Assembly (NCBI GenBank): GCA_963771355.1
Contig: CAVYTA010000006.1
Span: forward strand, 2,272,001-2,336,000
Origin: an uncultured Candidatus Rokubacteria bacterium
Lineage (GTDB): Bacteria > Methylomirabilota > Methylomirabilia > Rokubacteriales > CSP1-6
Reading direction: 5' to 3'
Length of the DNA: 64,000 bases
In this document: positions 1 to 64,000 of the stretch, one piece after another
How positions within the stretch are numbered: position 1 is the first letter of the stretch
Layout of the letters: every line of letters starts with the position of its first letter
Program-made: the position numbers and the translations under genes
Notes under the pieces: model-generated
Databases searched by the model: none
Told to the model about the DNA's origin: nothing
Seen by the model: only the letters and a program-made list of their open reading frames with translations

Positions 1-59
1 GGGCTAACTTCCTAACTGTATAGCCTCCCGAGCGGTGCGGAGGCCGTCAACCCCCGCGT

Positions 60-80
60 TTGTGCCCGGGATTGTGCCCG
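60..80. repeat. Direct repeat TTGTGCCCG x2 (12-bp period), possible integrase arm-type site at an island edge
   Basis: TTGTGCCCG at 60-68 and 72-80, next to the integrase relic. Confidence 0.4.
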
Positions 81-139
81 TTAGTCGACGGGTAGTCTCC
101 TGGAGATCGGCGTCGCTTACGATGGCATAGCGGCGACAG

Positions 140-322
140 TCAAGCGCCGTCCGCGGAAGAAGGGGTCCAGATGGGCGAGCCGGCGGTTGGCCTCCTTGCC
201 TCGCGCTCGCCCGTCGTCTCGTAGTGCCGCTTGAGGTCGTTGCGCGCCTCGTCCTAGGTCACGCGATCGCGTGTTCTCGCGGATCGGCTTGCCTTGCGCG
301 TAGTACTTGATCCAGTAGACGC
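140..322 (-). pseudogene. Relic of a tyrosine-recombinase (phage integrase) N-terminal region
   Basis: Across frames reads VYWIKYYAQGKPIRE / DRVT*DEARNDLKRHYETTGERE / EANRRLAHLDPFFRGRRL; in-frame TAG and frameshifts; no catalytic domain. Confidence 0.6.
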
Positions 323-326
323 GGAG

Positions 327-348
327 AAAGTGTTCCCTTCGGAACAGT
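327..348. promoter_or_regulatory. Palindromic operator-like motif, copy 1
   Basis: AAAGTGTTC-CCTTCG-GAACAGT; same motif at 649 and 1521. Confidence 0.55.
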
Positions 349-648
349 CCGCAATTCTGTTTTTGCAGAATCCGACAAATTTTCTGGAATCTCTCTAGCG
401 CTCGGCGAGAAGCGCGCGTAGGGTCATCAGTAGGAGCGACGATGATCCGACTCGGAGTAATAGGACTGACAATTCTCCGCTGGCTCGCCGTAGCCTCCAT
501 GGCCGTTCTCGCCTACTTCCTCGCCGACTGAATGTCGGGGGTGTTCAATCCCGCGAGCTGGCCCCTAGCACTGGTAGCCGCGATCATCCCTGTGCCTCCC
601 TGTAGCGTCTGACCGCTCCGTAAAGGACGTCCTTGCTTTCGCCTCACC

Positions 649-672
649 AAAGTGTTCACTTTGGAACACTTT
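649..672. promoter_or_regulatory. Palindromic operator-like motif, copy 2 (perfect 9-bp arms)
   Basis: AAAGTGTTC-ACTTTG-GAACACTTT, 20 bp upstream of the TTG start at 693. Confidence 0.65.
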
Positions 673-692
673 TTCGGACTCGGAGGCCACCC

Positions 693-860
693 TTGACGAA
701 CCGGATCGACCGCCACGGGAATCCGATCTGCCCGGTCTGTGAACTCCCCCTCCTGAAGCCCTACACCTGCCCATTTGTCGGCGAGCAGCGGGTGCACCAC
801 GAATGCTGGGCCACGCCATTTCCGCGTAGCGCCGGCGGGCCACCGCGGCAGTCAGGCTGA
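693..860 (+). CDS. 55-aa CxxC-x18-HxxC zinc-finger microprotein (paralog A)
   Basis: GGAGG RBS at 682-686, TTG start; CPVC...HHECW; 37/54 identical to 1569-1733 by manual alignment. Confidence 0.7.
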   Translation: MTNRIDRHGNPICPVCELPLLKPYTCPFVGEQRVHHECWATPFPRSAGGPPRQSG

Positions 861-867
861 AGCGCGT

Positions 868-1041
868 ATGAAAATGAAAGTGATCAACCTGGACACACGG
901 ACCAACATCGCCACCTTGGAGTGCGAATGCGGGGGCCTGACGCTCATTTCCACGGCGGGGGCGACGGAAGCCATGCCCAATCGAGGGCACTGTCCCGTAT
1001 GTAACGAAACCTTCGACTACCCGAACGACCTGACGACGTAG
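868..1041 (+). CDS. 57-aa Cys-rich zinc-ribbon-like microprotein
   Basis: MKMKVINLDT...CECGG...CPVC; starts 7 bp after paralog A. Confidence 0.5.
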   Translation: MKMKVINLDTRTNIATLECECGGLTLISTAGATEAMPNRGHCPVCNETFDYPNDLTT

Positions 1042-1346
1042 CGACGTTACAGTCCCTCCTCCAATCGTTGACGGTTCTTCCCCGTAGAGCGGTCTGGGCC
1101 TAATGGCCCTCCTCCGGCCCCTTGAGCAGCCGCGCGAGATCCTGGCGGCGCCTTGAGTCGGCGGCGGCTGTCATCGCGCTTGCACCTCGAGAAACGCCCG
1201 CCCGCATGACGAGGACGATACTCGGGAGCAACTCGCCGCGCTGCGCCTCGGTCAACGCCGCCTCATTCTGAACGATGGGCGGCGGCAGCGCGGAAGTGGC
1301 ACTACAACACAGCCGGCCGCCTCGAGGATCGCGGCACCGGTGCTCG

Positions 1347-1378
1347 AAAACCCCTGGAAGTAGTGAACTTTCCAGGGG
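1347..1378 (-). terminator. Intrinsic terminator-like hairpin on the minus strand
   Basis: CCCCTGGAA (1351-1359) / TTCCAGGGG (1370-1378); AAAA at 1347-1350 gives a U-tract on the minus strand. Confidence 0.45.
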
Positions 1379-1520
1379 GCTCGATGCTCCCCGGCGTCAA
1401 ATGCCCGGGAACCAAAGGAAATAGATTTCACATCCCCAGCCGTAGCTCACGGCAGTCATTCGCTTCCCTCCTGGTACGCCTTTAGTCCTACGCCGCAGGG
1501 CGTCTTGCGTTCGAGTCGAG

Positions 1521-1542
1521 AAAGTGTTCAATAAGGGACACT
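1521..1542. promoter_or_regulatory. Palindromic operator-like motif, copy 3
   Basis: AAAGTGTTC-AATAAG-GGACACT upstream of paralog B. Confidence 0.6.
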
Positions 1543-1568
1543 AATCGTTCTGACTCGGAGATTCGCCG

Positions 1569-1733
1569 GTGCCCAACCGACTCGACCCTTACGGGAACAC
1601 GATCTGTCCGGTCTGTGAGTTGCCCATCTTGAATCCCGACACGAGCCCTTTCGTCGGCGATCAACGGGTACACGCAGCCTGCTGGGCCACGCCGCTTCCG
1701 CGCAGCGTCGGCGGGGCACTGCGCACGTCATGA
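1569..1733 (+). CDS. 54-aa CxxC-x18-HxxC zinc-finger microprotein (paralog B; absent from ORF track)
   Basis: GGAG RBS 1557-1560, GTG start, MPNRLDPYGNTICPVCELPILNPDTSPFVGDQRVHAACWATPLPRSVGGALRTS*. Confidence 0.7.
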   Translation: MPNRLDPYGNTICPVCELPILNPDTSPFVGDQRVHAACWATPLPRSVGGALRTS

Positions 1734-1739
1734 AACCAG

Positions 1740-2009
1740 ATGCCTGACCAGGCGCGGCTGCGAGAACACGCGCGCGCGGCGATCCGCAGGGGAAAATTAC
1801 CGGCGCGGGCGCCTGATCGCACCTGGGGCGGCCGCGGTGTAGGGGCTCCCTGCTCGGTTTGCGAACTCCTCGTCTCCACGGACCAGGCGGAAATCGAGAT
1901 CGAGTTCGCCCATGACGGCAGCGCCCCCGGACTAGAGAAGCATCACGTCCATCCACGGTGCTTCGCGGCGTGGGACCTCGAGCGGACGGGAGGCACCTGG
2001 CAGCCGTAG
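1740..2009 (+). CDS. 89-aa hypothetical protein with CxxC...HxxC putative Zn site
   Basis: WGGRGVGAPCSVC...HPRCFAAW; starts 6 bp after paralog B. Confidence 0.7.
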   Translation: MPDQARLREHARAAIRRGKLPARAPDRTWGGRGVGAPCSVCELLVSTDQAEIEIEFAHDGSAPGLEKHHVHPRCFAAWDLERTGGTWQP

Positions 2010-2031
2010 CCCGCCCCTGGCTGCCCGGGTG

Positions 2032-2448
2032 TCAAATGCCCGACCGCGCGGGATCCACGAAGCGGAAGTAGACCAGCGGGATCAGGTAGAACAGGAGCAG
2101 CTGGCCCGACGCCATGCGCAGGGAGCCGGCCTCGGAGAGTAGGGTGAGGCCGAAGTTGAGCACGGAGTAGGCGGCGGTGGCGGCCAGCAGCCCGCGGAGC
2201 GGCGGCGGCACGTGGCCGGCGAGGGCGCGCCAGTCGTAGAAGTGGAGGTGCTTCCACCGCCGTGCCGGCGTGTCGGCGCGGCGCAGCCGGATCAGCATGG
2301 CGCCGAGGAGCGCGAAGGCGCCGGCGAGGAGCCCCACCACCCATCTGTCGTCGATCCGCTCCGCCAGCGGCGTGAAGCTCGCCAGGTGCAGGAGCGCGCT
2401 GGCGCCGAAGCCCACCGCCGCCGCCGCGTGGAGCACGCGCCCGAGCAT
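2032..2448 (-). CDS. Hypothetical membrane protein (about 4 TM)
   Basis: Four hydrophobic segments; likely start MLGRVLH. Confidence 0.6.
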   Translation of the reverse strand: MLGRVLHAAAAVGFGASALLHLASFTPLAERIDDRWVVGLLAGAFALLGAMLIRLRRADTPARRWKHLHFYDWRALAGHVPPPLRGLLAATAAYSVLNFGLTLLSEAGSLRMASGQLLLFYLIPLVYFRFVDPARSGI

Positions 2449-2468
2449 GGCCTCTTCTATCACGGAAA

Positions 2469-2498
2469 TTGACGCCTCCCGGCGGCGGTCGGTATGAT
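2469..2498 (+). promoter_or_regulatory. Sigma70-like promoter, probably leaderless, for the M23 gene
   Basis: TTGACG-N18-TATGAT, 6 nt before GTG at 2505. Confidence 0.6.
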
Positions 2499-2504
2499 CG
2501 CTCG

Positions 2505-3932
2505 GTGGCACGTCCCAGCGCGAAGTTCTGGCTCTTCCTCGTCCTCATTCCCGCGCTCGCGATCGTGGGGGGCGTCTCCGTGCTCGCCTGGCGGCAAACC
2601 GTGCCCGGCGTCAAGGCGGAGCTCGTGCCCATCCCGCGCTTCCTCGGCGTGAAGACCCCGCTCACGGTGGTGCTGCGCGCGGCCAAGGGCGGCCTGGTGA
2701 GCGCGGAGCTGCGGCTCGTGCAGGGCCAGGGACGCGTGGTCCTGGCGAGCCCCACCTTCACCGGCGGGCCCGCCGAGCAGCGCCTCGATCTCACGGTGGA
2801 GGGACGCAGCACGGGGCTGCGCGAGGGGCAGGCGACGCTGGAGGTCCGTGCGCGTGACAACTACTGGCGGCTCCTCCGCGTCGACGACCGTCCGGTCCTC
2901 ACCCTGCCGGTGACGCTCGACTTCTCGCCGCCCACGCTGGAAGTGCTGGGGAGCACGCGCTATCTGACCCGGGGCGGCGGCGGACTCGTCGCGCTGCGCG
3001 CCCGGGGCGCCTCGCGCGTGGGCGTCAACGCCGGCGGCGTCTTCTTCCCCGCCGTTCCCGCCGGCGTCGAGGGCTCGGGCACCATGGTGGCCATGCTCGC
3101 GCTGCCGTGGGACCTGCCCGCGGGCGCCACCATCAGCGTGCTCGCCCAGGACGAGGCCGGCAACACGGTGACGCGCGGCGTGCCGGCGGAGATCAAGGCC
3201 CGGCGCTTCCCCACCGACACCATCGAGCTGAAGGAGGAGTTCCTCCGGCAGAAGGTGGCGGAGCTCCTTCCCGAGAAGGCCAACGCGGGCCCCGCCGAGA
3301 TCATTCCCGCCTTTCTCCGGATCAACCGCGAGCAGCGCAAGGCCGCGGAGCAGACCAAGCGCGAGCTCGCCGCCCGCAGCCAGCCGCGACCCCTGTGGGA
3401 GGGGGCCTTCGTGCAGCCGCGCAACACCAAGGTGTTCTCGAACTTCGCGGAGACGCGCTCCTACCGCTACGAGGGGCGCGAGGTGGACGTGCAGGTGCAC
3501 CTGGGCTACGACCTCGCCTCCAGCCGGCACAGCCCGGTGCCGGCCGCCAATTCGGGAGTGGTGATCTTCGCGGCGCCGCTCACCATCTACGGCAACACGG
3601 TGGTGCTGGACCATGGCTGGGGGCTGCAGACCCTCTACGCCCACCTCTCCTCGGTCACGGTGAAGGACGGCAACACCGTGCAGAAGGGGCAGGAGCTGGG
3701 CCGCACCGGCACCACCGGGCTCGCGGTGGGCGATCACCTCCACTACGAAGTCCTGATCCACGGTATCCCGGTGACGCCGCTCGAGTGGTGGGACGGCCGC
3801 TGGATCCGCGACCACATCGGCCGGCCGCTGCGGGACGCAAGCCTGCCCGCGGCGATGGCGGGCACCGCGCCCCCCTCCGAGGACGACGACCGCTCCGCGG
3901 CGCGCCGCCGGCGCGGCGACCGGAGCCGCTGA
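2505..3932 (+). CDS. M23 family metallopeptidase
   Basis: N-terminal TM; HLGYD (HxxxD), YGNTVVLDHG, YAHLS, GDHLHYE. Confidence 0.9.
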   Translation: MARPSAKFWLFLVLIPALAIVGGVSVLAWRQTVPGVKAELVPIPRFLGVKTPLTVVLRAAKGGLVSAELRLVQGQGRVVLASPTFTGGPAEQRLDLTVEGRSTGLREGQATLEVRARDNYWRLLRVDDRPVLTLPVTLDFSPPTLEVLGSTRYLTRGGGGLVALRARGASRVGVNAGGVFFPAVPAGVEGSGTMVAMLALPWDLPAGATISVLAQDEAGNTVTRGVPAEIKARRFPTDTIELKEEFLRQKVAELLPEKANAGPAEIIPAFLRINREQRKAAEQTKRELAARSQPRPLWEGAFVQPRNTKVFSNFAETRSYRYEGREVDVQVHLGYDLASSRHSPVPAANSGVVIFAAPLTIYGNTVVLDHGWGLQTLYAHLSSVTVKDGNTVQKGQELGRTGTTGLAVGDHLHYEVLIHGIPVTPLEWWDGRWIRDHIGRPLRDASLPAAMAGTAPPSEDDDRSAARRRRGDRSR

Positions 3933-3939
3933 GGGCGCG

Positions 3940-5259
3940 TCAGCGCGGCCCCGGCATCATCTGCCGGGGCAGCCAGAGGGCCAAGTCCGGGAACGCGAAC
4001 AGCAGCGCCACCAGCACGATCATCAACACCACATAGGGCGTGGTGCCGACGGTGATGTCCCGCGCGCGGCTGCCCGGCATGAGGTTCTGGATCACGAAGA
4101 GGTTGAGCCCCACCGGAGGCGTGATGAACCCGATCTCCAGCCACACCACCATGATGATGCCGAACCACACCGGGTCGAAGCCGAGACCGGTGATGAGCGG
4201 AAAGAGGATGGGGAGCAGGATGATCATCACCGACAGCTCCTCCAGCGCGTAGGCGATCACGAGGAGGAAGGCGAACACCGCGGTGAAGAAGGCCCACTTG
4301 GGCAGCCCGAGGCCGGTGACCAGGGCCAGCAGCGCCTTGGGCGCGCCGAGGAGCGCGATCACGTGGGAGAAGATCGCCGCGAAGACGATGATGAGCATGA
4401 CCATGGCGGTGGTGCGCACCGTCTCCTGGAACGCCTGGTTCAAGGTGGCCCAGGAGAGGTTGCCGTACCAGCGCGCCAGCACCAGGCTGACCACGGTACC
4501 GAGCGCGGCCGCCTCCGTCGGCGTCACGATGCCGATATACATGGAGCCGAGCACGGTGAAGATCAGGATGGCGACGGGCGCCACCTCGCCGAAGGACTTG
4601 AGCTTTTCCCTGAAGGTCCCGCTGTCCGACGCGATCCGCGGCGCCGATTCCGGCCAGAAAGCCGCATAGCCGATCGCCCAACCCGCGAAGAGCAGCGCCA
4701 GCAGGGCGCCGGGGACGATGCCGGCCATGTAGAGGTGGCCGACCGAGGTCTCCGTCATCACGCCGTAGATGATCATGGGCACCGAGGGCGGGATGAGGAT
4801 GCCGAGCGTCCCGCCGGCCGCGATGGCGCCGATGATGAGCGGCTTCGCATACCCCCGCCGCTCCATCTCGGGAATGGCGATCATGCCGATGGTGGCGGCG
4901 GTGGCGACGCTGGAGCCCGACACCGCCGCGAAGATGGCGCAGGAGAAGATGCTCGCCACCGCGAGCCCGCCGGGGAGGAAGCCCACCCAGCGCGCCACCG
5001 CGGTGAAGAGTCCCTTGCCGATGCCCGAGTGCAGAAGGATGCCGCTCATGAAGACGAAGAGGGGGACGGCGACGAAGGTGAAGCTGGTCGCGTTGGACCA
5101 GGCGATGGAGCCCACCACCCCGAGCCCCACCGTCCAGCCCTTGAGGTAGAGCAGCCCCAGGACGCCCACAATGCCCATCGCGAGGGCGATCTCCATCCCC
5201 ATCGCGAAGAGGAGGAACATCAGCGCGACGAGCAGCGCGCCGAGGCCGGCCTCGCTCAC
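3940..5259 (-). CDS. dctM: TRAP transporter large permease
   Basis: SGSSVATAA, GILIPPS, TPTEAAA, ITPPVGLNLF; GTG start overlaps the dctQ stop. Confidence 0.92.
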   Translation of the reverse strand: MSEAGLGALLVALMFLLFAMGMEIALAMGIVGVLGLLYLKGWTVGLGVVGSIAWSNATSFTFVAVPLFVFMSGILLHSGIGKGLFTAVARWVGFLPGGLAVASIFSCAIFAAVSGSSVATAATIGMIAIPEMERRGYAKPLIIGAIAAGGTLGILIPPSVPMIIYGVMTETSVGHLYMAGIVPGALLALLFAGWAIGYAAFWPESAPRIASDSGTFREKLKSFGEVAPVAILIFTVLGSMYIGIVTPTEAAALGTVVSLVLARWYGNLSWATLNQAFQETVRTTAMVMLIIVFAAIFSHVIALLGAPKALLALVTGLGLPKWAFFTAVFAFLLVIAYALEELSVMIILLPILFPLITGLGFDPVWFGIIMVVWLEIGFITPPVGLNLFVIQNLMPGSRARDITVGTTPYVVLMIVLVALLFAFPDLALWLPRQMMPGPR

Positions 5260-5768
5260 CCGGTCTCCGTCGTGGGCGGCACCTCGTCGCGGCGGTCCCG
5301 CGGACCCAGCGCGGCCCGCAGCTGACGGCGGAGCGTCCCCACCATGCACAGCGCCATCAGCAGGAGGCCGGCGGGAATGAGGAGCATCGGCACCCAGAGC
5401 GGGTAGAGCAGCACCGCGGAGACGCGACCGTAGCGGTACGCGGTGAGCGCCGACTGGGAAGTGACCCAGATGACCACCGCGAGGAAGACGAGACCCAGCG
5501 CGAGGTTGAGGAGCCGCAGCCACGCGCGCGCCGCCGGCGGCAGGTGGGACGTCACCAGGTCCATGCGCACGTGGCCGCCCACGCGGTAGGTCTGGGCGGC
5601 GGCGCCGAACACCACCAGGAGCAGGAGGAAGGGACCGATCTCGTCCACGATGAGCTGCGGACGGTTGAAGAAGTACCGCATGAGGACGTCGAAGGAGATG
5701 AGCAGGGCCAGGACCAGGGTGGCCAGTCCCGACACCAGCGCCGACGCTTTCGACGCCCTCCCGATCAC
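5256..5768 (-). CDS. dctQ: TRAP transporter small permease
   Basis: 4 TM, DVLMRY, GHVRMD; between dctP and dctM. Confidence 0.88.
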   Translation of the reverse strand: MIGRASKASALVSGLATLVLALLISFDVLMRYFFNRPQLIVDEIGPFLLLLVVFGAAAQTYRVGGHVRMDLVTSHLPPAARAWLRLLNLALGLVFLAVVIWVTSQSALTAYRYGRVSAVLLYPLWVPMLLIPAGLLLMALCMVGTLRRQLRAALGPRDRRDEVPPTTETG

Positions 5769-5778
5769 GCGGGCGTGA

Positions 5779-6804
5779 CTATCGGCCCAGCGCCTTCAAC
5801 GCGAGCTCCAGGCCCCGCTTGCCGTCGGCCCCCGTGCGCTGAAGCCAGGTGTCCCAGGCGGCTCTGGCGATCTGCCGCGCCTTCGCCAGCTCGTCCTTGG
5901 ACGGCTCGACGATGGTCATGCCCAGCTCGGGCAGCCGCTTGCGCGTGCGCTCCTCGGCGGCGGCGGCGTCCTGCCACTCCTTCTCCTCGAGGTTGGACTC
6001 CTTGACCGCGTCCAGCACCGCCGCCTGGAGATCCTTGGGGAGTCCGTCCCACGCCTTCTGATTGGCCACCAGCCACTCCTGCGCGGCGCCGGCGAGGTAC
6101 CAGTAGTCGAGGAACTTCGCCACCTCGAAGAACTTCATGGGCTCGGCGTTGGTGGCGGAGGTCATGGCTCCGTCCACCGTCTTCTTCTCCAGCGCGGAGT
6201 ACACCTCGCCGAAGGCGATGTTGACCGGCGACCCGCCCAGCAGGCGGGTGACGTTGGCGGAGTCGGCGCCGTACACGCGGATCTTCTTGCCCTTCCAGTC
6301 GGCCACGGTGCGGATGGGCACGGTGGAGAAGATCTGCTGCGACGGCCACGTGTTGATGGAGAGGAGCTTGAGGCCCTTCCGGGCCAGCATCTCGGTGTAG
6401 AAGGGCCGGAGCTGCATCGCCGCCTTCTTGTGCTCCTCGATGCTCGACGTCATGAACGGCAGCTCCAGCGGCCCCATCTCCAGGAGCACGTCGGTGAGGT
6501 ACGACGCCAGTACCGTGCCCACCTCGGAGCGGCCGTCGAGGACGGCGGGGATCAGCTCCGGCCCCGGGTAGAGCGAGGAGGCGGGGTGGACGCGGATCTC
6601 CATCCGGCCGCCCGACTTCTCCTTCAGCTTGGCGGCGAAGGCATTGTAGTTCACGGTGTGGTAGTAGGTCGGCGCCGCCACCGTGGGGAGGTTCCACACG
6701 ATCGGCTTCGCCTGGGCGCCCACGGGCGCCGGCGTCAGGGTGGCCCCGCCCGCCAGCACGGCGAGGACGGCGAGCACCGCGCTCAGATACGCGAGCTTCT
6801 TCAT
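5779..6804 (-). CDS. dctP: TRAP transporter substrate-binding protein
   Basis: Signal peptide; LELPF, DWKGKKIRV, GEVYSALEKKTVDG. Confidence 0.92.
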   Translation of the reverse strand: MKKLAYLSAVLAVLAVLAGGATLTPAPVGAQAKPIVWNLPTVAAPTYYHTVNYNAFAAKLKEKSGGRMEIRVHPASSLYPGPELIPAVLDGRSEVGTVLASYLTDVLLEMGPLELPFMTSSIEEHKKAAMQLRPFYTEMLARKGLKLLSINTWPSQQIFSTVPIRTVADWKGKKIRVYGADSANVTRLLGGSPVNIAFGEVYSALEKKTVDGAMTSATNAEPMKFFEVAKFLDYWYLAGAAQEWLVANQKAWDGLPKDLQAAVLDAVKESNLEEKEWQDAAAAEERTRKRLPELGMTIVEPSKDELAKARQIARAAWDTWLQRTGADGKRGLELALKALGR

Positions 6805-6821
6805 CGAATGCCCCTTTCGCG

Positions 6822-7334
6822 TCAGACCGGTTCGACCAGCTTGGTGAGCATCTCGCCGAGCGCCGCTTCCGCCTTCCGCCGCTGATCCTCCGCGGTCTCC
6901 CCGCCCTTGCGGTGGGGGATCACCACCAGCGCGAGGTCAGGCACCGCTTGCAGCTTCGCCTGCATCCGGGCGGCCTTCTCGAAGTTGTCCCACACCACCG
7001 TCACCGTGTGTATCCCTCGCTTCTCCAGCGAGGCGGCGTCGAGCACACTGCCCGACGTGCACGACCCTCAGAGGCCGATGCCGACGACGGCGACGTCGGC
7101 CTGCGCGGCCTCCTCGATGAGGGAGGGCGGCGAGGGCGCGGTGCCCGACGGCTTCACCAGGCGCTTCACGGTGGCGCCCGCGCGCTCGGCCAGCAGGGTC
7201 TCGAGCCGCGTGGTGAACGGAATGTCGAGGTTGTCGTCCACGATGGCCACCGTGGCCCCCGCCAGCCCGCGGAGGCGGCGCTTGGCGGCGGGTCCTTCCA
7301 CCGCGCTGGACCAGACTGGGCTCAAGATCTCCAT
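6822..7334 (-). CDS. UGSC-family selenoprotein (Sec at codon 89, TGA 7068-7070), 170 aa
   Basis: ORFs 7068-7334 and 6822-7046 are one frame joined by TGA-GGG-TCG-TGC = U-G-S-C; hairpin 11 nt after the UGA. Confidence 0.85.
7038..7056 (-). promoter_or_regulatory. Putative bacterial SECIS hairpin
   Basis: GUCGGGCA-GUG-UGCUCGAC (8 bp with one G-U) starting 11 nt downstream of UGA; G at the loop apex. Confidence 0.7.
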
Positions 7335-7348
7335 GTCGTCGTTCTCCT

Positions 7349-8428
7349 TCAGCGGCCGCCGGGCCGCCGGATCTGGCGCGTGACCGCGTACCCGCCGAAA
7401 CCGCCCCAGCCCGGCAAGACCGCGGCGAAGTAGCTCCGGCCGCCCGCCACCACGATGTGGATGTCCTCCGGGTCGCGGGTCACCGGCACCCGCGTGGTGG
7501 GATTGACCAGGTCGTAGCGCAGGGGGTACCGGCCGGCGTCCTGCTCCATCTTGCGGAACTGCTCGTGGACGACGCCGCAGGCCCGCACGTCGCCGATCGG
7601 GCGGCGGGCGTGCTCCCACAGGTACTGCCGCACGTCCCCCTTGCTCCAGCCACGCTTGGCGAACTCCTCCGCGTTGAGCGGGTTCAGGGTCACCAGCATC
7701 TGCCCCATCACATGCATGTTGTTGTTGCCGAGCGAGCACATGGAGTCCGTCAGCACGTGCAGCATCTCCTCCGGCGTGCCGTAGCAGAATACGCTATGGG
7801 GTCCCTCGCAGGCAAAGACGGTGACCGCGTCCGAGCCCGGCGGGCAGCCGCGATCCACATGCAGCGGCGTCCAGGGATTGTCCTCCTCCTCCTCCGCGAT
7901 GCAGAAGGCGTACTCCCCCGGATGCGAGAGGGTGGACTTGTCGGTATCCCACGGCGTCGCGCCGCCCAGGTTCCAGAGGGCCAGGCGCACCGCCCGCCCC
8001 ACCGCGGCATTGGCCCGGTAGCCGTTGCCGAACACGCCGTCGCGCGAGTTGAAGTTGAGCGCGCGCGCGATGGGGCCGTTGACGATGACCAGCGAGACGC
8101 ACATGTGGGTGGTCTGGCTCACCCCGTTCAGGTTGTGGGCGGGATCGAGGAGCGCCTCCATGGCGGCGAGCACGACGGGAAAGTGCTCCGGACGGCAGCC
8201 CCCCATCACCGCGTTGATGGCGAGCTTCTCGACGGTGGCGGCGCCCCCCTTCGGCGGCACCGGCCCCAGGCTCTCCTGCGCGTCCCGCCCCACGTGGGCG
8301 ATGAGAGCCTCCACCCGGCGAGGCGTGGGAAGCACCACCGGCAGACCGTCCGTCCAGCCCCGCGTGAAGAACAGCTCGACCGCGTCCTCGTACTCGTCGA
8401 TGTTCAGGCGCTCTGATACCAGGTTCAT
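7349..8428 (-). CDS. Conserved hypothetical protein (GWTDGLPV family, usual partner of UGSC proteins)
   Basis: GWTDGLPVVLPT, EKLAINAVMGGC, GYRANAAVGRA, CIAEEE. Confidence 0.75.
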   Translation of the reverse strand: MNLVSERLNIDEYEDAVELFFTRGWTDGLPVVLPTPRRVEALIAHVGRDAQESLGPVPPKGGAATVEKLAINAVMGGCRPEHFPVVLAAMEALLDPAHNLNGVSQTTHMCVSLVIVNGPIARALNFNSRDGVFGNGYRANAAVGRAVRLALWNLGGATPWDTDKSTLSHPGEYAFCIAEEEEDNPWTPLHVDRGCPPGSDAVTVFACEGPHSVFCYGTPEEMLHVLTDSMCSLGNNNMHVMGQMLVTLNPLNAEEFAKRGWSKGDVRQYLWEHARRPIGDVRACGVVHEQFRKMEQDAGRYPLRYDLVNPTTRVPVTRDPEDIHIVVAGGRSYFAAVLPGWGGFGGYAVTRQIRRPGGR

Positions 8429-9468
8429 GGGTGTCCTCCCTCGTCACACGCCCGCGGCACCACCTCCCGCCCCCAGCGCTCGATGAAACGGCGCGGCTCG
8501 CGGACGAAGCCCGTGAGCAGGAGCTGCGGCGCGCCCGCCGCCGCCGCGCTCCGAGCCGCGGCCGCGCATTCCTCCGGCGTGCCCGCGATGGCGAAGCGGT
8601 CGGCGAGATAGTCGGTCAGCCCCCAGCGGTCGGTGAGGCCCGCGTTGGGGGTGGCGCCCAGCACCTCATGATGGTGGGGCTCGTACTCCTTACGCAGGCC
8701 GCGCACCTGCTCGTGGAGATCAGGGGCGAGCCCCTTGCCCTCGAAGGTGAAGCGGAAGGCGTGGTTGGCGCTCGCCGCCAGCGCCATCTTGATCGGCTCC
8801 ACCGCCGCCGCGCGGCTTTCCGCCACGTTGGATTTCACGAGCCACCACACGTCGAGGTCCTCCACGCGCCGCCCCCCGTCGCGGGCGCCCGCGGCGATGG
8901 CCTCCCAGCTGAGGCGCACCACGTCCGGGGTGAGCCCCAAGCCCACGATGATGCCATCCGCCACGCGGCCGGCGAGCCGGAGCATCTCGGGCCCTTCCGC
9001 GGCGAGATAGATGGGGATGCGCCGCTTGGCGTGACGCACCCGCCAGATATGCCCGCCGTGCTCCACCGGCTCGCCCGCGGTGAGCCGGTTCGCCGTGGCC
9101 ACCGCCTCCTCCAGCGCGGCGCGGGTGGCGGGCGCCGCGCCCACCGTATAGAGCGCGCTGTCTCCCGACCCCAGCCCGAGAACGGCGCGGCCGTCCGAGA
9201 CCTCGTCGAGGCTCGAGATCGCACTGGCGGTCACCACCGGATGCCGCGTCACTGGATTGCTCACGAGCGGCCCCAGGCGCGCGCGGCGGGTGGCCAGGGC
9301 GGCCACGGTGAGGCTCACGTACGCCTCGCGGAAGACCGACTGCGAGTCGCCGACCCCGAGGAGCTCGAAGCCGGCGTCCTCCGCCTCGCGGCAGGTGGCG
9401 CCGAACTCGCTCAGGACTTCGGGAAGCAGGATGAGGCCGAAACGGACGCGCGAGGCGCCCGCCGGCAT
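8425..9468 (-). CDS. LLM-class flavin/F420-dependent oxidoreductase (Mer-like)
   Basis: GDSQ, NPVTRHPVVTA, GRAVLGLGSGDS, PIYLAAEGP, ADGII. Confidence 0.88.
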   Translation of the reverse strand: MPAGASRVRFGLILLPEVLSEFGATCREAEDAGFELLGVGDSQSVFREAYVSLTVAALATRRARLGPLVSNPVTRHPVVTASAISSLDEVSDGRAVLGLGSGDSALYTVGAAPATRAALEEAVATANRLTAGEPVEHGGHIWRVRHAKRRIPIYLAAEGPEMLRLAGRVADGIIVGLGLTPDVVRLSWEAIAAGARDGGRRVEDLDVWWLVKSNVAESRAAAVEPIKMALAASANHAFRFTFEGKGLAPDLHEQVRGLRKEYEPHHHEVLGATPNAGLTDRWGLTDYLADRFAIAGTPEECAAAARSAAAAGAPQLLLTGFVREPRRFIERWGREVVPRACDEGGHP

Positions 9469-9469
9469 C

Positions 9470-10291
9470 TCAACGCGCCTCGCCCGGCCGATCGGCGGCG
9501 CCCAGCACTCGCGAGAGCGACCGCGCGGTGTCCTTGACCTGCTTGGCGAGGCGCGCGAAGTTCGCGTTCATCCGCGCGCTCGGGCCGGCCACCACCAGCG
9601 CCGCGGTGAGCTGGCCCTCGCGGTCGAAGATGGGCGCGGAGATGCCCCCCGCTCCCTCCACCACTTCCTCGCGGGTCACCGAGAGCCCGGTACGCCGGAT
9701 CTCGGCCAGGTTGCGCTTGAGCGCGGCGCGGTCGGTGATGGTGTGTCGGGCCACCGGCTTGAGCCGCGTGGAGTGCAGGTACTCGTCCTGCGCCTCCGGC
9801 GTCATGTAGGCGAGGAAGAGCTTGCCGATGGCCGAGCAGTACAGCGGCCGGCGCTCGCCGAGGGAGACCGTGTAACGGAGCGGGTTCTGACTGTCCACCT
9901 TGTCGATGTAGACGGCCACCGGGGCGTCGGTGGCCAGGGTGCCGATGAGTGCGGTCTCGCCGCTGCGCTCCACCAGATCCTCGAGGAAGGGGCGCGCCAG
10001 CTCCGGGAGCTCGCGGCTGGACAGCGCCGCCATCGCGAAGGTGAAGGCGCCCGGACCCAGCCGGTAGCGGCTGTCGGCGCCGCGCACGAGATACCCCAGC
10101 CGGGTGAGCGAGCGCAGGAGATAGAAGAGGCTCGACTTGGGAGAGCCGAGCCGCTGGCTCAGCTCGCTGAGGGTCTCCCCTTCGCGGTGGCGCGCGAGGA
10201 CCTCCAGCGTTTGCAGCACGCGGCCGATGGCGCGCGGCCCCCCGTCGCGGGGTCGCTGGGCACTGCTTTCGGACTGGGTCTCGGTTCGCAT
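9470..10291 (-). CDS. IclR family transcriptional regulator
   Basis: N-terminal wHTH (LSELSQRLGSPKSS), YRLGP, GERRPLYCSAIGK, ISAPIFD. Confidence 0.93.
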   Translation of the reverse strand: MRTETQSESSAQRPRDGGPRAIGRVLQTLEVLARHREGETLSELSQRLGSPKSSLFYLLRSLTRLGYLVRGADSRYRLGPGAFTFAMAALSSRELPELARPFLEDLVERSGETALIGTLATDAPVAVYIDKVDSQNPLRYTVSLGERRPLYCSAIGKLFLAYMTPEAQDEYLHSTRLKPVARHTITDRAALKRNLAEIRRTGLSVTREEVVEGAGGISAPIFDREGQLTAALVVAGPSARMNANFARLAKQVKDTARSLSRVLGAADRPGEAR

Positions 10292-10321
10292 ATATGAAGT
10301 CGTATCGGAAGACCGAATTGC

Positions 10322-10350
10322 ACACTACGCAGGCAGCCCGCGTGTGTCAA
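10322..10350 (-). promoter_or_regulatory. Sigma70 promoter of the iclR operon
   Basis: TTGACA-N17-TAGTGT on the minus strand; imperfect palindrome TTCGCATATATGAA (10285-10298) over the start codon may be an operator. Confidence 0.6.
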
Positions 10351-11540
10351 ACGCTTGGGCGAAGGAGGGAGCCCGCGGGGACGAAATCGCCGAGCACGCC
10401 CAGCACCTGGTCGAGCCGCGCGGGACGGCGCGCGAGGGTGTGCGCGGCGAGGTTGGCGAGGAGCCGGTGGGCGATGAGCCCCTGCAGCGCGCGCGTGAGC
10501 CGCGCCTTGCCGCGGAACGCCGCGCGGCGCGCGCGCCCGTACGGCGCGAGCGCGGCGCGCGAGCACTCGCCCCCGCGGAGCGCGTCGTGGGCGACCTCCG
10601 CCAGGAGCTCGGCGCCGCGGAGCGCAGTGTAGAGGCCTTCGCCGGTGAAGGGATCGTAGAAGCCGCCCGCGTCCCCCACCAGGGCCACTCCATCCGCGCG
10701 CGGCTCGGCCACGTGATAGGCGAGCGGGCCCATGGCCATGAGCGGACCCACCGCTCGGAGTCCGGCGAGGCGCGGGGCCAGGTGGCGGAGCTGCTTGAGC
10801 CGCGCCGCGAAGAAGACGTCGAGCCGCCCGCGATAGGGCTGAACATGCGCCAGCGGCACCACCAGGCTCAGGTTCGCGACCCCCACCGCCACCGGATTGA
10901 GGATGGAGTAGTCGGGCGGGTCCACGTAGATCTCGCCCATGTCGTCGAGACCGGCGAGGCCCTCCACGTCCTGAACGAGCGCCATCCGCTGCAGGCGATG
11001 CGGGCGCACGAGCCCCAGCGCGCGTGCCACCACGGACGCGCGGCCGTCCGCGCCCACCACCAGCCGGGCGCCCACCTCGAAGGGCCGGCCGGCGGCGTCC
11101 TCCGCCTGGACTCCCGCGACCCGGCCCCCGTCCATCCGCAACCCGGTGACGCGGTGGCGCTCGCGCGCGTCCGCGGTGAGCCCCCGCGCACGCTCGAGGA
11201 GGATGCGGTCGAGGATCTCGCGGGGCACCGCGAGGGCGTGGTCCCGATAGCCGCGCCAGGGGCCCGCGGTGGGATAGCGGCCCTCCAGCCGGGTGCCGTC
11301 GGGCGCCACGATGCGCATGCCCCGCAGCGGCCGCGCACCCGCCGCGTCCACCTCCTTGAGGGCGCCCAGGCGGTCGAGGATGCGCGCCGCTTCCGGGGAG
11401 AGATACTCGCCGCAGATCTTCGGCCGGGGAAAGGCCGCCTTGTCGAGGAGCAACACCGACCAGCCCCGCTCGGCGAGGAGGATGGCGGTGGCGCTGCCGG
11501 CGGGGCCCGCGCCCACCACGATCACGTCATAGGTGCTCAT
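10347..11540 (-). CDS. NAD(P)/FAD-dependent oxidoreductase (geranylgeranyl-reductase/monooxygenase-like)
   Basis: DVIVVGAGPAG, FPRPKICGE, VGADG, LVGDAGGFYDPFTGEG. Confidence 0.85.
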   Translation of the reverse strand: MSTYDVIVVGAGPAGSATAILLAERGWSVLLLDKAAFPRPKICGEYLSPEAARILDRLGALKEVDAAGARPLRGMRIVAPDGTRLEGRYPTAGPWRGYRDHALAVPREILDRILLERARGLTADARERHRVTGLRMDGGRVAGVQAEDAAGRPFEVGARLVVGADGRASVVARALGLVRPHRLQRMALVQDVEGLAGLDDMGEIYVDPPDYSILNPVAVGVANLSLVVPLAHVQPYRGRLDVFFAARLKQLRHLAPRLAGLRAVGPLMAMGPLAYHVAEPRADGVALVGDAGGFYDPFTGEGLYTALRGAELLAEVAHDALRGGECSRAALAPYGRARRAAFRGKARLTRALQGLIAHRLLANLAAHTLARRPARLDQVLGVLGDFVPAGSLLRPSV

Positions 11541-12265
11541 CGCGCGAGCCCGCGGCCGCCGACCAGACAGTAGCGCAGCAAGGGCGCGTAGCGGCGAATC
11601 ACCACGTGACGAAGTCCCGCGCGCGCGCAGAGCCCGCGCACCTCGTCGGGGGTGTACGCGCGCTTCACGGACAGCGGCCCGTCGTGACGCGACAGCCGGC
11701 CGCAGGCCAGCACGCGCGTGGCGAGCCACACCAGGATCAGGGCGGTGCGGCTCCGCGCGAGATCGTTCACCACCAGGCCCGCACGCGCCACCGCGTCCAT
11801 GGCGGCGAGGTACGCCGCCGCGGCGGCGGGCTCGAGGTGATGCAGGGTGAGCGCGGAGATGGCAAGGTCCACCGACTCGGGGCGGAAGGGGAGCGCGAGC
11901 GCGTCGGCGCGCACGAACGTGATCTCCCCGTAGCCGTCGGTGGCCTGGCGCGCCACCGCCAGCGTGGCCGCGTCCAGGTCGAGCGCGATGACCCGGAGAG
12001 ATCGCCCCGCGCGGCGGGCCCAGCGCACCAGCGCCCGCGGGATGTCGGCGCTGCCGGTGCCGACGTCGAGCACGGTGACGGGCCGGTCCGGCGGGTAGCG
12101 GGCGAGGAGACGCCGCACATGGCGGAGGGTGACGAGGCGCCCGCCGAAGACGCCGTTGAGCCGCGCCACGTCGCCGAGGCTCCGCACGAGATCGCGGAAC
12201 GGCACCGGTCCGTCGAGAAGCTCGCGGACTCCAGCCGCCCGCGGCAACGGTGCGAAGAGGGGCAT
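11537..12265 (-). CDS. Class I SAM-dependent methyltransferase
   Basis: VLDVGTGSADI, LTLHHL, VVNDLAR, HDGPLSVKRAY. Confidence 0.85.
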   Translation of the reverse strand: MPLFAPLPRAAGVRELLDGPVPFRDLVRSLGDVARLNGVFGGRLVTLRHVRRLLARYPPDRPVTVLDVGTGSADIPRALVRWARRAGRSLRVIALDLDAATLAVARQATDGYGEITFVRADALALPFRPESVDLAISALTLHHLEPAAAAAYLAAMDAVARAGLVVNDLARSRTALILVWLATRVLACGRLSRHDGPLSVKRAYTPDEVRGLCARAGLRHVVIRRYAPLLRYCLVGGRGLAR

Positions 12266-12266
12266 G

Positions 12267-13304
12267 CTACCAGCGCAGCAACGCGCCCTCGGCGGCGAAG
12301 CCGGGGCCGAGCGCGATCATGAGCCCCCAGTCACCGGGCCGCGGGGCGCCGGCGCGCAGCGCCTCCTCCAGCACGAAGACCACGGTGGCGGAGGACATGT
12401 TGCCGAAGGCACGGAGCACGTGGCGAGAGTGGGCGAGCTGGTCGTCGGTGAGGTCGAGAAGCTTCTTCGCGTGCTCGATCACGCGGCGGCCGGCGGAGTG
12501 CAGCACGAAGTGGCGCACGTCGTCCTTCTTGAGTCCCTGGCTCTCCATCAGGAGATCGGCCATCTCCTTCATCATGCCGGCGCCGATGCGCCGCACTTCC
12601 TTGGAGAGCACCACGCGGGGCCGCCCGCCCGGGTACTCGAAGCCCATGGCGGGAAGGTGCTCGGGGCGGAACAGCGTGCGGTGCTCCACCACCGCGGGGC
12701 CGTGGGCGTCGTTGGACAGCGCGATGGCGCCCGCGCCGTCGGCGAAGATCGCGTGCGCCACCGCGCTCTCGAGCCGGTCGTCGAGATAGTAGGCGGCGGA
12801 GCAGAGCTCGACCGCCACCATCACCGCGCGATGGCGCGGGAACGCGCGGAGGTGGTTCCAGGCCTGCTGGAGGGCGACCACCGCGGACGCGCAGCCGGTA
12901 TCCCCCACGTGGACCCGCTGGACCTGGGGCCGCAGCCCCAGCGCACGGATGAGGTGGGCGTCGAGGCTCGGGCACAGGCGACCCGTGCAGGTGGTGGTCG
13001 CGAGGAAATCCACGTCCTCGGGCCGCCAGCCCGCGCGCTGCACGGCCAGGCGAACCGCCTCGGTGGCCAGCTCGACGGCGCCGCGCTGGAAGCGGTCGTT
13101 GAGCTCGTCGACCGTCTCGTGCGGCGTCTGGCCCGCCTTGAAGGTCTCCGGGTCGAAGTAGAGGTAGCGGCCCTCGATCTGGCTGTTGGCGAAGAAGCCC
13201 GCCCGCTGGGCGTCGCCGTAGCCGGCCATGCCGAGGACGGTGCGCTGGTCGAAGCGGTGGCGGGGGGTGGCGGTCGCGACGCCCGCGATCTTGGGCGTGG
13301 TCAT
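12267..13304 (-). CDS. Type III polyketide synthase
   Basis: Catalytic Cys (DTGCAS), His (FVLHSAG), Asn (FGNMSSAT); IFADGAGA; LGPGFAAE. Confidence 0.9.
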   Translation of the reverse strand: MTTPKIAGVATATPRHRFDQRTVLGMAGYGDAQRAGFFANSQIEGRYLYFDPETFKAGQTPHETVDELNDRFQRGAVELATEAVRLAVQRAGWRPEDVDFLATTTCTGRLCPSLDAHLIRALGLRPQVQRVHVGDTGCASAVVALQQAWNHLRAFPRHRAVMVAVELCSAAYYLDDRLESAVAHAIFADGAGAIALSNDAHGPAVVEHRTLFRPEHLPAMGFEYPGGRPRVVLSKEVRRIGAGMMKEMADLLMESQGLKKDDVRHFVLHSAGRRVIEHAKKLLDLTDDQLAHSRHVLRAFGNMSSATVVFVLEEALRAGAPRPGDWGLMIALGPGFAAEGALLRW

Positions 13305-13375
13305 GGGCGCAGGGTACGCCCCGGCTATTGTCATGTCCAGGAGCCGGGTGCTAGCGTGACCGAAAGGAGTTCCCC

Positions 13376-13900
13376 ATGCCCCTCTTCGCCTTCGAAGGAA
13401 AGACGCCGAAGATCCATCCCACCGCCTTCATCGCGCCCACCGCCAGCATCATCGGCGACGTGACGGTGGAGGAGAATGCGTCCATCTGGTACAACACCGT
13501 GCTCCGCGCCGACTTCTCCCCCATCGTGATCCGGCGCGGGGCGAACGTGCAGGACGGCTCCGTGATCCACGTGACGCCGGCCGGCGGCACCGAGGTGGGC
13601 CCCGGCGCCACCATCGGGCACCTGTGCATGGTGCACGCGGCCACCATCGGCGAGGAGGCGCTGGTGGGCAATGCCTCCACCGTGCTCGACGGGGCGCGCA
13701 TCGGCGCGCGGTCCATGATCGCGGCCGGCTCCCTGGTCACCCCGGGCACGGACATTCCCGAGGGCGTGCTCGCCCTGGGCGCGCCCTGCAAGGTGCGCGG
13801 GCCGATCGCCGGCACCCCCGCCGAGCGCTGGGTGCAGATGAATCCCGCCGGCTACCAGGCGCTTGCCCAGCGACATCGGGTGGGCGTGACGCCGGCATGA
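13376..13900 (+). CDS. Gamma carbonic anhydrase family protein
   Basis: Hexapeptide repeats, VLRAD, NVQDGSVIH, TIGH...H. Confidence 0.9.
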   Translation: MPLFAFEGKTPKIHPTAFIAPTASIIGDVTVEENASIWYNTVLRADFSPIVIRRGANVQDGSVIHVTPAGGTEVGPGATIGHLCMVHAATIGEEALVGNASTVLDGARIGARSMIAAGSLVTPGTDIPEGVLALGAPCKVRGPIAGTPAERWVQMNPAGYQALAQRHRVGVTPA

Positions 13901-14580
13901 GCGCGGTGGCCGGCGGGACCGGCGGCCACGTCCTCGTGACCGGCTTCGAGCCCTTCGGCGGCGACACCGCCAATCCCTCCCAGGAGGTGGCGAAGGCCCT
14001 CGACGGCCGGCGTCTCGGCGACACCGTCATCCGCGCCCTCGTATTGCCCGTGCAGCACGAGGACGCGCGCGCAGCGCTGGTGCCCGCACTGGCCGAGGGG
14101 GGGCTGCGCGCCGCCGTGCTGCTTGGACTGGCCGGCGGGCGCATGCGGGTGGCCCTCGAGCGCGCCGCCCTCAACGTGATGGACTATCTCGAGCCCGACA
14201 ATCGCGGCGACGTGGTGCGCGGCGCGCCCTGCGCGCCCGGCGGTCCCGCCGCCTACTGGAGCACGCTGCCGCTGGCCGCCATCCTGGAGGCGCTGGGCGC
14301 CGAGGGCATCCCCGCCTACGTGTCGAACTCCGCCGGGACCTTCCTCTGCAACTACACCCTCTATGCGGCGCTCCACGCCCTCGCGGAGAGCGGGCGGGGG
14401 CTGCCGGCGGGCTTCATCCATCTCCCCTACCTCCCGTCCATGGTGGCCTCGCATGGACGGGACGAGCCGAGCATGGACCTGGCGCTCATGGTCCGCGCGG
14501 CAGAAGTCGCCGCGAAGCTGGCGCTCGCCCATCAGGGGCTGGCGGCGGGCAGGCACAGCGCCACCGCGAAGCCCATGTAA
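13897..14580 (+). CDS. pcp: Pyroglutamyl-peptidase I
   Basis: VLVTGFEPFGG, NPS, SNSAGTFLCN, GFIHLP. Confidence 0.9.
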   Translation: MSAVAGGTGGHVLVTGFEPFGGDTANPSQEVAKALDGRRLGDTVIRALVLPVQHEDARAALVPALAEGGLRAAVLLGLAGGRMRVALERAALNVMDYLEPDNRGDVVRGAPCAPGGPAAYWSTLPLAAILEALGAEGIPAYVSNSAGTFLCNYTLYAALHALAESGRGLPAGFIHLPYLPSMVASHGRDEPSMDLALMVRAAEVAAKLALAHQGLAAGRHSATAKPM

Positions 14581-15155
14581 TCGATCCACGCCTGCTGGCC
14601 GCGGACGAGATTCCCCAGGTCGAGCCGATGGATCCGCAGGGTCCCCTCGCCGCGGGCGACGCGCTCGTAGACCTCCAGTGCCCGCTGCCGGCTCTGGTCG
14701 GTGTCATCCGGTCGTTGCCAGAGCAGCCGGTCCAGCGCATCCGCCGCCGCGCGGTAGTCCTCCCGCTTCACCACGAAGCTGAAGTCGCGTCGCGCCGGGG
14801 GCGCGTTCACTCCGCCGAGATTCGGCCCCGTATTGTCGGGATTCCGGAAGTGCCAGCCCTCGATGAAGCGCGCGTTGATCCCTCGGTGCGGCGGGGTCAC
14901 CACGGCCGCATAGTCCTCGTCGTCGCGGGGCGCCCGGACCACCTTGATCGTCCAGCCCAGCGAGGGCGCGGGGTCAGGTTCGAGGAGGAAGACGAGGTCG
15001 CCTTCGATCCGCCGCTCGAAGCGCTGCCCTCGCCCGACCTCGCCCGTGAAGTCGGCCGCACGGCACGCCGTCGCCGTCACACCCAGGGTCTGGGCGGCCG
15101 GAGCCGCCGCGACGGCGTGGAGTGCGAGCAGGGCGAGGGCGCCGGCGCGGATCAG
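14532..15155 (-). CDS. Hypothetical secreted protein (start uncertain)
   Basis: Signal-like IRAGALALLALHAVAAAPAAQ right after the ACAD stop; protein-like composition (TPPHRGINARFIEGWHFRN); 49-bp convergent overlap with pcp. Confidence 0.55.
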   Translation of the reverse strand: MIRAGALALLALHAVAAAPAAQTLGVTATACRAADFTGEVGRGQRFERRIEGDLVFLLEPDPAPSLGWTIKVVRAPRDDEDYAAVVTPPHRGINARFIEGWHFRNPDNTGPNLGGVNAPPARRDFSFVVKREDYRAAADALDRLLWQRPDDTDQSRQRALEVYERVARGEGTLRIHRLDLGNLVRGQQAWIDYMGFAVALCLPAASP

Positions 15156-16909
15156 CGCGCGCCCGGCACCGCCTCGAGCGCGGCCAGCGGAACCGGGGTC
15201 CAGTCGGCGAGCGCGTCGAGCCACTCGATCTCGCGCGCGCCGAAGGCGGGTGCGGTGGGGTCGCGGGGAACGAGCCATCGCCGCAGATAGAGCGCCCCCG
15301 TGAAGAGCGTGTGGGCGTCGCCGCGCGCCTCCAGGAGCGCCTGGCCCTCGGAGAGGAGCAGGCTCGCGGCGAGCAGGTGGTAGAGCGTATCGGCCACCGG
15401 CCGCGCTTCCAGCTCGCGCTCCGCCGCGGGGAGGGCCGGCCAGCCCCCCACGCGCCGGCGCACCGCCTCGAACCCGTCGAGCGCCACGTCCACCCAGGGC
15501 TTGGCGGCCGCCTCGCTCACGCGGCGCAGCCGGTCCGCCGCAAAGGCCAGCAGCGGCTCGTGGGCGGCCTCGCGCAGGATCGCGCGCTGCACGTCGAGCG
15601 CCACCACATTGCTCGCGCCTTCCCAGATGGCGCCGAGATAGCTGTCGCGCACCAGCCGCGCGTTCACCCACTCCTCGATGTAGCCGTTGCCGCCGCGCAC
15701 GTTCATGGCCTCGGCGGTGACGAGCCGCGCGTGCTGGGTGATCCAGTATTTCGCCAGCGGCGTGGTGATGCGGAAGAGCGCCCGCGCCTCGGCCACCCCC
15801 CCGTCCCACCGGTCCAGCGTGCTCGCTCCGTGCAGCACCACCGAGGCGGCGGCTTCCGTGTCCACCACCATCTGCACGAGCTGCGCGCGAAGCAGCGGCA
15901 GCTCGGCGAGCGGCCGCCCGAAGGCCACGCGGGCGCGCGCGTGCGTGAGCGCCTCGTGCAAGGCGCGGCGCATGAGGGCGGCGGAGCGCATGGCGTTGGA
16001 CAGCCGGGAGACATTGACCATCTCCATCATCTGCTTGAAGCCGCGGGCGAGATCGCCGACCGGATAGGCCACCGCGCCGGCGTAGGTCACTTCGGCGCTG
16101 GCCATGGACCGCGAGCCGAACTTGTCCTTCAAACGATTGATCGTCAGCGCGTTGCGGGTCCCGTCGGGCAGCACCTTGGGGACGAGGAACATGGCCAGCC
16201 CCGCCGTGCCCGGCGGCGCGCCCTCGGGGCGCGCGAGCGTGAAGGCGATGTCGGCATTGGCGTTGGAGCAGAACCACTTGTCGCCCCAGAGCCGCCAGGC
16301 GCCGTCGGCATCCCGGCGCGCGACCGTGGTGGCCGCGCCCACGTCGGAGCCGCCGGTCTTCTCCGTCATCCACTGCGTGCCCTGGCAGAGCGCGTCCATG
16401 TCCGTGGCGGTGAGTCTCTCCAGATAGCGCGCCCGGAGATCCGCGCTGCCGTAGTGCCGGAGCATGCGCGCCCCGGAGTCCGTCATGTTGACGGGGCAGA
16501 GAAGCCCGAACTCGGACTGGGCAAAGAGATAGGACAGCGCGTACTTCACCACGTGGGGCACCGGGCCCGGCCAGCCCAGCACGCCCGGCCGGTGGGACAT
16601 GGCGGCCAGCCCGAAGCGACCGAAGGCCAGCGCCTCCATCCGCCGGTACGACGGATGGAAGAGCACCTCGTCCACGCGCTCGCCGCGCTCGTCCCACTGC
16701 CGCAGGACGGGCGGGTTCTTGTCCGCCTCGTGCGCGAGGGCGTCCAGCTCCCCGCCCGCGACCTCCCCCATGGCGACCAGGTGCGGGCGCGCGCGGGCGA
16801 AGGTCTCCCGGTCCATCACCGCCGCGCAGAGCCGCTCGAGGTTGCCGTCGGCGAGGTAGAAGTTGGTGCCCCGCGTGCTCGGCATGGCGTTCTGCGCCGG
16901 CGTCGTCAT
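15152..16909 (-). CDS. Acyl-CoA dehydrogenase, AidB-like
   Basis: LCPVNMT, QWMTEKTGGSDV, GDKWFCS, LKDKFGSRSMASAE, GGNGYIEE, IWEGASNV. Confidence 0.9.
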   Translation of the reverse strand: MTTPAQNAMPSTRGTNFYLADGNLERLCAAVMDRETFARARPHLVAMGEVAGGELDALAHEADKNPPVLRQWDERGERVDEVLFHPSYRRMEALAFGRFGLAAMSHRPGVLGWPGPVPHVVKYALSYLFAQSEFGLLCPVNMTDSGARMLRHYGSADLRARYLERLTATDMDALCQGTQWMTEKTGGSDVGAATTVARRDADGAWRLWGDKWFCSNANADIAFTLARPEGAPPGTAGLAMFLVPKVLPDGTRNALTINRLKDKFGSRSMASAEVTYAGAVAYPVGDLARGFKQMMEMVNVSRLSNAMRSAALMRRALHEALTHARARVAFGRPLAELPLLRAQLVQMVVDTEAAASVVLHGASTLDRWDGGVAEARALFRITTPLAKYWITQHARLVTAEAMNVRGGNGYIEEWVNARLVRDSYLGAIWEGASNVVALDVQRAILREAAHEPLLAFAADRLRRVSEAAAKPWVDVALDGFEAVRRRVGGWPALPAAERELEARPVADTLYHLLAASLLLSEGQALLEARGDAHTLFTGALYLRRWLVPRDPTAPAFGAREIEWLDALADWTPVPLAALEAVPGAR

Positions 16910-16913
16910 CGCC

Positions 16914-17708
16914 TCACCGCCCGGTGAAGTTGGGCTTCCGCTTGTCCATGAAGGCCTGGACACCTTCCTTGTGGTCCGACGTCTCGCGCACCACCGCCAT
17001 GTGCGAGGACACGAGGTCGAGATGGGTGCGGAGATCGAGCCGCATGGACTGGTACACCAGCCGCTTGATCATTCTGATCGGCACCTGCGGCCCGCTCGCG
17101 ATCTGGGCGGCCAGCGCATAGGTGGCGTCGCGCAGCTCGGCGGCGGGGACCACGCGGTTGACGACGCCGAGGCGAAGCGCTTCCGGCGCCTCGATGAAGT
17201 CCGCCGTCCACAGGAGCTCCAGCGCCTTCGCGGTGCCGGTGAGGCGCGGGAGGAAATAGGTGTCGCCGTCGCCGGGCACCAGGCCCACGCGCACGTAGCC
17301 GGTGGAGAAGCGCGCGGTGTCCGCGGCCACCCGCATGTCGCACATCACGCACATCCCCATGCCGGCGCCCACCGCCACGCCGTTCACCATGGCGATGACC
17401 GGCTTGTCCATGGCCTCCAGCGCCTTGGGCACCCGGTGGATGTTCTCCCACAGCCCGTTCTTGTGGTCGAGCGGGCTCGGTCGCCCCTCGCCCATGCGTG
17501 CCACGTCCCCGCCCGCGCAGAACGCCTTGCCGGCGCCGGTGACGATGACCACGTTCACCTCGGGATCGCGCTGCGCCTCCTGCAGCGAGCCGGCCCAGGC
17601 GTCGATCATGGGCCCCGTGAAGGCGTTCATCTTGTCGGGGCGGTTCAGCGTGAGCGTCGCGATCTTGTCCTTCACCTCGTACAGGAGCTCGTCGGTCTTC
17701 GTCGACAT
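16914..17708 (-). CDS. Enoyl-CoA hydratase/isomerase family protein
   Basis: LNRPDKMNA, AFCAGGD, KPVIAMVNGVAVGAG, RKPNFTGR. Confidence 0.92.
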   Translation of the reverse strand: MSTKTDELLYEVKDKIATLTLNRPDKMNAFTGPMIDAWAGSLQEAQRDPEVNVVIVTGAGKAFCAGGDVARMGEGRPSPLDHKNGLWENIHRVPKALEAMDKPVIAMVNGVAVGAGMGMCVMCDMRVAADTARFSTGYVRVGLVPGDGDTYFLPRLTGTAKALELLWTADFIEAPEALRLGVVNRVVPAAELRDATYALAAQIASGPQVPIRMIKRLVYQSMRLDLRTHLDLVSSHMAVVRETSDHKEGVQAFMDKRKPNFTGR

Positions 17709-17785
17709 GGGGTAGATCCTCCGGGCGGCTAGTATACGTTCGCCCGGAGGGCGACACCATCGTCATCGCCGGGATCCTGGCCCCC

Positions 17786-17815
17786 TTGACAACCGTCAGA
17801 CGCGGGACCCATACT
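17786..17815 (+). promoter_or_regulatory. Sigma70-like promoter of the S8/ATP-grasp operon
   Basis: TTGACA-N18-CATACT, 10 nt before ATG 17826. Confidence 0.55.
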
Positions 17816-17825
17816 CGCGCCGGCC

Positions 17826-19211
17826 ATGGCGGAGTACGGGAGTTCCATCCGTCCCGATTGGGTCCCGGTGACCATCCGGGTCGTGTTGCCCGCAGGCATC
17901 TCCAGAGCTGAAGCGTTCGACGCAGCCGAACACCAGATCCTCACGCTCAAGATCAGGATCAAGTTCGATCGCGGCTACCCCCCGTGGCGATTCGCCCGCC
18001 GCGGGCCGAGCTGGAAACGTTCCGCAAGAGCGAACGGCAGCTCTTCGTGGTCCGGGCCTGGGTTGATCCGCAAGACATCGCGCAGCTGAAGGACCAGCCG
18101 TGGGTCCACCACGTCGCTCGCGACTCCCGGCTGGAGCCGTTCGGACGGCCGGAGCCGACGATGGCCCATCAGACCGCCGCTCTGCAGGGTGCGCTTGCCC
18201 GTGTCGACTGCGGCGCGACCGTCAAGGCCGACGGTACGGCGGCGGACGTGGCGAGGGACCTCGGCGTCGACGCGGATCTGGGCCGCTGGGCACACTGGAC
18301 GTGGGATTGTCGTCGGCGTGGTGGACGGCGGCATCACCGCTCATGGGCGACCCACCCAGTTCGGTGCCTGGCCCGCCATTCCTCAACCGCCCGCGGGGGG
18401 CGAGGTGATCGGCGGTTGGCCTCCGCTGAACTGGGGCACGACGGCGGAGGGTTGGGGCCAGCACGGGAACATGATCGCCTTCGACGTCCAGGCGATGGCC
18501 CCGGATGCGGAGCTGTGGGACATCCGCATCTGGCAGCCCGAGGCGGAGTTCGAGACGTACGTGAGCAATGCGGAGCAGGGCTATCAGCTGGTGATCGATC
18601 ACTACAAGGTGCACGGGGTCCCGCAGATCCTCGTGAACAGCTGGGGGGTCTACGACAGCGATAACGGCCCCGATTACGCCTTCAACCCCACCAGCAATAT
18701 TGCGCTCCTGATCGAGGAGGCGCTCGACGAGGGCATCCTGATCCTGTTCGCCGCCGGCAATTGCGGCGACGGGTGCCCGTACGCCTCGGGAAGTCTCTGC
18801 GGCTACGGCAATCGCGGGCCCGGTGCGAGCATCCTCGGCCCGAACGGCCACCCGGAAGTGATGAGCGTCGGCGCCGCGACGCTCAGGGGCGAGTGGTGCG
18901 GCTACACGAGCCAGGGCCCGGCCGTCCTGCCGCCGCAGGACCCCGACAAGCCGGACTTCTGCTCGATCTCGCAGTTCGAGGGGTTCTTCCCGAACGAGTC
19001 CGGCCTGCGGCCCTTCGACGGCGGCACGTCGGCCGCCACCGGCATCGCCGCCGGCGTGGTCGCGCTGCTGAAGCAGGCACGGCCCGGCCTCACCCAGGAG
19101 GACTGCAAGCGCCTGCTGAAGGAGACCGCCCGGCCGATCAGGACCCCGGCCGCCCAGGACGGTGCCGGCGCCGGCATCATCGACGCGCTCCGCGCGTTCC
19201 GGTCGCTATGA
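17826..19211 (+). CDS. S8 subtilisin-like serine protease with N-terminal prodomain (two compensating indels)
   Basis: Three ORFs join via -1 in the C run 17978-17983 and +1 near 18272; VVDGG (Asp), HGNM (His), FAAGN, GGTSAA (Ser); no signal peptide evident. Confidence 0.8.
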
Positions 19212-20326
19212 CGCCCGCGCGGCTCCTCGTCATGGGCGCGGGCAGCGCCGGAGCGGAGAATCTCATCCGCAGCCTGCGCGGAGCCGACCCGTCGCTCGTC
19301 CTTTTCGGCTGCAACGACGACCGCTTCGTCGTCAGGCGCTCGGCGGCGGACGCTCGCCATGTGGTGCCTCCGCCGGGAACCCCGCGCTTCGTCCCCGCCC
19401 TCCGCCGGCTGATTCGCGAGTCGCGCATCGACCTGGTCATCCCCACGATCGACCGGGACGTGCAGGCGCTGTCCGACGCTCGCGCGGAATTCCGCGGCAA
19501 GATCTTTCTGCCCGCGGCACGGGTCATCGCGCTCTGCCGCGACAAGTACCGGCTCACCACCGCGCTCCTCCGGCAGGGCGTCCGGGCGCCGGCGACGTAC
19601 CCGGTGCGCGAGCCCGATGGCGTGGACGAGATCTTCGCCCGGCTCGGCCGTCCGAGTCGGGTCTGGTGCCGGCCGCGGACGGGGACGTGCGCACGCGGCG
19701 GGGGCGCCGTGTCGACGCCGGACCAGGCGCGCCGGTGGATGGCGGTGTGGGAGACGATGCAGGGCGTCCCGATGTCGGCCTTCACCCTCGCCGAGTACCT
19801 GCCCGGGCGCGAGATCCTCTGTCAAAGCGTGTGGCAGCGCGGCCGGATGGTCCTCGCCAACACGTTCGAGCGGCTGGCGTACTTCGGCGCCGACAATATC
19901 CCGAGCGGCGTCACCTCCCTGTCGTCCCTGGCCAAGACCGTGGTCGAGCCCGACGTGGTGGAGATCTCCCGGGCGGCGATCGAGGCGGTCGCGCCGGGCG
20001 CCTCCGGGGCCTTCAGCGTGGACGTCAAGGAGGATGCCGATGGGCGTCCGCACGTCACCGAGATCAACGCCGGGCGATTCTTCATGGCGATGACGGCCTT
20101 CGACCGCGTCCTCAAGCACAACATCGCGCTCACCTACGTGCGCCTGGCGCGGAAGGAGCGGGTCGACCTCGGCGAGGTGTACGACGCGGTCGCCGACTAC
20201 TACATGGTGCGCGACATGGATACCGAGCCGGGCGTGTTCCACGCCGACGACTTCTTCGACGGGGTGCACGACGCAAGCGACGCTGCGCAGCTCACCGTTC
20301 GACCGCTGGGAACGGCAAGGAGTTAG
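19208..20326 (+). CDS. ATP-grasp domain protein (CarB-like carboxylate-amine ligase)
   Basis: LLVMGAGS, IDLVIPTID, CRDKY, EYLPGRE, SVD...TEINAGRF; ATGA overlap with the S8 stop. Confidence 0.85.
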   Translation: MTPARLLVMGAGSAGAENLIRSLRGADPSLVLFGCNDDRFVVRRSAADARHVVPPPGTPRFVPALRRLIRESRIDLVIPTIDRDVQALSDARAEFRGKIFLPAARVIALCRDKYRLTTALLRQGVRAPATYPVREPDGVDEIFARLGRPSRVWCRPRTGTCARGGGAVSTPDQARRWMAVWETMQGVPMSAFTLAEYLPGREILCQSVWQRGRMVLANTFERLAYFGADNIPSGVTSLSSLAKTVVEPDVVEISRAAIEAVAPGASGAFSVDVKEDADGRPHVTEINAGRFFMAMTAFDRVLKHNIALTYVRLARKERVDLGEVYDAVADYYMVRDMDTEPGVFHADDFFDGVHDASDAAQLTVRPLGTARS

Positions 20327-20329
20327 ACC

Positions 20330-20551
20330 ATGGGCATGGATCCGCTGTCCCCGAACGACGACTTCGAGCTGGCGATAACCCTCGAGGGACCCGTGAAGAA
20401 GAAAGCGTTTCGCGACTTCAGGAAGGCGTTGCACGATTTCATCGACGCCTGCGAGAAGATCGAAAGCGGCTTCGAGGATAACGCAAATCCGCCCAACAAG
20501 CTGAAGCTGAAGGTGCGCGAGATCCGCGGCGGCTTGCGCAGAAAGGCCTAG
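20330..20551 (+). CDS. 73-aa hypothetical protein
   Basis: AAGGAG RBS inside the ATP-grasp 3' end; starts 3 bp after its stop; protein-like composition. Confidence 0.65.
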   Translation: MGMDPLSPNDDFELAITLEGPVKKKAFRDFRKALHDFIDACEKIESGFEDNANPPNKLKLKVREIRGGLRRKA

Positions 20552-20559
20552 CGCTCGAG

Positions 20560-20721
20560 ATGGCGCGGCCAAAGGTCGTCGCTCGCCCGCTAACGATCAA
20601 GCTCCGGACGACGCGGAAAGCGGCGGAAGCGCTCTCGCTCCAGATCCGACGACTTGCCGGTCGTCTGGGGCTTCCGACCGCCGCCGTGCGCATCCGTCGG
20701 GTGAAAGGCCGGGCTAAGTGA
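20560..20721 (+). CDS. 53-aa highly basic microprotein (absent from ORF track)
   Basis: MARPKVVARPLTIKLRTTRKAAEALSLQIRRLAGRLGLPTAAVRIRRVKGRAK*; fills the gap up to the convergent cyclase stop. Confidence 0.45.
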   Translation: MARPKVVARPLTIKLRTTRKAAEALSLQIRRLAGRLGLPTAAVRIRRVKGRAK

Positions 20722-23700
20722 GGGCGGCGAGCTCCGCTTCGGCCCGGGCGAGGTCGGCGCTCATTCCGAGATCGCGGAACCCTGCGCAGGCGAGCTGAAA
20801 GGCGGGCCGGGCTCGGCCCGGCCGACCCGTCCGACCGAGCAGGCGGGCGAGACCCAACGTGCAGCGCGCGCGGAGCGGGCGCATGCCAAGCTCGTCGGCC
20901 AGGCCCGTGGCCTCTTCGTAATACTCTTCCGCTTTGACCGCATCGGCCGGGCCCTGCCTGGCGGTGATATCACCCAGGACCCTCAGGGCGTGGGCCACGT
21001 GTCCACGCTCGCCCTGCTGGCGGAAGTGGGCCAGGGCGCGCGCCGCCACCTCGGCTCCCTCGGCAACGCGGTCCGCCAGGAGGTAGACCTCGGCGAGGAG
21101 AAGGAGCACCTGCGAGTAACTCGAGGTCTGCCGGCGACCCGCCTCCTCTGCCGCCTCCTGTACCATCGGGACGGCCTCGATGGCGCGCCCGCCCAGTGCC
21201 CACGCGACACCGAGTTCCGAGCTGAGCCGTGGGCGATACGTGGGCATGTCATGCTCTCGACACACCGAGTACGCTCGCTGGAACGCTTCGGTGGCCGCCG
21301 CGACCTCGCCGCGCGCGAGATAGTGGACCCCCGCGCCGTGGTAAGCCCAGAGAACGGTGTCGGGGTGCTTCGTGGCCTCCGCGAGCTCCACGGCCTCGTC
21401 GACATATCGGCGGCTCTCGTCGAAGCGCCCCGTCTCCGCCAGGGACTCCACGAGATGACTGCGCGCGAACACGGAAGGGAGGACGGGCACGCCCAGGTGG
21501 TCGTGCGCCAGGGAGCCGGTCAGCGCGGCCACGATGCCGCCGAAGATCTCGATCGCGCGCGGGAAGTCGCCGAGGTGCAGATGAGCCCGGCCCGCATACA
21601 TGTCGGTCACCGTTCTCAGGCGAACGTCCTCCAGCTCGTCGGCCACGACCCGGGCGCGGCCGGCGCACTCGATCGCCTGCTCGTGCGCGCCGAGCAGGAA
21701 CAGACAGTTCACTTCGAAGGACAGCGCACGTCCGAGCCGAGCTCGGTCACCGAGATGATCCGCGAGCGCCTGCGCCCTCCGGAGGTATTCGAGGGTCCGC
21801 TCGTGCTCCCCGAGCAACGTGAACGCGTTCCTGAGGTCGAGAAGCACCTCCACGGCCTCCGCCTGCGTGGCGGGGGTATCGGCCAGGCCCTGCAGGACCT
21901 CCAGCGCCTGCTCGAACCAGGCGGCGGCCTCGCGGTTGGCGGAATGAGCGAACGCCTTCGCGCCCGCCTGGCGTAGATAGCGGGCCGCTCGATCCCAGCG
22001 CTGACCACGGCGGGCATGATGGGCGAGTCGCTCGACGTGCTCGGCCAGCCGGTCGGGATAGAGATGCTCGATGGCGTCCACGATCCGGGCGTGGAGCGTG
22101 GAGCGCGGCTCTCGCAACAGCGAGTTGTAGGCCACCTGGCACGTCAGGCCGTGCCTGAACATGTACTCGGGCTCTGGGAACAGGGTGATGTCGTAGACGA
22201 ATTCAGCCGCTCGGAGGCGACCGAGGCTGTCACGCAGCTCATTCTCCGCCATGTCGGCAACCGCGTGGAGCAGGCCGACGGGCACGTTCTCTCCGATCAC
22301 CGACGCGCACTGCAGGAGCCGCTTGTCTCCGGGCGCGAGGCGGTCGATCCGCGCCGCCAGGACCGCCTGGACCGTGGCCGGCACCAGGATCGCCGGCATG
22401 GGCTTGCCCAGACGATAGCGCCCGCGCTCCCCGACGAGAACACCGTTCTCGGCCAGCGTCCGGACGCTTTCCTCGAGAAAGAAGGGGTTCCCCTCGGTGC
22501 GATCGATCAGTACCTGCTTGAGAGCGGCGAGATCAGTGCCTCCGCCGACGAGGGTCGAGAGAAGTTCCTCCGCGCTTCGTGGCGACAGCGGATCGATACG
22601 GAGCTGGCCGTAGCAAGTCTTGCTCCCCCAGTCGTGCCGGTATTCCGTTCGGTAATTGACGAGGAGGAGAACCCGCGCGGTCGGCAGGCGGTCGATCAGG
22701 CTGTCGAGGAACGCCTGGGTCTCGGAGTCGATCCAGTGCAGATCCTCGAAGAGAAGACATACCGGCCGCACCTGACTCTCTCGCAGCAAGAGGTGGGTGA
22801 CCGCGTCCATCGTGTGCTGCCGCCGCTGGCGGGGAGCCAGCGCACGCCACTGCGCGTCGTCGTCCCCTGACACGTCGAGGAGCGAAAAAAGGGCGGGTAG
22901 CGTCGGGGCGAGGTTCTTGTCGAGCGCCAGTATCTTGGCCGCGATCTTGTCGCGGGCGTCCGGGTGGTCGCCCGGCCCGTGGAGCTCGAAGTAGACTCGG
23001 AGGAGCTCGATGATCGGCTGGTAGACCGTCGCCTTGCCATAGGCGGCGGCCCCCGTCCTCAGGACCAGCCACTCGGCCATGCGCTCTGATCCCGTGAACT
23101 CGTGGAAGAGCCGGGATTTTCCCACCCCCGGCTCACCCACGACGCCGACCACCTGGCCGCGGCCGGCCGCCGCCGACTGCAGGGCCCGGCCGAGTAGGGC
23201 CAGCTCCGCATCGCGGCCCACGAAGCCGGTCAGCCCGCGCGCCGCCGCCGCCTCCAGCCGCCACCGCGCGGCGCCGCTCCCCGTGATGGCGTAGACCTCG
23301 ACGGGAGCGTCGAGACCGCGGATCGGCAGCGGGCCGAGCGACGTCACGCGGACATGGCCTTCGGCCAGTCGGAGCGTGTCAGCGGTGGCGAGGATCGATC
23401 CCGGCTCGGCCATCTGCTCCATGCGGGCCGCGAGGTGCGTGGTGTGCCCCACCGCCGAGTAGTCCGTCCGGAGGTCGTTGCCGATGGACCGGACCACGAC
23501 GTCGCCGGAGTTGAGCCCGATCCTGATCTGGATCGGCACCCCGCGGGCGTGCCGGATCTCCTCGGCGTGGCGCCGAACCCGGTCCTGCATGCGCAGCGCC
23601 GCGTAACAGGCCCGGACGGCGTGATCCTCGTGGGCCAGCGGAGCCCCGAACAAGGCCATGATGCCGTCGCCCATCACCTGGTTGACGGTGCCCTCGTAGT

Positions 23701-24082
23701 GATGGACGGCTTCCATCATCAGCTCGAGGACGGGGTCGAGGATCCGCCGTGCCTCCTCCGGATCACGGTCGCCCAGCAGCTCCATCGAGCCCTTGAGGTC
23801 GGCAAAGAGCACGGTCACCTGCTTCCGCTCGCCTTCGAGCGCCGCCCGCGAGGTGAAGATCTTCTCGGCCAGGTGCCGCGGCGTGTAGGATCCGGGTGAC
23901 GCGAACCGGTCGTCGGCGGACCGCGGGAACCCCTCCAGCGCACATCCGCAGTGCGGACAAAACTTTGCCAGGGCGGAGACCTGACCGCCGCAGACGGCAC
24001 AGGCCCGGTCGAGGGGAAACCCGCAGTGCTCACAGAACTTCGGGGACGCTAGGTTGTCCTGAAGACACCGGGGGCACTTCAT
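20714..24082 (-). CDS. Double zinc ribbon / class III nucleotidyl cyclase / AAA (STAND-like) / TPR protein
   Basis: 4x CxxC at the N-terminus; VTVLFADLKGS, GDGIMALFG, IRIGLNSG; Walker A GEPGVGKS, Walker B LLFEDLHW; helical repeats. Confidence 0.9.
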   Translation of the reverse strand: MKCPRCLQDNLASPKFCEHCGFPLDRACAVCGGQVSALAKFCPHCGCALEGFPRSADDRFASPGSYTPRHLAEKIFTSRAALEGERKQVTVLFADLKGSMELLGDRDPEEARRILDPVLELMMEAVHHYEGTVNQVMGDGIMALFGAPLAHEDHAVRACYAALRMQDRVRRHAEEIRHARGVPIQIRIGLNSGDVVVRSIGNDLRTDYSAVGHTTHLAARMEQMAEPGSILATADTLRLAEGHVRVTSLGPLPIRGLDAPVEVYAITGSGAARWRLEAAAARGLTGFVGRDAELALLGRALQSAAAGRGQVVGVVGEPGVGKSRLFHEFTGSERMAEWLVLRTGAAAYGKATVYQPIIELLRVYFELHGPGDHPDARDKIAAKILALDKNLAPTLPALFSLLDVSGDDDAQWRALAPRQRRQHTMDAVTHLLLRESQVRPVCLLFEDLHWIDSETQAFLDSLIDRLPTARVLLLVNYRTEYRHDWGSKTCYGQLRIDPLSPRSAEELLSTLVGGGTDLAALKQVLIDRTEGNPFFLEESVRTLAENGVLVGERGRYRLGKPMPAILVPATVQAVLAARIDRLAPGDKRLLQCASVIGENVPVGLLHAVADMAENELRDSLGRLRAAEFVYDITLFPEPEYMFRHGLTCQVAYNSLLREPRSTLHARIVDAIEHLYPDRLAEHVERLAHHARRGQRWDRAARYLRQAGAKAFAHSANREAAAWFEQALEVLQGLADTPATQAEAVEVLLDLRNAFTLLGEHERTLEYLRRAQALADHLGDRARLGRALSFEVNCLFLLGAHEQAIECAGRARVVADELEDVRLRTVTDMYAGRAHLHLGDFPRAIEIFGGIVAALTGSLAHDHLGVPVLPSVFARSHLVESLAETGRFDESRRYVDEAVELAEATKHPDTVLWAYHGAGVHYLARGEVAAATEAFQRAYSVCREHDMPTYRPRLSSELGVAWALGGRAIEAVPMVQEAAEEAGRRQTSSYSQVLLLLAEVYLLADRVAEGAEVAARALAHFRQQGERGHVAHALRVLGDITARQGPADAVKAEEYYEEATGLADELGMRPLRARCTLGLARLLGRTGRPGRARPAFQLACAGFRDLGMSADLARAEAELAALT

Positions 24083-24099
24083 CGACCCCTCCGAGCCGC

Positions 24100-25293
24100 T
24101 CAGTCCTTGGGGAGGCCGAGCACGCGCTCGCCGAGGATATTGCGGAGGATCTCGGTAGTGCCGGCGCGGATACCGCTGCCGCGGGCGAGGCAGCAGTAGA
24201 ACTCCCACTGGCCCTCGTCCACCGCCCACGGGCTCGGCGCCGCGATCTGCGAGTAGGGTCCGATCACCTCGGTGGCGATCTCCGCGAGGTCCTGATCCAC
24301 CTGGCTCCAGAAGAGCTTCGAGGTCGAGCCCTCGGGACCGGGGGCGCCGCCCTTGAGGATCTTGGTGAGGCTCCGGTACCCGTTGAGCTGGAGGCACCGC
24401 TCCGCGACCATCAGCCCCGCAAGCTTCTGGCGGATCACCGGCTCCGCCGCCGCGGTCTGCCCGTTGCGCGGCGTGCGCTTGGCCAGCGCGATGAGCCGCT
24501 CCAGCGCGGTGCGCAGGCTGATGTGGCGGATCATGGTGAGGACATCGCGCTCGTAGGACAGCGTGGTGATGGCCACGCCCCAGCCCTCGTTGACCTTGCC
24601 CACCACGTTGGATGCGGGCACGCGCACGTTCTCGAGGAACACCTCGTTGAACTCCGCCTCGCCGGTGATCTGGCGCAGCGGCCGGATGGTGACCCCCGGC
24701 GATCTCATGTCCAGCAGCAAGAAGGTGATGCCCTTGTGCTTGGCGGCGGCGGGATCGGTCCGCACCAGGAAGAAGCCCCAGTCGGCGACATGCGCCATGC
24801 TGGTCCACACCTTCTGGCCATTGAGCACGTACCAGTCGCCGTCGAGCACCGCGCGCGTCTGGAGATTGGCGAGATCGCTGCCCGCGTTCGGCTCGGAAAA
24901 TCCCTGGCACCAGATCTCCTCGGCGGTGAGGATCCGGTCCAGATGGCGACCCTTCTGGGCGGCGGTGCCGTGCTTCATGAGGGTGGGGCCGAGCATGGAG
25001 AGCCCGCTCCGGTTGAGCGGCTGGGGCGCCTGCGCCCGCGACATCTCCTCGTAGAACATCACCTGCTCCACCAGGGAGGCGCCGCGCCCGCCGTACTCCG
25101 TCGGCCAGTCCATGCCCACGTAGCCGGCCTTGTACAGCGTGCGCTGCCAGTCGCGGAGCCGCCGCACCGCTTCGAGGTCGGCACGGGAGGAGGCAAACCC
25201 GCGGCCGCGCAGCTCCGCGGGGACATTCGCCTCGAGCCAGGCGCGGACTTCCTGGCGGAAGGCTTGCTGGTTTTCGGTGAAGTCGAAGTCCAT
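24100..25293 (-). CDS. Acyl-CoA dehydrogenase family protein
   Basis: WCQGFSEPNAGSDLA, NGQKVWTS, FNEVFLENV, AGTTEILRN. Confidence 0.92.
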   Translation of the reverse strand: MDFDFTENQQAFRQEVRAWLEANVPAELRGRGFASSRADLEAVRRLRDWQRTLYKAGYVGMDWPTEYGGRGASLVEQVMFYEEMSRAQAPQPLNRSGLSMLGPTLMKHGTAAQKGRHLDRILTAEEIWCQGFSEPNAGSDLANLQTRAVLDGDWYVLNGQKVWTSMAHVADWGFFLVRTDPAAAKHKGITFLLLDMRSPGVTIRPLRQITGEAEFNEVFLENVRVPASNVVGKVNEGWGVAITTLSYERDVLTMIRHISLRTALERLIALAKRTPRNGQTAAAEPVIRQKLAGLMVAERCLQLNGYRSLTKILKGGAPGPEGSTSKLFWSQVDQDLAEIATEVIGPYSQIAAPSPWAVDEGQWEFYCCLARGSGIRAGTTEILRNILGERVLGLPKD

Positions 25294-25326
25294 GGTGCTA
25301 GTTCTACCCCCTCTTTCACCATCAGT

Positions 25327-25377
25327 GGGGGCCTCGAAATGGCCCCCGCTCTCCCCTACCGGCGGCCTTCGGCCGCC
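25327..25377. repeat. Tandem GC-rich palindromes (REP-like)
   Basis: GGGGGCC-TCGAAAT-GGCCCCC (25327-25347) and GGCGGCC-TTC-GGCCGCC (25361-25377), intergenic. Confidence 0.45.
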
Positions 25378-25388
25378 CAGCGGGCCGC

Positions 25389-25803
25389 CTAGATTATGCC
25401 GGTGTCGGGGCGGGCGACGACGGCGTTGATCTTCCAGTCGCCGCCTTCGGCCACCAGCTCGTAGACGGCCTCGACGCTCACCCCGTTGGCGCCGCGGATC
25501 TTGAGCACGAGGTAGACATTGCCGTTGGGCGCCAGCTCGCCTTTGGCCACCACCGCGAAGACGGAGCGCGCGATCTCTGGATAGCCGCCCGATGACCATC
25601 CGCTCGAAGGCCGCGCGATCGAACTGCTGGTGGATGGCCTCGGAGGCGAAGGGTAGGCGGTATCGAAATCGCTCGCGGCGGAAGGCCTCGAGCTGCTTCA
25701 TGACGGGCTCCGTCGCCGCCGCCACCGCCGGCTCGTCCGCGCCCTCCGTCCCCGGCGCCAGGCCGAGCAGCAGCGCGAGGACGAGACCGACCCGCGCGGT
25801 CAA
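25389..25803 (-). CDS. DUF4864-like secreted protein (three indels)
   Basis: Signal peptide, QLEAFRR-DFDTAY-FASEAI, FERMV-GYPEIAR, YELV..GGDWKINAV reassembled across frames. Confidence 0.65.
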
Positions 25804-26597
25804 TGCATCACGCTGCCGCCGTCCACCATCAGGGCCTGGCCCGTGATGTTCCGCGCCTGCTCCGACGCGAGGAAGACGGCCGCCCAGCCGATGTCCTCCG
25901 GAGTCTGCTCGCGCTTCATCGGAATGACGTCGGCCACGCGCTTGTCGAACACCTGGCGGGCGGACATCCCGGCAAAGGCGGGGTTCGTATCCGCGATGTA
26001 CTTGGCCAGCCCCTCCCAGAACGCGGTCCAGAGCACGCCCGGGCAGATCGCGTTGACGGTGATCCCGTGCGGCGCCAGCTCCTTGGCCACCACGCGCGTG
26101 AAGGTGATGACCCCGCCCTTGGCCACCGAGTAGGGCGGCATCGTCTGCGCGGCCAGCGGGCCCGCGATCGAGGCGATATTGATGATGCGCCCGGCCTTGC
26201 GCTCGATGAAGTATGGCGCGATCGCCTTGGAGGTGAGGAACACGGACTTGAGATTCACCTCGTAGGTGCGGTCCCAGTCCTCCTCCGTGTTCACGGTGAA
26301 GGGCATGCCGGGAGGCGACGCCATCCCGGCATTGTTCACGAGGATGTCGATCCGCCCCAGCTCCCGCTTGATGCGGTCGAAGGCGGCCCCGATCTCCGCG
26401 CTCTTCGTCACGTCGCAGCGCATGCCGATGGCCTTCCGGCCCAGCGCCTGGACTTGCCGCGCGACGTGACCTGCGTTTCCTTCCTGAATATCGGGGATGG
26501 CGATGTCCGCGCCTTCCTTGGCCATGCACATGACGATGCCTTCGCCGATGCCCGACCCGCCGCCCGTCACCACCGCCACCTTGCCGTCGAGTCTCAT
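25800..26597 (-). CDS. SDR family oxidoreductase
   Basis: TGGGSGIG, ILVNNAG, YSVAK, VNAICPG. Confidence 0.93.
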   Translation of the reverse strand: MRLDGKVAVVTGGGSGIGEGIVMCMAKEGADIAIPDIQEGNAGHVARQVQALGRKAIGMRCDVTKSAEIGAAFDRIKRELGRIDILVNNAGMASPPGMPFTVNTEEDWDRTYEVNLKSVFLTSKAIAPYFIERKAGRIINIASIAGPLAAQTMPPYSVAKGGVITFTRVVAKELAPHGITVNAICPGVLWTAFWEGLAKYIADTNPAFAGMSARQVFDKRVADVIPMKREQTPEDIGWAAVFLASEQARNITGQALMVDGGSVMH

Positions 26598-26646
26598 ATG
26601 CGAGCGACTATATAATGTCGCCCTACCCCACTCAAGGAGGCCCTCG

Positions 26647-28377
26647 ATGGCCGAGGTCGCGCTGCGCAGCCGCAACTGGTTCGGGCGAAAGGATCTGGAC
26701 GGGTTCGCCCATCGCTCGTGGATCAAGGCGGAGGGCTTTTCCGACCTCATGTTCGACGGCCGCCCCGTCATCGGCATCGCGAACTCGTGGTCCGAGCTGA
26801 CGAGCTGCAACGCGCATCTCCGCACCGTCGCGGAGGCGGTGAAGCGCGGCGTGCTCTCCGCGGGCGGCTTCCCCCTCGAGTTCCCCACCATCTCGCTGGG
26901 CGAGGTCCTGATGAAGCCCACCACCATGATGTTCCGCAACCTCATGGCGATGGACGTGGAGGAATGCATCCGCGCCTACCCGCTCGACGGCGTGATCCTG
27001 CTCTCGGGCTGCGACAAGACCACGCCCGCCATGCTGATGGGCGCCGCCTCGGCCGACGTGCCGGCCATTCTCCTCACCGGCGGCCCCATGCTGAACGGCA
27101 TCCGCGGCCAGGAGCAGCTCGGCTCCGGTACCGACACATGGCGGCTGTGGGCGGAGCGGCGCGCGGGGCGCCTCAGCGAGGAGGAGTTCTGCGAGCTGGA
27201 GGCGTGCATGTCGCGCTCGGCCGGTCACTGCATGGTGATGGGCACCGCGTCCACCATGGCCTCGATGGGCGAGGCGCTCGGCATGGCGCTGCCCGGCAAC
27301 GCCGCCATCCCCGCCGCCGACTCGCGGCGTCTCGCGCTGGCCGAGATGGCCGGCCGCCGCATCATCGAGATGGCGCGCGAGGGCCTCAAGCCGTCGCAGA
27401 TCCTCACCGCCAAGGCCTTCGACAACGCCATCCGCGCCGACATGGCCATCGGCGGATCCACCAACGCCATCATCCACCTGGTGGCCATCGCCGGCCGCGC
27501 CGGGGTGCCGCTGCCCCTGACGCGCTTCGACGAGCTCTCGCGCAGCACGCCCTTCCTGGTCAACGTGAAGCCCTCCGGCAAGTACCTGATGGAGGACTTC
27601 TTCTACGCGGGCGGGCTGCCCGCCGTCCTCCGCGAGCTCCTCCCGCTGCTCCACGGCGACGCGCTCACCGTGACCGGCCAGACCCTCGCCGAGAACGTGG
27701 CCGGGGCGGAGAACTGGAACGCGGACGTCATCCGGCCGCTGGGTCTGCCCATCGCGCCCGAGGGCGGCACCGTGATCCTCACCGGCAATCTCTGTCCCGA
27801 CGGCGCCGTGCTCAAGCAGTCAGCCGCGTCCCCGCACCTGCTCGTGCACCGCGGGCGCGCGGTGGTGTTCGAGGACCATGCCGACCTCCACGCGCGCATC
27901 GACGACCCGGCCCTCGCGATGGACGAGACCTCGGTGCTGGTGCTCAAGCGCGTGGGGCCCAAGGGCGCCCCCGGCATGCCCGAGTGGGGCGCCGCGCCCA
28001 TTCCCGCGCGCCTCCTGCAGAAGGGCGTCAAGGACATGGTACGGATCTCGGACGCGCGGATGAGCGGGACGTCGTACGGGACGGTGGTGCTGCACGTGTC
28101 GCCGGAGGCAGCGGTGGGCGGGCCGCTGGCGCTCGTTCGCGACGGTGACGAGATCGAGCTCGACGTCCCTAACCGACGGCTCAGCCTCCGGGTCCCCGAC
28201 GAGGAGCTGGCGCGCCGGCGCGCCGCGTGGACGCCGCCGCCGCCGCACTTCGAGCGCGGCTATGGCCGGCTGTTCCTCGACCACGTGCTCCAGGCGCATC
28301 TGGGCGTCGACTTTGATTTCCTCGTCGGGAAGACGCCGGTGCGGCTCGAGGACAGCGCCGGGCCGAGCCACGCGTAA
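26647..28377 (+). CDS. IlvD/Edd family dehydratase (sugar-acid/arabonate dehydratase type)
   Basis: CNAH, GCDKTTP, GHCMVMGTASTM, GGSTNA, SDARMSGT. Confidence 0.9.
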   Translation: MAEVALRSRNWFGRKDLDGFAHRSWIKAEGFSDLMFDGRPVIGIANSWSELTSCNAHLRTVAEAVKRGVLSAGGFPLEFPTISLGEVLMKPTTMMFRNLMAMDVEECIRAYPLDGVILLSGCDKTTPAMLMGAASADVPAILLTGGPMLNGIRGQEQLGSGTDTWRLWAERRAGRLSEEEFCELEACMSRSAGHCMVMGTASTMASMGEALGMALPGNAAIPAADSRRLALAEMAGRRIIEMAREGLKPSQILTAKAFDNAIRADMAIGGSTNAIIHLVAIAGRAGVPLPLTRFDELSRSTPFLVNVKPSGKYLMEDFFYAGGLPAVLRELLPLLHGDALTVTGQTLAENVAGAENWNADVIRPLGLPIAPEGGTVILTGNLCPDGAVLKQSAASPHLLVHRGRAVVFEDHADLHARIDDPALAMDETSVLVLKRVGPKGAPGMPEWGAAPIPARLLQKGVKDMVRISDARMSGTSYGTVVLHVSPEAAVGGPLALVRDGDEIELDVPNRRLSLRVPDEELARRRAAWTPPPPHFERGYGRLFLDHVLQAHLGVDFDFLVGKTPVRLEDSAGPSHA

Positions 28378-28427
28378 ACAGGACGGAGGATGACGGCGTC
28401 CAATCGGTAGGGAAAGGAGGCAAGCAC

Positions 28428-28862
28428 ATGCGTCGACTCATCGCACTCACCGTCGCCATCGCGCTCGCCCTACCAGTGATCATCGCGTTCGGACCCACGC
28501 CGGCTCGCGCCGACAACGGCACCGCCACCAACGTGGCCCTGGGACTGGCCGCCTTCGCGGTCTTCAACCAGCTCCTGGGCCCCCGCCCGGTCCAGGTGGA
28601 ATACCGCCCGGCGCCGGTGTACCACGGGCCGGCCCCGGTGTATCGAGAAGGGCCCGGCTATCGGCAATGGCCCGGGTATGGAAGCGGACACGGGTACCGG
28701 AGAGTACCCGCATACCCGCACGGATACCCGCGCGTGGTGCCTTACCCTCAGGGCCGGTACGAGCTCCGCGGCGACGGCTACCACGCTCGGTGGGTGTGGA
28801 TCCCCTACGGGCGGCACCCGGCGCCCCCCCTGCCGCACTTTCCGCCGCCGTATCATCGTTAA
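28428..28862 (+). CDS. Secreted Pro/Tyr/Gly-rich hypothetical protein
   Basis: AAGGAGG RBS, signal peptide, PAPVY repeats, GRYELRGDG..WVWIP. Confidence 0.7.
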   Translation: MRRLIALTVAIALALPVIIAFGPTPARADNGTATNVALGLAAFAVFNQLLGPRPVQVEYRPAPVYHGPAPVYREGPGYRQWPGYGSGHGYRRVPAYPHGYPRVVPYPQGRYELRGDGYHARWVWIPYGRHPAPPLPHFPPPYHR

Positions 28863-28896
28863 CCACGGGCGATAACCACGGGCTGAACCGTCGAGG

Positions 28897-28926
28897 AGGC
28901 CCCTGGGGCAAATGCCTCAGGGGCCT
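28897..28926. terminator. Hairpin between convergent genes
   Basis: AGGCCCCTGGGGC-AAAT-GCCTCAGGGGCCT, 13-bp stem. Confidence 0.6.
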
Positions 28927-29022
28927 TGCTGGCGAGCGGGGTCAGAGAGGAGTCCATGCCGTCTCCCTACCAAGCGTCATTTTCGGCCTCAACGCGCGAT
29001 TCCCCGGGTGCGCTTCCCGGCC

Positions 29023-29919
29023 TTACGGCTCCAGCGCGCGCCCGAGAAATTCGTGGGCGGCGGCCAGCCGCCGGGCGGCCTCCCGGCGGTCGACACCCAG
29101 GCGCGCCATCACGATGGCGAGCTTGGCGCGCCCGCCGGCGGCGGCGAGCAGGCGCTGGGCGACCCGCGGCGTCACGCGACCCAGCTCGACGACCAGAGCC
29201 GTTGCGCGCGCGCGGAGCTTGGCCGAGCGCGGCAGGAGATCCACCATGCGGTTGCCGTGGACCTTGCCGAGCCGCACGAAGACTGCGGTGGTGAGGGTGT
29301 TCAGCGCAAGCTTGGTGGCGGTTCCGGCCTTGAGACGAGTGGAGCCGGCGAGGACCTCCGGCCCGACCGCCAGGGGAACGACCACCCGCGCCGCCGAGCG
29401 GGAGATCCCGGGATTGCACGTCACCAGCACGGTGGCGGCGCCGCGCCGCCGCGCCTCCGCGAGCGCCCCGCGCACGAAGGGCGTCACGCCGCTCGCGGCC
29501 ACGCCCACCACCACGTCGCCCCGCCGCGCCCGTCGGCGCACCTGGCGCGCCCCGTCCGCGGCGTCGTCCTCGGCGCCTTCCCGGGCCCGGAACACGGAGG
29601 ACCGCCCGCCCGCCATGACCGCCTGGACCAGAGCGGGCGGAGTGCCGAAGGTCGGCGGGCACTCCGCCGCCTCGAGCACCCCCAACCGGCCGCTCGTGCC
29701 CGCGCCCACGAAGACGAGCCGGCCGCCTCGCGCCAGCGCGCGCGCCGTCAGCTCCACCGCCCGCGCCAGCGGCGCCGCCGCGCGGCCCACCGCGCGTACC
29801 GCGCCCCGATCGGCGCGGTTCATGAGCCGAGCGATGGCCAGCGGGGTCAATCGATCGAGGCGGCGGCTCGCGGGATTGGGCCGCTCGGTGGGCAGGCGCG
29901 CGTAGCGAATCTTCCGCAT
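29023..29919 (-). CDS. murQ: N-acetylmuramic acid 6-phosphate etherase
   Basis: GAGTSGRLG, ECPPTFG, GPEVLAGSTRLKAGTATK, GKVHGNRMVD. Confidence 0.95.
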   Translation of the reverse strand: MRKIRYARLPTERPNPASRRLDRLTPLAIARLMNRADRGAVRAVGRAAAPLARAVELTARALARGGRLVFVGAGTSGRLGVLEAAECPPTFGTPPALVQAVMAGGRSSVFRAREGAEDDAADGARQVRRRARRGDVVVGVAASGVTPFVRGALAEARRRGAATVLVTCNPGISRSAARVVVPLAVGPEVLAGSTRLKAGTATKLALNTLTTAVFVRLGKVHGNRMVDLLPRSAKLRARATALVVELGRVTPRVAQRLLAAAGGRAKLAIVMARLGVDRREAARRLAAAHEFLGRALEP

Positions 29920-29954
29920 GGGCGGGCGCGCCTATCCTACTACTATAGAAGCTG

Positions 29955-31127
<1,173 letters not shown>

Positions 31128-31134
31128 GCCCGCC

Positions 31135-32828
31135 ATGGTGACCCTCGAGGAGCTTGTCGGCCGGCGGCTGGTGTTCGGGCTGGTGGGTCCGGACCTCACG
31201 GACACCGACGTGCGCCTGTTCCGCGATACGCATGCGGGCGGGATCATGCTCTATCGCCGCAACTTCGAGACGCCCGAGCGCTTCCGCGCCCTCATCGACG
31301 GGCTGGAGGAGGCGCTGGGCCGGCGGCTCCTCATCACCACCGACCACGAGGGCGGCCGCATCATCATGCTCAACCGCGGGGTGACCATCTTCCCCGACGG
31401 GCTCGCCGCCGGCGCCTCGGCCGACGCGCACTTCGTGCAGCGGCAGGGGCTCATCGAGGGGCGCGAGCTGCGGCGGCTCGGCGTGGACGTCAACTTCGCC
31501 CCGGTGCTGGACGTCCTCACCGAGCGCTACAGCCCGAACATCGGCATCCGCTCCTACGGCAAGGATCCCGCGCTGGTCGGGCGGCTCGGCGCCGCGCGCA
31601 TCCGCGGGATGCAGGCGGCGGGGCTCTCCGCCTGCGCCAAGCACTTCCCCGGCAAGGGCCACGCCCCCGTGGACGCGCACCTGGGGCTCCCCGTCATCGA
31701 CTCCGACTGGGCGGAGATGCACGCGGGGCACCTCCCGCCCTTTCTGGCCGCCATGGAGGCGGGCGTGGACTGCATCATGACCTCGCACCCGCTCTATCCC
31801 CGCCTCGACCCCGCCGCCCGCATGCCCGCGTCGTTCTCGCGGCTCATCGTCACCGACTATCTGCGCGGCGAGGTCGGCTACCGCGGCGTCATCATCTCCG
31901 ACGACCTCGAGATGGGCGCCATCGGCGAGCTCTGTCCCATCGGCGAGGCGACGGTGCGCACCGCGGCGGCGGGCCACGATCTCCTCCTCGTGTGCCACAC
32001 CGAGCCGAAGCAGCGCGCCGCGCACGCCGCCCTGCTCGACGCCGCGAAATCGGGTGCCCTTCCCCGCCGCGACTTCGAGCTGGCGGCGAGCCGGCTGGAC
32101 CACCTGGCCTCCCGACGGCCGGAGCGCTACGCCGCGCGGCGCCCCGCAGGCGGAGCGCGACGGCGAGCCTCTGGCCCGCGCCATGGCCACGCGCGCGGTG
32201 ACGCGCGTGACGCCGCCCGCGCCCGGGCTACGGCCGCGGCTCAACGGCAAGGTGGTGGCGGTGTTTCCGCGCCTGTCGTCCCTCGCCGACCGGATCACGG
32301 TGGAGCCCGCGATGCAGCGCGAGGCCGAGTACCTGCGCGGCGCGATGGCGCCGCTCGGGGTGGCCCCCGAGGTACTCGTGGTGGGCGTGGAGCCGGCGGA
32401 GGCCGAGATCGCCGCCGCCGCCGAGAAGGCGCGCGGGGCGGACGCGACCGTGCTCTTCCTCTACGACGCCCACCTCTACCCGTCGAACCGCGCGCTCCTG
32501 GAGGCGCTGCAGGCCGCGGCGCCCGCCCTCGCGGTGGTCCTGATGCGCGATCCGTACGACGCCGCGCTCCTGGCCCCCGGCGTGCTCGGGCCTCACCGCC
32601 TACGGATGGCGCCGCTGCCAGCTCGAGGCCGTGCTCGCGCAGCTGCTGCGCGCGTCGAGGGCGCTGGCACCCGACGCTCGCGTGACTCGGAGGCACGGCG
32701 TGCGTCGTATGATCGGCCTGACGCCGGCTTCGCGGCATGGCACGCGTAGGCACGCTCTCTGCACGCCGATCGTCGGGGCAGCTCAGCCGCGCAAGTGGAG
32801 CCTGCCGGAAGCGAGATCTACCCTCTAG
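31135..32828 (+). CDS. nagZ: GH3 beta-N-acetylhexosaminidase, two-domain (indels near 32135 and 32590; 3' end uncertain)
   Basis: DHEGG, FAPVLD, IGIRSY, KHFPGKG..DAH, ISDDLEM; C-terminal domain (RDPYD, TAYG) in shifted frames. Confidence 0.8.
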
Positions 32829-32901
32829 AAGCCTGGGTTAAGGTGCCATTGTTTCTGATGTGGTCGTTCGCGCGATCATGACGACGAGGAGGGTTCCGAC
32901 G

Positions 32902-33345
32902 ATGGAGTGCAATGCCGAGTATCCGGAGTGGCGGCGGGGTGAGCTCACGGTGACCACGGATCCCGCGCGGCTCGACCTCGACGCGATCTGCGCCTTCCTC
33001 GCCCGATCCTACTGGGCGCCGAAGCGCAGCCGGGAGGTGATCGCGCGCTCGCTCCAGCACTCCATCGGCTTCGGCGTCTTCGCGGGCGACCGCCAGGTGG
33101 GCATCGCCCGCGTGATCACGGATCGCGCGACCTACGCGTACGTTTCCGACGTCTTCGTGGACGAAGCGCGGCGCGGCACCGGGGTGGGCACGTTCCTGAT
33201 GGAGTGCATCAAGGCGCACCCGGATCTCCAGGGGCTCGAGCGCTGGAGCCTGGCCACGCGCGACGGCCACGCGCTCTATCGGAAGTTCGGCTTCCAGGAC
33301 CTCCTGCACCCCGAGCGCCAGATGGAGATCCCGCGCCGTCCCTAG
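32902..33345 (+). CDS. GNAT N-acetyltransferase
   Basis: SYWA, QVGIARVITD, DVFV...RGTGVG, LATRDGHALYRKFGF. Confidence 0.85.
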   Translation: MECNAEYPEWRRGELTVTTDPARLDLDAICAFLARSYWAPKRSREVIARSLQHSIGFGVFAGDRQVGIARVITDRATYAYVSDVFVDEARRGTGVGTFLMECIKAHPDLQGLERWSLATRDGHALYRKFGFQDLLHPERQMEIPRRP

Positions 33346-33356
33346 AACGGCCGCGG

Positions 33357-34373
33357 CTAGGGGCGCGGCATGTCGGGCCGCACCGCCTCCTCGAGGCTGA
33401 GCGGCGGGCGGTCCCGGAAGGGTTCGCGCCGGACGCCACAGTCGTCGAGATCACACATCGCACAGTAGATGCGGTGGCAGGGATCGGTGTGAAAGACCAG
33501 CTCGCCCTCCACCCCCAGCTCGGCGATCACCCGCGCGGCCAGGTCCTCGGAGAGCTCGTGCGCCTGATCCACCGACCAGAACTCCGGCACCACCAGATGC
33601 GCCTCCACGTGATGGAAGCGGCCGGCGCGGATGGCGCGGAGGTGGTGGACGCGTATCACGCCCTGTCCCAGGCGCGCGTCCAGCGCCGTCAGCAGCCGGG
33701 AGAGCAGGCCCGGGTCCTCCTCGTCGAGGAGGCCGCCGGCGGCATGGCGCACGAGGCGGAAGCCCGTCCACATCAGGTTGAGCGCCACCACCCCCGCCGT
33801 CACCGGGTCGAGCCACCAGATTCCCGTGGCCCGGACGAGGAGCAGACCCACGACGATCCCCACGCTGGTCCAGAAATCGGACAGCACGTGCTTGCCGTCG
33901 GCGACGAGGGTGAGCGACTGGTACGCGCGCCCGACGCGCAACAGGTACAGGCCCAGGGCGAGGTTGGCGAGCCCGGCGAGGACCACGATGGCCAGCCCCG
34001 CGTCGAGCGCGCGGATCTCCACGCCGTACAGGAAGGCCTGGAGCACCTGGTAGATGATGAGCACGGCGGCAAAGGCGATGAGACCGCCCTCGAAGGCCGC
34101 GGAGAAGAACTCGATCTTCCCATGGCCGTACGGATGATTCCGGTCGGCGGGCTGGGCGGCGAAGGCGATGCCGCCGAGCGCGAAGACGGCGGCCACCACA
34201 TTGACGATGGACTCCAGCGCATCGGACAGGATGGCGGTGGACCCCGTCATCCGGTACGCCTGGTACTTGGCCGCGAGGAGGAGGATCGAGACCACGAGGG
34301 AGAGGAGCCCCGCCCGCGTGCGCACCCGCGAGTCGGCGAGCACGGCGTCGGGACCCACGGCGGGCATCACCAT
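33357..34373 (-). CDS. Cation diffusion facilitator (FieF-like) with Cys-rich tail
   Basis: SDALES, HPYGHGKIE, ADGKHVLSD, HTDPCHRIYCAMCDLDDC. Confidence 0.9.
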   Translation of the reverse strand: MVMPAVGPDAVLADSRVRTRAGLLSLVVSILLLAAKYQAYRMTGSTAILSDALESIVNVVAAVFALGGIAFAAQPADRNHPYGHGKIEFFSAAFEGGLIAFAAVLIIYQVLQAFLYGVEIRALDAGLAIVVLAGLANLALGLYLLRVGRAYQSLTLVADGKHVLSDFWTSVGIVVGLLLVRATGIWWLDPVTAGVVALNLMWTGFRLVRHAAGGLLDEEDPGLLSRLLTALDARLGQGVIRVHHLRAIRAGRFHHVEAHLVVPEFWSVDQAHELSEDLAARVIAELGVEGELVFHTDPCHRIYCAMCDLDDCGVRREPFRDRPPLSLEEAVRPDMPRP

Positions 34374-34406
34374 CTCCCGCATGATAGCGCGCCCGCGGGG
34401 CGCGGG

Positions 34407-35897
34407 CTATCGGGCGCGGTCGAGCACGGGCGCCAGGAGCGCGGCGAGGGCCATGGTCCCGGCGGTGCCGAGGATCACCAGCCACGACCAGCCCAGCGCG
34501 ATCATGCCGCTCTCCGAGAGGATCAGGAGGACCAGGTTCACGAGGGCCATGGTCACCATGGCCACCACGTTGGCGCGATTGGCGCGCAGCCCCGTGAGGA
34601 GCCCGAGGAGGAAGACGCCCAGCAGCGAGCCGAAGGTGACGCCCGCGATCTTGAACGCGAGCCACAGGATCTGGTTGCGGGACGAGAGCCACCACGCGAG
34701 CGCGGCGAGGAGCAGCCCGAAGCCCACCACCGCGAGGCGCGAGACCAGCATGTAGTGGCGCTCGCTCCGCCCCCGCACCAGCAGGGGGCGGTAGATGTCG
34801 GTGACGAAGGAGGCCGACAGCGAGCCCAGCGGCGAGTCGATGGACGCGAGCACGATGGCGGTGAGCATCAGCCCACGGAGGACCTCGGGCATGGCGTTGC
34901 GGATGAAGAAGGGGAAGATCTCGTCGGGCCGCGGCAGGCCGGGGGTGGGGTGCTGCGCGTAGTAGGCGAAGAGCCCCGCGCCGATGCTGAGGTAGATGGC
35001 CAGGGTCACCAGCGTGCCCAGCGGGGTGAGGATGAGGGTCCGCTGGCTCTGCTTCCGCGTCTCCACGGTGAGCAGCCGCTGCATGAGGTCGTGATCGGTG
35101 CCGAAGGCCGCCATCGAGCCCACCAGGCCGTTGAGCACGGCGAGCCAGAAGATGTTGGGATCGGTGAGCACGCGCCGCCAGAAGTCGGGATCGCTCGGCG
35201 CGGGCCCCCAGTTGATCACCCCCAGCCGCCCCGCCTCCGCCGCGATCGCGTACATCCCGGCCAGCCCGCCGTCGACCTGCGAGGCCAGGTAGAGCACGGT
35301 GGCGAGCCCACCCACCAGGAACAGGCTCGCCTGTAGCACATTGGTCCACACCACCGCGCTCACCCCGCCCAGCGCGATATAGATGATGGAAATGACGGTG
35401 AACAGCGCGAGGGTGGCCCCGAGCGGCCAGCCCATGAGGATGGACACCGCCAGTGCCGCCGCCATGAGCCGCACGCCGGAGCCCAGCAGCCGCGTCACGA
35501 AGAAGAAGAGGGAGCCGGTCACCTGGCTGGCGGCGCCGAAGCGGTGCCGCAGGAATTCGTAGATGGTCGTGCAGTTGTGGCGGTAGAAGGCGGGAATGAA
35601 GAGAAAGGCGACCACCAGCTTCGCCAGGCTCGACCCGATGAAGAACTGCGCGTACTGCCAGTTCTCGCTATACGCGGTGGCGGGCACCGAGATGATGGTG
35701 ACCGCGCTGATCTCGGTGGCGAGGAAGGACAGACAGGCCGCCCACCACGGGATATGGCGGCGGGCGAGGAAAAAATCCGCGGTGTCGCGCTGCGAGCGGG
35801 TCAAGGCCCCCCCGATGGCGACCAGCGCGCCGAGGGAGAGGAAGAGGACGGCGTAGTCGGGCCAGGTGAGGCCGGTGCCGGTCACGGAAGGGGCCAT
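34407..35897 (-). CDS. Sodium:solute symporter family transporter
   Basis: DFFLA, ATEISAVT, TIYEFL..RFG, GGVSAVVWT, MQRLL; many TM segments. Confidence 0.88.
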   Translation of the reverse strand: MAPSVTGTGLTWPDYAVLFLSLGALVAIGGALTRSQRDTADFFLARRHIPWWAACLSFLATEISAVTIISVPATAYSENWQYAQFFIGSSLAKLVVAFLFIPAFYRHNCTTIYEFLRHRFGAASQVTGSLFFFVTRLLGSGVRLMAAALAVSILMGWPLGATLALFTVISIIYIALGGVSAVVWTNVLQASLFLVGGLATVLYLASQVDGGLAGMYAIAAEAGRLGVINWGPAPSDPDFWRRVLTDPNIFWLAVLNGLVGSMAAFGTDHDLMQRLLTVETRKQSQRTLILTPLGTLVTLAIYLSIGAGLFAYYAQHPTPGLPRPDEIFPFFIRNAMPEVLRGLMLTAIVLASIDSPLGSLSASFVTDIYRPLLVRGRSERHYMLVSRLAVVGFGLLLAALAWWLSSRNQILWLAFKIAGVTFGSLLGVFLLGLLTGLRANRANVVAMVTMALVNLVLLILSESGMIALGWSWLVILGTAGTMALAALLAPVLDRAR

Positions 35898-35949
35898 GGC
35901 CTGCCGTCATTATGCGCGTCGGAAACGGCCGGCCGTGCATATTGGGTGC

Positions 35950-36786
35950 ATGCAATCGAGGAAAGCGCGAGCGGTCTGGGCCGTCGGCTGCGACCTGGGC
36001 GGGACCACGCTCCGCGTGCTCGCGCGGGACGCCACCGGGCGCATGTGCCGCCTGCGCGCGCCCGCGGTGCCGCTCGCGGCCCTGCCCGCGCGCCTTCGCG
36101 CCGCGCTGCGCGGGTGGGCTATCCGTCCCGATCAGGTCGGCGTGCTCGTGGTGGCCTCGCGGGGCGTGTGGACGCCGGCCGAGCGGCGCGCGGCGACCGC
36201 GCGGCTGCGCGGCCTGGGGCGGCGGGTGCGCGTCGTCTCCGACGTCGAGGCCGCGCGCGACGGCGCCTTCGGCGATCGCCCCGGCATCCTGCTCCTGGCC
36301 GGCACCGGCTCCATCGCGCTCGGCCGCGACCGCCGCGGCAAGCTCGGTCGCGCGGGGGGGCTGGGACCCCTTCTGGGCGACGAGGGCTCGGCGTTCTGGA
36401 TCGGACGCGCATGGCTGCCCATCGCGCGCCGCGGCGCCGGCACCCTCGCGCTGCGCCGTCTCGCCTTGAGGCCCGACGCGGTGGCCCGCGTGGCCGCGCT
36501 GGCGCCGGCGGCCTTGCGCGCGGCCCGAGGCGGGCACCCCATCGCCCAGGCCATCATCGTGGGCGCTCATGTCGCGCTGGCCGAGCTGGTGGCCGAACTG
36601 GCGGGGCGCCTCCGCTTGCGCCCACCCATTCCCGTGAGCTGGGCCGGCGGCCTCCTCGAGGATCCCCGCTTCCGCGCCGGCGTCTGGCTCGCCGCGCGCA
36701 ATGCCGGCCTGCGCCTCGCGCCGACCCCACCCCGCGGCACCGCGCTGGACGCCGCGCTCAGACTCGCGGAGCGCTTGGGGTCATGA
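35950..36786 (+). CDS. BadF/BadG/BcrA/BcrD family sugar kinase (GlcNAc/MurNAc kinase-like)
   Basis: GCDLGGTT, VVSD, LLAGTGSI, GGLGPLLGDEGSAFWIG, WAGG. Confidence 0.82.
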   Translation: MQSRKARAVWAVGCDLGGTTLRVLARDATGRMCRLRAPAVPLAALPARLRAALRGWAIRPDQVGVLVVASRGVWTPAERRAATARLRGLGRRVRVVSDVEAARDGAFGDRPGILLLAGTGSIALGRDRRGKLGRAGGLGPLLGDEGSAFWIGRAWLPIARRGAGTLALRRLALRPDAVARVAALAPAALRAARGGHPIAQAIIVGAHVALAELVAELAGRLRLRPPIPVSWAGGLLEDPRFRAGVWLAARNAGLRLAPTPPRGTALDAALRLAERLGS

Positions 36787-36806
36787 TCCGGAATGGGCCG
36801 CTTCGA

Positions 36807-37458
36807 TTACTTCCTCGTGGAGCCTCGTTTGGGCCGGCGGACGGTCCTCACCTTGCCGCTACCTCCTCCTCCGCAGAAGAACAGATCGCCGCCATCGGAC
36901 TCCAGCCCCGAAACGTTCACTCCGGGCGGCATCTCCAGCTTCTCCAGAACCTCTCCCGTTCGAGGATCGACTCGCCGCAAATCGCTCTCGTCACCTTCCC
37001 AGGTGCCGTGCCACAGCTCTCCGTCGACCCAGGTGACCCCGGTGACGAAGCGGTTGGACTCGATCGTGCGAAGAATCGCCCCTGTCTGCGGATCGATTTG
37101 ATAGATCTTCCGGTCCCGATACTGCCCCACCCAGAGCGTTCCTTCGGCCCACGTGAGCCCCGAGTCACCGCCGCCGCCGGGCGCCGGGATCGTGGCGAGC
37201 ACGGTGCCGGTCTTCGGGTCGATCTTCTGGATGCGGTCCTCGGCGAGCTGAAACAGGTGCTGGCCGTCGAAGGCTGTTCCGGCATGCGCGGCGACATCGA
37301 TCGAGCGCAGCGTCTTCCCGCTCGCGGGATCGAAAGCGTTCAGCCTGTCTCCAGAAGCAAACCAGACGCTCTGGCCGTCGTACGTGACTCCATGCACGCT
37401 CTCGGCACCCGGAAAGGGTCCATACTCGCGGACGATCTCGGCGCGTTGATCGAGTCAT
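36807..37458 (-). CDS. Beta-propeller protein (glutamine cyclotransferase/PQQ-like); indel near 37445
   Basis: Repeats HGVTYDG, AGTAFDG, SGLTWAEG, TGVTWVDG, SGLESDG; N-terminus EIVREYGPF in a shifted frame. Confidence 0.7.
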
Positions 37459-37467
37459 GCGTCCATC

Positions 37468-38689
37468 TTAGTCGGTCGGCAGAGGCCGGGGGAGTAACAA
37501 GGTCGTCGTGAATCCCGGCACGGGCGGGGTCATCCAGCGACGGGCTCGCCCGCGACCGAACGACTGCACCTTGCCTGCTGCCTCGAGCGGGTCGAGCGCT
37601 CGCTGCACGGTCCGCTGGCTCGTTCCCAGCGCAAGGGCCAGGGCCGAGCTCGACCACGATTCGCCGTCGGCGAGGAAGGCGAGCACCCACGCATGCTCCT
37701 CCTCGACGGGCGGGGCCAGCACGACCACCTCGCGTGCGCGGCGCGGCGCCAGCGCGAAACCTCGCTTCGTCGCGCTCACGTCGGCCAGCGTCCGGAGCAC
37801 CGCGCGAAGCCGCCCGACTTCGACGCGCAACCGCGCGCGATGCGATTCATCGGCGAGCTTCCATCCGAATGCCCGCGCCACGAGCGCGTCCCTCGGCACG
37901 TCTCCCGGCCAAGCTTCCCCCAGCGCGCGTGCGAGCGCGAACAACACCGGACGCTTTGCGAGCGAGACCACCTGGCCGGCACGGCGCACGACACGGCGGC
38001 ACGCGTCCACCACGAATGCTTTCGACGCCAGCAGCGCTTCGACCTCCTCGAGCAGCGAGGAGCCGCTCCCCGCCCCTCGCAATCCGGCGCGCCGCGGGCG
38101 TGCTCAGATCGAGGTGTGCGCTTTCTACCTCCGCCGTCAGCGCCGGGATGCGCGCGTGGTGCGCGGCGCGCCTGGCCCGGCCGAGCGCCGCGCGCGCCGC
38201 CTTCGTCTGGAGGCGTCGAATCGCGATTCCCGCGACCACCAGCTCGTGGACGGTCCTCGACGCGGGAGGAAGGGGCGAGGGGTCCAGCTGGGCGAGCGCG
38301 CGCTCGGCTTCGTCGATGCGCCCGATCAGGAGGAGGCGCCGGACCTCGAGATACCGCGCGTACGCGGCGTTGACCCGGTCGGCATGCGCTTCGAGCGTCG
38401 CCCGCGCCGCGGCGAGCGCCTTCACCGGCCAGCCGAGGTCGCGCGAGACGAGCGCGATCTCGGCCTCGGCGACGACGCACCTCGCCCGGGCCACGGGCTC
38501 TTTCGGACCGAAGGCACGCGCCGCCCGTCGCAGGAGAGCCTTCGCTCGAGCGAGATCGCCGAGCTGCGCCATCGCGATACCCCGAAGCGCCAGAGCAGGC
38601 GGGTCGTCGCGCAGGGCAACCCGCTTCAATGCGCCGAGGGGATCACCCGCCGCCAGTGCGCGGGCCGCGGCCGTGATCAGCGAGTCCAT
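37468..38689 (-). CDS. Helical-repeat protein with C-terminal HTH; indel near 38055
   Basis: MDSLITAAARALAAGDPLGAL...; C-terminal WSSSALALALGTSQRTVQRAL HTH; two ORFs join. Confidence 0.7.
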
Positions 38690-38801
38690 CGGAATCCCGT
38701 CACACTTGTAACTCCCACCGTTCGATATCCGGCGCTAATCCTATCCCATCACCAGCAGCGAGCGGTAGGCGGCAGGACACCCACAAAAGGAGACAAGGGC
38801 G

Positions 38802-39563
38802 ATGACCAAGCACAGAACGGGGACACGGCAAGAGTGGCTCACCGCGCGGCTCCAGCTGCTCGAGGCGGAGAAGGAGCTCACGCGGCGCAGCGACGAGCTG
38901 GCGCAGCGGCGGCAGGAGCTGCCGTGGGTGCGCATCGACAAGGAGTACGGATTCGAGACCGACGAGGGGAGGGCCGCGCTGGCCGACCTCTTCCGAGGGC
39001 GCTCGCAGCTCCTCGTCTATCACTTCATGTTCGGGCCCGACTACAAGGCGGGATGCCCCTCCTGCTCGGCGATCGCGGACGGGTTCGACGGCTTCGCTGT
39101 CCACCTGGCCCACCACGACGTCATGCTGTCGGCGGTGTCACGGGCGCCGCTCGCGAAGCTCCAGGCATACAAGCGGCGCATGGGATGGACGTTTCCCTGG
39201 GCATCCTCCGCCGGCAGCGACTTCAACGTCGACTTCAGCGTCGGCTTCACCGAGGAGCAGCAGCACCAGGGAGGCATCGAATACAACTACCGACGCGAGG
39301 CGGCGTGGAGCCCGGAGCCCGGCAGCGAGGGGCCGGTGGCCTTCGCGGCCACGACCGGCACCGACGTGGCTACCTACACGCGCGAGCGGCCGGGCATGAG
39401 CGCGTTCGTGCTCGAGGACGGCATCGTCTACCACGTCTATTCGACCTATTCGCGTGGACTGGACGGCCTCTGGGGCATGTACCAGTGGCTCGACCGCGCC
39501 CCCAAGGGGCGTAACGAGACGGGCCTCTGGTGGCGCCGGAACGACGAGTACGACAAGCGCTGA
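38802..39563 (+). CDS. DUF899 thioredoxin-like protein
   Basis: EKELTR, LPWV, LFRGRSQLLVYHFMFGP, GCPSCS, YSTYSRG, APKGRNE. Confidence 0.9.
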   Translation: MTKHRTGTRQEWLTARLQLLEAEKELTRRSDELAQRRQELPWVRIDKEYGFETDEGRAALADLFRGRSQLLVYHFMFGPDYKAGCPSCSAIADGFDGFAVHLAHHDVMLSAVSRAPLAKLQAYKRRMGWTFPWASSAGSDFNVDFSVGFTEEQQHQGGIEYNYRREAAWSPEPGSEGPVAFAATTGTDVATYTRERPGMSAFVLEDGIVYHVYSTYSRGLDGLWGMYQWLDRAPKGRNETGLWWRRNDEYDKR

Positions 39564-39588
39564 GCCAGGACGGGAGATCTCACGACAC

Positions 39589-40380
39589 ATGGCTTCCGAC
39601 CGAGCGTCCGAGCAAGCCTTCTTCGGCGTCTCCGCGCTACTCTTCGCCGACAGCGCGGCGCTGACGATCGCCTGGTGCGAGTCCATGTCGGCGATGGGCG
39701 AGATGCCGATGCCTGGCGGCTGGACCATGTCGATGGCGTGGATGCGGATGCCCGGACAGACGTGGCCCGGCGCCGCGGCGTCGTTCCTCGGCATGTGGGT
39801 CGTGATGATGGTGGCGATGATGCTGCCGTCCCTGGTCCCCATGCTGTGGCGCTACCGCCAGGCCGTCGGCAGCACCGGTGAGCCCCGCCTGGCTCAGCTG
39901 ACCGCGCTCGTGGGCACGGGGTACTTCTCCGTGTGGACCGTGTTCGGAATGGCCGCGTTTCCGCTGGGAGTCGCGTTGGCGGCGGTCGAGATGCAGCAGC
40001 CGGTGCTGGCGCGCGCCATTCCGATCGCGGTGGGCGCGGTCGTCCTGATCGCCGGCGTGCTCCAGTTCACCGCGTGGAAGGCGCGTCACCTCGCCTGCTG
40101 CCGGACGGCACCCGCGCGCGGCCGTACGCTGCCGGCCGACGCCGGCACGGCCTGGCGACACGGCCTGCGCCTCGGTCTCCACTGCACGTACGCCTGTGGC
40201 GGTCTGATGGCAATTCTCCTGGTCATCGGGGTCATGGACCTTCGCGCGATGGCGGTCGTGACAGCGGCCATCACCGTCGAACGTCTCGCACCGGCTGGTG
40301 AGCGCGTCGCGCGAGCCATCGGAGCCGTCGTCATCGGGGCCGGGTTGTTTCTGATCGCGCGAGCAGCCGGGCTCGGATGA
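39589..40380 (+). CDS. DUF2182 predicted metal-binding membrane protein
   Basis: Met-rich N-terminus, MMVAMMLPS, QFTAWK..L.CC, GLHC...C..LM. Confidence 0.85.
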   Translation: MASDRASEQAFFGVSALLFADSAALTIAWCESMSAMGEMPMPGGWTMSMAWMRMPGQTWPGAAASFLGMWVVMMVAMMLPSLVPMLWRYRQAVGSTGEPRLAQLTALVGTGYFSVWTVFGMAAFPLGVALAAVEMQQPVLARAIPIAVGAVVLIAGVLQFTAWKARHLACCRTAPARGRTLPADAGTAWRHGLRLGLHCTYACGGLMAILLVIGVMDLRAMAVVTAAITVERLAPAGERVARAIGAVVIGAGLFLIARAAGLG

Positions 40381-40390
40381 CGCATCCGCA

Positions 40391-41695
40391 TCAGCTCTCC
40401 GCTGACCTCCGCCCGTGGAACGCCAGATACACGAGCGGCCCGGTCAGCGCCGCGATCAGGCCGGCCACCGTGTTGGTCCATCCCGCCGTCGCCATCGCGA
40501 GCACGCTCAGGGCCGCCGGCAATCCCGCCACCAGCCACATCCCCACCGCGCCCCCGCCCACGCGCCAGGGCCGCGGCAACGCCGGCTCACGCAGCCGAAG
40601 CGCCACGAAGGCCGCCAGCTCGAGGATGAGGGCGATCGAGTAGAGCCAGATGTTGAGGACGATCAGCTCTTTGAAGGAGAACACCGCGAAGGCGCTGTAG
40701 CAGAGGCTCGAGAGCACCACCGCCACCCACGGCGCCCCGGTCTGTGCGCTCACGCGCGCGAGGATCGAGGGCAATTGCCCCAGGGTCGCCAGCACGAAGG
40801 GCAGCCGCGAGTTGGTGAGGAGCCCCGAGAGGAAGAGCCCCGCGGTGGCGAGCAGCGCGCCCGCGGTCATGAGATGGCCGAGCGCGGGCCCGCCCACCGC
40901 CTCCGCGAGAATGGGCAGATGGCCGGTTTCCCACTCCCCCCAGTCTTCGGAGACGGACAGCCCCGCCGCCACCGGCAGCAGATAGGCCAGCGCGATGATC
41001 GGCAGGGCCACGAACAGCGCGCGGCGATACGCGGTGGCGGGGGCGCGCGTCTCGCCCAGCATGGTGCTGGGATTGTCCCAGCCCGAGTAATTCCACATCA
41101 TCACCGCGAGCCCGAGGCCCAGGCCGGCGACGAGGCTCCCCTCACCCGGCGCGAACGGGATCCACGGCACATGCTCGGCGCGGACACCCGCCACTACGGT
41201 GAAGATGGCCACCGGCGCGAGCGCGCCCACGCCCAGCGCCACCGCGGTCCAGCCCGTCACGCGCACCCCGGCCACGTTGAGGCCGGTGAGCACCCAGATG
41301 AAGGCGAGCGCGAGCGCCCAGCGCGTCGCCGGCGCCATGCCGGGCCACCAGTACATGGCATAGTCCGCGAAGAGCGCCGGATAGATGGCCACGTCCACGA
41401 AGGAGTTGATCCAGCTCCACCAGCCCACCTGGAAACCCCAGAAGGGACCGAAGGCGCGCCGCACCCACGCGACGTAGCCGCCCTCGTCGGGAATCGCCCC
41501 CGCGAGCTCGGACATGGCGAGGGACACCGGCAGGCTCCAGATCAGCGGCGTGACGATCAGGAGGATCAGCGTGAGGCCGGGGCCGAAGGACGCGACGGCG
41601 TCTTCGATGCCATAGGGGCCACCACTGACGTTGAAGAAGACGACGGCGAGCAGAGCGACCCAGCCGAGCTCCCGGCGGAGCCCGGCGCGACTCAC
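40391..41695 (-). CDS. APC family amino acid/polyamine permease
   Basis: FFNVSGGPYGIE, ELAGAIPDEGGY..W, WNYSGWD, RPWRV; about 12 TM. Confidence 0.88.
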   Translation of the reverse strand: MSRAGLRRELGWVALLAVVFFNVSGGPYGIEDAVASFGPGLTLILLIVTPLIWSLPVSLAMSELAGAIPDEGGYVAWVRRAFGPFWGFQVGWWSWINSFVDVAIYPALFADYAMYWWPGMAPATRWALALAFIWVLTGLNVAGVRVTGWTAVALGVGALAPVAIFTVVAGVRAEHVPWIPFAPGEGSLVAGLGLGLAVMMWNYSGWDNPSTMLGETRAPATAYRRALFVALPIIALAYLLPVAAGLSVSEDWGEWETGHLPILAEAVGGPALGHLMTAGALLATAGLFLSGLLTNSRLPFVLATLGQLPSILARVSAQTGAPWVAVVLSSLCYSAFAVFSFKELIVLNIWLYSIALILELAAFVALRLREPALPRPWRVGGGAVGMWLVAGLPAALSVLAMATAGWTNTVAGLIAALTGPLVYLAFHGRRSAES

Positions 41696-41913
41696 GACGC
41701 CTGGGCTTGCTGGATGAGGGCGGGCAACCCCTTGAGCCACTCGTCGATCGGCACCTCCGCGTCGACGATGATCTCGAGCTTGCCCGAGGGCATGCGGCGC
41801 ACACGGCCCTTGCCGGTGCCGAGCGGGATCACCACGTGCTCGCGGTGGACGCCGAGAGCATCGAGCACCGCGAAGATCTTGTTGATCTCGGCCATCCCGA
41901 CCGCGTCGAGCAC
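41692..41913 (-). CDS. Small hypothetical protein
   Basis: Protein-like (EINKIFAVLDALG..REHVVIPL..GKLEII); stop overlaps the permease start. Confidence 0.6.
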   Translation of the reverse strand: MLDAVGMAEINKIFAVLDALGVHREHVVIPLGTGKGRVRRMPSGKLEIIVDAEVPIDEWLKGLPALIQQAQAS

Positions 41914-41923
41914 GGGGGCCGCT

Positions 41924-42295
41924 TCAGGGAGCCTGGCGCAGCTCGGCGGGCGGCCGGGTGCCGCCGGGGATGTGCACGGGCCCACCCGGGCCATAGCCGG
42001 TGAGCGGCGGCACCGTGACCTGGGTGTCGGAGAGCCGCCGCTCCTCGTGGCCAGGAATCACGATTTCCTTCCGCGTGCCCGGATCGATGAGCCGCTGCTC
42101 GGGAACATACCGAGTCTCCGGGGGCGGCGCGGCGGGTAGCCGGGGCAGAGGCCTCTGCGCGCCCCTTGCCGACTGGTCGATGGGATTCTGCTGGTACGGG
42201 TAGCGCGGGCCGCCGCCGGCGCCGATCTGGGCCGCCGCCGGCACGCCCGGGGCGAGCACCGCTGCGATCATCATGACGAAAAGCAGGCGCTTCAT
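41924..42295 (-). CDS. Secreted Pro-rich hypothetical protein
   Basis: MKRLLFVMMIAAVLAPG signal peptide; TACCAT 7 nt before ATG. Confidence 0.6.
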   Translation of the reverse strand: MKRLLFVMMIAAVLAPGVPAAAQIGAGGGPRYPYQQNPIDQSARGAQRPLPRLPAAPPPETRYVPEQRLIDPGTRKEIVIPGHEERRLSDTQVTVPPLTGYGPGGPVHIPGGTRPPAELRQAP

Positions 42296-42367
42296 GCCTC
42301 TAATGGTATGTGACGGATGAGGGCTTCGCAACCAATCGCACCGTGTTAAGGTGACGCCCGAGAACCG

Positions 42368-43207
42368 ATGACGATGCGCGCCCCCGGCCTCCGTCTCTCG
42401 TTCCTGGTCTTTGCGGCCGCATTCCTCGCGCTGAGCGCACCGTCCCGCGCCCAGACGCCCGACCTTCCGATCTTCGACACCCATATCCACTACAGCGCGC
42501 CCGACTGGACGGAATATCCCGAGGAGCGCATCCTGGGCATCCTCCAGCAGGCTGGGGTGAAGCGCGCCCTCGTCTCGAGCACCCCCGACGACGGCACCAT
42601 CAAGCTCTACCAGCGCGATCCCAAGCGCATCGTGCCCATCCTGCGCCCGTATCGCACGCGCGAGGACATCGGCCACTGGTGGCAGGACCCGTCCGTGATT
42701 CCCTACCTCGAGTCGCGCCTCGCGCTCAAGGTGCACAAGGGCATCGGCGAGTTCCACCTCTTCGGCGGTCAGACCGGCACGCCGGTGATCAAGCAGCTGA
42801 TCGAGATCGTCCTCCGCGAGAACATCTTCCTCCACGCCCACTCCGACGAGGTGGCCATCGTGGAGCTCTTCACGATCGAGCCGCGCCTGAAGGTAATCTG
42901 GGCCCATGCCGGGATGTCCTCGGGCCCACAGGCGGTGAGCGCCCTCCTCGACCGCTACCCGAACCTCTCGGTGGACCTCGCCATCCGCAACGGCGATGTG
43001 GCCCCGGGCGGCGTGCTCGACCCGGGCTGGCGCGCGGTGTTCCTGCGCCACCCGGATCGCTTCCTCGCCGGCACCGACACCTGGGTCACCTCGCGGTGGG
43101 AGGCACTGCCGGGCTCGGTGAGCGAGGTGCGGACGTACCTGAATCAGCTGCCGCGCGACGTCGCCGAGAAGATCGCCTACAAGAACGCGGAGCGACTCTT
43201 CCCCTAG
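42368..43207 (+). CDS. Secreted amidohydrolase_2 family protein
   Basis: Signal peptide, DTHIH, GIGEFH, WAHAG, FLAGTD, NAERLF. Confidence 0.85.
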   Translation: MTMRAPGLRLSFLVFAAAFLALSAPSRAQTPDLPIFDTHIHYSAPDWTEYPEERILGILQQAGVKRALVSSTPDDGTIKLYQRDPKRIVPILRPYRTREDIGHWWQDPSVIPYLESRLALKVHKGIGEFHLFGGQTGTPVIKQLIEIVLRENIFLHAHSDEVAIVELFTIEPRLKVIWAHAGMSSGPQAVSALLDRYPNLSVDLAIRNGDVAPGGVLDPGWRAVFLRHPDRFLAGTDTWVTSRWEALPGSVSEVRTYLNQLPRDVAEKIAYKNAERLFP

Positions 43208-43374
43208 TTCGCCTACACGCTAAACGCGAGCAATCAAGTGATACAGACCGATGTGAGCAACCCCTCGGCTCTGCTTCCCGTGCCGGAGGCGGTCGCCCCG
43301 TTCTTGGTCTCCGTCAACCCGACATAGGGTGCCGGTCTCGGACGCCGGCCACCCCAGGAGCCGACGGCACAGCG

Positions 43375-43640
43375 ATCCCACGATGCCGCGGTGGCGCGAA
43401 GCGGACGGGCGCGTCAAGCTCTCGGCGGCGTGGCTCATCGAACACGCGGGACTGCGCCGCGGAGACGGGCCGGGTCCCGTCGCACTGTCCACGCGCCACC
43501 GCCTCGCCATCGTCTGCCGCGAGGGATCGCGTGCGGCCGACGTCACCGCTTTCGCGCGCGAGATCCGCGCGCGGGTTGAGGCTCGCTTCGGTATCCGCCT
43601 CGTCCCCGAGCCCGTCTTCTGGGGCGCGCCGCCGATGTAG
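43375..43640 (+). pseudogene. murB: C-terminal fragment of UDP-N-acetylmuramate dehydrogenase
   Basis: VKLSAAWLIEHAG, STRHRLAI, AREIRARVEARFGIRLVPEP; FAD-binding N-terminal part absent. Confidence 0.75.
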
Positions 43641-43649
43641 AATGCCTGG

Positions 43650-44708
43650 ATGAAGCGTCGGTATCGGGCCGTGCTCGTCGGCTGCGGGGCGCGCGGACAG
43701 AGCCATGCGCTTGGCCTTCTCGCGAATCGGGACCGGTTCGAGCTGGTGGCGCTCTGCGATCGGGACGCCGCGCGCCTCGGCGCGCTCGCGCACACGCTTG
43801 GCATCACGCGCGTCTACTCCGACGCCGAGGCCATGCTCGCCGCCGAGCGCCCCGACCTGCTCTGTTTCGCCACCCCGCCGGCGGTGCGGGTCGAGCTCGT
43901 CGAGCTCGGGGTGCGGCATGGCGTTCGTGCGATCGCGCTCGAGAAGCCGCTCGCGCTCTCGCTGGCCGACGCCCGGCGCATTGTCGCGCTCTGCGCGGGC
44001 GGCATACAGGCCGTCGTCTGCCATCAGCTCAAGCACGCCGGCCATTGGCGGCGGATCAAGCAGATCGTGGAGGAGGGCGGCATCGGGGAGATCCGGTCCT
44101 TCCACGCTACTGCCCGTCCGTCGATGCTGCGGGTGGGCACCCATCTCGTCGATGCCATGCTGTGGCTCGGCGGGGGCATGCAAGCGACGTCGGTCCACGG
44201 CCAGGCTCAGGGGCGCCTAGCTTATCTCGAGGACCATCCTTGTCCTGATCACGCGGCGGGCGTCGTCGAATTCGCGAGCGGGGTCCGCGGTTTCCTCGAG
44301 ATCGGCTCTCTGGCGCCTCGTCACCTCGACGAGGGCGACTTTTGGGGCGATGTGGCTGTCACGGTCCGGGGCGCCCGGGGCCATGCACGCGTGGTGCTGG
44401 GTGGCGGGTGGGAGGCGGTCACGCGGTGGTCCGGAGGCCGGGTTGAAACCGGGCCCGCCGATGTCTCGCCGGGCGAGCCCGAGCATATGCGCCTTCTGGC
44501 CGACTGGCTGGACGATCCCCGGCGGGTGCATCCGTCAAATCTCAAGACGAGCTACCACGGCTTCGAGATCCTGATGGGCCTCGCGCTGTCGAGTCTCGAG
44601 CGCCGCCGCGTCGATCTACCCATCGCCGGGACTCCTGAAGCCATCCTGGAGCGACTCAGGGATGCGCTTCCAGAAGACGAGCGTCCGGCCGCCCGGGCTT
44701 CATCGTGA
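43650..44708 (+). CDS. Gfo/Idh/MocA family oxidoreductase
   Basis: VGCGARG, LCD, ATPP, EKPLA, GTHLVD; TAGAAT 6 nt before ATG. Confidence 0.88.
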   Translation: MKRRYRAVLVGCGARGQSHALGLLANRDRFELVALCDRDAARLGALAHTLGITRVYSDAEAMLAAERPDLLCFATPPAVRVELVELGVRHGVRAIALEKPLALSLADARRIVALCAGGIQAVVCHQLKHAGHWRRIKQIVEEGGIGEIRSFHATARPSMLRVGTHLVDAMLWLGGGMQATSVHGQAQGRLAYLEDHPCPDHAAGVVEFASGVRGFLEIGSLAPRHLDEGDFWGDVAVTVRGARGHARVVLGGGWEAVTRWSGGRVETGPADVSPGEPEHMRLLADWLDDPRRVHPSNLKTSYHGFEILMGLALSSLERRRVDLPIAGTPEAILERLRDALPEDERPAARASS

Positions 44709-45469
44709 TCGCGCTCCGAGCGGTCACCAAGCGCTTTGGTGGTCGCCTCGCGCTCGACGGCGTGTCGATCGAGGTGCGTGCCGGCGCCGTCCATGTGCTG
44801 CTGGGCTCGAGTGGCTCGGGCAAATCGACGGTCCTGCGACTCATCCTCGGTCTCGTGGAGCCGGACGGGGGCGAAGTGCTGGTGGACGGGACGCCCGTGA
44901 CCGAGTCCACGCGGGCCGGGCTGGTGAGACGCATGGGCTACGTGGTGCAAGACGGCGGCCTCTACCCGCATCTGACCGCGTACCAGAACGTGGCGCTTCC
45001 GGCGGAAGCGCACGGCTGGCCGTCGGCGCAGACTCGCGCGCGCGCGGGCGAGCTGGGGGCGATGGTGGGACTCGACGGAGACAGCCTGCGCGCCTACCCC
45101 CGCGAGCTCAGCGGGGGACAGCGCCAGCGTGTCGGACTCATGCGGGCGCTGGTGCTCGACCCGCCCGTGCTTCTCCTCGACGAGCCGCTCGGATCGCTCG
45201 ACCCGATCGTCCGGGCCGAGCTCCAGGGCCAGCTCGGCCGGCTCTTTGCGGCGCTCGGCAAGACCGTCGTGATGGTGACCCACGATATCCGCGAGGCGGC
45301 TCTCCTCGGCAGCACCATCACCCTCATGACCGCCGGCCGCATCGTCCAGCAGGGGGCGTTCGCCGACTTGGTCGAGCGGCCCACCTCGCCGTTCGTGACT
45401 CAGTTCCTGACCGCTCAAACGCTCGCTCCCGGCCAAACACTCGCTCCCGGGGATTCAGGGGCCCGATAA
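44705..45469 (+). CDS. ABC ATPase, osmoprotectant (OpuA/ProV-like) importer
   Basis: GSSGSGKS, GYVVQDGGLYPHLT, LSGGQRQR, LLDEP, VTHD. Confidence 0.92.
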   Translation: MIALRAVTKRFGGRLALDGVSIEVRAGAVHVLLGSSGSGKSTVLRLILGLVEPDGGEVLVDGTPVTESTRAGLVRRMGYVVQDGGLYPHLTAYQNVALPAEAHGWPSAQTRARAGELGAMVGLDGDSLRAYPRELSGGQRQRVGLMRALVLDPPVLLLDEPLGSLDPIVRAELQGQLGRLFAALGKTVVMVTHDIREAALLGSTITLMTAGRIVQQGAFADLVERPTSPFVTQFLTAQTLAPGQTLAPGDSGAR

Positions 45470-45472
45470 CAC

Positions 45473-46966
45473 ATGCGGCCGCTCGTGGCGGGTGCCGCGC
45501 TCGTGGCTCTGCTGCTGCACGGATTCGGCGTCAGCGCCGCGCAGGACGGAGTCATCCGTGTCGGGTCGAAGTCCTTCACGGAAAGCTACCTCCTCGCGGA
45601 AATCGCGGCACAGGTTATCGAGCAGGCTGGAGAGGCCCGCGTCGAACGGCGGCTCGGCCTCGGCGGCACCGGTATCACCTACCGGGCCATCGCCTCGGGC
45701 GCGATCGACCTCTATCCCGAATACACGGGCACGCTCACCCGCGTCATCCTGAAGGACCCGGCGCTTCGCATACCCGAGGCGATCCGCGCGCGCCTCCGGC
45801 CATCGGGGCTGACGATGAGCGAGCCCCTCGGCTTCAACAACACGTATGCGCTCGCGGTCCGCGTCGACACCGCCGAGCGTTTGGACCTAAAGAGCATCGG
45901 TGACCTCGTGCGTCACCAAGAGCTCACCGCGGCGTTCAGCTCAGGTTTTCTGGAGCGCGAGGACGGCTGGCCGGGACTCAGGCGCCACTACGGCCTGTCG
46001 CTGGCTCGCGTACGGGTGATGGAGCACGCCCTGACGTACCGGGCGCTCGCCGGCGGCGAGGTGGATGTCATGGACGTCTTCTCGACGGACGGGCAGCTCG
46101 AGCGCCTGCGACTTCGGATTCTCCGGGACGATCGGGGCTTCTTCCCGGACTACTCGGCGGTGCTCCTGGCCCGCCGGGAAATGGCCGAGCGATTCCCGCG
46201 CACGTGGGCGCGGCTCCGTCAAGCCCTCGAGGGATCACTCGACGACCGGCGCATGGCTGAGCTCAACGCGATGGTGGACCTGGACGGCAAGAGCATCCCC
46301 GAAGTGGCCGCCGCCGTCGCGGGCGCGGCACTGCCGGACGCGCAGGCCAGACCGGGCATCGTGACGGAGATCTACGCCCTCACGCTCGACCACCTGGTCC
46401 TCGTCCTGGTCTCCCTGGCCGCCGCCATCGTCCTGGGCGTGCCGTTGGGCATCGCCGCGGCACGGTTCCGGCGGATCGGTCAGGTCGAGCTCGGCGCCAT
46501 CGGCATGCTGCAGACGGTCCCGGCCCTGGCGCTCCTCGTGTTCATGATCCCGCTCTTCGGGATCGGCAAAGGTCCCGCCCTCGTCGCCCTCTCCCTGTAC
46601 GCGCTCCTCCCCATCGTGCGCAGCACCTACGCCGGGATCATCGGGATCGATCGCCATCTCCTGGAGATCGCCTTTGTGCTCGGGCTCGGCCGCCTCGCGC
46701 GCCTGGTCCGCATCGAGCTCCCGCTCGCCTCCATCAGTGTCATGGCGGGGATCAAGACCTCCGCCGTCATGACGGTGGGTACGGCCACGCTCGCCGCGTT
46801 CATCGGCGGCGGCGGCTATGGAGCGCTGATCGTGCGGGGCTTGGCGCTGGATGACACCGCGACGATCCTGGCCGGGGCCGCGCCCGCCGCGGCGATGGCG
46901 GTGGCGTTTCACGTGGTCTTCGAGTTTCTGGACCGTCTCGCGATCCCGCGCGGCCTCCGCCGCTAA
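45473..46966 (+). CDS. Fused betaine-type substrate-binding protein plus ABC permease
   Basis: VGSKSFTE, IDLYPEYTGT, GFNNTY, REDGW, FFPDY; then QTVPALAL, IELPLA, AFIGGGG. Confidence 0.9.
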   Translation: MRPLVAGAALVALLLHGFGVSAAQDGVIRVGSKSFTESYLLAEIAAQVIEQAGEARVERRLGLGGTGITYRAIASGAIDLYPEYTGTLTRVILKDPALRIPEAIRARLRPSGLTMSEPLGFNNTYALAVRVDTAERLDLKSIGDLVRHQELTAAFSSGFLEREDGWPGLRRHYGLSLARVRVMEHALTYRALAGGEVDVMDVFSTDGQLERLRLRILRDDRGFFPDYSAVLLARREMAERFPRTWARLRQALEGSLDDRRMAELNAMVDLDGKSIPEVAAAVAGAALPDAQARPGIVTEIYALTLDHLVLVLVSLAAAIVLGVPLGIAAARFRRIGQVELGAIGMLQTVPALALLVFMIPLFGIGKGPALVALSLYALLPIVRSTYAGIIGIDRHLLEIAFVLGLGRLARLVRIELPLASISVMAGIKTSAVMTVGTATLAAFIGGGGYGALIVRGLALDDTATILAGAAPAAAMAVAFHVVFEFLDRLAIPRGLRR

Positions 46967-47787
46967 CCTCCGGAGTCGAGGAGGGCGTTGAGGCGGCTGC
47001 ACGCCGCGATGACTTCGCGGTCCCTGCCCGGGAACCACGCCCGGATCCATTGCGGGCGCTCAAAGAAGGCCAGCGGAGGCCGTGCGCGGCGCCTGATACC
47101 CACCCGGAGCACGAGGCCGCTGGCATTGATGAAGCTCACGTCCTCCAGCATGCGTCCCACCCCGGCCACGCCGACGGTGACCGGGCAGAGCTTCGCGACG
47201 GCAGCGATCGAATCCGAGACGCCGCGAAGGCAGAAACCGTGGGTCCGGGGCAGGACCACGGGCGGCAGGGCCTCGAGGACGCTTCGCAGGGTGAGACCCG
47301 AGAATACGGTGTCGTCCACCACGGCGAGCGACTCGGAGGCAGGGAAGCCTTTGAGCCCGCCGGCAAGCTGGGCGGCGAGTGTGGCCGGCACGGTACTGAC
47401 GAGATGATAGTCTCCACGCCCGTCCTCCTCTCGAGTAAGCCCGAGGCGGTGAACGCGCGGGAACCAGCCGGTCTTCGCGTGGAGCGCCTGGGCCGCGCGC
47501 TCGCCGGCTCGGCCGATGCCGAGGGCAAGATCGAATGGGGCATGCCGACCCTGGGCGATGACACGCTCGACCTGCTCGGCCAGCGTGAGGACCACGACCC
47601 TCTCGGGGTCTCTTTTCAGGAGGGCGAAGAGGGAGCGGGTGAGGGCGGCGGCGGGGGAGGCGGGACCGAGACGCTCCGCCACTTCGTCGCTCAGATCGTC
47701 GTGGACGTACAGCAGTCGGGGCGTGGGCTGCGCGTAGGCCCCGCGGTCCGGCTCGTCCACGCCGCGGGACGTGTCAGCCGGCGGCAT
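46963..47787 (-). CDS. Hypothetical protein with phosphoribosyltransferase-like PRPP loop
   Basis: LAVVDDTVFSGLTL and LGIGRAG; start overlaps the Sec-redoxin 3' end. Confidence 0.65.
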   Translation of the reverse strand: MPPADTSRGVDEPDRGAYAQPTPRLLYVHDDLSDEVAERLGPASPAAALTRSLFALLKRDPERVVVLTLAEQVERVIAQGRHAPFDLALGIGRAGERAAQALHAKTGWFPRVHRLGLTREEDGRGDYHLVSTVPATLAAQLAGGLKGFPASESLAVVDDTVFSGLTLRSVLEALPPVVLPRTHGFCLRGVSDSIAAVAKLCPVTVGVAGVGRMLEDVSFINASGLVLRVGIRRRARPPLAFFERPQWIRAWFPGRDREVIAACSRLNALLDSGG

Positions 47788-48310
47788 CCGGCTGGGGCCC
47801 ACGATAGACGTAGTCGCCTCGACAGCGCTCCATCATCGCGCGCATGTCCTGGCGCAGCTCCTCGAGCGTCGGCCGTCCGACATACCACCAGCCGTTGTAG
47901 ATCCGATGAATCGTGAGATCAGGCAGGAGCGAGAAGGTGAACGGCAGGGCGAGGAGACCGTGCCGGAATGCCGGCGGCGTCGCCTCGACGATGTCGAGGC
48001 GTGAGATGACGCGCCGCTCGTGATCGCTCAGGAACGTAAAGGTGGCGCCGAGTCCTGCGCGGAACGCCGCCGAGACCTCGGGCGGGTCCGTCGAGACCAC
48101 CGCGAGCTTGCAGTAGTTGACGGCGAGTTCGTCCTGGAGCTCGGTCAGGTGCCGCAACTGGCACCCGCACTTCGGTCACCAGTACCCGCGGTAGAAGCTC
48201 ACGATGAGCGGGAACTCGCCCGCGAGCGCGGAGAGGCGGACCGGCTCGGCTCGATGATCGGGCAGCTCGAGATCCGGGAACTGCTTGCCGACGGCCAGAT
48301 GTGGGTGCAC
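47774..48310 (-). CDS. AhpC/TSA (peroxiredoxin-like) selenoprotein, UxxC (Sec at codon 45, TGA 48176-48178), 178 aa
   Basis: AGGAGG RBS, GTG start; VGKQFPDLELPDH..VRLS..FYRGYW-U-PKC..AVVSTD..FTFLSD in a single frame. Confidence 0.85.
48146..48167 (-). promoter_or_regulatory. Putative bacterial SECIS hairpin
   Basis: CGGGUGCC-AGUUGC-GGCACCUG starting 8 nt after the UGA; G is the second loop base. Confidence 0.65.
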
Positions 48311-48321
48311 GAAATATCCTC

Positions 48322-49296
48322 CTAGCCCGAAGCGGCAACCGCGAGGGCGAAGTAGCTCTCCGAGTCGGTGTGCCAGGTCTCGAGGCGAAGCCCGGCCTCT
48401 TCGAGCATGGCCTGGGCCCCGGCGCGGCTGAACTTGTAGGAACTCTCCGTCCAGATGTTTTCGTCCGGCGAGATTCGAATGGTCAGCTCCAGGCGGCGAA
48501 GATGCACCACCTGCGTCGAGTCGGGGACGAGGTGCATCTCGATGCGGGCCGCAGGCTCGTTGTAGAAGGCGACGTGCCGGAAGGCCGTGGGGCGGAAGTC
48601 GGCGTCCGCGCCGTGGTTGACGACGTTGAGGATGTTCCGGTTGAACTCCCGGGTGACGCCGCTCGCGTCGTTGTATGCGGCTTCGAGCACCGTGACGTCC
48701 TTGACGAGGTCGAGGCCGAGGAGAAAGCGATCCTCCCGGCTACGGAGGAGCGCGCGCACCTGGGAGAGCAGCCGCAGCCTGGCCGGAGGGTCGAGGTTGC
48801 CGATCGTGCTCCCGAGGAAGAGCACGAGGCGGCGGCCGACCGGGGAGGGCACGTGCTCCAGGTGCCGCTCGAAGTCACCCACGAGGGCGCGCACGTCGAG
48901 GAACGGGTAGTCGGAAATGAGGCGGGCCGCGCTGGCTTGCACGGTCAGCTCGTCGACGTCGATCGGAACGTAGCGCAGGCGATCCGGCAGGCCATTCCGG
49001 CCATCGAGGAGCCGGCGGGTCTTCGACGCCGATCCCGGACCGAGCTCTACGATGTCCTGGGGCTGCAGCTCGCGCATGAGCCGTGGCGCGAGCGTGTCGA
49101 GGAGCGCCGCTTCCGTCCGCGTCAGGTAGTACTCGGGAAGCTTGGTGATGTCTTCGAACAGATTGGATCCGATGACATCGTAGAAGTACTTCGAAGGCAG
49201 GGTCTTGGGGCTTGCCGTGAGCCCGCGGCGCACGTCTTCCTCGATCCTTGTGCGCCTGTCGGTTTCGTTCGTATACGCGTACGCGCGATAGCGCAT
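48322..49296 (-). CDS. egtD: L-histidine N-alpha-methyltransferase
   Basis: LPSKYFYD..GS.LFE.IT.LPEYYLTRTE, VELGPG, FLGSTIGN, DLVKD...AYND, RIEMHL, TESSYKF. Confidence 0.92.
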   Translation of the reverse strand: MRYRAYAYTNETDRRTRIEEDVRRGLTASPKTLPSKYFYDVIGSNLFEDITKLPEYYLTRTEAALLDTLAPRLMRELQPQDIVELGPGSASKTRRLLDGRNGLPDRLRYVPIDVDELTVQASAARLISDYPFLDVRALVGDFERHLEHVPSPVGRRLVLFLGSTIGNLDPPARLRLLSQVRALLRSREDRFLLGLDLVKDVTVLEAAYNDASGVTREFNRNILNVVNHGADADFRPTAFRHVAFYNEPAARIEMHLVPDSTQVVHLRRLELTIRISPDENIWTESSYKFSRAGAQAMLEEAGLRLETWHTDSESYFALAVAASG

Positions 49297-49488
49297 TATG
49301 GTCGTCGGCCCGAGGCGGGGGGCATGTGGCGACCCCCGCCGCGGACCTTCGAGGGTAGACTGCCTCGGGTCAACTCGCAAGCGTTGCTTGAGATGCGCGA
49401 CTGGGGTCCGGCGCTTTCGGTCGCCGTGGGGCCCATCCCGACGTACACTTCCTGGCAGTGCTCGCTAGGACCATAGGGAGGGTTCTCC

Positions 49489-50820
49489 ATGGCTGAGACG
49501 GTTGGTGAGCGGCTCGCTGGCGTATGGGCGCGCACGGACCGGATCTTCGAGATCCTCGCGCCCGGGGCCTTCCTCGCCCAGCCGATCGCGCTGCGCCACC
49601 CGTTCATCTTCTATGTCGGGCACCTCCCCGCCTTCGCCTGGAACCACGTGTGCGTGGGTGTCCTCGCACGGCCCTCCTTCAACGCCGCGTTCGATGAGCT
49701 CTTCTCCCGCGGCATCGATCCCGATGTGGACGACCCCAGCCACTGCCACGCTCACCCGGAGATCCCGGATCGCTGGCCGACCGTGGCCGAGGTGCTCGCC
49801 TATCGTGATCGCGTCCGGGCCTCGGTGCTCGAATCCGTGGACGCGGTGACGGAGCGGGCCGGGTCGCATCTCATGGCCCGGGATGGGCGCGTCTTCTCGA
49901 TGGTGATCGAGCACGAGCTCATGCACCAGGAGACGCTCCTCTATATGCTCCAGGAGCTCGCTCTCGACCGGAAGGTCCGTCCCGCCTGGCTCCCGCGCGA
50001 TGTGACCGGCCGCGGCCGACCCCCGGCCACGGTGCAGGTGCCCGCGGGGACGGCGACGCTCGGCGCGGCGTTCACCGACCTGGCATTCGGCTGGGACAAT
50101 GAATTCCCCCCGGCTCAGGTCTTCGTGCCGGGTTTCCGCATCGACGAGACGCCGGTGACGAACGGCCAGTTTCTCGCCTTCGTGGACGACGGAGGATACC
50201 GGCGCCGCGAGCTCTGGGCTGCCGATGACTGGGGATGGAACCGTGAGGAGACCCTCGCTCATCCGCGGGTGTGGACGAACCAGGACGGGCGGTGGCTCTA
50301 CCGCGGCCTCTTCGATCTCCTCCCGCTCGAGCGCGTGATGGATTGGCCCGTGTACGTCAGCCTGGCCGAGGCGCGGGCGTATGCGCGCTGGCGTGGTCTG
50401 CGCCTGCCCACGGAGGCGGAGTTCCACCGGGCGGCTTTCGGCGATCCACGGGGACCCGAGCGTGCCTTCCCCTGGGGGGCAGGCGCTCCCGGGGAGCGAC
50501 ACGGCAACTTCGACTTTCGCCACTGGGCGCCGACGCCCGTGGGCACGTACCCCGAGGGCGCGAGCGCGTGGGGTGTCTACGACCTCGTCGGCAATGGGTG
50601 GGAATGGACCGAGACGCCGTTCGCGGGTTTTGCGGGTTTCGAGGCGTGGATCCCCGGATATTCCGGCTACTCAGCCGATTTCTTCGACGGCAAGCACTTT
50701 GTCCTCAAGGGCGGTTCGTGGGCGACCGCCGCGGAGCTTGTACGGCGGAGCTTCCGCAACTGGTTCCAGGCGCACTATTCGTACGTGTTCGCCACGTTTC
50801 GCTGTGTCGAGAGCCCCTGA
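49489..50820 (+). CDS. egtB: Non-heme iron sulfoxide synthase (DinB + FGE-sulfatase), fungal-Egt1-like motif set
   Basis: LRHPFIFYVGH, RGIDPDVDD, EHELMHQE (H-x3-H-x-E), FGWDNE, RLPTEAE, GNGWEW, GYSADFFDG, RNWFQ. Confidence 0.85.
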   Translation: MAETVGERLAGVWARTDRIFEILAPGAFLAQPIALRHPFIFYVGHLPAFAWNHVCVGVLARPSFNAAFDELFSRGIDPDVDDPSHCHAHPEIPDRWPTVAEVLAYRDRVRASVLESVDAVTERAGSHLMARDGRVFSMVIEHELMHQETLLYMLQELALDRKVRPAWLPRDVTGRGRPPATVQVPAGTATLGAAFTDLAFGWDNEFPPAQVFVPGFRIDETPVTNGQFLAFVDDGGYRRRELWAADDWGWNREETLAHPRVWTNQDGRWLYRGLFDLLPLERVMDWPVYVSLAEARAYARWRGLRLPTEAEFHRAAFGDPRGPERAFPWGAGAPGERHGNFDFRHWAPTPVGTYPEGASAWGVYDLVGNGWEWTETPFAGFAGFEAWIPGYSGYSADFFDGKHFVLKGGSWATAAELVRRSFRNWFQAHYSYVFATFRCVESP

Positions 50821-50991
50821 CGCCGATCGCGCGCGCGAGATCCTGCGTTTCTCTGCGCCCCGGTTCGCTTGGGCTATGACCCCGCAAGGTTGTGCCGGAG
50901 TCCGGGCCCGAATGCAATCGGGCTCGCGCACCTCGGGTGTATCGTGACCGAGGAGGCCGCCGCCGGGGAGCCCGGCACGGCCGGCCACATC

Positions 50992-52653
50992 ATGGCAGAC
51001 CCGTACCTGGGCCGTCGCGACCAGATGTTCCCCCGGCTGACCCCGGCTCAGATCGAACGGATCTCCGCGGTCGGCGAGCGTCGCAGCGTCCGCTCGGGCG
51101 AGGTGCTGTTCGAGCTCGGGGAGCAAAACACCCGCTTCTTCGTGGTCATCGAGGGCGCCGTCGAGATCGTGCGCCCGGTCGACGGTCGTGAACAGCCGAT
51201 CGTGGTGCACGGCCCCGGCGAATTCACGGGCGAGATCAACATGCTATCCGCGCGCCGCGCCATCGTCCTCGGGCGGGCTCTCGGCGACGGGTCGATCGTC
51301 GTCGTCGATCGTGAGCATCTGCGCGCGCTCGTGCAGCGAGACTTCGAGCTCAGCGAGATCCTCATGCGTTCCTTCATTCTGCGGAGGGTGGCGCTCATCG
51401 CCCACGGCGACAGCGGCCTGGTCCTCATCGGCTCTCGGCATTCGGCAAACACGCTACAGATCAGAGAGTTCCTGACTCGAAACGCGCAGCCGTTCACATA
51501 CCAGGACGTGGAGAGCGACCCGGACGTGCAGGCGCTCCTGGATCGGTTCCAGGTCGGGGTCGACGACGTGCCCGTGGTCGTGTGCGAGGGGGGCCAGGTG
51601 CTGAGGAACCCCTCGATCGAGGCACTGGCCTCGGGGCTCGGCCTGAGCCCCGAGTTCGACGCCGGGGTGACGAGGGACGTGGTCATCGTTGGCGCGGGAC
51701 CGGCGGGTCTCGCGGCCGCGGTCTACGCCGCATCGGAGGGGCTCGACGTGCTGGTGCTCGAGACCACCGCGCCCGGCGGCCAGGCCGGCTCGAGCTCACG
51801 CATCGAGAACTATCTCGGATTCCCCACCGGCATCTCCGGCCAGGACCTGGCTGGGCGTGCGCTCATGCAGACCGAGAAGTTCGGCGCGGAGGTGGCCATC
51901 GCCCGGGGGGCCGTCGGTCTCGACTGCACGTCGAAGCCCTACGCGGTCCGCCTGGCGACCGGCGAAGTCGTGCGTACGAGGACCGTCGTCATCGCCAGCG
52001 GCGCCAGGTACCGGAAGCCCGCCCTCTCGGAGCTCTCGCGTTTCGAGGGAGCGGGCATCATGTACAGCGCCACCCACGTCGAAGCGCAGCTCTGCAAGGA
52101 GGAGGAGATCGCCATCGTGGGGGGCGGCAATTCCGCCGGACAGGCGGCCGTCTTTCTCTCGCAGAGCTCGGCCCAGGTGAACGTGCTCGTGCGAGGCCCG
52201 GGGCTCGCGGCGAGCATGTCGCGCTACCTCATCCAGCGAATCGAAGACAGCTCGAACGTGGTGCTGCGTGCGCGCACGCAGATCGACGCGCTCGAGGGAA
52301 CCGACCGCCTCGAGGGGATCCGCTGGCGCCATCTCGACACCGGACAATCGCAGACGCGCCCGATCCGTCACCTGTTCCTGATGACCGGCGCCGACCCGAA
52401 CACCGCCTGGCTCGGCGGATGCGTGGTGCTTGACGACAAGAACTTCGTCAAGACCGGCGCCGAGCTCCACCCCGATGAGCTCGAAGAGGCGGGATGGCCT
52501 CTCGCCCGCCGGCCCGATCTGCTGGAGACGAGCATGCCGGGTGTCTTCGCGGTCGGCGATGCACGGTCGGGCAGCGTCAAGCGTGTGGCGTCGGCGGTGG
52601 GCGAGGGCTCGGTGTGCGTCCAGCTCATCCACCGGGCGCTCCGTGAGCTGTAG
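50992..52653 (+). CDS. Cyclic-nucleotide-binding domain fused to thioredoxin reductase-like FAD domain
   Basis: cNMP domain (GPGEFTGE), GAGPAG, SSRIENYLGFPTG, GGGNSAGQ, FAVGD..SVKRVASAVGEG; YSAT in place of CxxC. Confidence 0.88.
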   Translation: MADPYLGRRDQMFPRLTPAQIERISAVGERRSVRSGEVLFELGEQNTRFFVVIEGAVEIVRPVDGREQPIVVHGPGEFTGEINMLSARRAIVLGRALGDGSIVVVDREHLRALVQRDFELSEILMRSFILRRVALIAHGDSGLVLIGSRHSANTLQIREFLTRNAQPFTYQDVESDPDVQALLDRFQVGVDDVPVVVCEGGQVLRNPSIEALASGLGLSPEFDAGVTRDVVIVGAGPAGLAAAVYAASEGLDVLVLETTAPGGQAGSSSRIENYLGFPTGISGQDLAGRALMQTEKFGAEVAIARGAVGLDCTSKPYAVRLATGEVVRTRTVVIASGARYRKPALSELSRFEGAGIMYSATHVEAQLCKEEEIAIVGGGNSAGQAAVFLSQSSAQVNVLVRGPGLAASMSRYLIQRIEDSSNVVLRARTQIDALEGTDRLEGIRWRHLDTGQSQTRPIRHLFLMTGADPNTAWLGGCVVLDDKNFVKTGAELHPDELEEAGWPLARRPDLLETSMPGVFAVGDARSGSVKRVASAVGEGSVCVQLIHRALREL

Positions 52654-52683
52654 CGCGCGCCATTCTCGTTCCGCGCCCCTTCG

Positions 52684-52806
52684 CTAATCACTCATAAGCG
52701 ATGCTGCCGCCACGCGCATGAAGGCCTCCAGGTGCTCGGCGACGACCTGATGGAGCACGGTGTGCTCGGCGTCGCGGGGCCGGTAGACCGCTCGCTGGAG
52801 GGCCAT
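52684..52806 (-). mobile_element. Truncated IS91-family transposase N-terminus
   Basis: MALQRAVYRPRDAEHTVLHQVVAEHLEAF resembles the segment preceding the IS91 Zn-binding domain; ends after about 40 aa. Confidence 0.6.
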
Positions 52807-53013
52807 GGCTCCCAAGCACGCGGCCCGACTCCTTCTTGAACGCGCCGTGACTGAAGAAGGCGTACTCACCGGGCTGGAGCGACGCGCGAGGAGTGAGCGG
52901 TGGAATCGAACATGTTTGCGATGATTCGCTGGGGTCTCCGCGTCCCTGAGGGGGTCCGCGAATTGTGGCTCTACCCATCGCGCGCCGTCAAGTCCAAGGT
53001 GTAGAATCCCGCC

Positions 53014-54414
53014 ATGCCTCGACCGATGAGCGACGATGGCGCGCGTCAGAGCCTCCGCGGCTTCGTATCGGCGCTGGAGCAGGCCCACCCGGGCGAGGTG
53101 GTGCGCATCACGGAGCCCGTGGACCTCGCCTACCAGACGCAAGCGCTAGCACTGGAGCTCGAGCGGCGGCGGCGGTTTCCCTTGCTGATCTTCGAGCAGG
53201 TCCGCGGCCACTCGATCCCCATCGTGTCGAATGTCACGGCGAGCCGGCGAGGGCTCGCGACGGCTCTCGGGGTCGACGAGGCGCAGCTCCCGGAGGAGTA
53301 CGCCAAGCGGCTGAAGGAGCCGATCAAGCCCGTCGTCCTCGACCGCCCGCCCTTCGCGCTCGAGGTCAGGAGTGGTGATGCGGTAGACCTTGGCGCCCTG
53401 CCCATCCCGACGTATTTTCCTGGCGACGGCGGCCCCTACCTGACGGCGGGGCTTCTCACCGCGCGGGACCCTGCCACGGGAGTCTCCACCGCGGGCTTCC
53501 ACCGGTTTCAGGTCAAGGGGCCGGACCGGCTCGGCGTGAGCCTCCACTCGCGCCGGCGCATGTACGAATTCCAGCAGCGGGCGGAGAAGGCCGGACGGAG
53601 CCTCGACTGCGCCATCGTCATCGGGCTCCATCCTGCCGTCGGGATGGGGTCGCTCTCTTATCCAGCGCCGGAGATCTCGAAGTTCGAGGTGGTCGGCGGG
53701 CTGTTCGGAGAGTCCATGCAGCTTCGGCGGGCGGAGACGGTCGACCTCGACGTCCCGGCCTGGGCCGAAATCGTGATTGAAGGCGAGATCCTGCCGGCCG
53801 CGCGCGAGCCCGAGGGCCCCTTCGGGGAGTTCACCGGCTACTTCTCGCGCCGGAGCACCGACAACATCTTCGTGGCGCGCGCCATCGTGCTGCGACAAGG
53901 CGCGTGGTTCCACTCGATCGCTTCCGGCCGGGCGCCCGACCACATCTTGCCGCTGGGTGTCCTGCGGGAGGCCGAGATCCGCAACTCGCTCCGCCGCGTG
54001 ATCCCGGGAGTGCGCGCGGTACACGTGCCGGTGTCGGGCGGCGCGTCGTTCACCGCGTACGTATCGATCAAGCAGACGCGGCCCGGGGAGGCCAAGCACG
54101 CCATCTCCGTCGTCCTCGGGGTGGATCACTACCTCAAGCTCGTAGTCATCGTGGACGACGACATCGACGTGTTCGATGAATCCGACGTCCTGTGGGCGAT
54201 GGCGACCCGGGTGCAGCCCGACCGTGACCTCGTCATCATCAGCGGCAGCCTCGGCGCGATCCTCGATCCTTCGGCGAGCCCCGAGGGGCTGACCGCAAAG
54301 CTCGGCATCGACGCCACGAGGGCCTTCGGCGAGGCCGGAGCGGAGAAGCTCGTCATGTCCGCCGAGGCGATGGCCTGGGCGCGCGCCCTGGTCGACCGGC
54401 TCTCGCGCGGCTAG
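53014..54414 (+). CDS. UbiD family (de)carboxylase
   Basis: DGGPYLTAG, AEIVIEG, EGPFGEFTGY, VDDDIDV, WAMATR, KLGIDAT. Confidence 0.92.
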   Translation: MPRPMSDDGARQSLRGFVSALEQAHPGEVVRITEPVDLAYQTQALALELERRRRFPLLIFEQVRGHSIPIVSNVTASRRGLATALGVDEAQLPEEYAKRLKEPIKPVVLDRPPFALEVRSGDAVDLGALPIPTYFPGDGGPYLTAGLLTARDPATGVSTAGFHRFQVKGPDRLGVSLHSRRRMYEFQQRAEKAGRSLDCAIVIGLHPAVGMGSLSYPAPEISKFEVVGGLFGESMQLRRAETVDLDVPAWAEIVIEGEILPAAREPEGPFGEFTGYFSRRSTDNIFVARAIVLRQGAWFHSIASGRAPDHILPLGVLREAEIRNSLRRVIPGVRAVHVPVSGGASFTAYVSIKQTRPGEAKHAISVVLGVDHYLKLVVIVDDDIDVFDESDVLWAMATRVQPDRDLVIISGSLGAILDPSASPEGLTAKLGIDATRAFGEAGAEKLVMSAEAMAWARALVDRLSRG

Positions 54415-54419
54415 CGCGC

Positions 54420-55538
54420 CTACGGCTTCAGGATCACGCGGGTGGCCGCCGTGCCCGTGCTCTTTCCCTGCCACTCGGCCATCTCGAAGGCCTTGTTGAT
54501 GTCCTTGAGCGGGAAGCTGTGGGACACCAGCGACGTGAGCAGGTACTTCGCGTTCGTGCGCACCAGGAACTCCAGCGCGGCGGGGATGATCCAGGGATCG
54601 TAGTGGGTGACGCCCAGCCACTTGATCTGGTTGGTGATGACGAGCGTGGCGGGCAGCGTCACCGTCTGCGGCACGATGTTGCCGATGTCCACGTATTTGC
54701 CGTTGATCCTAACCATGTTGAGGCCTTCCAACGTGGCCGCGGCGATCCCGACCACTTCCACCACGATGTCGGCGCCGCGCCCGTCGGTGAGCTCCTTCAC
54801 CCGCGCGATGCGCTTCTCCGGCGTCGGGTACTCGTTCATGTCGATGACATCGGTGGCGCCGCACTTCGTCGCCAGCGCCAGCCGCGGAGCCTGGCCGTCC
54901 ACCGAGATCACGCGCGCGGCGCCTTTCTCGGCCGCCACCGCCGCCGCGTAGATCCCGAGCCCGCCCGCGCCCTGGATGACCACCACGTCGCCGAACTTCA
55001 TCTCCGCCGACTCGAGCCCGTAGAGCACCTGGCAAAGCGCGCAGTTCACGGGCGGAATGGCGTCGTCGGGCAGCTCGTCCGGCACCTTGAACGCGTAATG
55101 ACCGGGCGGGAGGTAGTAGTACTCCGCATAGCCGCCGTCACAGTAGGGGTACTCGTTCAGCGTGAACTGATTGCTCTTCCGCTGGCGATGCGGGCAGGCG
55201 TGGTGCTCGCCGCGCACGCACCAGTAGCAGCGGTTGCACGGATTGAAGAAGGGGAACGCGATGCGGTCGCCCTCCTTCAGCGGGCGGCGGAGGGAGTCGA
55301 ACTGCACGCCCTTGCCCAGCGCCGCCACCACGCCGGTGAACTCGTGCCCGGGCACGCGGCGGATATCGGGGCCGGAATAATTCCCGTCATTCCGCCAGTA
55401 GTGCAAATCCGAGCCACAGATGGCGGCGGCGGTGTTCTTGACGAGGAGCCCGCCGGGCTCGACCTCGGGCGTGGGCAGGGTTTCCAGGGCGAGCGGCTTG
55501 CCCGGCTGGAGCAGAACGGCGGTGAGTCCCTTGGGCAC
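54420..55538 (-). CDS. Zinc-binding alcohol dehydrogenase (MDR)
   Basis: ICGSDLH, GHEFTG, CNRCYWC..C, QGAGGLG; AAGGAG RBS before GTG. Confidence 0.92.
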   Translation of the reverse strand: MPKGLTAVLLQPGKPLALETLPTPEVEPGGLLVKNTAAAICGSDLHYWRNDGNYSGPDIRRVPGHEFTGVVAALGKGVQFDSLRRPLKEGDRIAFPFFNPCNRCYWCVRGEHHACPHRQRKSNQFTLNEYPYCDGGYAEYYYLPPGHYAFKVPDELPDDAIPPVNCALCQVLYGLESAEMKFGDVVVIQGAGGLGIYAAAVAAEKGAARVISVDGQAPRLALATKCGATDVIDMNEYPTPEKRIARVKELTDGRGADIVVEVVGIAAATLEGLNMVRINGKYVDIGNIVPQTVTLPATLVITNQIKWLGVTHYDPWIIPAALEFLVRTNAKYLLTSLVSHSFPLKDINKAFEMAEWQGKSTGTAATRVILKP

Positions 55539-55660
55539 GGTGATCTCCTTGTCGAGTGCAGACTCGCGGCTGGTCCGCGGCGGGCCCCACGGTAGCATCG
55601 GACGCGCCCGGCTCGCCAGCCTTCGGCGCGAGTGGAGGCTCCGGCTCCCCCGCCCGCGCC

Positions 55661-55690
55661 TTGACAGGGCGCGCCGGAAACACGTAGCGT
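55661..55690 (+). promoter_or_regulatory. Sigma70-like leaderless promoter of the CoA-transferase gene
   Basis: TTGACA-N18-TAGCGT, 7 nt before ATG 55698. Confidence 0.5.
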
Positions 55691-55697
55691 CGGGCCC

Positions 55698-56892
55698 ATG
55701 CCCGGGCCTCTGCAGGGCGTCCGTATCGTCGACGCCACCACCGTCGTGCTGGGTCCCCTCGCCACGCAGATGCTGGGCGACCTAGGCGCCGACATCGTCA
55801 AGGTCGAGCCGCCCGAGGGCGACACCACACGCAAGCTCGGCCCCACGCGCAACCCCGACATGGCCGCGTTCTACCTCGCATGCAACCGGAACAAGCGAAG
55901 CATCGTGCTGGACCTCAAGCAGCGCGGCCGGCCACGCGGCGCTGATCCGCCTGATCACGGGCGCGGACGTCTTCGTCCACAACTTCCGGCCCCAGGCGGC
56001 GGCGCGGCTCAAGGTCGAGTACGAGCGGGTGCGCGCGGTCAATCCCGGCATCGTCTACTGCGCGACGTACGGCTTCCGCGCCGCCGGCCCCTACGGCAAC
56101 AAGCCCGTCTACGACGACATCATCCAGGCGGCGTCCGGCCTCGCGTCCCTCCAGGCCCCGCTGGTCGGCGATCCGCGCTACCTCCCTACCATCGTGGCCG
56201 ACAAGACCAGCTCGATGGCGGTGGCCCATGCCCTCCTCGCCGCGCTCTACCACAAGGCGCGCACCGGCGAGGGCCAGGCCATCGAGGTGCCGATGTTCGA
56301 GACGGTGGTCGCGTGGATGATGGTCGAGCATCTCTACGGCGAGACGTTCCGGCCCGCCCTCGACACGCCCGGCTACAAACGCGTGCTCAACCGCTGGCGT
56401 CGCCCCTTCCCCACCAAGGATGGTTACCTCGCCATCATTCCCTACACCGACACGCACTGGCAGGCATTCTTCCGCGGCGCGGGCCGCGAGGACCTCCTCG
56501 CCGACCCGCGTTTCCAAACCCTGGCCTCGCGGCTCACCCACATCGAGCTCCTCTACGAGGAGCTGGGAAAGATCGCCGCCACCCGCACCAACGCGGAGTG
56601 GCTGACGCTGCTCGACGCCGCCAACGTGCCCGCCACCGTCGTCAACACGCTGGACTCGATCCTCACCGATCCGCAGCTCGAGGCCACCGGGTTCTGGAAG
56701 ACCATCGAGCACCCTAGCGAGGGCCTGCTCCGCACCCCGGACATCCCTGCGACGTACAGCCGGACGCCCGGCGAGATCCGCCGCCATCAGCCGCGGCTCG
56801 GCGAGCACAGCGTGGAGATCCTGAAGGAAGCCGGGATGTCCGACGAGGAGATCCGCGCGATGCTCGCCGCCGGGGCGACCGCCCAGCCCTAG
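55698..56892 (+). CDS. CaiB/BaiF class III CoA-transferase; indel near 55928
   Basis: LGADIVKVEPPEGD, NRNKRSIVLDLK; then ADVFVHNFRP, YDDIIQAASG, PRLGEH in the next frame. Confidence 0.85.
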
Positions 56893-56908
56893 CCCGGCGC
56901 TGACGCGG

Positions 56909-57521
56909 TCACACGACGCCGAGGCCGTGTGCGGTGAGGCCGGCGCGCACGCCTTCCACTCCGCCCACGCGATACGCCGAGAGCCCGGCCTCACGGGCCC
57001 CGGCGACATACGTCGCGTCGTCGTCGAAATAGAGGATGGCGGCGGGCGTGACCTCCAGTCGTGCGGCCAGCCGGCGGAAGGCCTCCGGCTCAGGTTTGCT
57101 GCGCGCCAAGCTCGGCCGAGAAGATCGCCCGCGGGCCGAAGATCTCCGCGGCCACCGGAAACACCTCTGCGAGGTGGCGCTTCAGGAGCAGCGGATTGTT
57201 GGTGAACATGCCCACCGGCCGAACGGTGGCGAGTTGCCGCGCGAGCGCGAGCATCGCCAGATCGGGCTCGGTTGCCGCTTTCCTGGCCTCGACCCATTCG
57301 GCCGCGCTGAGGGGATACCCGAGCCGCTCGCCGAACCCCTTCAGGTAGTCGTCGGCCGAGACCAGGCCCCGCTCCGCCTCGTCCTCGAACCCGGAACCCC
57401 AGATCGCGGCGTGAATCGCGTCGGGGCTCCGCCCGCTCCACGACGCCAGCAGGGCCAGCCGGCGCTCCCTCCGGTGGTGCGAGAGGACGCCATCCATGTC
57501 GAACACGACAGCCTCGATCAC
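56909..57521 (-). CDS. HAD family phosphatase; indel near 57100
   Basis: FDMDGVL, FTNN, S.ELG..KPEP, YFDD...V.GA. Confidence 0.8.
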
Positions 57522-57708
57522 GGATCAGGTTTTGATGGCGACCTCGCAACGGGCCTTGGCCCCGGCGAGGCGGCGCAGGTGCTCGAAGGCATTTTGCTTT
57601 CTACACTCGACACCCGAGAGGTCCACTCTCCACAGTACTCCTTCGGGCCTGCCGGATTTCAGGGAGGCCGGTCGCTAGGCGATTCGTAGCGCCCGTGCGA
57701 GACCGAAG

Positions 57709-58560
57709 TCAAGAGCGCCCCGTCGCCTGCTGCGGATCGAGCCAGTCACGGAGCCCGTCCGCGACCATGTTGAAGCCCAGGACCGCGGCCATGATGGCGA
57801 GACCCGGGAAGATCACCATCCAGGGCGCCTGGACCATGAAGCCGCGCCCGTCGGCGAGCATGAGACCGAGCGACGGCGTGGGCGGCCGCACCCCCACGCC
57901 GAGGAAGGACAGCGAGGCCTCCACCAGGATGGCGATGGCCATGAGCACCGAGGCCTGGACCAGCACCGGAGTCGCCGCATTGGGCAGGATGTGGCGCAGC
58001 ACGAGTCGTGGCACCGGCGCGCCGAGGGCGCGGGCGCCGTCCACGTAGACCTCGACCTTGGCGGCGAGGACGGCGGCACGCACCACGCGCGCCACGATGG
58101 GCGTGTAGACGACGGCCAGCGAGGCGGCGACGAGGACGACGCCGGTGCCGAAGACGCTCATGAGGGCGATGGCGAGGAGGATGGCCGGGAAGGACATGAG
58201 CACGTCGAGCGGCCGCATGATGAGCTGATCCAGCACGCCCTCGGCATAGCCGGCGACCAGGCCGAGCGACACGCCGGCGGCCAGCGCCAGCGCCACCGAG
58301 ACGATGGCCACACCGAGGGAGACGCGGTAGGCGTGGACGACCCGGCTCAGCATGCTCCGCCCGAGGTCGTCCATCCCGAAGGGCTGCCCGAGGGTGGGCG
58401 CGCGAAGGGCGTGGTCCTTGGCGATCTCCGTCGGGCTGCCCGGCACGATCCACGGCGCGAGGGCGGCGGCGAGGGCGAGCGCGCCGATGACGAGGACCCC
58501 GGCGAGGGTGATCCCGCGGTGCCGGGACGGGAACACGCGGCGGAGCGCGCCCGCCGTCAC
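57709..58560 (-). CDS. Peptide/nickel-type ABC permease (DppC-like)
   Basis: GMDDLGR, FPAILLAI, ARALGA, RHILPN, EASLSFLG. Confidence 0.92.
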   Translation of the reverse strand: MTAGALRRVFPSRHRGITLAGVLVIGALALAAALAPWIVPGSPTEIAKDHALRAPTLGQPFGMDDLGRSMLSRVVHAYRVSLGVAIVSVALALAAGVSLGLVAGYAEGVLDQLIMRPLDVLMSFPAILLAIALMSVFGTGVVLVAASLAVVYTPIVARVVRAAVLAAKVEVYVDGARALGAPVPRLVLRHILPNAATPVLVQASVLMAIAILVEASLSFLGVGVRPPTPSLGLMLADGRGFMVQAPWMVIFPGLAIMAAVLGFNMVADGLRDWLDPQQATGRS

Positions 58561-59501
58561 CGCCGTCGCACCCGCGGGTCGATGAGGCCGTAGAGGACGT
58601 CGGTGATCAGGTTGACCAGCATGAACATGGCGCCGATGACGAGCACCGTGCTCTGCACCACGGGATAGTTGCGCTCGAGCACGGCGTCGAGCGTCATGCG
58701 CCCGACCCCGGGGAGGGTGAAGATCATCTCGACCACGATGGCGCCGCCCAGCATGTACCCCACTTGCAGGCCGAGCACGGTGACGATGGGGATGGCGGCG
58801 TTCGGCAGGACGTGTCGGAAGAGGATGGCCCGCTCGCCGAGACCCTTGGCGCGGGCGTACTGCACGAAGCCGCGGTGCATGGTGTCGAGCACGGCGGCGC
58901 GGGTGAGCCGCCCGAGCACGGCGGCGCGGCTCACCGCGAGGGTGAGGGCGGGGAGCGCGAGGTGAACGAGATTGTCCGCGGGGCTCTCCGCGAAGGGCAC
59001 CCAGCCGCCCGAGGGCATGAGCCCCGCGCCCAGGGAGAGCCCGAGGATGAGCATGATGCCCAGCCAGAAGTCCGGGATGGAGACGCCCACCAGCCCGACC
59101 GCGAGGGCGGCCCGGTCGGCGGCGCTGCCACGCCGGCCGCCGGCGAGAAGCCCCAGCGGCACGCCGATGAGGGCGGTGCAGGCGGCGGCGAGGAGCGTCA
59201 GCTCGAGCGTGACGGGGAGGCGGTCGAGGATCATCCGTCCGATGGGCTCGTTCTGGCGGAAGTCGAGGCCGAAGTCTCCGCGGGCCACGCCGCCGAGCCA
59301 GCGGAGGTACTGCTGCGCGACGGACTCGTCGAGGTGGAAGGCCTCGCGGAGGGCGCGGATCCCCTCCGGCGTCGCCTTGAAGCCCAGCACCACCACCGCG
59401 GGGTCGCCCGGCACCACCCGCATGAGCGCGAAGACGAGCACGCTCATGCCCAGCAGCAGCGGCACGGCCAGGGCGAGCCGTCGCGCCGCGTAGACGAGCA
59501 T
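58557..59501 (-). CDS. Peptide/nickel-type ABC permease (DppB-like)
   Basis: PGDP, GDFG, RLPVTLEL, PDFWLG, ARAKGL, VEMIFTLPG. Confidence 0.92.
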   Translation of the reverse strand: MLVYAARRLALAVPLLLGMSVLVFALMRVVPGDPAVVVLGFKATPEGIRALREAFHLDESVAQQYLRWLGGVARGDFGLDFRQNEPIGRMILDRLPVTLELTLLAAACTALIGVPLGLLAGGRRGSAADRAALAVGLVGVSIPDFWLGIMLILGLSLGAGLMPSGGWVPFAESPADNLVHLALPALTLAVSRAAVLGRLTRAAVLDTMHRGFVQYARAKGLGERAILFRHVLPNAAIPIVTVLGLQVGYMLGGAIVVEMIFTLPGVGRMTLDAVLERNYPVVQSTVLVIGAMFMLVNLITDVLYGLIDPRVRRR

Positions 59502-59513
59502 GGGCCGTGGTGA

Positions 59514-61074
59514 TCAGCCCAGCCAGGTGTCCTCGAAGCGCAGCTCGAGGGAGGACAGCGGCACGGATCCCTGCACGTTGGGCTTCATCCAGTAGCGCTG
59601 GATTTCATTGCTGAAGATGACGAGCGAGCCCTCCTCCTGGAAGAAGCGCACGAGGTCCGGGATACATCCGCCTGCGCGCGACCTGGTTCGGGGTGGTGCG
59701 GAAGGCGTCGAGGCGCTTGTCCGCCTCCTCGGACTTGAAGCCGGTGAAATTCCAGCCCGAGGAGGAGTGCTGCATCGGGTAGTAGAACATGTCGGGGTCC
59801 ACGGTGACGCTCCACCAGGCGCCGGCGATGTCGTACTTCTTGCCCACCAGCTCCTCGAAGTACTGGCCCGACTCGAGCGGCCGGACCTCCAGCGTGATCC
59901 CGACCTTCTTCAGCTGCTCGCGCAGAATCTCGCCCGTCTTCACCAGCACCGGCACCTGCGACTTCACGAGATAGGTAAGGGTGAGGCCGCCGCCCTTGCC
60001 CGCCTCCGCGAGGAGCTGCTTCGCCTTGGCCAAGTCGGGCCCGCCCTTGTGGACGTTCACGTTGGTCGCCCACGGGCTCGGTTCCGGCGTGGGCTCGGCG
60101 GTGACGGTGTGGGAGTCGTAGTAGACGAGCTTCACGATCTCGGAGCGGTCCAGCACCCAGGCGATGGCCTGGCGCAGCCGCTTGTCGTTCAGCGGGGGGC
60201 GGCTGGCGTTCAGCATGAGGAAGAAGGGGAAGTACGGCCGTCCGGGCGAGGCCTTCATGTCACGGGCCCTTTCCAGCTCGGCGATGCGCTGCGGCGGCAC
60301 AGTCTGTATCCACTGGTAGCGCCCGGTCTGAAGCCCGGTGAGGCGCACGGTGTCGTCGGCGGGCGCGTAGAAGATCACGCGGTCGAGATAGGGCTTGCCG
60401 GGACGGAAGTACTTGTCCCAGCGCTCGAGCGTGATGTGGTCGTCCTTCACCCACTCCACGAACTTGAAGGGCCCGGTGCCCACGGGGAAGAGCTTGGGGT
60501 CCTTCTCGCCGATGGCCTTCTCGTTGACGATCTCGGTGGCCTGGGACAGGACGGCCAGGAAGGGCCCGTACGGACGGCTCAGGTTGAAGCGCACCTGATA
60601 CTGGCCGATCGCCTCCACGCCCTCTACCGGCGAGAAGAACACACGCATGGGCAGCTTGTTCTTGGCGTCGAGGAGGCGGTTGAAGGTGAAGACCACGTCC
60701 TTGGCGGTGAAGGGCTCGCCGTTGTGGAAGGTGGCATTGTCCACCAGATCGAAGGTCCACGCTTTTTCGCCGTCCTGCTTCCAGGACTTCGCGAGCCCGG
60801 GGACGAACTGCCCGGCCTCGTCCACGTAGACCAGCTTGTTGTAGACGTTCTGGTAGACCTGGAGCGAGGAGTAGAGCTGGGCGAAGCCGGGATCCATGTT
60901 CACCGGCTTGTCCACGGTGGCGACGCGCAGGATGCCGCCGCGCTTGGGCTGGCCCTGCGCCCACGCCGCGCGCTGCACGCCGGGGCCGACGAGCGAGCCG
61001 AGTCCGGCGCCGGCGGCCAGCACACCGGTTTGCTTCAGCCACTCCCGCCGCGTGCTACCCGTCGAATCCGTCAT
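59514..61074 (-). CDS. Family 5 ABC substrate-binding protein with Tat signal; indel near 59660
   Basis: STRREWLK Tat motif, PGLAKSW, FHNGEPFTAKDV, GTGPFK; C-terminus LRFEDTWLG* in a shifted frame. Confidence 0.85.
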
Positions 61075-62255
61075 GGCGATGTCTCCTTTTGGGCGAAGCC
61101 GTCTTTCATGACGAGGCGGACCCGGCGAAGCGCCTCGATGTCCGCCAGCGGATTGCCCTCGATCGCGATCAGATCGGCCCGCTTGCCCGGGGTGAGCGTC
61201 CCGAGGTCGCCGTCCACCCGGCACGCCTCGGCGCCGCCGCGGGTGCCCGCGATGAGCGCATCATGCGCCGACACGCCGAGCCGCACCAGCGTGGCCATCT
61301 CGAAGGCCATGAGCCCGTGCATGCTGTCCGTGCCCACGGCGATGCGGATGCCGGAGGCCAGATGCCGGGGGAAGTTCTCCGCGACGACACGCCGGGCCCA
61401 CAGCACCTTGTCCATGATGGCGGAGTTCCGGCCGTCGCCCTGCTCGATGCCGGTGGGGTGCATGAATATCGAGAAGGTACAGACCAGCCGGACGTCGCGC
61501 TCCTTCATGAGCGCGATGTCGTCGTCGCTGGCGAGTACGCCATGCTCGATGGTGGATACGCCCTCCTCCACGGAGAGGCGCAGGCCCAGCCCGCCGTGGG
61601 CGTGGGCGGCGGCGTACTTGCCCACGCGGTGGGCCTCCTCCACCGCGGCGCGGATCTCCTCCCGGGAATAGACGCTCGCTTGGAGGGTGGTGTTCGACGA
61701 GCTCACGCCACCGGTGGCGAAGAGCTTCACGTGATCGGCCCCGTGCTGGAAGTTCTCGCGCACGCCGCGGCGGATCTCGTCCACGCCGTCGAAGGCAGTA
61801 TGGGCGCGGCCGTGCCCGTTGCTGGCGGTGATGCCGCGGGTGGCGCAGAGGAGCCGCGGGCCGGGGATGACGCCGGCCTCGATGGCGTCACGCACCTGCA
61901 CGTCGAGGAAGTTCTCCTCCGCCATGACGCGCATGGTGGTGGTGCCGGCGGCGAGGTCGCGGCGGAGGTTGGCGGTGGCGCGGAGCGCCTGGGGCACGGG
62001 GGCCTGGCGGAGCTGGCCGATCTGATCGCCGGCGCCGGGGACGATGGAGATATGGCTGTGGGCGTCCACGAAGCCGGGCATCACGAAGCGGTCGCCGAGC
62101 TCCAGGCGCTCGGCGCCGGCGGGGACGGGCGTCGTCGCGGCGGGCCCCGCGGCGGCGATGCGGCCGTCTTCCACGAGAAGCATCGCGTCGCGCGTCGGCG
62201 CGGCGCCGGTGCCGTCGAAGAGGGTGCCGCAGCGGATGGCGCGCACGGTGCTCAT
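61071..62255 (-). CDS. Amidohydrolase family protein (Xaa-Pro dipeptidase-like)
   Basis: MPGFVDAHSH, VKLFATGG, AAHAHG, IEHG, GTD, GKRADL. Confidence 0.9.
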   Translation of the reverse strand: MSTVRAIRCGTLFDGTGAAPTRDAMLLVEDGRIAAAGPAATTPVPAGAERLELGDRFVMPGFVDAHSHISIVPGAGDQIGQLRQAPVPQALRATANLRRDLAAGTTTMRVMAEENFLDVQVRDAIEAGVIPGPRLLCATRGITASNGHGRAHTAFDGVDEIRRGVRENFQHGADHVKLFATGGVSSSNTTLQASVYSREEIRAAVEEAHRVGKYAAAHAHGGLGLRLSVEEGVSTIEHGVLASDDDIALMKERDVRLVCTFSIFMHPTGIEQGDGRNSAIMDKVLWARRVVAENFPRHLASGIRIAVGTDSMHGLMAFEMATLVRLGVSAHDALIAGTRGGAEACRVDGDLGTLTPGKRADLIAIEGNPLADIEALRRVRLVMKDGFAQKETSP

Positions 62256-62268
62256 GGCGATGGGCGCC

Positions 62269-63960
62269 CTACGCCCCCGCGGCGGAGGCGCCGTAGTCGC
62301 GCCGCGCCGCCTCCGATGAGACGTAGCCCTCGCGTACGTCGCGGCGGACCGCCTCGGGATCGCGCTCGGCGGGCGGGCCGTAGCCGCCGCCCCCGCCCGT
62401 CATGATGCGCACGCGCTCGCCCGCCTCGATGGGATGCTGGGTGGCCTTGCGCACGTGGCGGATGGCGCCGTCGGGCGCGGTGATCTCCACGCCGTTCACG
62501 GCACCCTCGCGCCCCCCGCGGAGACCCCAGGGCGGCGTCACCTTGCGCTCCAGGCTGAAGGTGATGAAGGCGGGGGTGAGAAACTCGTACACGCGCTCGA
62601 TCCCGAGCCCGCCGCGATGGCGGCCGGCGCCGCCCGAGTCGGGACGGAGCGAGTAGCGGAGGATGCGGATGGCGCCGTTGCGCGACTCCACGACCTCGAC
62701 GGGATTGTTGCGGGCGGTGGAGCCCGCGAAGATGATCATCCCCGACTCGCCATCGTAGGTGGGACGGGCGCCGGTGCCGCCGGCGTTGAGGTCGCCCTGG
62801 ATGAAGAGCCGCCCCGTCTCGGGATGCGTGCCGAAGGCGATGGTCGGCATCTGGTCGCCGTAGGAGCCGGCGGGAATCTGCCCGCGCATGCCTTCCGACA
62901 GGGCGCGCAGGCCGAGGTCGATGAGCAGGTTGATGGGGACGTAGTAGCGCGCGGTGGGAGCGGGCTCCTGAGCCGCCAGCACCGAGCCCGGCGGGATCAG
63001 GACGGTGAGCGGGCGGAAGCAGCCCTCGTCCACCGGGGTCAGGGGCGTGGTCAGGCACTTGATGAGGAGCCGGCACGCGCTGATGGTGATGGCGTCGCCG
63101 CAGTTGAAGGGCCCCACCACCTGCGGGCTCGAGCCCGTGAAGTCCACCGTCATGCCGCCCTCGTCCACCGTGATCGCCATCTCGACGCGCACCGGCTGGT
63201 CGAGGCTGATGCCGTCGTTGTCGAAGTGGCCGATCGCCTGATAGCGGCCCCGGGGAATGCGTGCCAGCTCGGCGCGGGTGCGACGCTCCGACTGCTCCAT
63301 GTAGACGCGCGTGGACTCGAGCACGGTATCGCGCCCGTACTTGGCGAGGATTTCGCGGAAGTAGGACTCGCCGGCGCGGCAGACGGCGATCATGGCCTGG
63401 ATGTCCTTGAGGGTGCCGCTCTCCGTGCGGATGTTCCCACGGATCACCCGCATGACCTCGTCGTTGAGGTCCCCACGGCTGAACAGACGCACGGACTGAA
63501 AACGTAGGCCTTCCTGGCGGAACTCGCGCGAGCCCACCTGCATGCTACTGGGCACGGGCCCGCCCACGTCGCTCCAGTGCGCCTTCACCGAGACGAAGCC
63601 GGTGAGCAGGCCCTCCCAGAACACGGGGGCGTACATGGCGACGTCGTTGAGGTGATTGCCGTTCCCCGCGTACGGGTCGTTATGGATGAAGATGTCGCCT
63701 TCGCGGAAGGCCTCGATACCCCGGTCGCGCACCGTCGCCTCGATGGGGAAGCCGAGGTGACCCTGGAAGACGGGCAGGCCGATGCCCTGGGCGATCATCT
63801 GCACGTCGGGGTCGAAGATGGCGCAGCCGAAGTCGAGGCTCTCGCTGATGATGTGGTTGTAGGCGGTCTTGATCATGGTGATGCGCATGCGCTCGGCGGC
63901 GGCATTGAGGGCGGCGCGCACCACCTCCACGGTCACGGCATCGAGTGGCAGATTACCCAT
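62269..63960 (-). CDS. Hydantoinase B/oxoprolinase family protein
   Basis: NDPY..G.HLND, HWSDVGG, QEG, DFTGSS, DSGGAGRHRGG, GGGGGYG. Confidence 0.92.
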   Translation of the reverse strand: MGNLPLDAVTVEVVRAALNAAAERMRITMIKTAYNHIISESLDFGCAIFDPDVQMIAQGIGLPVFQGHLGFPIEATVRDRGIEAFREGDIFIHNDPYAGNGNHLNDVAMYAPVFWEGLLTGFVSVKAHWSDVGGPVPSSMQVGSREFRQEGLRFQSVRLFSRGDLNDEVMRVIRGNIRTESGTLKDIQAMIAVCRAGESYFREILAKYGRDTVLESTRVYMEQSERRTRAELARIPRGRYQAIGHFDNDGISLDQPVRVEMAITVDEGGMTVDFTGSSPQVVGPFNCGDAITISACRLLIKCLTTPLTPVDEGCFRPLTVLIPPGSVLAAQEPAPTARYYVPINLLIDLGLRALSEGMRGQIPAGSYGDQMPTIAFGTHPETGRLFIQGDLNAGGTGARPTYDGESGMIIFAGSTARNNPVEVVESRNGAIRILRYSLRPDSGGAGRHRGGLGIERVYEFLTPAFITFSLERKVTPPWGLRGGREGAVNGVEITAPDGAIRHVRKATQHPIEAGERVRIMTGGGGGYGPPAERDPEAVRRDVREGYVSSEAARRDYGASAAGA

Positions 63961-63961
63961 C

Positions 63962-64000
63962 TCAGGCCCCCTTGGCGACGTCGATGACGAGACAGGCGTT
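63962..64000 (-). CDS. 3' end of upstream gene, probably hydantoinase A/oxoprolinase (partial)
   Basis: NACLVIDVAKGA* ends 1 bp before the hydantoinase B start; identity inferred from context. Confidence 0.45.
   Translation of the reverse strand, partial: NACLVIDVAKGA

Follow-up and report, generated by a model that had tools for sequence, protein, structure and literature searches.

Two decayed integrative elements of about 1.4 kb and 635 bp very probably stand stacked at one attB at the left end of the window, the 64-kb stretch of a Rokubacteria genome that was analysed. They appear to be members of one small tyrosine-integrase element family, and each carries a cassette of a promoter and microprotein genes. 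The observations behind this reading are att repeats, empty sites, an integrase remnant, a shuffled gene order and purifying selection. The promoter P_A would drive transcription of a small gene, A, together with the gene behind it. A would be translated from a GGAG site. The second gene, B, starts 6-7 nt past the A stop, a spacing that suggests coupled translation of B. An element-encoded repressor, an XRE-family protein or a protein termed K, may bind the palindrome TGTTC-N6-GAACA, now only in trans. The encoded single zinc fingers, predicted in fold as in zinc binding, would act as protein-binding regulatory adaptors. The probability of the whole mechanism, stacked elements with zinc-finger adaptor cassettes under an element repressor, is about 0.5.

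Two stacked elements at one attachment site

The 12-bp att core, GTCAAATGCCCG, is present three times in the 5.5-Mb genome (G000), always at this locus, at window positions -31, 1396 and 2031. The left core (-31..-20) lies just outside the window (G000:C6:2271969) and bounds element 1 (1..1395), a decayed integrative element of ~1.4 kb that is defined by the core repeat, an element-end motif and an empty site in relatives. The internal core (1396..1407) is the junction of both elements, and the same element-end motif follows the left and the internal core. Element 2 (1408..2030), 635 bp from core to core, consists of an element end, P_A, A2 and B2 and shows no integrase trace. The target gene, a host gene of ~143 aa (2032..2463, minus strand) without a Pfam or NCBIfam match, has its stop codon (2032-2034) inside the right core (2031..2042). 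In 5/7 congeners this attB is empty and the nuoL upstream region joins the target gene directly. The remaining two share the left junction and continue from it into different genes, with no integrase among the predicted genes of this other cargo. The three core copies and the empty or otherwise filled sites in congeners therefore place two elements at a single attB.

The initial annotation had described duplicated modules in one decayed integrative element. The decayed integrative context holds, given the att repeats, the integrase remnant and the broken element genes. The modules, however, lie in two separate att-bounded elements, and A1 and A2 come from different subfamilies. A local tandem duplication of the modules is ruled out by the layout of the att cores and by the rejection of an A1+A2 clade. 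The apparent duplication is two arrivals of one gene kit.

The same kit is located between other direct repeats, of 16 bp in a second genome (G181) and of 19 bp in the metagenome loci L149 and L151. In G181 a single element, flanked by this different 16-bp repeat, contains both module types, A-B1 and, truncated, A-B2. The pairing is therefore older than the stacking seen here, and both modules belong to the common kit of the family. Integrase targeting of -35 boxes was set aside as an explanation for the choice of sites. TTGACA is present in 2/3 non-tRNA cores, but the hexamer is out of register between cores, and 14 of the 20 relatives retrieved (of 50 matches) adjoin tRNA genes.

Decay of the elements

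The tyrosine-integrase remnant of element 1 (43..324, minus strand) has its N-terminal arm fused to the last ~30 codons; the middle is deleted and the frames are broken. It matches the integrase at C6:683295 (tblastn, E 5e-7) and, at 74-88%, the G181 integrase (blastn). Broken remnants of two other element genes, a frameshifted 81-aa gene termed R and a fragment of a 95-aa gene, are located at 1100..1347 (minus strand) and match intact copies at other element loci (blastn, six-frame reading and gene lists). At its right end, element 1 has an inverted repeat (1351..1378), which matches the right end of the G181 element beside that element's att repeat. The integration genes were lost by internal deletion of the integrase in element 1 and by its absence from element 2, and one query did not find an intact cognate integrase in G000. 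An XRE-family protein and the integrase-adjacent protein K are gone from the elements of the window and present in sister elements of the genome.

While the larger genes around them are broken, all five small ORFs of the window (y, A1, B1, A2 and B2) are intact. The window copies could still be inert relics that were under selection only while their parent elements were mobile. The broken integrase and R are consistent with this, as are the damaged operator arm and long branch of A2 and the several dN/dS pairs near 1 described below. The intact state of the five small ORFs amid broken larger genes speaks against relics, as do 18/21 intact metagenome A copies, and we rate this explanation as quite unlikely.

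Promoter modules and operator-like palindromes

P_A precedes A in both elements (copy 1, 561..692; copy 2, 1437..1568; both plus strand). Copy 1 comprises a conserved CTTG(C), an operator-like palindrome TGTTC-N6-GAACA and a GGAG ribosome-binding site (682-685). The palindrome is perfect in copy 1 (653-668) and has one arm mismatch in copy 2 (1525-1540). Two perfect palindromes occur in the 64-kb window versus 0.01 expected, and 5/7 of the perfect copies in the genome fall within element loci. The block GACTCGGAG is found at 677 and 1552, with a third copy at 449 inside a coding frame. The initial annotation had noted the same palindrome and GACTCGGAG ribosome-binding block ahead of A1 and A2. 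Both are present as claimed, but the block is not conserved elsewhere, where mainly the GGAG core is shared.

The palindrome is not limited to the A genes either. A third copy (331..346) is fused to the front of a different promoter-like module, M (348..440, plus strand), and the same fusion exists at C6:678659. Twelve aligned genome copies of M begin at the same base, and M has its own palindrome, TCYGCAA-N8-TTGCRGA (348..369). Six exact copies of the M palindrome in G000 are all located in element loci, and G181 has one. In total it occurs in 7/183 genomes versus 9 for the reversed control, which is the control level outside these two genomes. The exact 18-mer of the A palindrome is present in 9/183 genomes; those other than G000 and G181 contain parS-type or scattered hits.

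TGTTC-N6-GAACA stands ahead of A in 20/21 sequences, with A as the first gene after it. Among 16 distinct copies the arms are conserved at 15-16/16, four spacer positions vary and two do not. Judged from this pattern, near-invariant arms and a variable spacer fit a protein-bound operator, and the earlier view of the modules as regulated is probably right. Other identities of the palindrome were considered. No pair of positions shows a two-sided change in the 16 copies, which led to the rejection of a structured RNA; Rfam gave one chance hit. A recombination site was dropped in view of the varying spacer and the different position of the real att core. A parS site was rejected since the palindrome has the TGTTC arms of parS without the CACGTG centre; true parS-like sites are located at C3:73564 and 73589. 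A host LexA box was also rejected, with the element palindrome in 0/26 lexA upstream regions. These regions carry TCAAC-N4-GTTGA-like sites, and the comparison thus gives a candidate LexA box for the order. None of the 21 genome hits of this box, searched with one mismatch allowed, is inside an element locus; the genome's own lexA site differs from the box by more than this single mismatch.

Host genes lack strong palindrome sites, and the regulators of both palindromes are therefore likely element-encoded, with XRE and K as candidates. A ribbon-helix-helix reading of K is unsupported, the K profile having no PDB match. No sigma-70 consensus site was found in window 1-2100, and the terminator count there is at chance level.

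With the same architecture, A itself could be the operator-binding protein. A dimer of the small finger would then repress P_A and control the downstream cargo. The position of A as first gene after the palindrome in 20/21 sequences is in agreement with such an autoregulator, and the exact 18-bp palindrome with such a spacer occurs in both genomes that have close A homologues. Treble-clef fingers include DNA binders, such as nuclear receptors (PMC4999995). However, the linkage may be hitch-hiking, the palindrome also fronts module M without A (331-346; C6:678659), and the A protein has a net charge of 0 to +2 and a predicted helix of only 4 residues. We regard autoregulation by A as unlikely and prefer a separate, element-encoded repressor.

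The A microproteins

A1 (693..860, plus strand, TTG start, 55 aa) and A2 (1569..1733, plus strand, GTG start, 54 aa) each encode a putative single C2HC zinc finger with the motif C13-x2-C16-x18-H35-x2-C38-W39. A1 has the spacing of a LIM first finger, and A2 represents a second A subfamily. With both starts read as Met, 37/54 residues are identical, as counted before. The 54 codons comprise 22 identical, 14 synonymous and 18 non-synonymous ones. The initial annotation had taken the synonymous changes as a sign of selection on this frame, and the A1/A2 dN/dS of 0.37 (p=0.005), the lowest of six frames, bears this out. A1/A2 is the best case, since the 10 pairs among the five genome A copies span 0.37-1.19. 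Along a spanning tree of 21 sequences, A has a pN/pS of 0.53 (p=1e-6) and the other frames have 0.60-1.46. This set comprises 16/21 metagenome loci, one second copy and 4/5 genome copies, after removal of fused, cut, frameshifted, gapped and two near-duplicate rows. In the same 21 sequences the tail of A is neutral (pN/pS 1.08). The four ligands are invariant in 21/21 sequences and also in 34/34 of a wider alignment. By these substitution patterns, A is under moderate purifying selection.

Selection is no more than moderate. The neutral A tail and several pairs with dN/dS near 1 were counted against the best explanation, as were the broken A copies and the two-module element of G181, the weak fold matches, the limits of the receiver-domain comparison described below and the missing intact integrase in G000. 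Both A copies of G181 are broken in an assembly that is rich in frameshifts.

The phylogenetic analysis rejected an A1+A2 clade (p-AU 3.4e-6) and placed both genes on opposite sides of a 100/99 split in a midpoint-drawn tree of 22 promoter-plus-A sequences (L145, L147, L151, L152, L157, L162 and the truncated G181 copy omitted). A1 and A2 are closer to copies elsewhere (92% and 90% identical nucleotides) than to each other (76%). By tree and identity, A1 and A2 are assigned to different subfamilies. A2 combines a long branch with the damaged operator arm.

Further copies, for which searches had been suggested, were found, giving five A copies in the genome in all and 21 metagenome A loci. A word-index protein search returned one A homologue, and the further copies needed six-frame searches. 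Close A homologues are present in this genome and in G181. Looser single or double C2HC fingers occur in 52/183 genomes, with a profile that took in distant hits. By codon usage, A1, A2 and B2 have scores around or below zero. This is expected for foreign genes and was left unused.

Built from 34 sequences, the A profile hits the LMO4 and LMO2 first finger with a best E of 3e-4. The A model reaches a pLDDT of ~90 over residues 1-40. Superposition with a LASP-1 LIM finger gives an rmsd of 1.6 Å over 30 residues and a Z of 2.8, a weak treble-clef match. Pfam LIM weakly matches 2/34 distant A members (best E 0.002). A is thus predicted, from profile and model, to be a lone LIM-type finger. The profiles of A and B2 align with each other (probability 81%). 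A complex prediction for A and B1 (score 0.05, mark 0.32) was not taken as evidence.

B1, y and the shuffled cassette

Behind each A is a different small Cys-rich ORF, as noted earlier: B1 with CxC..CxxC behind A1 and B2 with CxxC-x29-HxxC behind A2. The cysteine motifs are CPVCE and HxxC in A, CSVCE and HPRC in B2, and CECGG and CPVCN in B1. B1 (868..1041, plus strand, 57 aa) starts 7 nt past the A1 stop and is genus-restricted, occurring in 3/183 genomes of the order, all of this genus. Its pN/pS of 0.49 (p=3e-5, 15 sequences) shows moderate purifying selection; some A and B1 pairs have a dN/dS near or above 1. Profile matches of B1 cover the C-terminal CxxC only. The fifth small ORF, y (442..531, plus strand), was overlooked in the initial annotation. 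It encodes a hydrophobic peptide of 29 aa (GRAVY 1.64) and has seven further genome copies, with lengths of 26-29 aa across copies and a pN/pS of 0.57 (p=0.007, 16 sequences). The proposal of four zinc-binding microproteins stands in so far as the four small ORFs are present and A and B1 are under selection; zinc binding is a prediction.

The genome holds 5 copies of A, 4 of B1 and 7 of B2. Those of A and B1 are mostly located among integrase remnants, XRE genes and tRNA pieces. The cassette recurs at 5 loci of the genome and 21 metagenome loci, its genes in shuffled order; the metagenome loci show the orders A-B1, A-B2, A-B2-B1-M-y, A-y-B1, A-B1-B2 and A-y. Several metagenome loci are near-duplicates, and the orders therefore represent arrangements, not independent counts. 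Eighteen of the 21 metagenome loci have an intact A ORF of 54-56 aa, one is cut by the contig end, one runs into B2 and one has a frameshifted tail.

Integrase-less elements might be retained by addiction, with y as a type-I-like toxin or with a B toxin and an A antitoxin. The selected hydrophobic peptide y, 26-29 aa long, would suit this role, and the small ORFs stayed intact while the integrase and other genes decayed. Against this, A has no adjacent B at C6:679051, L155 and L164, B1 occurs without A in G178 and L090, and B2 occurs without close A homologues in >100 genomes. Pfam and NCBIfam gave no toxin match and Rfam no antitoxin RNA match. Given that each of A, B1 and B2 is found apart from the others, the toxin-antitoxin role raised in the initial annotation is disfavoured as an obligate A-B pair, and addiction in general has little probability.

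That prophages left these genes behind, as anti-defence or early accessory genes of phages, is very improbable. One sister locus encodes a replicative helicase, a replication initiator and a terminase large subunit, but A1, A2, B1, B2 and y have no PHROG match, and no B2 relative is encoded in any of the 131 IMG/VR stretches that matched the pattern. The kit is better explained as cargo of the integrative elements.

Soil and rhizosphere metagenomes hold 65-94% of the words of the stretch (14 runs, 5 studies). In RNA libraries (4 runs, 3 studies, contigs only), coverage extends to y, A1, A2 and B2, and equally to nuoL; the libraries are unstranded and have no silent control. No RNA run covered L015 1909-2120 (window ~1100-1310). 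The RNA contig coverage is not counted as proof of expression.

The B2 family

B2 (1740..2009, plus strand, 89 aa) combines CxxC-x29-HxxC with an N-terminal helix and an R-x-W-G-G motif. It has 89 close homologues, its own record included, and the family comprises at least 4,055 clusters (representatives at 50% identity). B2 matches 116/251 genomes of the phylum, with up to ~20 copies each. Atlas neighbours of B2 are unnamed clusters only. B2 pairs have a dN/dS of 0.17-0.63. Some copies (e.g., C7:252849) have no integrase remnant, XRE gene or tRNA piece as neighbour.

In the B2 model (pLDDT 89), the fingers of PARP-1 and DNA ligase III rank first in two programs, weakly. The PARP-type finger gives a Foldseek E of 0.01 and a VIA Z of 4.5 with an rmsd of 4.7 over 62 aligned residues. 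No Foldseek match had an E <0.001 and the VIA rows are tied within 1 Z. A PARP-type-like finger is thus the closest, weak match for the predicted B2 fold. At E<=1, B2 has no match to any Pfam family and hence none to the PARP-type family. None of A1, A2, B1 and B2 reaches a Pfam curated cut-off, and none is in NCBIfam, PHROGs or PADLOC. The earlier statement that no family is recognisable is accordingly true for databases, but by fold A can be recognised as a LIM-type first finger and B2 as a PARP-type-like finger, and the B2 family is very large. Structure prediction with Foldseek, proposed as a check, suggested folds for A and B2 with weak matches.

B2 could be a PARP-type-like sensor of broken or nicked DNA, for instance when an element excises or a phage attacks. 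The top fold matches in two programs, PARP-1 Zn1/Zn2 and the ligase III finger, and the ligand spacing CxxC-x29-HxxC would support this function, and a SRAP gene is located ahead of the cassette at two loci. The fold scores are weak, however. By HMMER ranges, PARP-1 R18 and R34, which grip DNA, appear to correspond to G35 and a nearly invariant E51 of B2. B2 also has a net charge of 0 and no PADLOC match, and no putative LexA box was found in the element loci. A break sensor is therefore a rather remote explanation, and a protein-binding adaptor is preferred.

The sole functional hint for an adaptor role, a weak one, is the receiver-domain neighbourhood of B2. A receiver-domain gene lies within 1.5 kb in 7/30 B2 locus clusters versus at most 6% expected (p=0.002), with a background from G000, a different genome from the tested loci. 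The 30 clusters were merged by eye from 37 B2 loci, and the 60 neighbours scanned are a chosen subset. A fusion with a receiver domain was seen in one of 72 long B2 homologues. In this genome, no receiver gene adjoins the annotated B2 loci. A transposase, integrase or recombinase is near 6 of the 30 clusters.

A broader reading is speculative and more doubtful than the mechanism above. Rokubacteria may possess a toolkit of undescribed microproteins, zinc fingers of half-LIM and PARP type that stand alone. Cassettes with their own promoters would spread them on mini-elements down to 635 bp, which lack an integrase and would still enter and leave common att sites in trans, with two private operators in control. 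The B2 family would then be a bacterial sister group of eukaryotic PARP and LIM fingers and plug into two-component signalling.

Comparison with known systems

A LIM first finger has the ligand pattern C-x2-C-x16-23-H-x2-C. A resembles those of LMO2, LMO4 and LASP-1 in its C-x2-C-x18-H-x2-C and predicted treble-clef fold. A LIM domain is a tandem pair of fingers (PMC4999995), and A is therefore a half-LIM and not a LIM member. It ends after one finger; in some distant relatives a second C2HC finger follows the first. B2 shares with PARP-type fingers (PARP-1 Zn1/Zn2, DNA ligase III) the CCHC ligand order and a long hairpin, with a weak fold match. It differs by the extra N-terminal helix and the R-x-W-G-G motif, and acidic residues appear to replace the DNA-gripping arginines of PARP. 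A and B2 may bear on the origin of eukaryotic LIM and PARP-type fingers.

In the literature searched, to which subscription journals did not belong, there is no description of the A, B1 and B2 families or of the operators; the supplements of PMC4999995 might list such fingers. That decayed elements accrete at a single att site is already known. The cargo families and the operators appear to be the new part, as neither the four family libraries nor the literature searched contained them. A and B2 offer targets, in a soil lineage that is abundant and uncultured, for work on structure, metal, partner and the two operators.

Haloarchaeal C(P)XCG zinc-finger micro-proteins are similar in being lineage-expanded, stand-alone, Cys-rich and smaller than about 90 aa, and 5/14 purified ones were reported as zinc-free (PMC11241148). 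Unlike these, A and B2 use CxxC and HxxC instead of a pair of C(P)XCG motifs; they are bacterial and located on integrative elements.

The PeSL of T4-type phages are regulatory cassettes (PMC2839356). They share with M and P_A the repetition of promoter modules between small unknown ORFs in permuted order. The modules described here reside on chromosomal integrative elements instead of a lytic phage and bear operator-like palindromes. They have no strong sigma-70 consensus, terminators at chance level (1-2100) and no phage link, and some of the shuffling joints fall between coding regions without a repeat.

The closest architecture is that of CIMEs, with tandem accretion at one attB in ICESt1-related elements (PMC5704250). 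As in CIMEs, the integration genes are lost, the att direct repeats are kept, and the elements sit one behind the other at a target gene's 3' end, with an att junction between them. The elements here are far smaller (635 bp and 1.4 kb), and their cargo consists of unnamed microproteins. The parent elements showed no conjugation module, no relaxase was seen among the 35 sister-locus proteins scanned, and there is no intact neighbour to mobilise in cis. Islands without a relaxase are a known kind of structure, according to 10.64898/2026.01.13.699239. The two elements are not filed as CIMEs proper, and descent from a conjugative element is not assumed.

Palindromes and the peptide y

Most of 26 Rokubacteriales genomes carry the conserved palindrome TCAAC-N4-GTTGA at a position overlapping the lexA promoter (upstream regions L001, L091-L118). 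It is a candidate LexA box of this order. In the genome that contains the window (G000), the stretch inspected upstream of recA showed no such palindrome. A second palindrome, TCYGCAA-N8-TTGCRGA (window 348-369), is private to the elements and opens the promoter-like module M. The 29-aa hydrophobic peptide y (window 442-531) has many copies and is under selection. It resembles a type I toxin or a small membrane regulator. A search for an antisense RNA for y revealed none.

Attachment sites and stacked elements

TTGACA is present in two att cores of the integrase clade of the window (window -32 to -27; L089:6841-6856 and 10361-10376). The hexamers coincide with the probable -35 boxes of nuoL and of a DAHP-synthase-like gene. 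A third core (L149) has TTGCCA instead, and the hexamers of the cores are out of register. In two congeners, the same attB is occupied by integrase-free islands (L087:12947-15803; L088:854-3928) with genes of a kind that matches PF04392 elsewhere. Sequencing run X18 provided loose contig ends at L015:2184 and 2252, indicating other strains with a different sequence beside the internal att core (window 1396-1407). Two more stacked elements are located at a tRNA-Val gene of G000 (C6:677000-699000; L003-L004), carrying remnants of a DnaB-like helicase, a replication initiator and a terminase.

Protein K (84-90 aa; L089:8055-8306, L008:13883-14152) adjoins the integrase in divergent orientation in many elements. 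It had no match in Pfam, NCBIfam or PDB and is a candidate regulator or directionality factor.

Cassettes and relatives of the predicted zinc-finger microproteins

In four loci (L149, L151, L152 and L153), a block of the predicted zinc-finger microproteins A, B2 and B1 followed by M and y seems to stand in place of the middle of the integrase gene, flanked by its N- and C-terminal parts. B2 continues in frame from A at L145:765-1121, a fusion that is either natural or made by the assembly. A SRAP gene is located immediately upstream of cassettes of the promoter-like module P_A, A and B1 (L005:5469-6143; L163:181-855).

Some B2 homologues have fixed chromosomal positions, with a flavin reductase gene on one side and an Mrp/NUBPL gene on the other (L031, L035) or upstream of a BamD/YfiO gene (L205, L209), which suggests domestication. 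Tandem CxxC..HxxC fingers, two per protein, are present in 70-100-aa proteins at L018, L024, L025, L030 and L200. These two-finger proteins are the nearest bacterial look-alikes of the full LIM-like pair.

Follow-up and report, generated by a model that had tools for sequence, protein, structure and literature searches.

A UGSC selenoprotein and its conserved 359-residue partner as a putative two-subunit selenoenzyme linked to a TRAP transporter

In the stretch of DNA analysed here (the window; 64,000 nt from an uncultured Candidatus Rokubacteria bacterium), the gene of a UGSC-family selenoprotein follows that of a 359-residue GWTDGLP protein (the partner) and precedes a set of TRAP transporter genes. 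We propose, with a probability of about 0.5, that the two proteins form a two-subunit selenoenzyme for the reductive cleavage of an organic acid imported by the TRAP transporter, the IclR-family regulator likely repressing its own operon. Weighing all the analyses, the best reading is that the pair would be a thioredoxin-recharged, GrdB/PrdB-like cleavage enzyme for a substituted carboxylate.

Among bacterial selenoproteins in environmental data, the UGSC family is one of the most abundant: in the GOS data, 255 selenoprotein sequences compare with 21 Cys homologues (PMC2398784). The family is present in all 41 related genomes compared here, mostly in multiple copies, and is still listed as uncharacterised in a 2026 review (PMC13188914). 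The predicted complex, the link to GrdB and the conserved regulator-transporter context make the function of UGSC testable: DctP and IclR are two soluble ligand sensors open to screening, and with a natural Cys pair Sec insertion can be sidestepped. The partner, in turn, has thousands of relatives and is without a family model or clear structural match.

Organization of the locus

The genes are arranged as follows.

9470–10291, minus strand: iclR, IclR-family regulator, 273 residues (profile matches PF01614 and PF09339)
8425–9468, minus strand: LLM-class oxidoreductase, 347 residues (PF00296)
7349–8428, minus strand: GWTDGLP protein (partner), 359 residues, without Pfam or NCBIfam family
6822–7334, minus strand: UGSC selenoprotein, 170 residues, U89-G-S-C92 (PF24696, 114 bits)
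7068–7070, minus strand: in-frame TGA, predicted selenocysteine 89 of UGSC (IGL-U-GSCTSG)
5779–6804, minus strand: dctP, solute-binding protein, 341 residues (PF03480)
5256–5768, minus strand: dctQ, small permease (PF04290)
3940–5259, minus strand: dctM, large permease, 439 residues (PF06808)

From iclR to dctM, the intergenic gaps are 1, −4, 14, 17, 10 and −4 nt. A sequence-only reading had described this gene order, with its short gaps or overlaps and one promoter sequence, and all of these elements were found where it had placed them. The conserved unit is (iclR)-partner-UGSC-dctPQM together with a likely IclR-type operator; an iclR orthologue is present at 21 of the 63 metagenome loci and immediately precedes the partner at 17 of them. 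RNA contigs from four runs of two studies are short pieces, spread evenly over the genes and their flanks, and may include DNA; they indicate neither co-transcription of the row nor its expression.

The in-frame UGA is almost certainly a selenocysteine codon

The UGA at 7068–7070 is almost certainly read as selenocysteine, because selA, selB, selC and selD are present in the genome, a SECIS-like hairpin accompanies the codon and a Cys variant occurs where selA was not found. In the host genome, selA, selB and selD score above cut-off and the tRNA-Sec gene (selC) is present; in loci L033 and L036, selB adjoins the pair itself. All six PF24696 matches of the host genome carry one TGA, as do, at the same place, all 150 matches listed from 41 of 41 genomes (48 further matches are unlisted). 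Cys is aligned with the in-frame UGA in L041 (TGT), in P0284–P0287 and in others. Among betaproteobacteria, selA is above cut-off in the four genomes (4/4) with TGA copies and not in the one genome with a Cys copy.

The hairpin is located as follows.

7037–7057, minus strand: SECIS-like 9-bp hairpin, +14 to +34 from the UGA, with a G in the loop

At the hairpin position, the rare AGT codon is used in 32 of 33 TGA genes, compared to 2% of Ser codons genome-wide, and in all 71 readable metagenome UGSC copies. The hairpin is present in five of the six host-genome UGSC paralogues and missing from one. Taken alone, the hairpin of the window is not significant, since 6% of synonymous shuffles fold equally well; for a longer stretch around it, the z value is −1.7 and the minimum free energy structure is another fold.

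If the UGA were a true stop instead, the two half-ORFs (88 and about 74 residues) would be separate proteins or a broken gene. Gene callers do split the UGSC ORF, and a GTG stands eight codons past the UGA. This reading is nevertheless extremely improbable: it has to account for the single TGA at the same place in every match listed, for natural variants with Cys at that position, for Sec machinery that co-varies with the TGA copies and for one compact modelled domain that spans the UGA. Read-through to a selenoprotein, predicted from the sequence beforehand, is thus supported by the Sec genes, the conserved TGA and hairpin, and the Cys/selA co-variation.

UGSC family assignment and fold

The protein matches PF24696 with 114 bits against a gathering cut-off of 25; it stays below the NCBIfam equivalog NF041046 (84.3 bits, curated cut-off 125), and it is 27–30% identical to its host-genome paralogues. 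By these scores, it is a divergent subfamily member of the UGSC family. The earlier assignment to a family of uncharacterised function agrees with the PF24696 match, far above cut-off, and with the literature.

The structure model (pLDDT 91) contains five strand-helix units, with the UxxC motif at the N-terminus of a helix. The structural matches listed are flavodoxin/receiver-like domains, and thioredoxin is absent among them. In contrast, the family papers favour a likely thioredoxin-like fold (PMC2398784; PMC1976440; PMC13188914), whereas our model best fits the flavodoxin/receiver-like type; the passages on UGSC consulted in those papers do not include a physical complex, an operon context or a link to GrdB. 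The best natural structural match, a chain from the MCR activation complex (Z 11.2, rmsd 3.8, 131 aligned), is tied with many receiver-like domains.

The partner is a large protein without a clear structural relative

The motifs of the partner match those of the 'Unknown_1' domain published in 2008 as a UGSC fusion (PMC2398784 Fig. S1A), and on these motifs it is that domain. Its relatives number 5243 at 50% clustering; among 172 genomes of one betaproteobacterial family, an orthologue was found only in the starting genome. The partner model has a pLDDT of 89. Sequence searches of the PDB gave nothing significant and structure searches gave no match of Z ≥ 5, which does not make the fold new. 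The best match, a weak one, is to class I Fe-S fumarate hydratase (alpha subunit; Z 4.2, rmsd 5.0, 181 aligned; Foldseek E 5e-4, TM 0.24). The clusters returned by ESM Atlas were unnamed, apart from one that contains UGSC, at 0.89 and of low recognition value.

This fumarate hydratase match, together with the MCR activation-complex match of UGSC, lends itself to a different explanation, that the two proteins make up a metal or Fe-S enzyme, such as an organic-acid hydro-lyase or isomerase, in which Sec89/Cys92 and the partner's Cys78/Cys176 serve as cluster ligands or catalytic groups with no net reduction. Cys78 and Cys176 are indeed conserved (97% and 92%). They are, however, the only conserved cysteines of the partner, compared to the three cluster cysteines of class I Fe-S fumarate hydratase, and the Z values lie within the range of common arrangements. 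Se-S cycling is favoured instead by the position of UxxC at the N-terminus of a helix and, as described below, by the alignment with GrdB and the thioredoxin-type fusions, and we consider a metal or Fe-S enzyme distinctly unlikely.

UGSC and the partner are predicted to form a complex

The partner gene is followed by that of UGSC in 65 of the 67 metagenome loci that are informative, and a UGSC domain is fused to the partner in 43 of 149 diverse partner representatives, whole in 15 of them. We modelled the complex on the natural Cys pair of L041, whose proteins are 68% and 54% identical to the window pair. This complex scored 0.84, against 0.00 for the best of three controls; the score belongs to homologues and not to the window copy, and fused forms in the database may help the model. 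Of 157 solved complexes, 116 reach the mark used for this score; of 215 mismatched pairs, 2 do. Contacts agree by at least 93% between runs, the pLDDT of the partner is at least 88, and the interface includes UGSC residues 89–91 and 93–95, among them the Sec position. The natural fusions and the complex model of a homologous pair thus speak for the two-subunit enzyme that had been anticipated from the sequence.

Single representatives of the partner also carry, as a fusion, an AhpC/TSA domain, a ferredoxin-thioredoxin reductase beta domain or a pyridine nucleotide-disulphide oxidoreductase domain, and a TrxR-like gene is found in loci L032, L033, L036 and L199. The window operon itself is without a TrxR-like donor gene.

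Relation to GrdB/PrdB and proposed mechanism

HHalign gave a probability of 95.1% between UGSC and the GrdB-type Sec domain over 92 columns around and after the Sec; it was 92.7% with the Sec column masked and 1.0% with the reversed control. Alongside GrdB-like matches, the UGSC profile also retrieves FtsZ, so part of the UGSC-GrdB signal reflects the shared alpha/beta fold; FtsZ itself was set aside as fold-level noise. None of the 31 UGSC members tested matches PF07355, a model that ends just before the Sec; the host genome has no PF07355 match either, and 88 of 121 genomes of the phylum do. UGSC and GrdB/PrdB share a U-G-x-C-type motif after a strand and an aligned helix-strand segment that runs to the C-terminus, as well as a second subunit predicted to hold the substrate and likely thiol-based recharging. 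Different from GrdB/PrdB, UGSC lacks the N-terminal GrdB region, and its operon is without grdA, grdC and prdC. The partner showed no similarity to 10 GrdE-like proteins (HHalign 0.1%) or to the N-terminal part of GrdB. It appears unrelated to the GrdE/PrdA-type pyruvoyl proproteins of glycine and proline reductases; therefore, the substrate-activation step would be without precedent.

The mechanism of GrdB/PrdB is described in PMC3091704. In the predicted complex, the partner receives the N-terminal arm of UGSC, and its conserved residues N99, T106, T107, N153 and D163 form the region that Sec89 faces. By analogy to PrdB/GrdB, the proposed enzyme would work as follows. Substrate binding and activation would fall to the partner, in place of the pyruvoyl subunit; the selenolate would attack a substituted carbon of the bound carboxylate, Cys92 would release the product, leaving a Se-S bond, and a thioredoxin-type system would re-reduce that bond.

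TRAP transporter and candidate substrates

TRAP genes lie beside the pair in 17 of 27 genomes, and orthologous TRAP genes follow it in 39 of 52 metagenome loci, so that the linkage of the pair to a TRAP importer is upheld. Downstream of distant pair orthologues stand binding proteins of other kinds (other DctP, TctC or LivK type). For a paralogous locus, 13 genomes were compared, and only five of them have the pair beside its TRAP genes. Orthologous dctP occurs in 39 genomes, and in 16 of these no orthologous partner was detected; in one genome of the same genus, iclR-dctPQM stands without the pair. The operon had been regarded as a handle on the substrate. This handle is weakened because dctP often occurs where no orthologous partner was detected and distant pairs adjoin other binding proteins.

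The persistence of TRAP genes without the pair agrees with another explanation, that the pair is a general thiol-dependent reductase of peroxides, disulphides or sulphoxides in repair or detoxification, its place beside a transporter being co-regulation or chance. In the host genome, UGSC occurs six times and the partner eight times, in varied contexts, which fits such a role, as do the thioredoxin-type fusions and the peroxidase activity of GrdB named in a reference title in PMC3091704. Against it, binding proteins of several families are found behind the pair in different lineages, the predicted complex turns the Sec towards a conserved cleft of the large partner, and the many paralogues may point to different specific substrates. 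A general reductase is on balance unlikely, if worth keeping in mind.

The window genes comprise dctP, dctQ and dctM, and DctP keeps Arg176 (codon 6277–6279), tied to carboxylate selectivity; both are features of DctP-type TRAP systems. Its best solved matches are 2PFY and 2PFZ (E about 1e-35, about 128 bits; the next has 91). These are DctP6/DctP7, which bind pyroglutamate (PMC3454389, PMC5812351). The window DctP has the conserved Arg in common with them, and the similarity is remote and overall only. Pyroglutamate may be considered a weak lead for its ligand; for the ordinary use of pyroglutamate, a PxpA-family gene is present in the host genome as well. The DctP of the second UGSC-TRAP locus best matches 4MNC (481 bits), and that beside a distant pair orthologue best matches 4P56; benzoylformate, mandelate and pyroglutamate are candidate ligands for the group 4MNC, 4P56 and 6WGM.

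A bolder version of the preferred cleavage-enzyme reading is speculative and improbable as a whole. UGSC and partner would then be a widespread third GrdB/PrdB-type class that cleaves carboxylates at the alpha-carbon without a pyruvoyl cofactor, using a large subunit without solved relative; the window copy would act as a ring-opening enzyme on pyroglutamate, or on a cyclic N-acyl acid like it, delivered by the DctP6/7-like transporter, and each paralogue would take another acid.

The LLM oxidoreductase gene

The best solved relatives of the LLM protein are Mer enzymes (PDB 1F07, 8QPM; E 1e-36), and cofD is present in the host genome; the gene probably encodes a Mer-like, F420-dependent oxidoreductase. 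It is one of many LLM paralogues and falls below every NCBIfam cut-off. Its best matches are F420-dependent Mer-like LLM enzymes (PF00296). It is not a conserved operon part: it is adjacent in 3 of 27 genomes, all of one genus, and in 5 of 63 metagenome loci, all nearest relatives at least 92% identical. The earlier view of the LLM enzyme as a conserved part of the system is not supported by these counts; judged from its distribution, the gene is a lineage-specific local insertion. Since the adjacency is confined to nearest relatives, it gives no clue to a shared pathway, and the LLM enzyme was rejected as a pathway member on conservation. In the proposed mechanism it would be an optional local addition.

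That the whole row encodes one catabolic pathway, the F420-dependent LLM enzyme and the Sec pair acting in sequence on the imported acid, is quite improbable. The tight translational coupling (1 and −4 nt), cofD and a different LLM (48%) upstream of the pair in L162 and L163 are in its favour. Against it stand the restriction of the adjacency to close relatives, the direct abutment of iclR and partner in 17 loci and the absence of partner, UGSC and dctP at all 16 fetched LLM orthologue loci.

Promoter and putative IclR operator

Upstream of and over the start of iclR, we found the following elements.

10345–10350, minus strand: −35 box TTGACA, likely operon promoter
10322–10327, minus strand: candidate −10 box TAGTGT, 17 nt from the −35 box
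10305–10317: inverted repeat TCGG-N4-CCGA, the weaker one, likely the first of two tandem IclR operator sites (from the alignment)
10285–10298: inverted repeat spanning the iclR start codon and kept across 18 regions, likely IclR operator

In a promoter and terminator scan, no promoter passed the threshold; the one described here is not listed because its −10 box agrees with the consensus at only three of six positions. One terminator-like site, inside iclR, was at chance level. In an alignment of 18 distinct regions upstream of iclR orthologues, TTGACA keeps its position in every one and is therefore more than chance. The −10 position reads TAGTGT or TACTGT in four of these regions and mostly CACTCT in the others. 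The pattern derived from the start-codon repeats has 10285–10298 as its sole match in the window, a count that is not independent, since the pattern was built from these sites. The two putative operator sites are ∼19 nt apart, centre to centre (counted by eye), and tandem IclR sites are spaced 18–22 nt (PMC8222616). The start-codon repeat resembles the group-1 IclR consensus GKTYCRYW3-4RYGRAMC (PMC8222616), and IclR likely represses its own operon through it.

Gene order and regulation of the UGSC operon

The UGSC gene appears to encode a real selenoprotein of a named, uncharacterised family (PF24696), probably by UGA read-through. Its active-site domain is GrdB-like, a second subunit is predicted for it, and the gene stands within a conserved regulator-enzyme-importer row. 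All seven genes are on the minus strand and, as the sequence-only reading had described, are separated by short gaps or overlaps (1, -4, 14, 17, 10 and -4 nt, from iclR through dctM in order):

9470-10291, minus, iclR
8425-9468, minus, LLM-class oxidoreductase (LLM)
7349-8428, minus, 359-aa GWTDGLP protein (the partner)
6822-7334, minus, UGSC, with in-frame TGA at 7068-7070
5779-6804, minus, dctP
5256-5768, minus, dctQ
3940-5259, minus, dctM

The proposed promoter, TTGACA-N17-TAGTGT, is found upstream of iclR in the window, and its TTGACA occupies the same position in 18/18 distinct aligned regions upstream of iclR orthologues; it is not among the promoters listed by the promoter scanner. Two inverted repeats appear in the same alignment: one spans the start codon of iclR (10285-10298), and the other, at 10305-10317, is weaker. 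Because these repeats resemble the group-1 IclR consensus and tandem site spacing described in PMC8222616, the operon is likely autorepressed by IclR through this predicted operator.

Directly upstream of iclR are type III polyketide synthase, methyltransferase and FAD-dependent geranylgeranyl-reductase-like genes (10347-13334, minus), which keep synteny with iclR in many relatives. An M23 peptidase gene related to Pgp6 (2505-3932, plus) is convergent on dctM; 7 nt separate the stops, between which the terminator scan found no terminator.

Conservation of the row

We surveyed 251 genomes of the phylum (8-9 candidates scored per genome, counts taken from place tables) and the best 80 of 154 metagenome loci. 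Among named records, the close relatives are mostly Rokubacteria/Methylomirabilota. A partner orthologue (at least 80% identity) is present in 27/251 genomes. LLM, previously taken as a conserved member of the system, is incidental to the row: it is adjacent in 3 of the 27 genomes, all of one genus, and in 5/63 of these metagenome loci, all at least 92% identical, and the pair of partner and UGSC is absent from 16/16 LLM-orthologue loci that were retrieved. The most likely history is therefore a later insertion of LLM into a pre-existing iclR-partner-UGSC-dctPQM row. Among the same best 80 loci, iclR lies within 21/63 and abuts the partner in 17; in one same-genus genome, iclR directly precedes dctPQM with no pair between them, which limits the transporter link.

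The proposed TRAP linkage held in part. Of the 27 genomes, 17 have orthologous dctP adjacent to the partner and 6 have it at another place, with none found in the remaining 4; orthologous TRAP genes follow in 39/52 loci with enough flank among the best 80 of 154, but no orthologous partner was detected in 16/39 genomes having this dctP. A second UGSC-partner-dctPQM row exists in the own genome outside the window (L080, 4422-8899); at this paralogous locus the pair adjoins its TRAP genes in only 5/13 genomes. On the other side, binding proteins of unrelated DctP, TctC or LivK type come after the pair in its more distant orthologues, which points to acid uptake as a recurring context of the pair. 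In one lineage (several of L017-L019, L021, L152-L165), dctQM stay behind UGSC and the orthologous dctP is elsewhere in the genome.

UGA as a selenocysteine codon

The window's own genome (99.8% complete) contains selA, selB and selD over cut-offs and a tRNA-Sec. One TGA each was found in its PF24696 matches (6/6) and in all 150 matches listed from 41/41 related genomes, 48 further matches being outside the listing. In the window UGSC copy, positions +14 to +34 can form a hairpin of 9 bp, and 4/5 own-genome paralogues have a similar one. The loop Ser codon is AGT, which accounts for 2% of Ser codons genome-wide and 10/272 elsewhere in these genes; AGT occupies this position in 32/33 TGA copies and in 71/71 readable copies among 80 metagenome loci, although these copies are related to one another and do not count as independent. 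In the only Cys copy the codon there is ACT, and the genome of that copy is the sole one of five (of unstated completeness) without selA over cut-off. Against the hairpin, 6% of synonymous shuffles do as well as that of one copy, and a longer stretch folds differently. The Sec machinery, the conserved TGA and the loop AGT suggest read-through as selenocysteine, in agreement with the earlier assignment.

L014 (own genome, C5:163680-165323) encodes a UGSC-like domain with U-S-T-C that reads in frame into a partner domain as a read-through fusion; it lacks the SECIS-like hairpin that other copies carry. At L005 (C4 near 225000 in the own genome), an NADH-dehydrogenase-like domain precedes SelD in a fusion, and SelD carries CxxC in place of Sec. 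Betaproteobacterial orthologues of the pair directly adjoin selB (L033, L036); L033 has two UGSC copies, on either side of an ABC transporter.

Similarity of UGSC to GrdB-like proteins

Five strand-helix units make up the UGSC model, and helix 3 begins with U-x-x-C. Its structural matches, among those listed, are flavodoxin/receiver-like domains, whereas PMC2398784 and PMC13188914 consider a thioredoxin-like fold likely. A profile of 61 UGSC sequences aligned with 23 GrdB-like proteins of related genomes (putative GrdB, defined by PF07355) over 92 columns, from just before Sec to the end, at an HHalign probability of 95.1% (92.7% with the Sec column masked, 1.0% reversed). Among ~5050 own-genome proteins, the UGSC profile recovered 17/23 GrdB-like proteins at E < 0.1, although FtsZ ranks among these hits. 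Unlike in glycine and proline reductases, the partner has no similarity to GrdE-like proteins (10 compared, no alignment, 0.1%).

For D-proline reductase, PMC3091704 proposes that Sec attacks the alpha carbon and a PrdB Cys cleaves the selenoether; by analogy, Sec and Cys of UGSC may act likewise. Many GrdB-like genes of the phylum (L050-L078) carry U-G-T-S/G-T-R-C, in which the UxxC cysteine is lost and a later Cys retained.

The partner and its predicted complex with UGSC

The partner matches no Pfam or NCBIfam family and has 5243 relatives among 50%-identity representatives. Outside subscription journals, no paper with the term GWTDGLP or PF24696 was found, and the papers mentioning UGSC were all surveys and reviews, which, as far as accessible, give no function, complex or GrdB link. 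In its motifs the partner corresponds to the 'Unknown_1' domain of PMC2398784 (Fig. S1A); therefore, the UGSC-partner link has been in print since 2008. The pair is already known; what suits it to testing is its operon context, together with the operator, the homologue complex and the substrate lead.

Partner is followed by UGSC in 65/67 informative metagenome loci, UGSC was detected at 30/35 genome loci of the partner, and 43/149 diverse partner representatives contain a UGSC domain, whole in 15; 2/8 own-genome partners lack an adjoining UGSC gene. Conserved polar residues include D27, N72, C78, N99, T106, T107, R138, N140, R145, N153, D163, C176 and E179. The partner model is confident (pLDDT 89); its best structural match, class I fumarate hydratase alpha, is weak (Z 4.2, rmsd 5.0, 181 aligned). 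In nine representatives picked by eye, AhpC/TSA, ferredoxin-thioredoxin reductase beta or pyridine nucleotide-disulphide oxidoreductase domains are fused to the partner, each in single representatives, and four betaproteobacterial-type loci of the pair contain a TrxR-like gene.

Complex prediction used the natural Cys pair of L041 (68% and 54% identical to the window proteins). It scored 0.84, compared with 0.00 for the best of three controls; the score mark is reached by 116/157 solved complexes and 2/215 mismatched pairs, counts only roughly valid for alignments made here. Contacts agree by at least 93% between runs, and partner pLDDT is at least 88. In this model, UGSC residues 1-8 dock at the partner N-terminal region, and the interface takes in the UGSC Sec position with its helix (residues 89-91 and 93-95) as well as partner residues 96-107 and 153-164. 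Since sequence search found no solved relative, the model is unlikely to recall a solved complex, though fused forms do exist in sequence databases. The prediction supports binding between UGSC and partner. Of the suggested two-subunit enzyme, the pairing is backed by conserved gene order, natural fusions and a complex predicted for homologues rather than for the window's own copy.

Six proteins of ~710-740 aa (P0144, P0160, P0179, P0182, P0217, P0219) apparently contain two partner domains in tandem. At acidobacterial loci L044-L047, three to four partner genes stand in tandem, and a short conserved ORF lies before most of them.

Possible transporter ligand

The window DctP retains the Arg tied to carboxylate selectivity in PMC4646407. 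Its best solved matches, 2PFY and 2PFZ (~128 bits; next 91), bind pyroglutamate according to PMC3454389, PMC5812351 and a supplement row of PMC11485210. They are the closest solved proteins, yet the similarity remains remote, and a PxpA-family gene in the own genome limits the pyroglutamate lead. A lactam nitrogen is unable to form the pyruvoyl adduct, which, speculatively, would agree with an enzyme of PrdB type whose partner differs. DctPs beside other pair copies match other solved proteins, and that of L080 is very close to PDB 4MNC (481 bits), whose ligand we take to be benzoylformate.

Follow-up and report, generated by a model that had tools for sequence, protein, structure and literature searches.

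The constant and conserved partner of the ergothioneine (egt) locus described here is an orphan protein of phosphoribosyltransferase (PRTase) fold, and not the redoxin encoded beside it. The locus lies in a window of 64,000 nucleotides (the whole stretch of DNA that was analysed, GCA_963771355.1 CAVYTA010000006.1:2272001-2336000) from an uncultured Candidatus Rokubacteria bacterium. With EgtD and an Egt1-like non-heme iron sulfoxide synthase (NHISS), ergothioneine synthesis at this locus is expected to follow the ordinary cysteine-based route, and the orphan is predicted most likely to phosphoribosylate ergothioneine or hercynine. The original prediction is supported in that the egt locus is genuine, is conserved and departs from the textbook form, but its claims of a variant pathway, a selenium product, a TrxB circuit and a selenoprotein at the centre are not supported.

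All eight genes are present and arranged as first described. On the plus strand, a Gfo/Idh/MocA oxidoreductase (43650..44708; Pfam PF01408 and PF22725), an ABC transporter ATPase that is ProV/OpuBA-like by domain and profile matches (44705..45469) and a betaine-binding SBP-permease fusion of the AfProX/EgtU family with an altered pocket (45473..46966) follow one another, the ATPase start overlapping the Gfo stop. These three genes converge on the orphan (46963..47802, minus strand), whose stop overlaps that of the SBP gene, in agreement with the claim that Gfo and a betaine-type importer converge on the operon. On the minus strand, egtD (48322..49296) is followed after a gap of 11 nt by the gene of an AhpC/TSA-family UxxC redoxin, a probable selenoprotein of 178 aa by read-through (47774..48310), which in turn overlaps the start of the orphan (ATG 47787 more probably than GTG 47802); the three are thus as tightly coupled as had been proposed. 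The NHISS gene (49489..50820, plus strand) is divergent from egtD, and a gene for a cNMP-binding and TrxB-like flavoprotein (50992..52653, plus strand; longest ORF from 50869) begins ~ 170 nt downstream of it. As also noted before, egtA, egtC, egtE, senB and selD have no match in the window, and no regulatory RNA, promoter or terminator signal was found above chance. The Gfo gene was considered as a core part and set aside, its orthologue being near the orphan in only 2 of 57 GTDB loci, and also in G008; it appears at most loosely tied to the system.

The assignment of EgtD to its family is firm, with 339.6 bits against the TIGR03438 cut-off of 290.9 and a full-length match to solved mycobacterial EgtD structures (E 1e-76), and it predicts trimethylation of histidine with SAM. 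The NHISS holds the DinB and FGE domains, the three-His iron triad and the catalytic Tyr, and H45, H142, H146 and Y391 show no variation across 120 rows. It remains below the family-HMM cut-offs of EgtB (TIGR03440, 262.6 of 360 bits), OvoA (TIGR04344, 281.5 of 400) and SenA (NF041186, 241.9 of 420), and its best PDB match is EgtB-IV (E 2e-63). Furthermore, R36, Y42, H45 and D77, the Cys-type motif of OvoA and EgtB-IV, are kept in 120 of 120 rows, and the protein fits the composite motif RxYH--DxHxHYxNWFx (PMC11030361) through R36, Y42, H45, D77, H142, H146, Y391 and NWF424-426, positions that we mapped from HMMER alignments. On the basis of this motif the NHISS is predicted to couple hercynine with cysteine.

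One close parallel is the fungal Egt1/Egt2 pathway with its type III EgtB. The comparison proteins were an EgtD-NHISS fusion of A. fumigatus and an Exophiala 'Ergothioneine biosynthesis protein 1', with which the NHISS shares the motifs LRHPFIFYxGH, GIDPDVD-CHxH, EHExMHxETxLY, YPGYxADFFDGKH and NW[FY]Q; an EgtD partner and the lack of EgtA and EgtC are common to both systems. Unlike the fungal enzyme, EgtD and NHISS are here encoded by two separate, divergent bacterial genes with no EgtD-NHISS fusion, the identity of the NHISS to the two fungal proteins is 33%, and the locus adds a PRTase-fold partner, a Sec-redoxin and an importer while lacking the lyase. The NHISS is 46-50% identical to the top EgtD-NHISS fusion proteins. 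A quick tree, which holds no EgtB-IV sequence, places it on the OvoA/Egt1 branch and far from SenA, the fork among NHISS, fungal Egt1 and OvoA not being separated. The claim of an Egt1-like enzyme is supported by the fungal motifs and the identity to the fusions, along with this placement in the tree. EgtB-IV, the cyanobacterial OvoA-like synthase (PDB 8VIG, 8VIH), resembles the NHISS as top PDB match and by the composite motif, but the NHISS carries the CHxH insert of the Egt1 type, and its scores against EgtD-NHISS fusions are about twice as high (up to 492 versus 218 bits, the two values coming from different databases). Since the genes are separate and divergent, we describe the NHISS as probably working like Egt1 without classing it as Egt1; the locus would offer this fungal sulfoxide synthase in a bacterial, unfused form.

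The absence of a C-S lyase had been taken as the mark of a variant pathway. However, egtE adjoins only 6.2% of NHISS genes (PMC13674229, Table 1), and the genome encodes elsewhere a PatB-family C-S lyase (G000:C5:384858-385991; 440.8 bits, cut-off 340), hence the missing lyase is neither a novelty nor a sign of such a pathway. An EgtE-like protein is also found away from the locus (C4:231857-232975; 158.6 bits against 400). A selenium product, the other form of the proposed thio/seleno-histidine variant, is not supported either, given the Cys-type motif of the NHISS and the lack of a canonical senB in the genome, where the best candidate reaches 105.5 of 300 bits at ~ 1 Mb from the locus. The selenoneine pathway SenA/SenB/SenC shares the logic of an NHISS with EgtD, and the orphan also occurs in true Entotheonella senA-senB clusters; it differs in the distance of the window NHISS from SenA and in requiring senB, of which the source genome has no canonical copy.

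The PRTase fold claimed for the orphan is borne out by profile searches, which match HGPRT and PyrR, by an AF2 model of pLDDT 93.3, by Foldseek (E 2.4e-6 to a purine PRTase) and by a VIA comparison with type I PRTases (Z 13.7, rmsd 3.7, 156 aligned). Purine PRTases are among the closest folds, and PyrR and PurR are also among the fold and profile matches. The protein carries the marks of the type I superfamily, namely the fold and a 13-residue PRPP-binding loop, with an intact VDDTVFSGLT, the flexible-loop R124 and a C-terminal RxxWxxxWF; D163, D164, T165, S168, G169, T171 and R124 are each found in 95% or more of 63 rows. A protein of this superfamily may carry out PRPP-dependent transfer to an acceptor. 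The orphan shares its fold and PRPP loop with HGXPRT/XGPRT and the regulators PyrR and PurR, but its identity to them is only 9-18%; it also differs by additional helices at the N-terminus, by a C-terminal hood of its own, by having no family name and by its tie to egt genes. No Pfam or NCBIfam family matched it, and Atlas returned only 'hypothetical' clusters with PRTase leads of at most 0.90. Among longer proteins, one TPR/AAA chain joined to the orphan looks chimeric, and three shorter EgtD joins to orphan fragments look like frameshift artefacts. The loops are also conserved in distant homologues (30-40% identity). Context is available for just two of these, each on a contig of 1.5 kb with an ordinary GT4 gene as neighbour; the conserved aromatics therefore need not bind betaine. 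One weak viral match was seen among the distant homologues, a cluster look-up gave no names for them, and there was no plasmid match.

The link to ergothioneine is seen in the distribution of the orphan. Among 61 related genomes, counted as kin and not as independent cases, 15 hold both orphan and egtD, 4 egtD only, none the orphan only and 42 neither; all 15 orphan-bearing relatives thus have egtD, and none of the 42 egtD-less ones has the orphan. Tectomicrobia, the phylum of G063, repeat this linkage (17 genomes: both in 7, orphan only in 1, which has senA and senB, neither in 9). Across the GTDB loci, egtD or an NHISS gene lies within 8 kb of the orphan in 49 of 57, in several gene orders and in company that spans four bacterial groups. 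The claim that the orphan belongs to the locus is supported by these counts; egtD was not found in three orphan genomes (L075, L087, L088), nor in G063. Conversely, most egtD genomes lack the orphan: the class of G062 has egtD in 112 of 151 genomes and the orphan in 2, and in the phylum of G061 the orphan occurs in 1 of 401 genomes. Hence it is accessory.

The patchy distribution, together with the other contexts of the distant homologues, would suit a hitchhiker from an island assembled once, with no role in thiohistidine metabolism. We consider this very improbable, as the link outlasts changes of gene order and replacement of the NHISS on at least three occasions, and it persists in G627 and G628, where the genes lie physically apart. 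The orphan stays in place as its NHISS partner changes between EgtB-II-type, SenA-like (on two occasions) and Egt1-like enzymes; its target would accordingly be the hercynine or product common to all of them, and not the donor. This bears on another proposal, close to the first idea of the original prediction, in which PRPP and sulfide or selenide are turned by the orphan into 1-thio- or 1-seleno-ribose-5-phosphate, and the NHISS uses this sugar in SenA-like fashion with no need of a lyase. Rokubacterial SenA-like enzymes beside the orphan do have altered motif residues, five genomes with SenA-like enzymes have no canonical senB (best 106.5 of 300 bits), and selD is present in the source genome. 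Such a donor route is nonetheless improbable in view of the Cys-type R36, Y42, H45 and D77 in every NHISS row, of the 18 of 57 loci that pair the orphan with EgtB-II-type enzymes and the 4 that hold both orphan and SenB, and of the SenA-like clade present without the orphan in G026 and G060.

PyrR and PurR are regulators that share the PRTase fold and loop, and histidine synthesis consumes PRPP. The orphan could then be a non-catalytic PRPP or nucleotide sensor tuning egt expression, or EgtD activity, to the supply of PRPP and histidine, and in Rokubacteria it usually comes immediately after egtD. Against this, it frequently closes its unit or lies apart from egtD, and no Rfam element lies in 40000-56000 of the window. 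Furthermore, the companions of the orphan, namely the importer with its altered pocket, a HAD gene and an LmbT-like glycosyltransferase, suggest a metabolite and make a sensor unlikely. Of the 57 loci, 13 have the HAD gene near the orphan and 15 a distant LmbT-like GT4, the latter with LmbT as best PDB match (E 2.7e-11), R260 kept and a Trp one column from W101; neither partner was found in the source genome at E<1e-8. LmbT and CcbT of lincosamide synthesis are S-glycosyltransferases that attach a sugar to ergothioneine (PMC12945683), a precedent for such a conjugate, but they differ from the orphan in their GT-B fold and GDP-sugar donor.

The SBP matches EgtU and AfProX equally well (E ~ 2e-40 to both) and keeps the carboxylate clamp and the aromatic cage, with K33, R162 and D164 in place. 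It does not carry the pneumococcal EgtU signature of G244, F293 and E375 (SpEgtUC; PMC9732360), having F35, Y84 and G158 at these positions, and Gly replaces E375 in 37 of 37 rows. H. pylori EgtU also differs from the pneumococcal pocket and yet binds ergothioneine, hence the argument from Glu to Gly is a soft one. Orthologues of the SBP occur in 13 of 15 orphan-bearing and in none of 46 orphan-less genomes, including none of the four with egtD only; the importer tracks the orphan and not egtD.

PRTase reactions are reversible. The orphan could accordingly be imagined to work in the salvage direction, or on another betaine or ribotide taken up from outside, so that hercynine or ergothioneine is freed from a conjugate delivered by the ABC importer, and an AfProX-like SBP with F35 and Y84 but no E375 that follows the orphan would fit such a role. 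Against this, no scavenging-only gene set was found, the orphan being absent from every egtD-less relative, and loci with the LmbT-like GT4 have no importer; we regard salvage as distinctly unlikely, although less so than the donor route.

The presence of a UxxC redoxin beside egtD is upheld. An in-frame TGA (48176..48178, minus strand), the probable Sec45 codon, stands at the redox Cys position within YRGYW*PKC with homology on both sides and is kept in 20 of 20 linked homologous loci, and selA, selB, selD and tRNA-Sec are found elsewhere in the genome; the redoxin is probably a selenoprotein. A weakly supported candidate SECIS hairpin, GGUGCC-AGUUGC-GGCACC (48148..48165, minus strand), lies 10 nt past the UGA as an MFE fold with z -0.31; in 18 homologues 73% of cells are paired, with a single two-sided pair change that also alters amino acids. 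Where the redoxin is present, its gene comes directly after egtD in 19 of 20 loci, in three groups. It is absent from the other 37 of 57 orphan loci, and a sister family, with the orphan in none of its 21 genomes and egtD in one, has close orthologues in 16; a locus built around the selenoprotein is thus not supported. Of the co-occurrence that the original prediction asked for in gene neighbourhoods, the part on the orphan and egtD holds, and that on the redoxin holds in 20 of 57 loci. The TrxB-like gene is near the orphan in 4 of 57 loci.

A dedicated circuit from NADPH through the TrxB-like flavoprotein to the Sec-redoxin, recycling ergothioneine or its sulfenic acid, had also been proposed. 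The sulfenic acid released by EgtE does require a reductant (PMC4493562), mammalian TrxR is reported to reduce ergothioneine disulfide in a selenium-dependent way (PMC8868364), and the position of the redoxin after egtD is in line with such a role. But the flavoprotein lacks CxxC, as do four linked homologues at that site, it scores 196.1 against the TIGR01292 cut-off of 343.45, and its gene is near the orphan in only those 4 loci and in 2 of 14 other orphan-bearing relatives. Together with the optional nature of the redoxin and its orthologues in the orphan-free family, this makes the full circuit highly improbable; of the divergent Egt1-like egtB and cNMP-TrxB pair, the arrangement and the Egt1-like assignment hold, and the TrxB-like gene is probably a passenger with no core part. 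The redoxin half alone is plausible, if tentative, and compatible with our preferred explanation: it may be an optional helper that reduces sulfenic acid or disulfide, and is thereby a bacterial selenoprotein candidate for the recycling of ergothioneine once oxidised.

In the preferred explanation, EgtD would trimethylate histidine, the Egt1-like NHISS would make hercynylcysteine sulfoxide, and a PLP lyase encoded elsewhere, PatB or the EgtE-like protein, would cleave it; these three steps are held with good confidence. The orphan would then add ribose-5-phosphate from PRPP to ergothioneine or hercynine, giving an S- or an N-ribotide, the latter with the kind of linkage that purine PRTases form to an imidazole ring, and an adjacent HAD, where present, would trim it to the riboside. 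With this fourth step the whole is a tentative reading, favoured at somewhat less than even chances. The ABC importer would recapture the conjugate or hercynine, Gly replacing the Glu that binds the imidazole NH. In more general terms it is possible, though we would not put it higher, that ergothioneine, selenoneine or hercynine is the substrate of a PRTase family still without a name, which converts it to a ribotide or riboside resembling a nucleotide. This family would have an importer re-tuned to it, joined in certain lineages by an LmbT-like GT and a selenoprotein reductant.

Apart from one acetylase, a 2026 survey of NHISS neighbourhoods knows of no scaffold-modifying enzyme outside the canonical pathways, and its table, which counts annotated domains, lists no PRTase (PMC13674229). 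Surveys based on domains would miss the orphan, given its lack of a Pfam or NCBIfam match. Among the titles and abstract openings covered by our search, which took in few subscription papers, nothing relevant linked ergothioneine to a PRTase or to Rokubacteria. Ergothioneine is an antioxidant that has been studied extensively, and the source organism is a soil-type bacterium. The orphan would be a small soluble enzyme. If it does phosphoribosylate ergothioneine, this would be a new reaction and a new metabolite, an undescribed extra step; the ribotide or riboside would be an undescribed thiohistidine metabolite of uncultured soil and sponge-associated bacteria.

The eight ORFs of the original prediction were recovered where it had placed them, in a genome of 5.5 Mb that is 99.8% complete. 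On the minus strand, egtD (48322..49296), an AhpC/TSA-family UxxC redoxin (47774..48310) and the orphan, a type I PRTase-fold protein (46963..47802), follow each other closely, the first two 11 nt apart and the last two slightly overlapping, while the non-heme iron sulfoxide synthase (NHISS, 49489..50820, +) and a flavoprotein combining cNMP-binding and TrxB-like parts (50992..52653, +) diverge from egtD. An importer unit of Gfo (43650..44708), ATPase (44705..45469) and binding protein/permease fusion (45473..46966), all on the plus strand, converges on the orphan, and the stops of unit and orphan overlap. Just 5' of the Gfo gene lies an isolated MurB C-terminal fragment (43329-43640, +), probably a remnant.

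EgtD scores above its family cut-off and matches solved EgtD structures at E 1e-76. NHISS scores under the cut-offs of the EgtB, OvoA and SenA families and its top PDB match is EgtB-IV, a user of cysteine and hercynine whose composite motif RxYH--DxHxHYxNWFx, as given in PMC11030361, fits NHISS at positions mapped in this analysis. R36, Y42, H45, D77, H142, H146 and Y391 are invariant (120/120 rows), and F426 is replaced by Y in 37. The "Egt1-like" label was well chosen: the top matches among longer proteins are EgtD-NHISS fusions (46-50% identity), some with an additional PF00155 PLP domain, fungal Egt1 proteins (33-36% identity) have motifs in common with it, and a quick tree of 53 rows, which includes no EgtB-IV, assigns it with support 100 to the OvoA/Egt1 branch (order within the branch without resolution), separate from EgtB-II-type and SenA enzymes. 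Its predicted product is hercynylcysteine sulfoxide. Neither egtA nor egtC was found in the genome, consistent with free cysteine as donor.

Four three-domain fusions of PF00155 PLP enzyme, NHISS and EgtD (P0280, P0283, P0286 and P0289, one labelled Plasmodiophora), with NHISS domains 43-46% identical to that of the window, are possible one-chain ergothioneine synthases. An NHISS 44-46% identical to the window's also occurs in cultured Caballeronia strains (L113:6965-8284 and hits H2 and H3); neither egtD nor orphan was found among ORFs of at least 200 aa in L113:3000-12500. Just past the Egt1-like NHISS of many Rokubacterial loci, and absent from the window, is a DmsA-like molybdoenzyme gene (L045:3060-5267 and the matching neighbour cluster c4; 598 bits, below cut-off), which could encode a sulfoxide reductase or be a syntenic bystander.

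The missing C-S lyase had been read as a possible sign of a variant thio/seleno-histidine pathway. This is not supported: PMC13674229, surveying NHISS neighbourhoods across the whole of NCBI, reports egtE in just 6.2% and ovoB in 4.4% of them and the completion of a pathway in E. coli by a borrowed lyase, and the genome encodes a PatB-family C-S lyase above cut-off. It also encodes an EgtE-like enzyme below cut-off and 21 matches to class V aminotransferase. Ergothioneine would probably be made by this locus with a borrowed lyase. Canonical senB was not found in the genome; a full-length SenB-related GT4 (G000:C6:1264736-1265725), distant from the egt genes, reaches 105.5 bits against a cut-off of 300, and the scores seen in five relatives are about as high.

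The distribution of the orphan was examined in several sets of genomes, in which record titles are an unreliable guide to phylum, several titled with other phylum names nesting among Rokubacteria in trees. Among 61 relatives, orphan and egtD occur together in 15, egtD only in 4, orphan only in none and neither in 42, counts taken among kin, which are not independent and for which no P value is hence given; of the 14 other carriers, 13 have the two genes on one stretch. In the phylum of comparison genome G063 (17 genomes) 7 have both, 1 the orphan only and 9 neither; in the class of G062 the orphan is present in 2/151 and egtD in 112/151, and in the phylum of G061 the orphan is present in 1/401. 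The predicted linkage of orphan with egtD or NHISS stands, at 49 of 57 GTDB loci (egtD in 47; NHISS in 47, the scripted 48 minus the FGE-only L058), and the redoxin as a constant partner does not, being missing from 37. At the other eight loci, egtD is elsewhere in five genomes and was not found in three. That the orphan is a hitchhiker is highly unlikely.

The linked NHISS are Egt1-like (25), EgtB-II-type (18) or SenA-like (4). Against a background of EgtB-II, the orphan tree (64 rows, five duplicate loci left out) shows two appearances of SenA-like partners and a single appearance of Egt1-like ones. The orphan thus outlasts swaps of donor type and most simply acts on a common element, hercynine or the finished thione/selone; supply of a thio- or seleno-ribose donor, to which the SenA-like partners might point, is very unlikely. 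Rokubacterial relatives (L026, L028, L029, L099, L102 and L108) carry a divergent SenA-like NHISS clade, a candidate uncharacterised subfamily, with E and Y at SenA's N and H positions; the two members tested exceed the NF041186 cut-off, and canonical senB was not found in the five genomes tested.

The orphan has no match in Pfam or NCBIfam, and 149 representatives (50% clustering) match it. Its AF2 model (pLDDT 93.3) matches type I PRTases, a 40-row profile matches HGPRT and PyrR via VDDTVFSGLT, and conservation reaches 95% or more across 63 rows for the residues of the PRPP loop, for R124 and for a C-terminal RxxWxxxWF. Proteins of this kind include regulators (PyrR, PurR) and enzymes with purine PRTase chemistry. 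A role as a PyrR-like sensor is unlikely. PRPP-dependent phosphoribosylation, with ergothioneine or hercynine as acceptor, would be our preferred role for the orphan; coupled to ergothioneine synthesis, this whole model is tentative, at somewhat less than even confidence. Counted against it are the absence of the orphan from most egtD genomes and the plain GT4 genes adjoining two distant orphan homologues. In these two (L089 and L090, 31-36%), the homologue immediately precedes the GT4 gene, and the metagenome contig is short.

Near the orphan, GT4 occurs in 15/57 loci, HAD in 13/57 and GT2 in 8/57. The top PDB match of this GT4 is 8IXP/8IL0/8ILA, of which 8ILA is LmbT, whose W101 and R260 contact ergothioneine (PMC12945683); R260 aligns with GT4 R252, and GT4 W94 is one column off W101. 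Neither the LmbT-like GT4 nor the HAD was found in the window's genome at E<1e-8. Clusters such as L046:7009-14053 and L042:2627-10321 bring together GT2, orphan PRTase, LmbT-like GT4, HAD, EgtB or SenA/SenB, EgtD and Sec-redoxin, followed in L042 by a DinB mycothiol-transferase-like gene, and their gene content suggests glycoconjugate chemistry of ergothioneine or selenoneine.

In the case of the importer, the binding protein is found in 13/15 orphan genomes versus 0/46 others and is equally close to AfProX and EgtU. It retains the carboxylate clamp and aromatic cage, whereas G244/F293/E375 of pneumococcal EgtU are replaced by F/Y/G; E375 binds the imidazole NH (PMC9732360), and the Gly at its position is invariant (37 rows). 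The altered pocket fits a ring-substituted or sulfur-free ligand, a reading weakened by the variable pocket of H. pylori EgtU (10.1101/2025.07.28.667264). Salvage of an imported conjugate by the orphan, which the shared occurrence would favour, is rather improbable.

The redoxin TGA occupies the first Cys position of CxxC and is kept in 20/20 linked GTDB loci; matches occur in 24/61 relatives, with an internal TGA in every full-length one. The genome carries selA, selB, selD and tRNA-Sec, and a weakly supported candidate hairpin lies 10 nt downstream of the TGA, its distance read against the general SECIS spacing rule. About 6 kb separate the EgtE-like PLP enzyme from selD (G000:C4:225335-226252), which belongs to an open frame of 817 codons that may be a fusion. 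The genome has two further AhpC-like genes, at G000:C6:327815 and G000:C7:781465, each with a UxxC motif that reads W*PFC. The redoxin directly follows egtD in 19/20 linked loci. Its orthologues also occur in 16/21 genomes of a sister family that has the orphan in none and egtD in one. In the window's family 7/36 genomes have it, all with egtD; four carry it away from the egt locus, and three of these four copies nest among egt-linked ones. It may plausibly reduce the sulfenic acid released by the lyase (PMC4493562) or ergothioneine disulfide (PMC8868364). A dedicated NADPH-TrxB-Sec-redoxin circuit had also been proposed from the neighbouring TrxB-like gene. The flavoprotein has YSATH in place of the TrxB CxxC, is close to the orphan in only 4/57 loci, with a further incomplete copy where a contig ends, and occurs in 2/14 other orphan-bearing relatives, one copy ~12 kb from egtD; such a circuit is very unlikely.

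Literature searches, judged by their listings, showed no paper on an ergothioneine-PRTase link or on ergothioneine in Rokubacteria; this NHISS clade or locus could already be included in supplements, among the uncharacterised NHISS subfamilies of PMC11030361 or the rare neighbours of PMC13674229. The locus is a variant of a known pathway, and its lead is the orphan PRTase, not the selenoprotein and not the missing lyase.

Follow-up and report, generated by a model that had tools for sequence, protein, structure and literature searches.

Selenoproteins with a UxxC motif in a PF00578 (AhpC-TSA) domain are listed in Table 1 of a 2026 review (PMC13188914), and peroxiredoxin (Prx)-like UxxC selenoproteins also appear in Table 2 and Dataset S1 of the 2008 GOS study (PMC2398784). 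A further group, PRX_like2 (cd02970), is described as having a CxxC-type motif without the Prx triad's two remaining residues (PMC3514251). We analyzed a stretch of 64,000 nucleotides (the window) from an uncultured Candidatus Rokubacteria bacterium. Judged by its sequence, one gene of the window belongs to the first of these classes, as it has the defining features of PF00578 UxxC selenoproteins.

The gene shares the PF00578 domain and the UxxC position with the Prx-like thiol:disulfide oxidoreductase ("Prx-like 1") proteins, and the GOS dataset holds sequences of the same FYRG-x-W-U-P-x-C type (PMC2398784). Its subfamily differs from the Prx-like class in that the Cys homologs are monothiol (C-x-x-D/E), other Sec members read U-x-x-D, and this gene carries a third Cys. 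A term search of the GOS supplements returned 0 occurrences of the subfamily signatures YNGWW and GRPTxEE (PMC2398784), and the U-x-x-D motif is absent from the table of the 2026 review (PMC13188914). Compared by description only, the gene fits the PRX_like2 motif. In none of nine family members scanned did the redoxin domain reach the cut-off of an NCBIfam model; in this gene, the BCP model scored 36 against a cut-off of 140, and the SelL-related redox model NF040769 scored 37.9 bits against 120. Literature listings showed nothing relevant on UxxD or UxxCxC proteins or on selenoproteins in egt/sen clusters. The BSepDB homology search of more than 64,000 genomes probably files some members under Prx-like. 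Haft and Tolstoy (2025) or Deng et al. (2026) could already list the subfamily.

The gene lies on the minus strand and runs from a GTG start codon (48310-48308) to a TGA stop (47776-47774). A second TGA (48178-48176) is codon 45, within FYRGYW-U-PKCGCQ, and reading it as Sec yields a protein of 178 amino acids. A preliminary description of this DNA had placed the in-frame TGA at the first Cys of a FYRGxWCPxC-type motif and had taken the upstream frame for the N-terminus, preceded by an AGGAGG ribosome-binding site; we find both arrangements as described. The AGGAGG (48323-48318), which shares bases with the TAG stop of the upstream egtD, is separated from the GTG by 7 nt, and purine-rich, AGGAGG-like stretches precede the aligned starts in most orthologs. 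The Pfam AhpC-TSA match crosses the TGA (residues 7-131; E 2.5e-20; 73.1 bits against a gathering cut-off of 26). The preliminary description had named no strand; a plus-strand reading of 47774..48310 gave a nonsense frame and was rejected. The features of the locus are collected in Table 1.

Table 1. Coordinates of the selenoprotein gene, its sequence elements, and its neighbors in the window
Feature	Position	Strand	Basis or remark
AhpC/TSA (Prx-like) selenoprotein gene, 178 aa, GTG start to TGA stop	47774..48310	-	Translation with TGA as Sec, Pfam, orthologs, model
Shine-Dalgarno-like AGGAGG	48318..48323	-	Overlaps egtD stop codon
In-frame UGA, predicted Sec45, first position of UxxC	48176..48178	-	TGA kept in close and wider loci
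Cys48, second position of UxxC, predicted resolving Cys	48167..48169	-	Asp/Glu in family Cys forms
Cys50, extra Cys; codon in 5' arm of SECIS stem	48161..48163	-	33/74 Sec genes; compensatory change
Predicted bacterial SECIS hairpin	48146..48167	-	Comparative stem test and compensatory pairs
Pro123, at Prx catalytic Arg position	47942..47944	-	Invariant in 102/102 family rows
egtD, histidine N-alpha trimethyltransferase, directly upstream	48322..49380	-	TIGR03438, 339.6 bits against cut-off 290.9
PRTase-like gene of unknown function, 279 aa	46963..47802	-	First possible start overlaps selenoprotein 3' end by 29 nt
Sulfoxide synthase, divergent, closest solved relative EgtB type IV	49489..50820	+	PDB E 2e-63; below EgtB, OvoA, and SenA cut-offs
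Betaine-type ABC transporter, convergent: ATPase and fused binding protein/permease	44705..46966	+	Travels with cluster

Gene calling has missed this reading frame, as the preliminary description had claimed. A plain ORF list shows only a 127-aa piece downstream of the TGA. The best 120 database matches are all 105-140 aa long and span 58-71% of the selenoprotein query, and a simple pattern search found the N-terminal motifs absent from 119 of them. The 44-aa N-terminal half, ending in FYRGYW, stands as a separate database record (P0240). The annotation error is systematic, with public gene calls splitting the subfamily into pieces of 44 aa and about 127 aa. A possible second Sec near the C-terminus was also considered and rejected; the second TGA of some orthologs in family f4 is the real stop, and those proteins end at about 164 aa.

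A conserved in-frame UGA aligned with the Cys of homologs marks bacterial selenoproteins, and this pattern is found here. In three locus sets that overlap in part, codon 45 is TGA in all 24 close loci (the window and 23 relatives), again in 24 of 24 further loci of the phylum, and in 59 loci of a wider genome collection, where another 19 have TGC or TGT and none has any other codon (78 of 80 loci aligned over the site). The Sec/Cys pairs that the preliminary description had proposed to look for are thus present. The closest TGA-form records are mostly labeled Methylomirabilota or Rokuibacteriota; more distant ones carry labels including Entotheonella, Binatia, Acidobacteria, and Poribacteria. 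A 60-aa database fragment (P0171) that reads CPKCGCQ at 86% identity may be a Cys reversion or an error and was left out.

Could the TGA instead stem from a nonsense mutation or a sequencing error, or encode Trp, the gene being a pseudogene or artifact? The hairpin energy of the single sequence is unremarkable, and as many as 705 chance candidates in this genome of 70% GC satisfy a loose rule of hairpin plus motif, as such a reading would allow. However, the same TGA recurs in many phyla, alternating only with Cys codons, and TGA is also the real stop at the end of this gene and in orthologs. Contigs from independent sequencing runs agree as well: two from DNA runs (X10, X12) and one from an RNA library (X17) reach across 48146-48178, where none has a gap or a change. 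These three runs were not flagged as a possible source, and the contigs compared came from 4 of 24 listed runs. Thus contigs, rather than the raw reads that the preliminary description had proposed to inspect, bear out the sequence over the motif. The codon counts and the contigs together refute the artifact, pseudogene, and Trp readings, which we consider exceedingly improbable. RNA-library contigs X15 and X17 overlap part of the gene, though neither strand nor transcription can be read from contigs.

The genome also has the machinery for Sec insertion, another check that had been suggested. It encodes selA, selB, and selD, all over cut-off, and tRNA-Sec (selC) at 69 bits; tRNA-Sec, selA, and selB cluster on one contig (C7), and selD lies on another (C4). 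Across the genomes searched, which cover 50 of the 80 wider loci, selA was matched in 27 of 31 TGA-form genomes compared with 11 of 19 Cys-form genomes. Of the four TGA-form genomes without a selA match, three do carry selB and tRNA-Sec. In the fourth, G291, whose completeness is not given, searches for selA, selB, and tRNA-Sec found no sel gene. Taken together, the sequence evidence makes 47774..48310 almost certainly a real selenoprotein gene, with predicted Sec insertion at codon 45.

The organism appears to be rich in selenoproteins, and its SelD is a Cys form. A motif-plus-hairpin scan of its genome for more selenoproteins was dropped, its candidates being mostly spurious, in favor of a family profile search. 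That search gave 10 matches, of which 7, this gene included, have an in-frame TGA at a Cys-type position. The six other thioredoxin-fold frames are at C6:327695+, C6:1824799-, C1:159966+, C6:1073718-, C7:781333+, and C6:246980-. Three FdhA genes of the genome carry TGA-His. In family f4, the convergent neighbor at loci L018, L019, and L029 is a second UxxC redoxin candidate (LRHYG-U-IFC).

The 8-bp hairpin that had been reported after the UGA is present, and its significance emerges only across orthologs. Its arms (48167-48160 and 48153-48146) include one G-U pair and enclose the loop AGUUGC (48159-48154), which begins 16 nt after the UGA. In this single sequence, the hairpin is not significant (fold z -0.3 to -1.1), and an 8-bp stem arises in 150 of 5000 synonymous shuffles of this one gene. 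We ran the proposed SECIS check as a comparative test, for which the loop position was chosen from the Sec genes themselves and in which related genes are not independent. The mean stem was 5.5 bp in 74 distinct Sec genes, compared with 2.3 bp in synonymous shuffles (2.85 in the best of 300 shuffled sets) and only 1.9 bp at the same position in 18 Cys genes. Stems of at least 4 bp occurred in 73 of the 74 Sec genes, 29% of synonymous shuffles, and 3 of the 18 Cys genes.

Codon choice and base pairing follow the same pattern. The Leu at +7, whose codon supplies the loop, is encoded by TTG or TTA in 51 of 51 cases, compared with 8% elsewhere in the same genes, and TTG makes up 7 of 357 Leu codons in eight neighboring genes of the window. 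Across 26 hand-picked genes with a 6-nt loop, 89.7% of stem cells pair, compared with 18-45% in slid controls, and three stem pairs change on both sides. The comparative test thus reveals what defines a bacterial SECIS, a hairpin just 3' of the UGA with an early G in the loop. From established Sec biology, SelB-GTP-Sec-tRNA would bind the G-U loop of this hairpin and insert Sec. A broad U-P-K-D branch of the family (L080-L116; e.g., L083:4112 and L110:4112), with labels including Acidobacteria, Poribacteria, Chloroflexota, and Planctomycetota, has a 4-nt AGUU SECIS loop. Several Cys forms nest inside that branch, and some of them still keep the hairpin.

The preliminary description had pointed to an extra Cys giving U-P-K-C-G-C and had allowed that this last Cys might come from a compensating pair of indels, with C-R-V-Q as the alternative reading. 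The extra Cys is real. Across the 74 distinct Sec genes, the position of Cys50 holds Cys in 33, Val in 16, Arg in 4 (together with Cys48), and Phe in 1, and the remaining 20 have the U-x-x-D pattern. A sequencing slip is contradicted both by the 33 genes that share the Cys and by the independent contigs, which show no gap or change. A C-x-V-Q form does exist in nature, in the 16 Val genes, where the same 3' stem arm is paired with the register shifted by one base; this form is real evolution, a one-base register shift of the SECIS stem.

Cys50 appears to be conserved yet dispensable, and we favor the view that it is tolerated because its codon completes the SECIS stem. Cys50 would then be a by-product of RNA pairing, since Val or Arg can take the place of the residue and its codon is part of the stem. 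At this codon, TGC changes to CGC (Arg) while the partner His codon changes to an Arg codon, replacing a U-A pair with C-G. The four compensatory C-G cells come from one clade and therefore count as one event. Across the family, the +5 residue follows its RNA pairing partner (Cys/His, Arg/Arg, Arg/Ala or Thr, and Leu/Glu). On a motif-masked tree, the third Cys changes state five times, with at least two changes forced by strong branches. All U-x-x-C forms group against a C-P-R-D sister group in two motif-masked trees (SH-aLRT 92 and 100), both of them quick trees with support by SH-aLRT only. The trees leave out frameshifted or short loci (L028-L030, L048, L091, L095, L096, and L106), and the second also omits 17 near-identical rows and all UxxD, CPKD, and CPKE rows. 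Cys48 itself appears, from these sequences, to have been gained in one all-Sec clade.

Alternatively, Cys50 could have a function, serving as a metal ligand or as another resolving thiol, and U-x-x-C-x-C would then be a three-chalcogen site of a distinct kind. Its presence in the 33 Sec genes, early-branching rows of the clade included, fits such a role, and function could also explain why it is kept across orthologs that are about 65-70% identical. In addition, locus L030 reads U-P-K-G-Q-C, with Cys48 gone and Cys50 kept, but L030 is frameshifted. We find a functional role somewhat unlikely. In close relatives, Val or Arg stands in place of Cys50, and one strongly supported clade contains both Cys and Val forms. 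The residue of Mycobacterium tuberculosis BcpB aligned with Cys50 is a Lys, not the BCP resolving Cys, and, placed two residues along the helix from Cys48, Cys50 would by helix geometry face away in the model. A reading of U45 and C50 as a BCP-type CxxxxC pair was also rejected, because the registers differ and the BCP resolving Cys aligns with Arg53. With Cys50 read as the product of RNA pairing, the locus clearly illustrates how residues of an active site are shaped by an in-frame SECIS, and its striking U-x-x-C-x-C may be an RNA by-product.

As to the enzyme itself, the preliminary name of a UxxC peroxiredoxin-like selenoprotein stands for the selenoprotein; the peroxiredoxin part holds as a likeness only, two of the three Prx catalytic residues being absent. 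U45-P-K-C48 sits at the start of the active-site helix (residues 46-56) in a confident AlphaFold2 model (pLDDT 94.6, pTM 0.89), which is the UxxC arrangement of Prx-like selenoproteins. The nearest solved folds are BCP/PrxQ and AhpE (TM 0.70-0.78, 16-23% identity), and the sequence similarity to BCP/PrxQ is weak (E 3e-10). Aligned with peroxiredoxins, BCP/PrxQ and Sec-Prx among them, Sec45 takes the place of the Prx Thr, Arg41 that of the Pro, and Pro123 that of the catalytic Arg. The gene therefore reads R41xxxU45xxC48 where a true Prx has PxxxTxxC/U, and its C-terminal half has Pro123 in place of the catalytic Arg. We take Pro123 to match the thioredoxin cis-proline.

The Cys forms of the family are monothiol, with C-x-x-D/E in 19 of 19 genome loci and in 92 of 104 aligned representatives (among 150 listed). 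The first position is therefore the working residue, and we infer that a thiol-disulfide or sulfenic-acid reductase is most likely. The missing Prx triad likewise makes the selenoprotein a likely thiol-disulfide reductase. Based on sequence, codon 45 is thus probably read as Sec in a thioredoxin-fold U-x-x-C general thiol-disulfide/sulfenic-acid reductase rather than a true peroxiredoxin. In such an enzyme, the selenolate of Sec45 would attack an oxidized sulfur substrate, Cys48 would release it via an Se-S bond, and the cellular thioredoxin or small-thiol system would re-reduce the enzyme.

The same site could also belong to a selenium peroxidase in which Sec45 attacks hydroperoxides directly, without the Prx triad, and Cys48 resolves. 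The top fold matches are consistent with this, as are the nearly invariant Arg41 and Gln51 near the active site, and the monothiol motif of the Cys forms fits one-Cys chemistry. In contrast, the redox residue conserved throughout the family occupies the first position, that of thioredoxin. Asp or Glu stands at the Prx peroxidatic position in 50 of 102 rows, and all 102 have Pro in place of the catalytic Arg. A peroxidase is therefore doubtful, and we prefer the reductase. Another Cys, Cys67 of a VNYC motif (48112-48110, minus strand), recurs in 88 of the 102 family rows, monothiol forms included, and is a possible distant resolving Cys. Five Cys-form relatives with C-P-R/K-D (P0123, P0127, P0148, P0152, and P0153) bear a C-terminal extension, which in P0123 scores as a cold-shock-like domain, below cut-off.

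The gene order around the selenoprotein resembles egt and senABC clusters: the EgtB-IV-like synthase (divergent), egtD, the selenoprotein, the PRTase-like gene, and the convergent ABC transporter. Here, egtD and a sulfoxide synthase flank the gene, and at an Entotheonella-labeled locus senA and senB do so. The transporter is possibly one for ergothioneine, by analogy with EgtUV. We considered the EgtB-like protein of the window as a SenA or OvsA and rejected both, since it is below the SenA cut-off and nearer to EgtB-IV than to OvsA or SenA structures. A scan of genes at 39-56 kb revealed no egtE-like lyase. Of 100 distinct loci of the selenoprotein family, 17 adjoin egt/sen genes (UxxCxC, 13 of 34; other UxxC, 4 of 18; UxxD, 0 of 18; Cys forms, 0 of 13), a count in which the flanks of 17 loci did not extend far enough for a judgment and many flanks were only 1.5 kb. 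The adjacent synthase varies, being EgtB-IV-like in the window, canonical EgtB in L180, L181, and L184, and SenA with SenB in L182. The last, at L182:2548-7764, is the Entotheonella-labeled locus, where senA, senB, egtD, the selenoprotein, and the PRTase-like gene occur together, with a DinB/mycothiol-transferase-like gene downstream.

The PRTase-like gene is the closest companion of egtD, which it adjoins in 29 of the 30 best loci, and it also lies near egt/sen genes in L180-L182. Within the family to which this genome belongs, 72 of 158 genomes carry it, whereas searches of other families in the phylum found no copy. The copy in the window has no Pfam match, and 3 of 4 orthologs scanned gave weak, sub-cut-off matches to PF00156. 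The gene could be an undescribed step of thiohistidine metabolism. Passages of the senABC preprint (bioRxiv 10.1101/2022.04.13.486033) and the literature listings showed no redoxin or PRTase-like partner.

One interpretation of this neighborhood is that the selenoprotein is a dedicated partner of ergothioneine or selenoneine synthesis, reducing the terminal sulfenic or selenenic acid or recycling oxidized ergothioneine. It directly follows egtD, with its ribosome-binding site overlapping the egtD stop; 17 of 52 informative UPKC-clade loci adjoin egt/sen genes, compared with 0 of 31 UxxD or CxxD/E loci; and the link persists with three different synthases, SenA and SenB of L182 being over cut-off. 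Earlier studies are consistent with a need for reduction: EgtE releases a sulfenic acid that requires a reductant (PMC4493562), the selenenic acid from SenA requires reduction or disproportionation (bioRxiv 10.1101/2022.04.13.486033), and reduction of ergothioneine disulfide by mammalian TrxR is selenium dependent (PMC8868364). However, the selenoprotein gene is absent within 1.5 kb in 20 of the 30 best PRTase-like loci, all of which lie beside egt genes, and none of the 21 genomes of genus g46 has the selenoprotein, while 20 of them carry the PRTase-like gene. In family f4 the UPKCQC motif is retained, but an egtD match was found in only 1 of its 16 genomes, below cut-off, so egtD does not occur wherever the selenoprotein does. 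Moreover, 35 of the 52 clade loci are unlinked to egt/sen genes, the linked loci are related to one another and could share a single origin, and small thiols are able to carry out sulfenic or selenenic reduction without an enzyme. A dedicated role is thus unlikely.

A more elaborate scenario would have an undescribed subfamily, passing from U-x-x-D to U-x-x-C and then to U-x-x-C-x-C, recruited to egt/sen clusters as a sulfenic/selenenic reductase or ergothioneine recycler, with the PRTase-like protein as a second unknown step and the SECIS-born third Cys catalytic. We regard this as quite improbable. The ergothioneine link is real but optional, because one family (f4) keeps the selenoprotein without egtD, and it may be a single inherited arrangement. 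Oxidized ergothioneine would be the best substrate lead in this lineage, as a candidate only. The egt/sen neighborhood nevertheless gives a cheap, testable substrate hypothesis for an uncharacterized class of Prx-like selenoproteins.

Two further reading frames lie near the cluster. At 43329-43640 (plus strand), a 103-aa ORF matches only the MurB C-terminal domain, with no MurB N-terminal part seen among the adjoining ORFs, and is possibly a remnant. Directly after the EgtB-like gene, at 50869-52653 (plus strand), a cyclic-nucleotide-binding domain is fused to a thioredoxin-reductase-like domain. This fusion protein is a candidate electron donor, and just one further locus (L037) has its gene next to the cluster.
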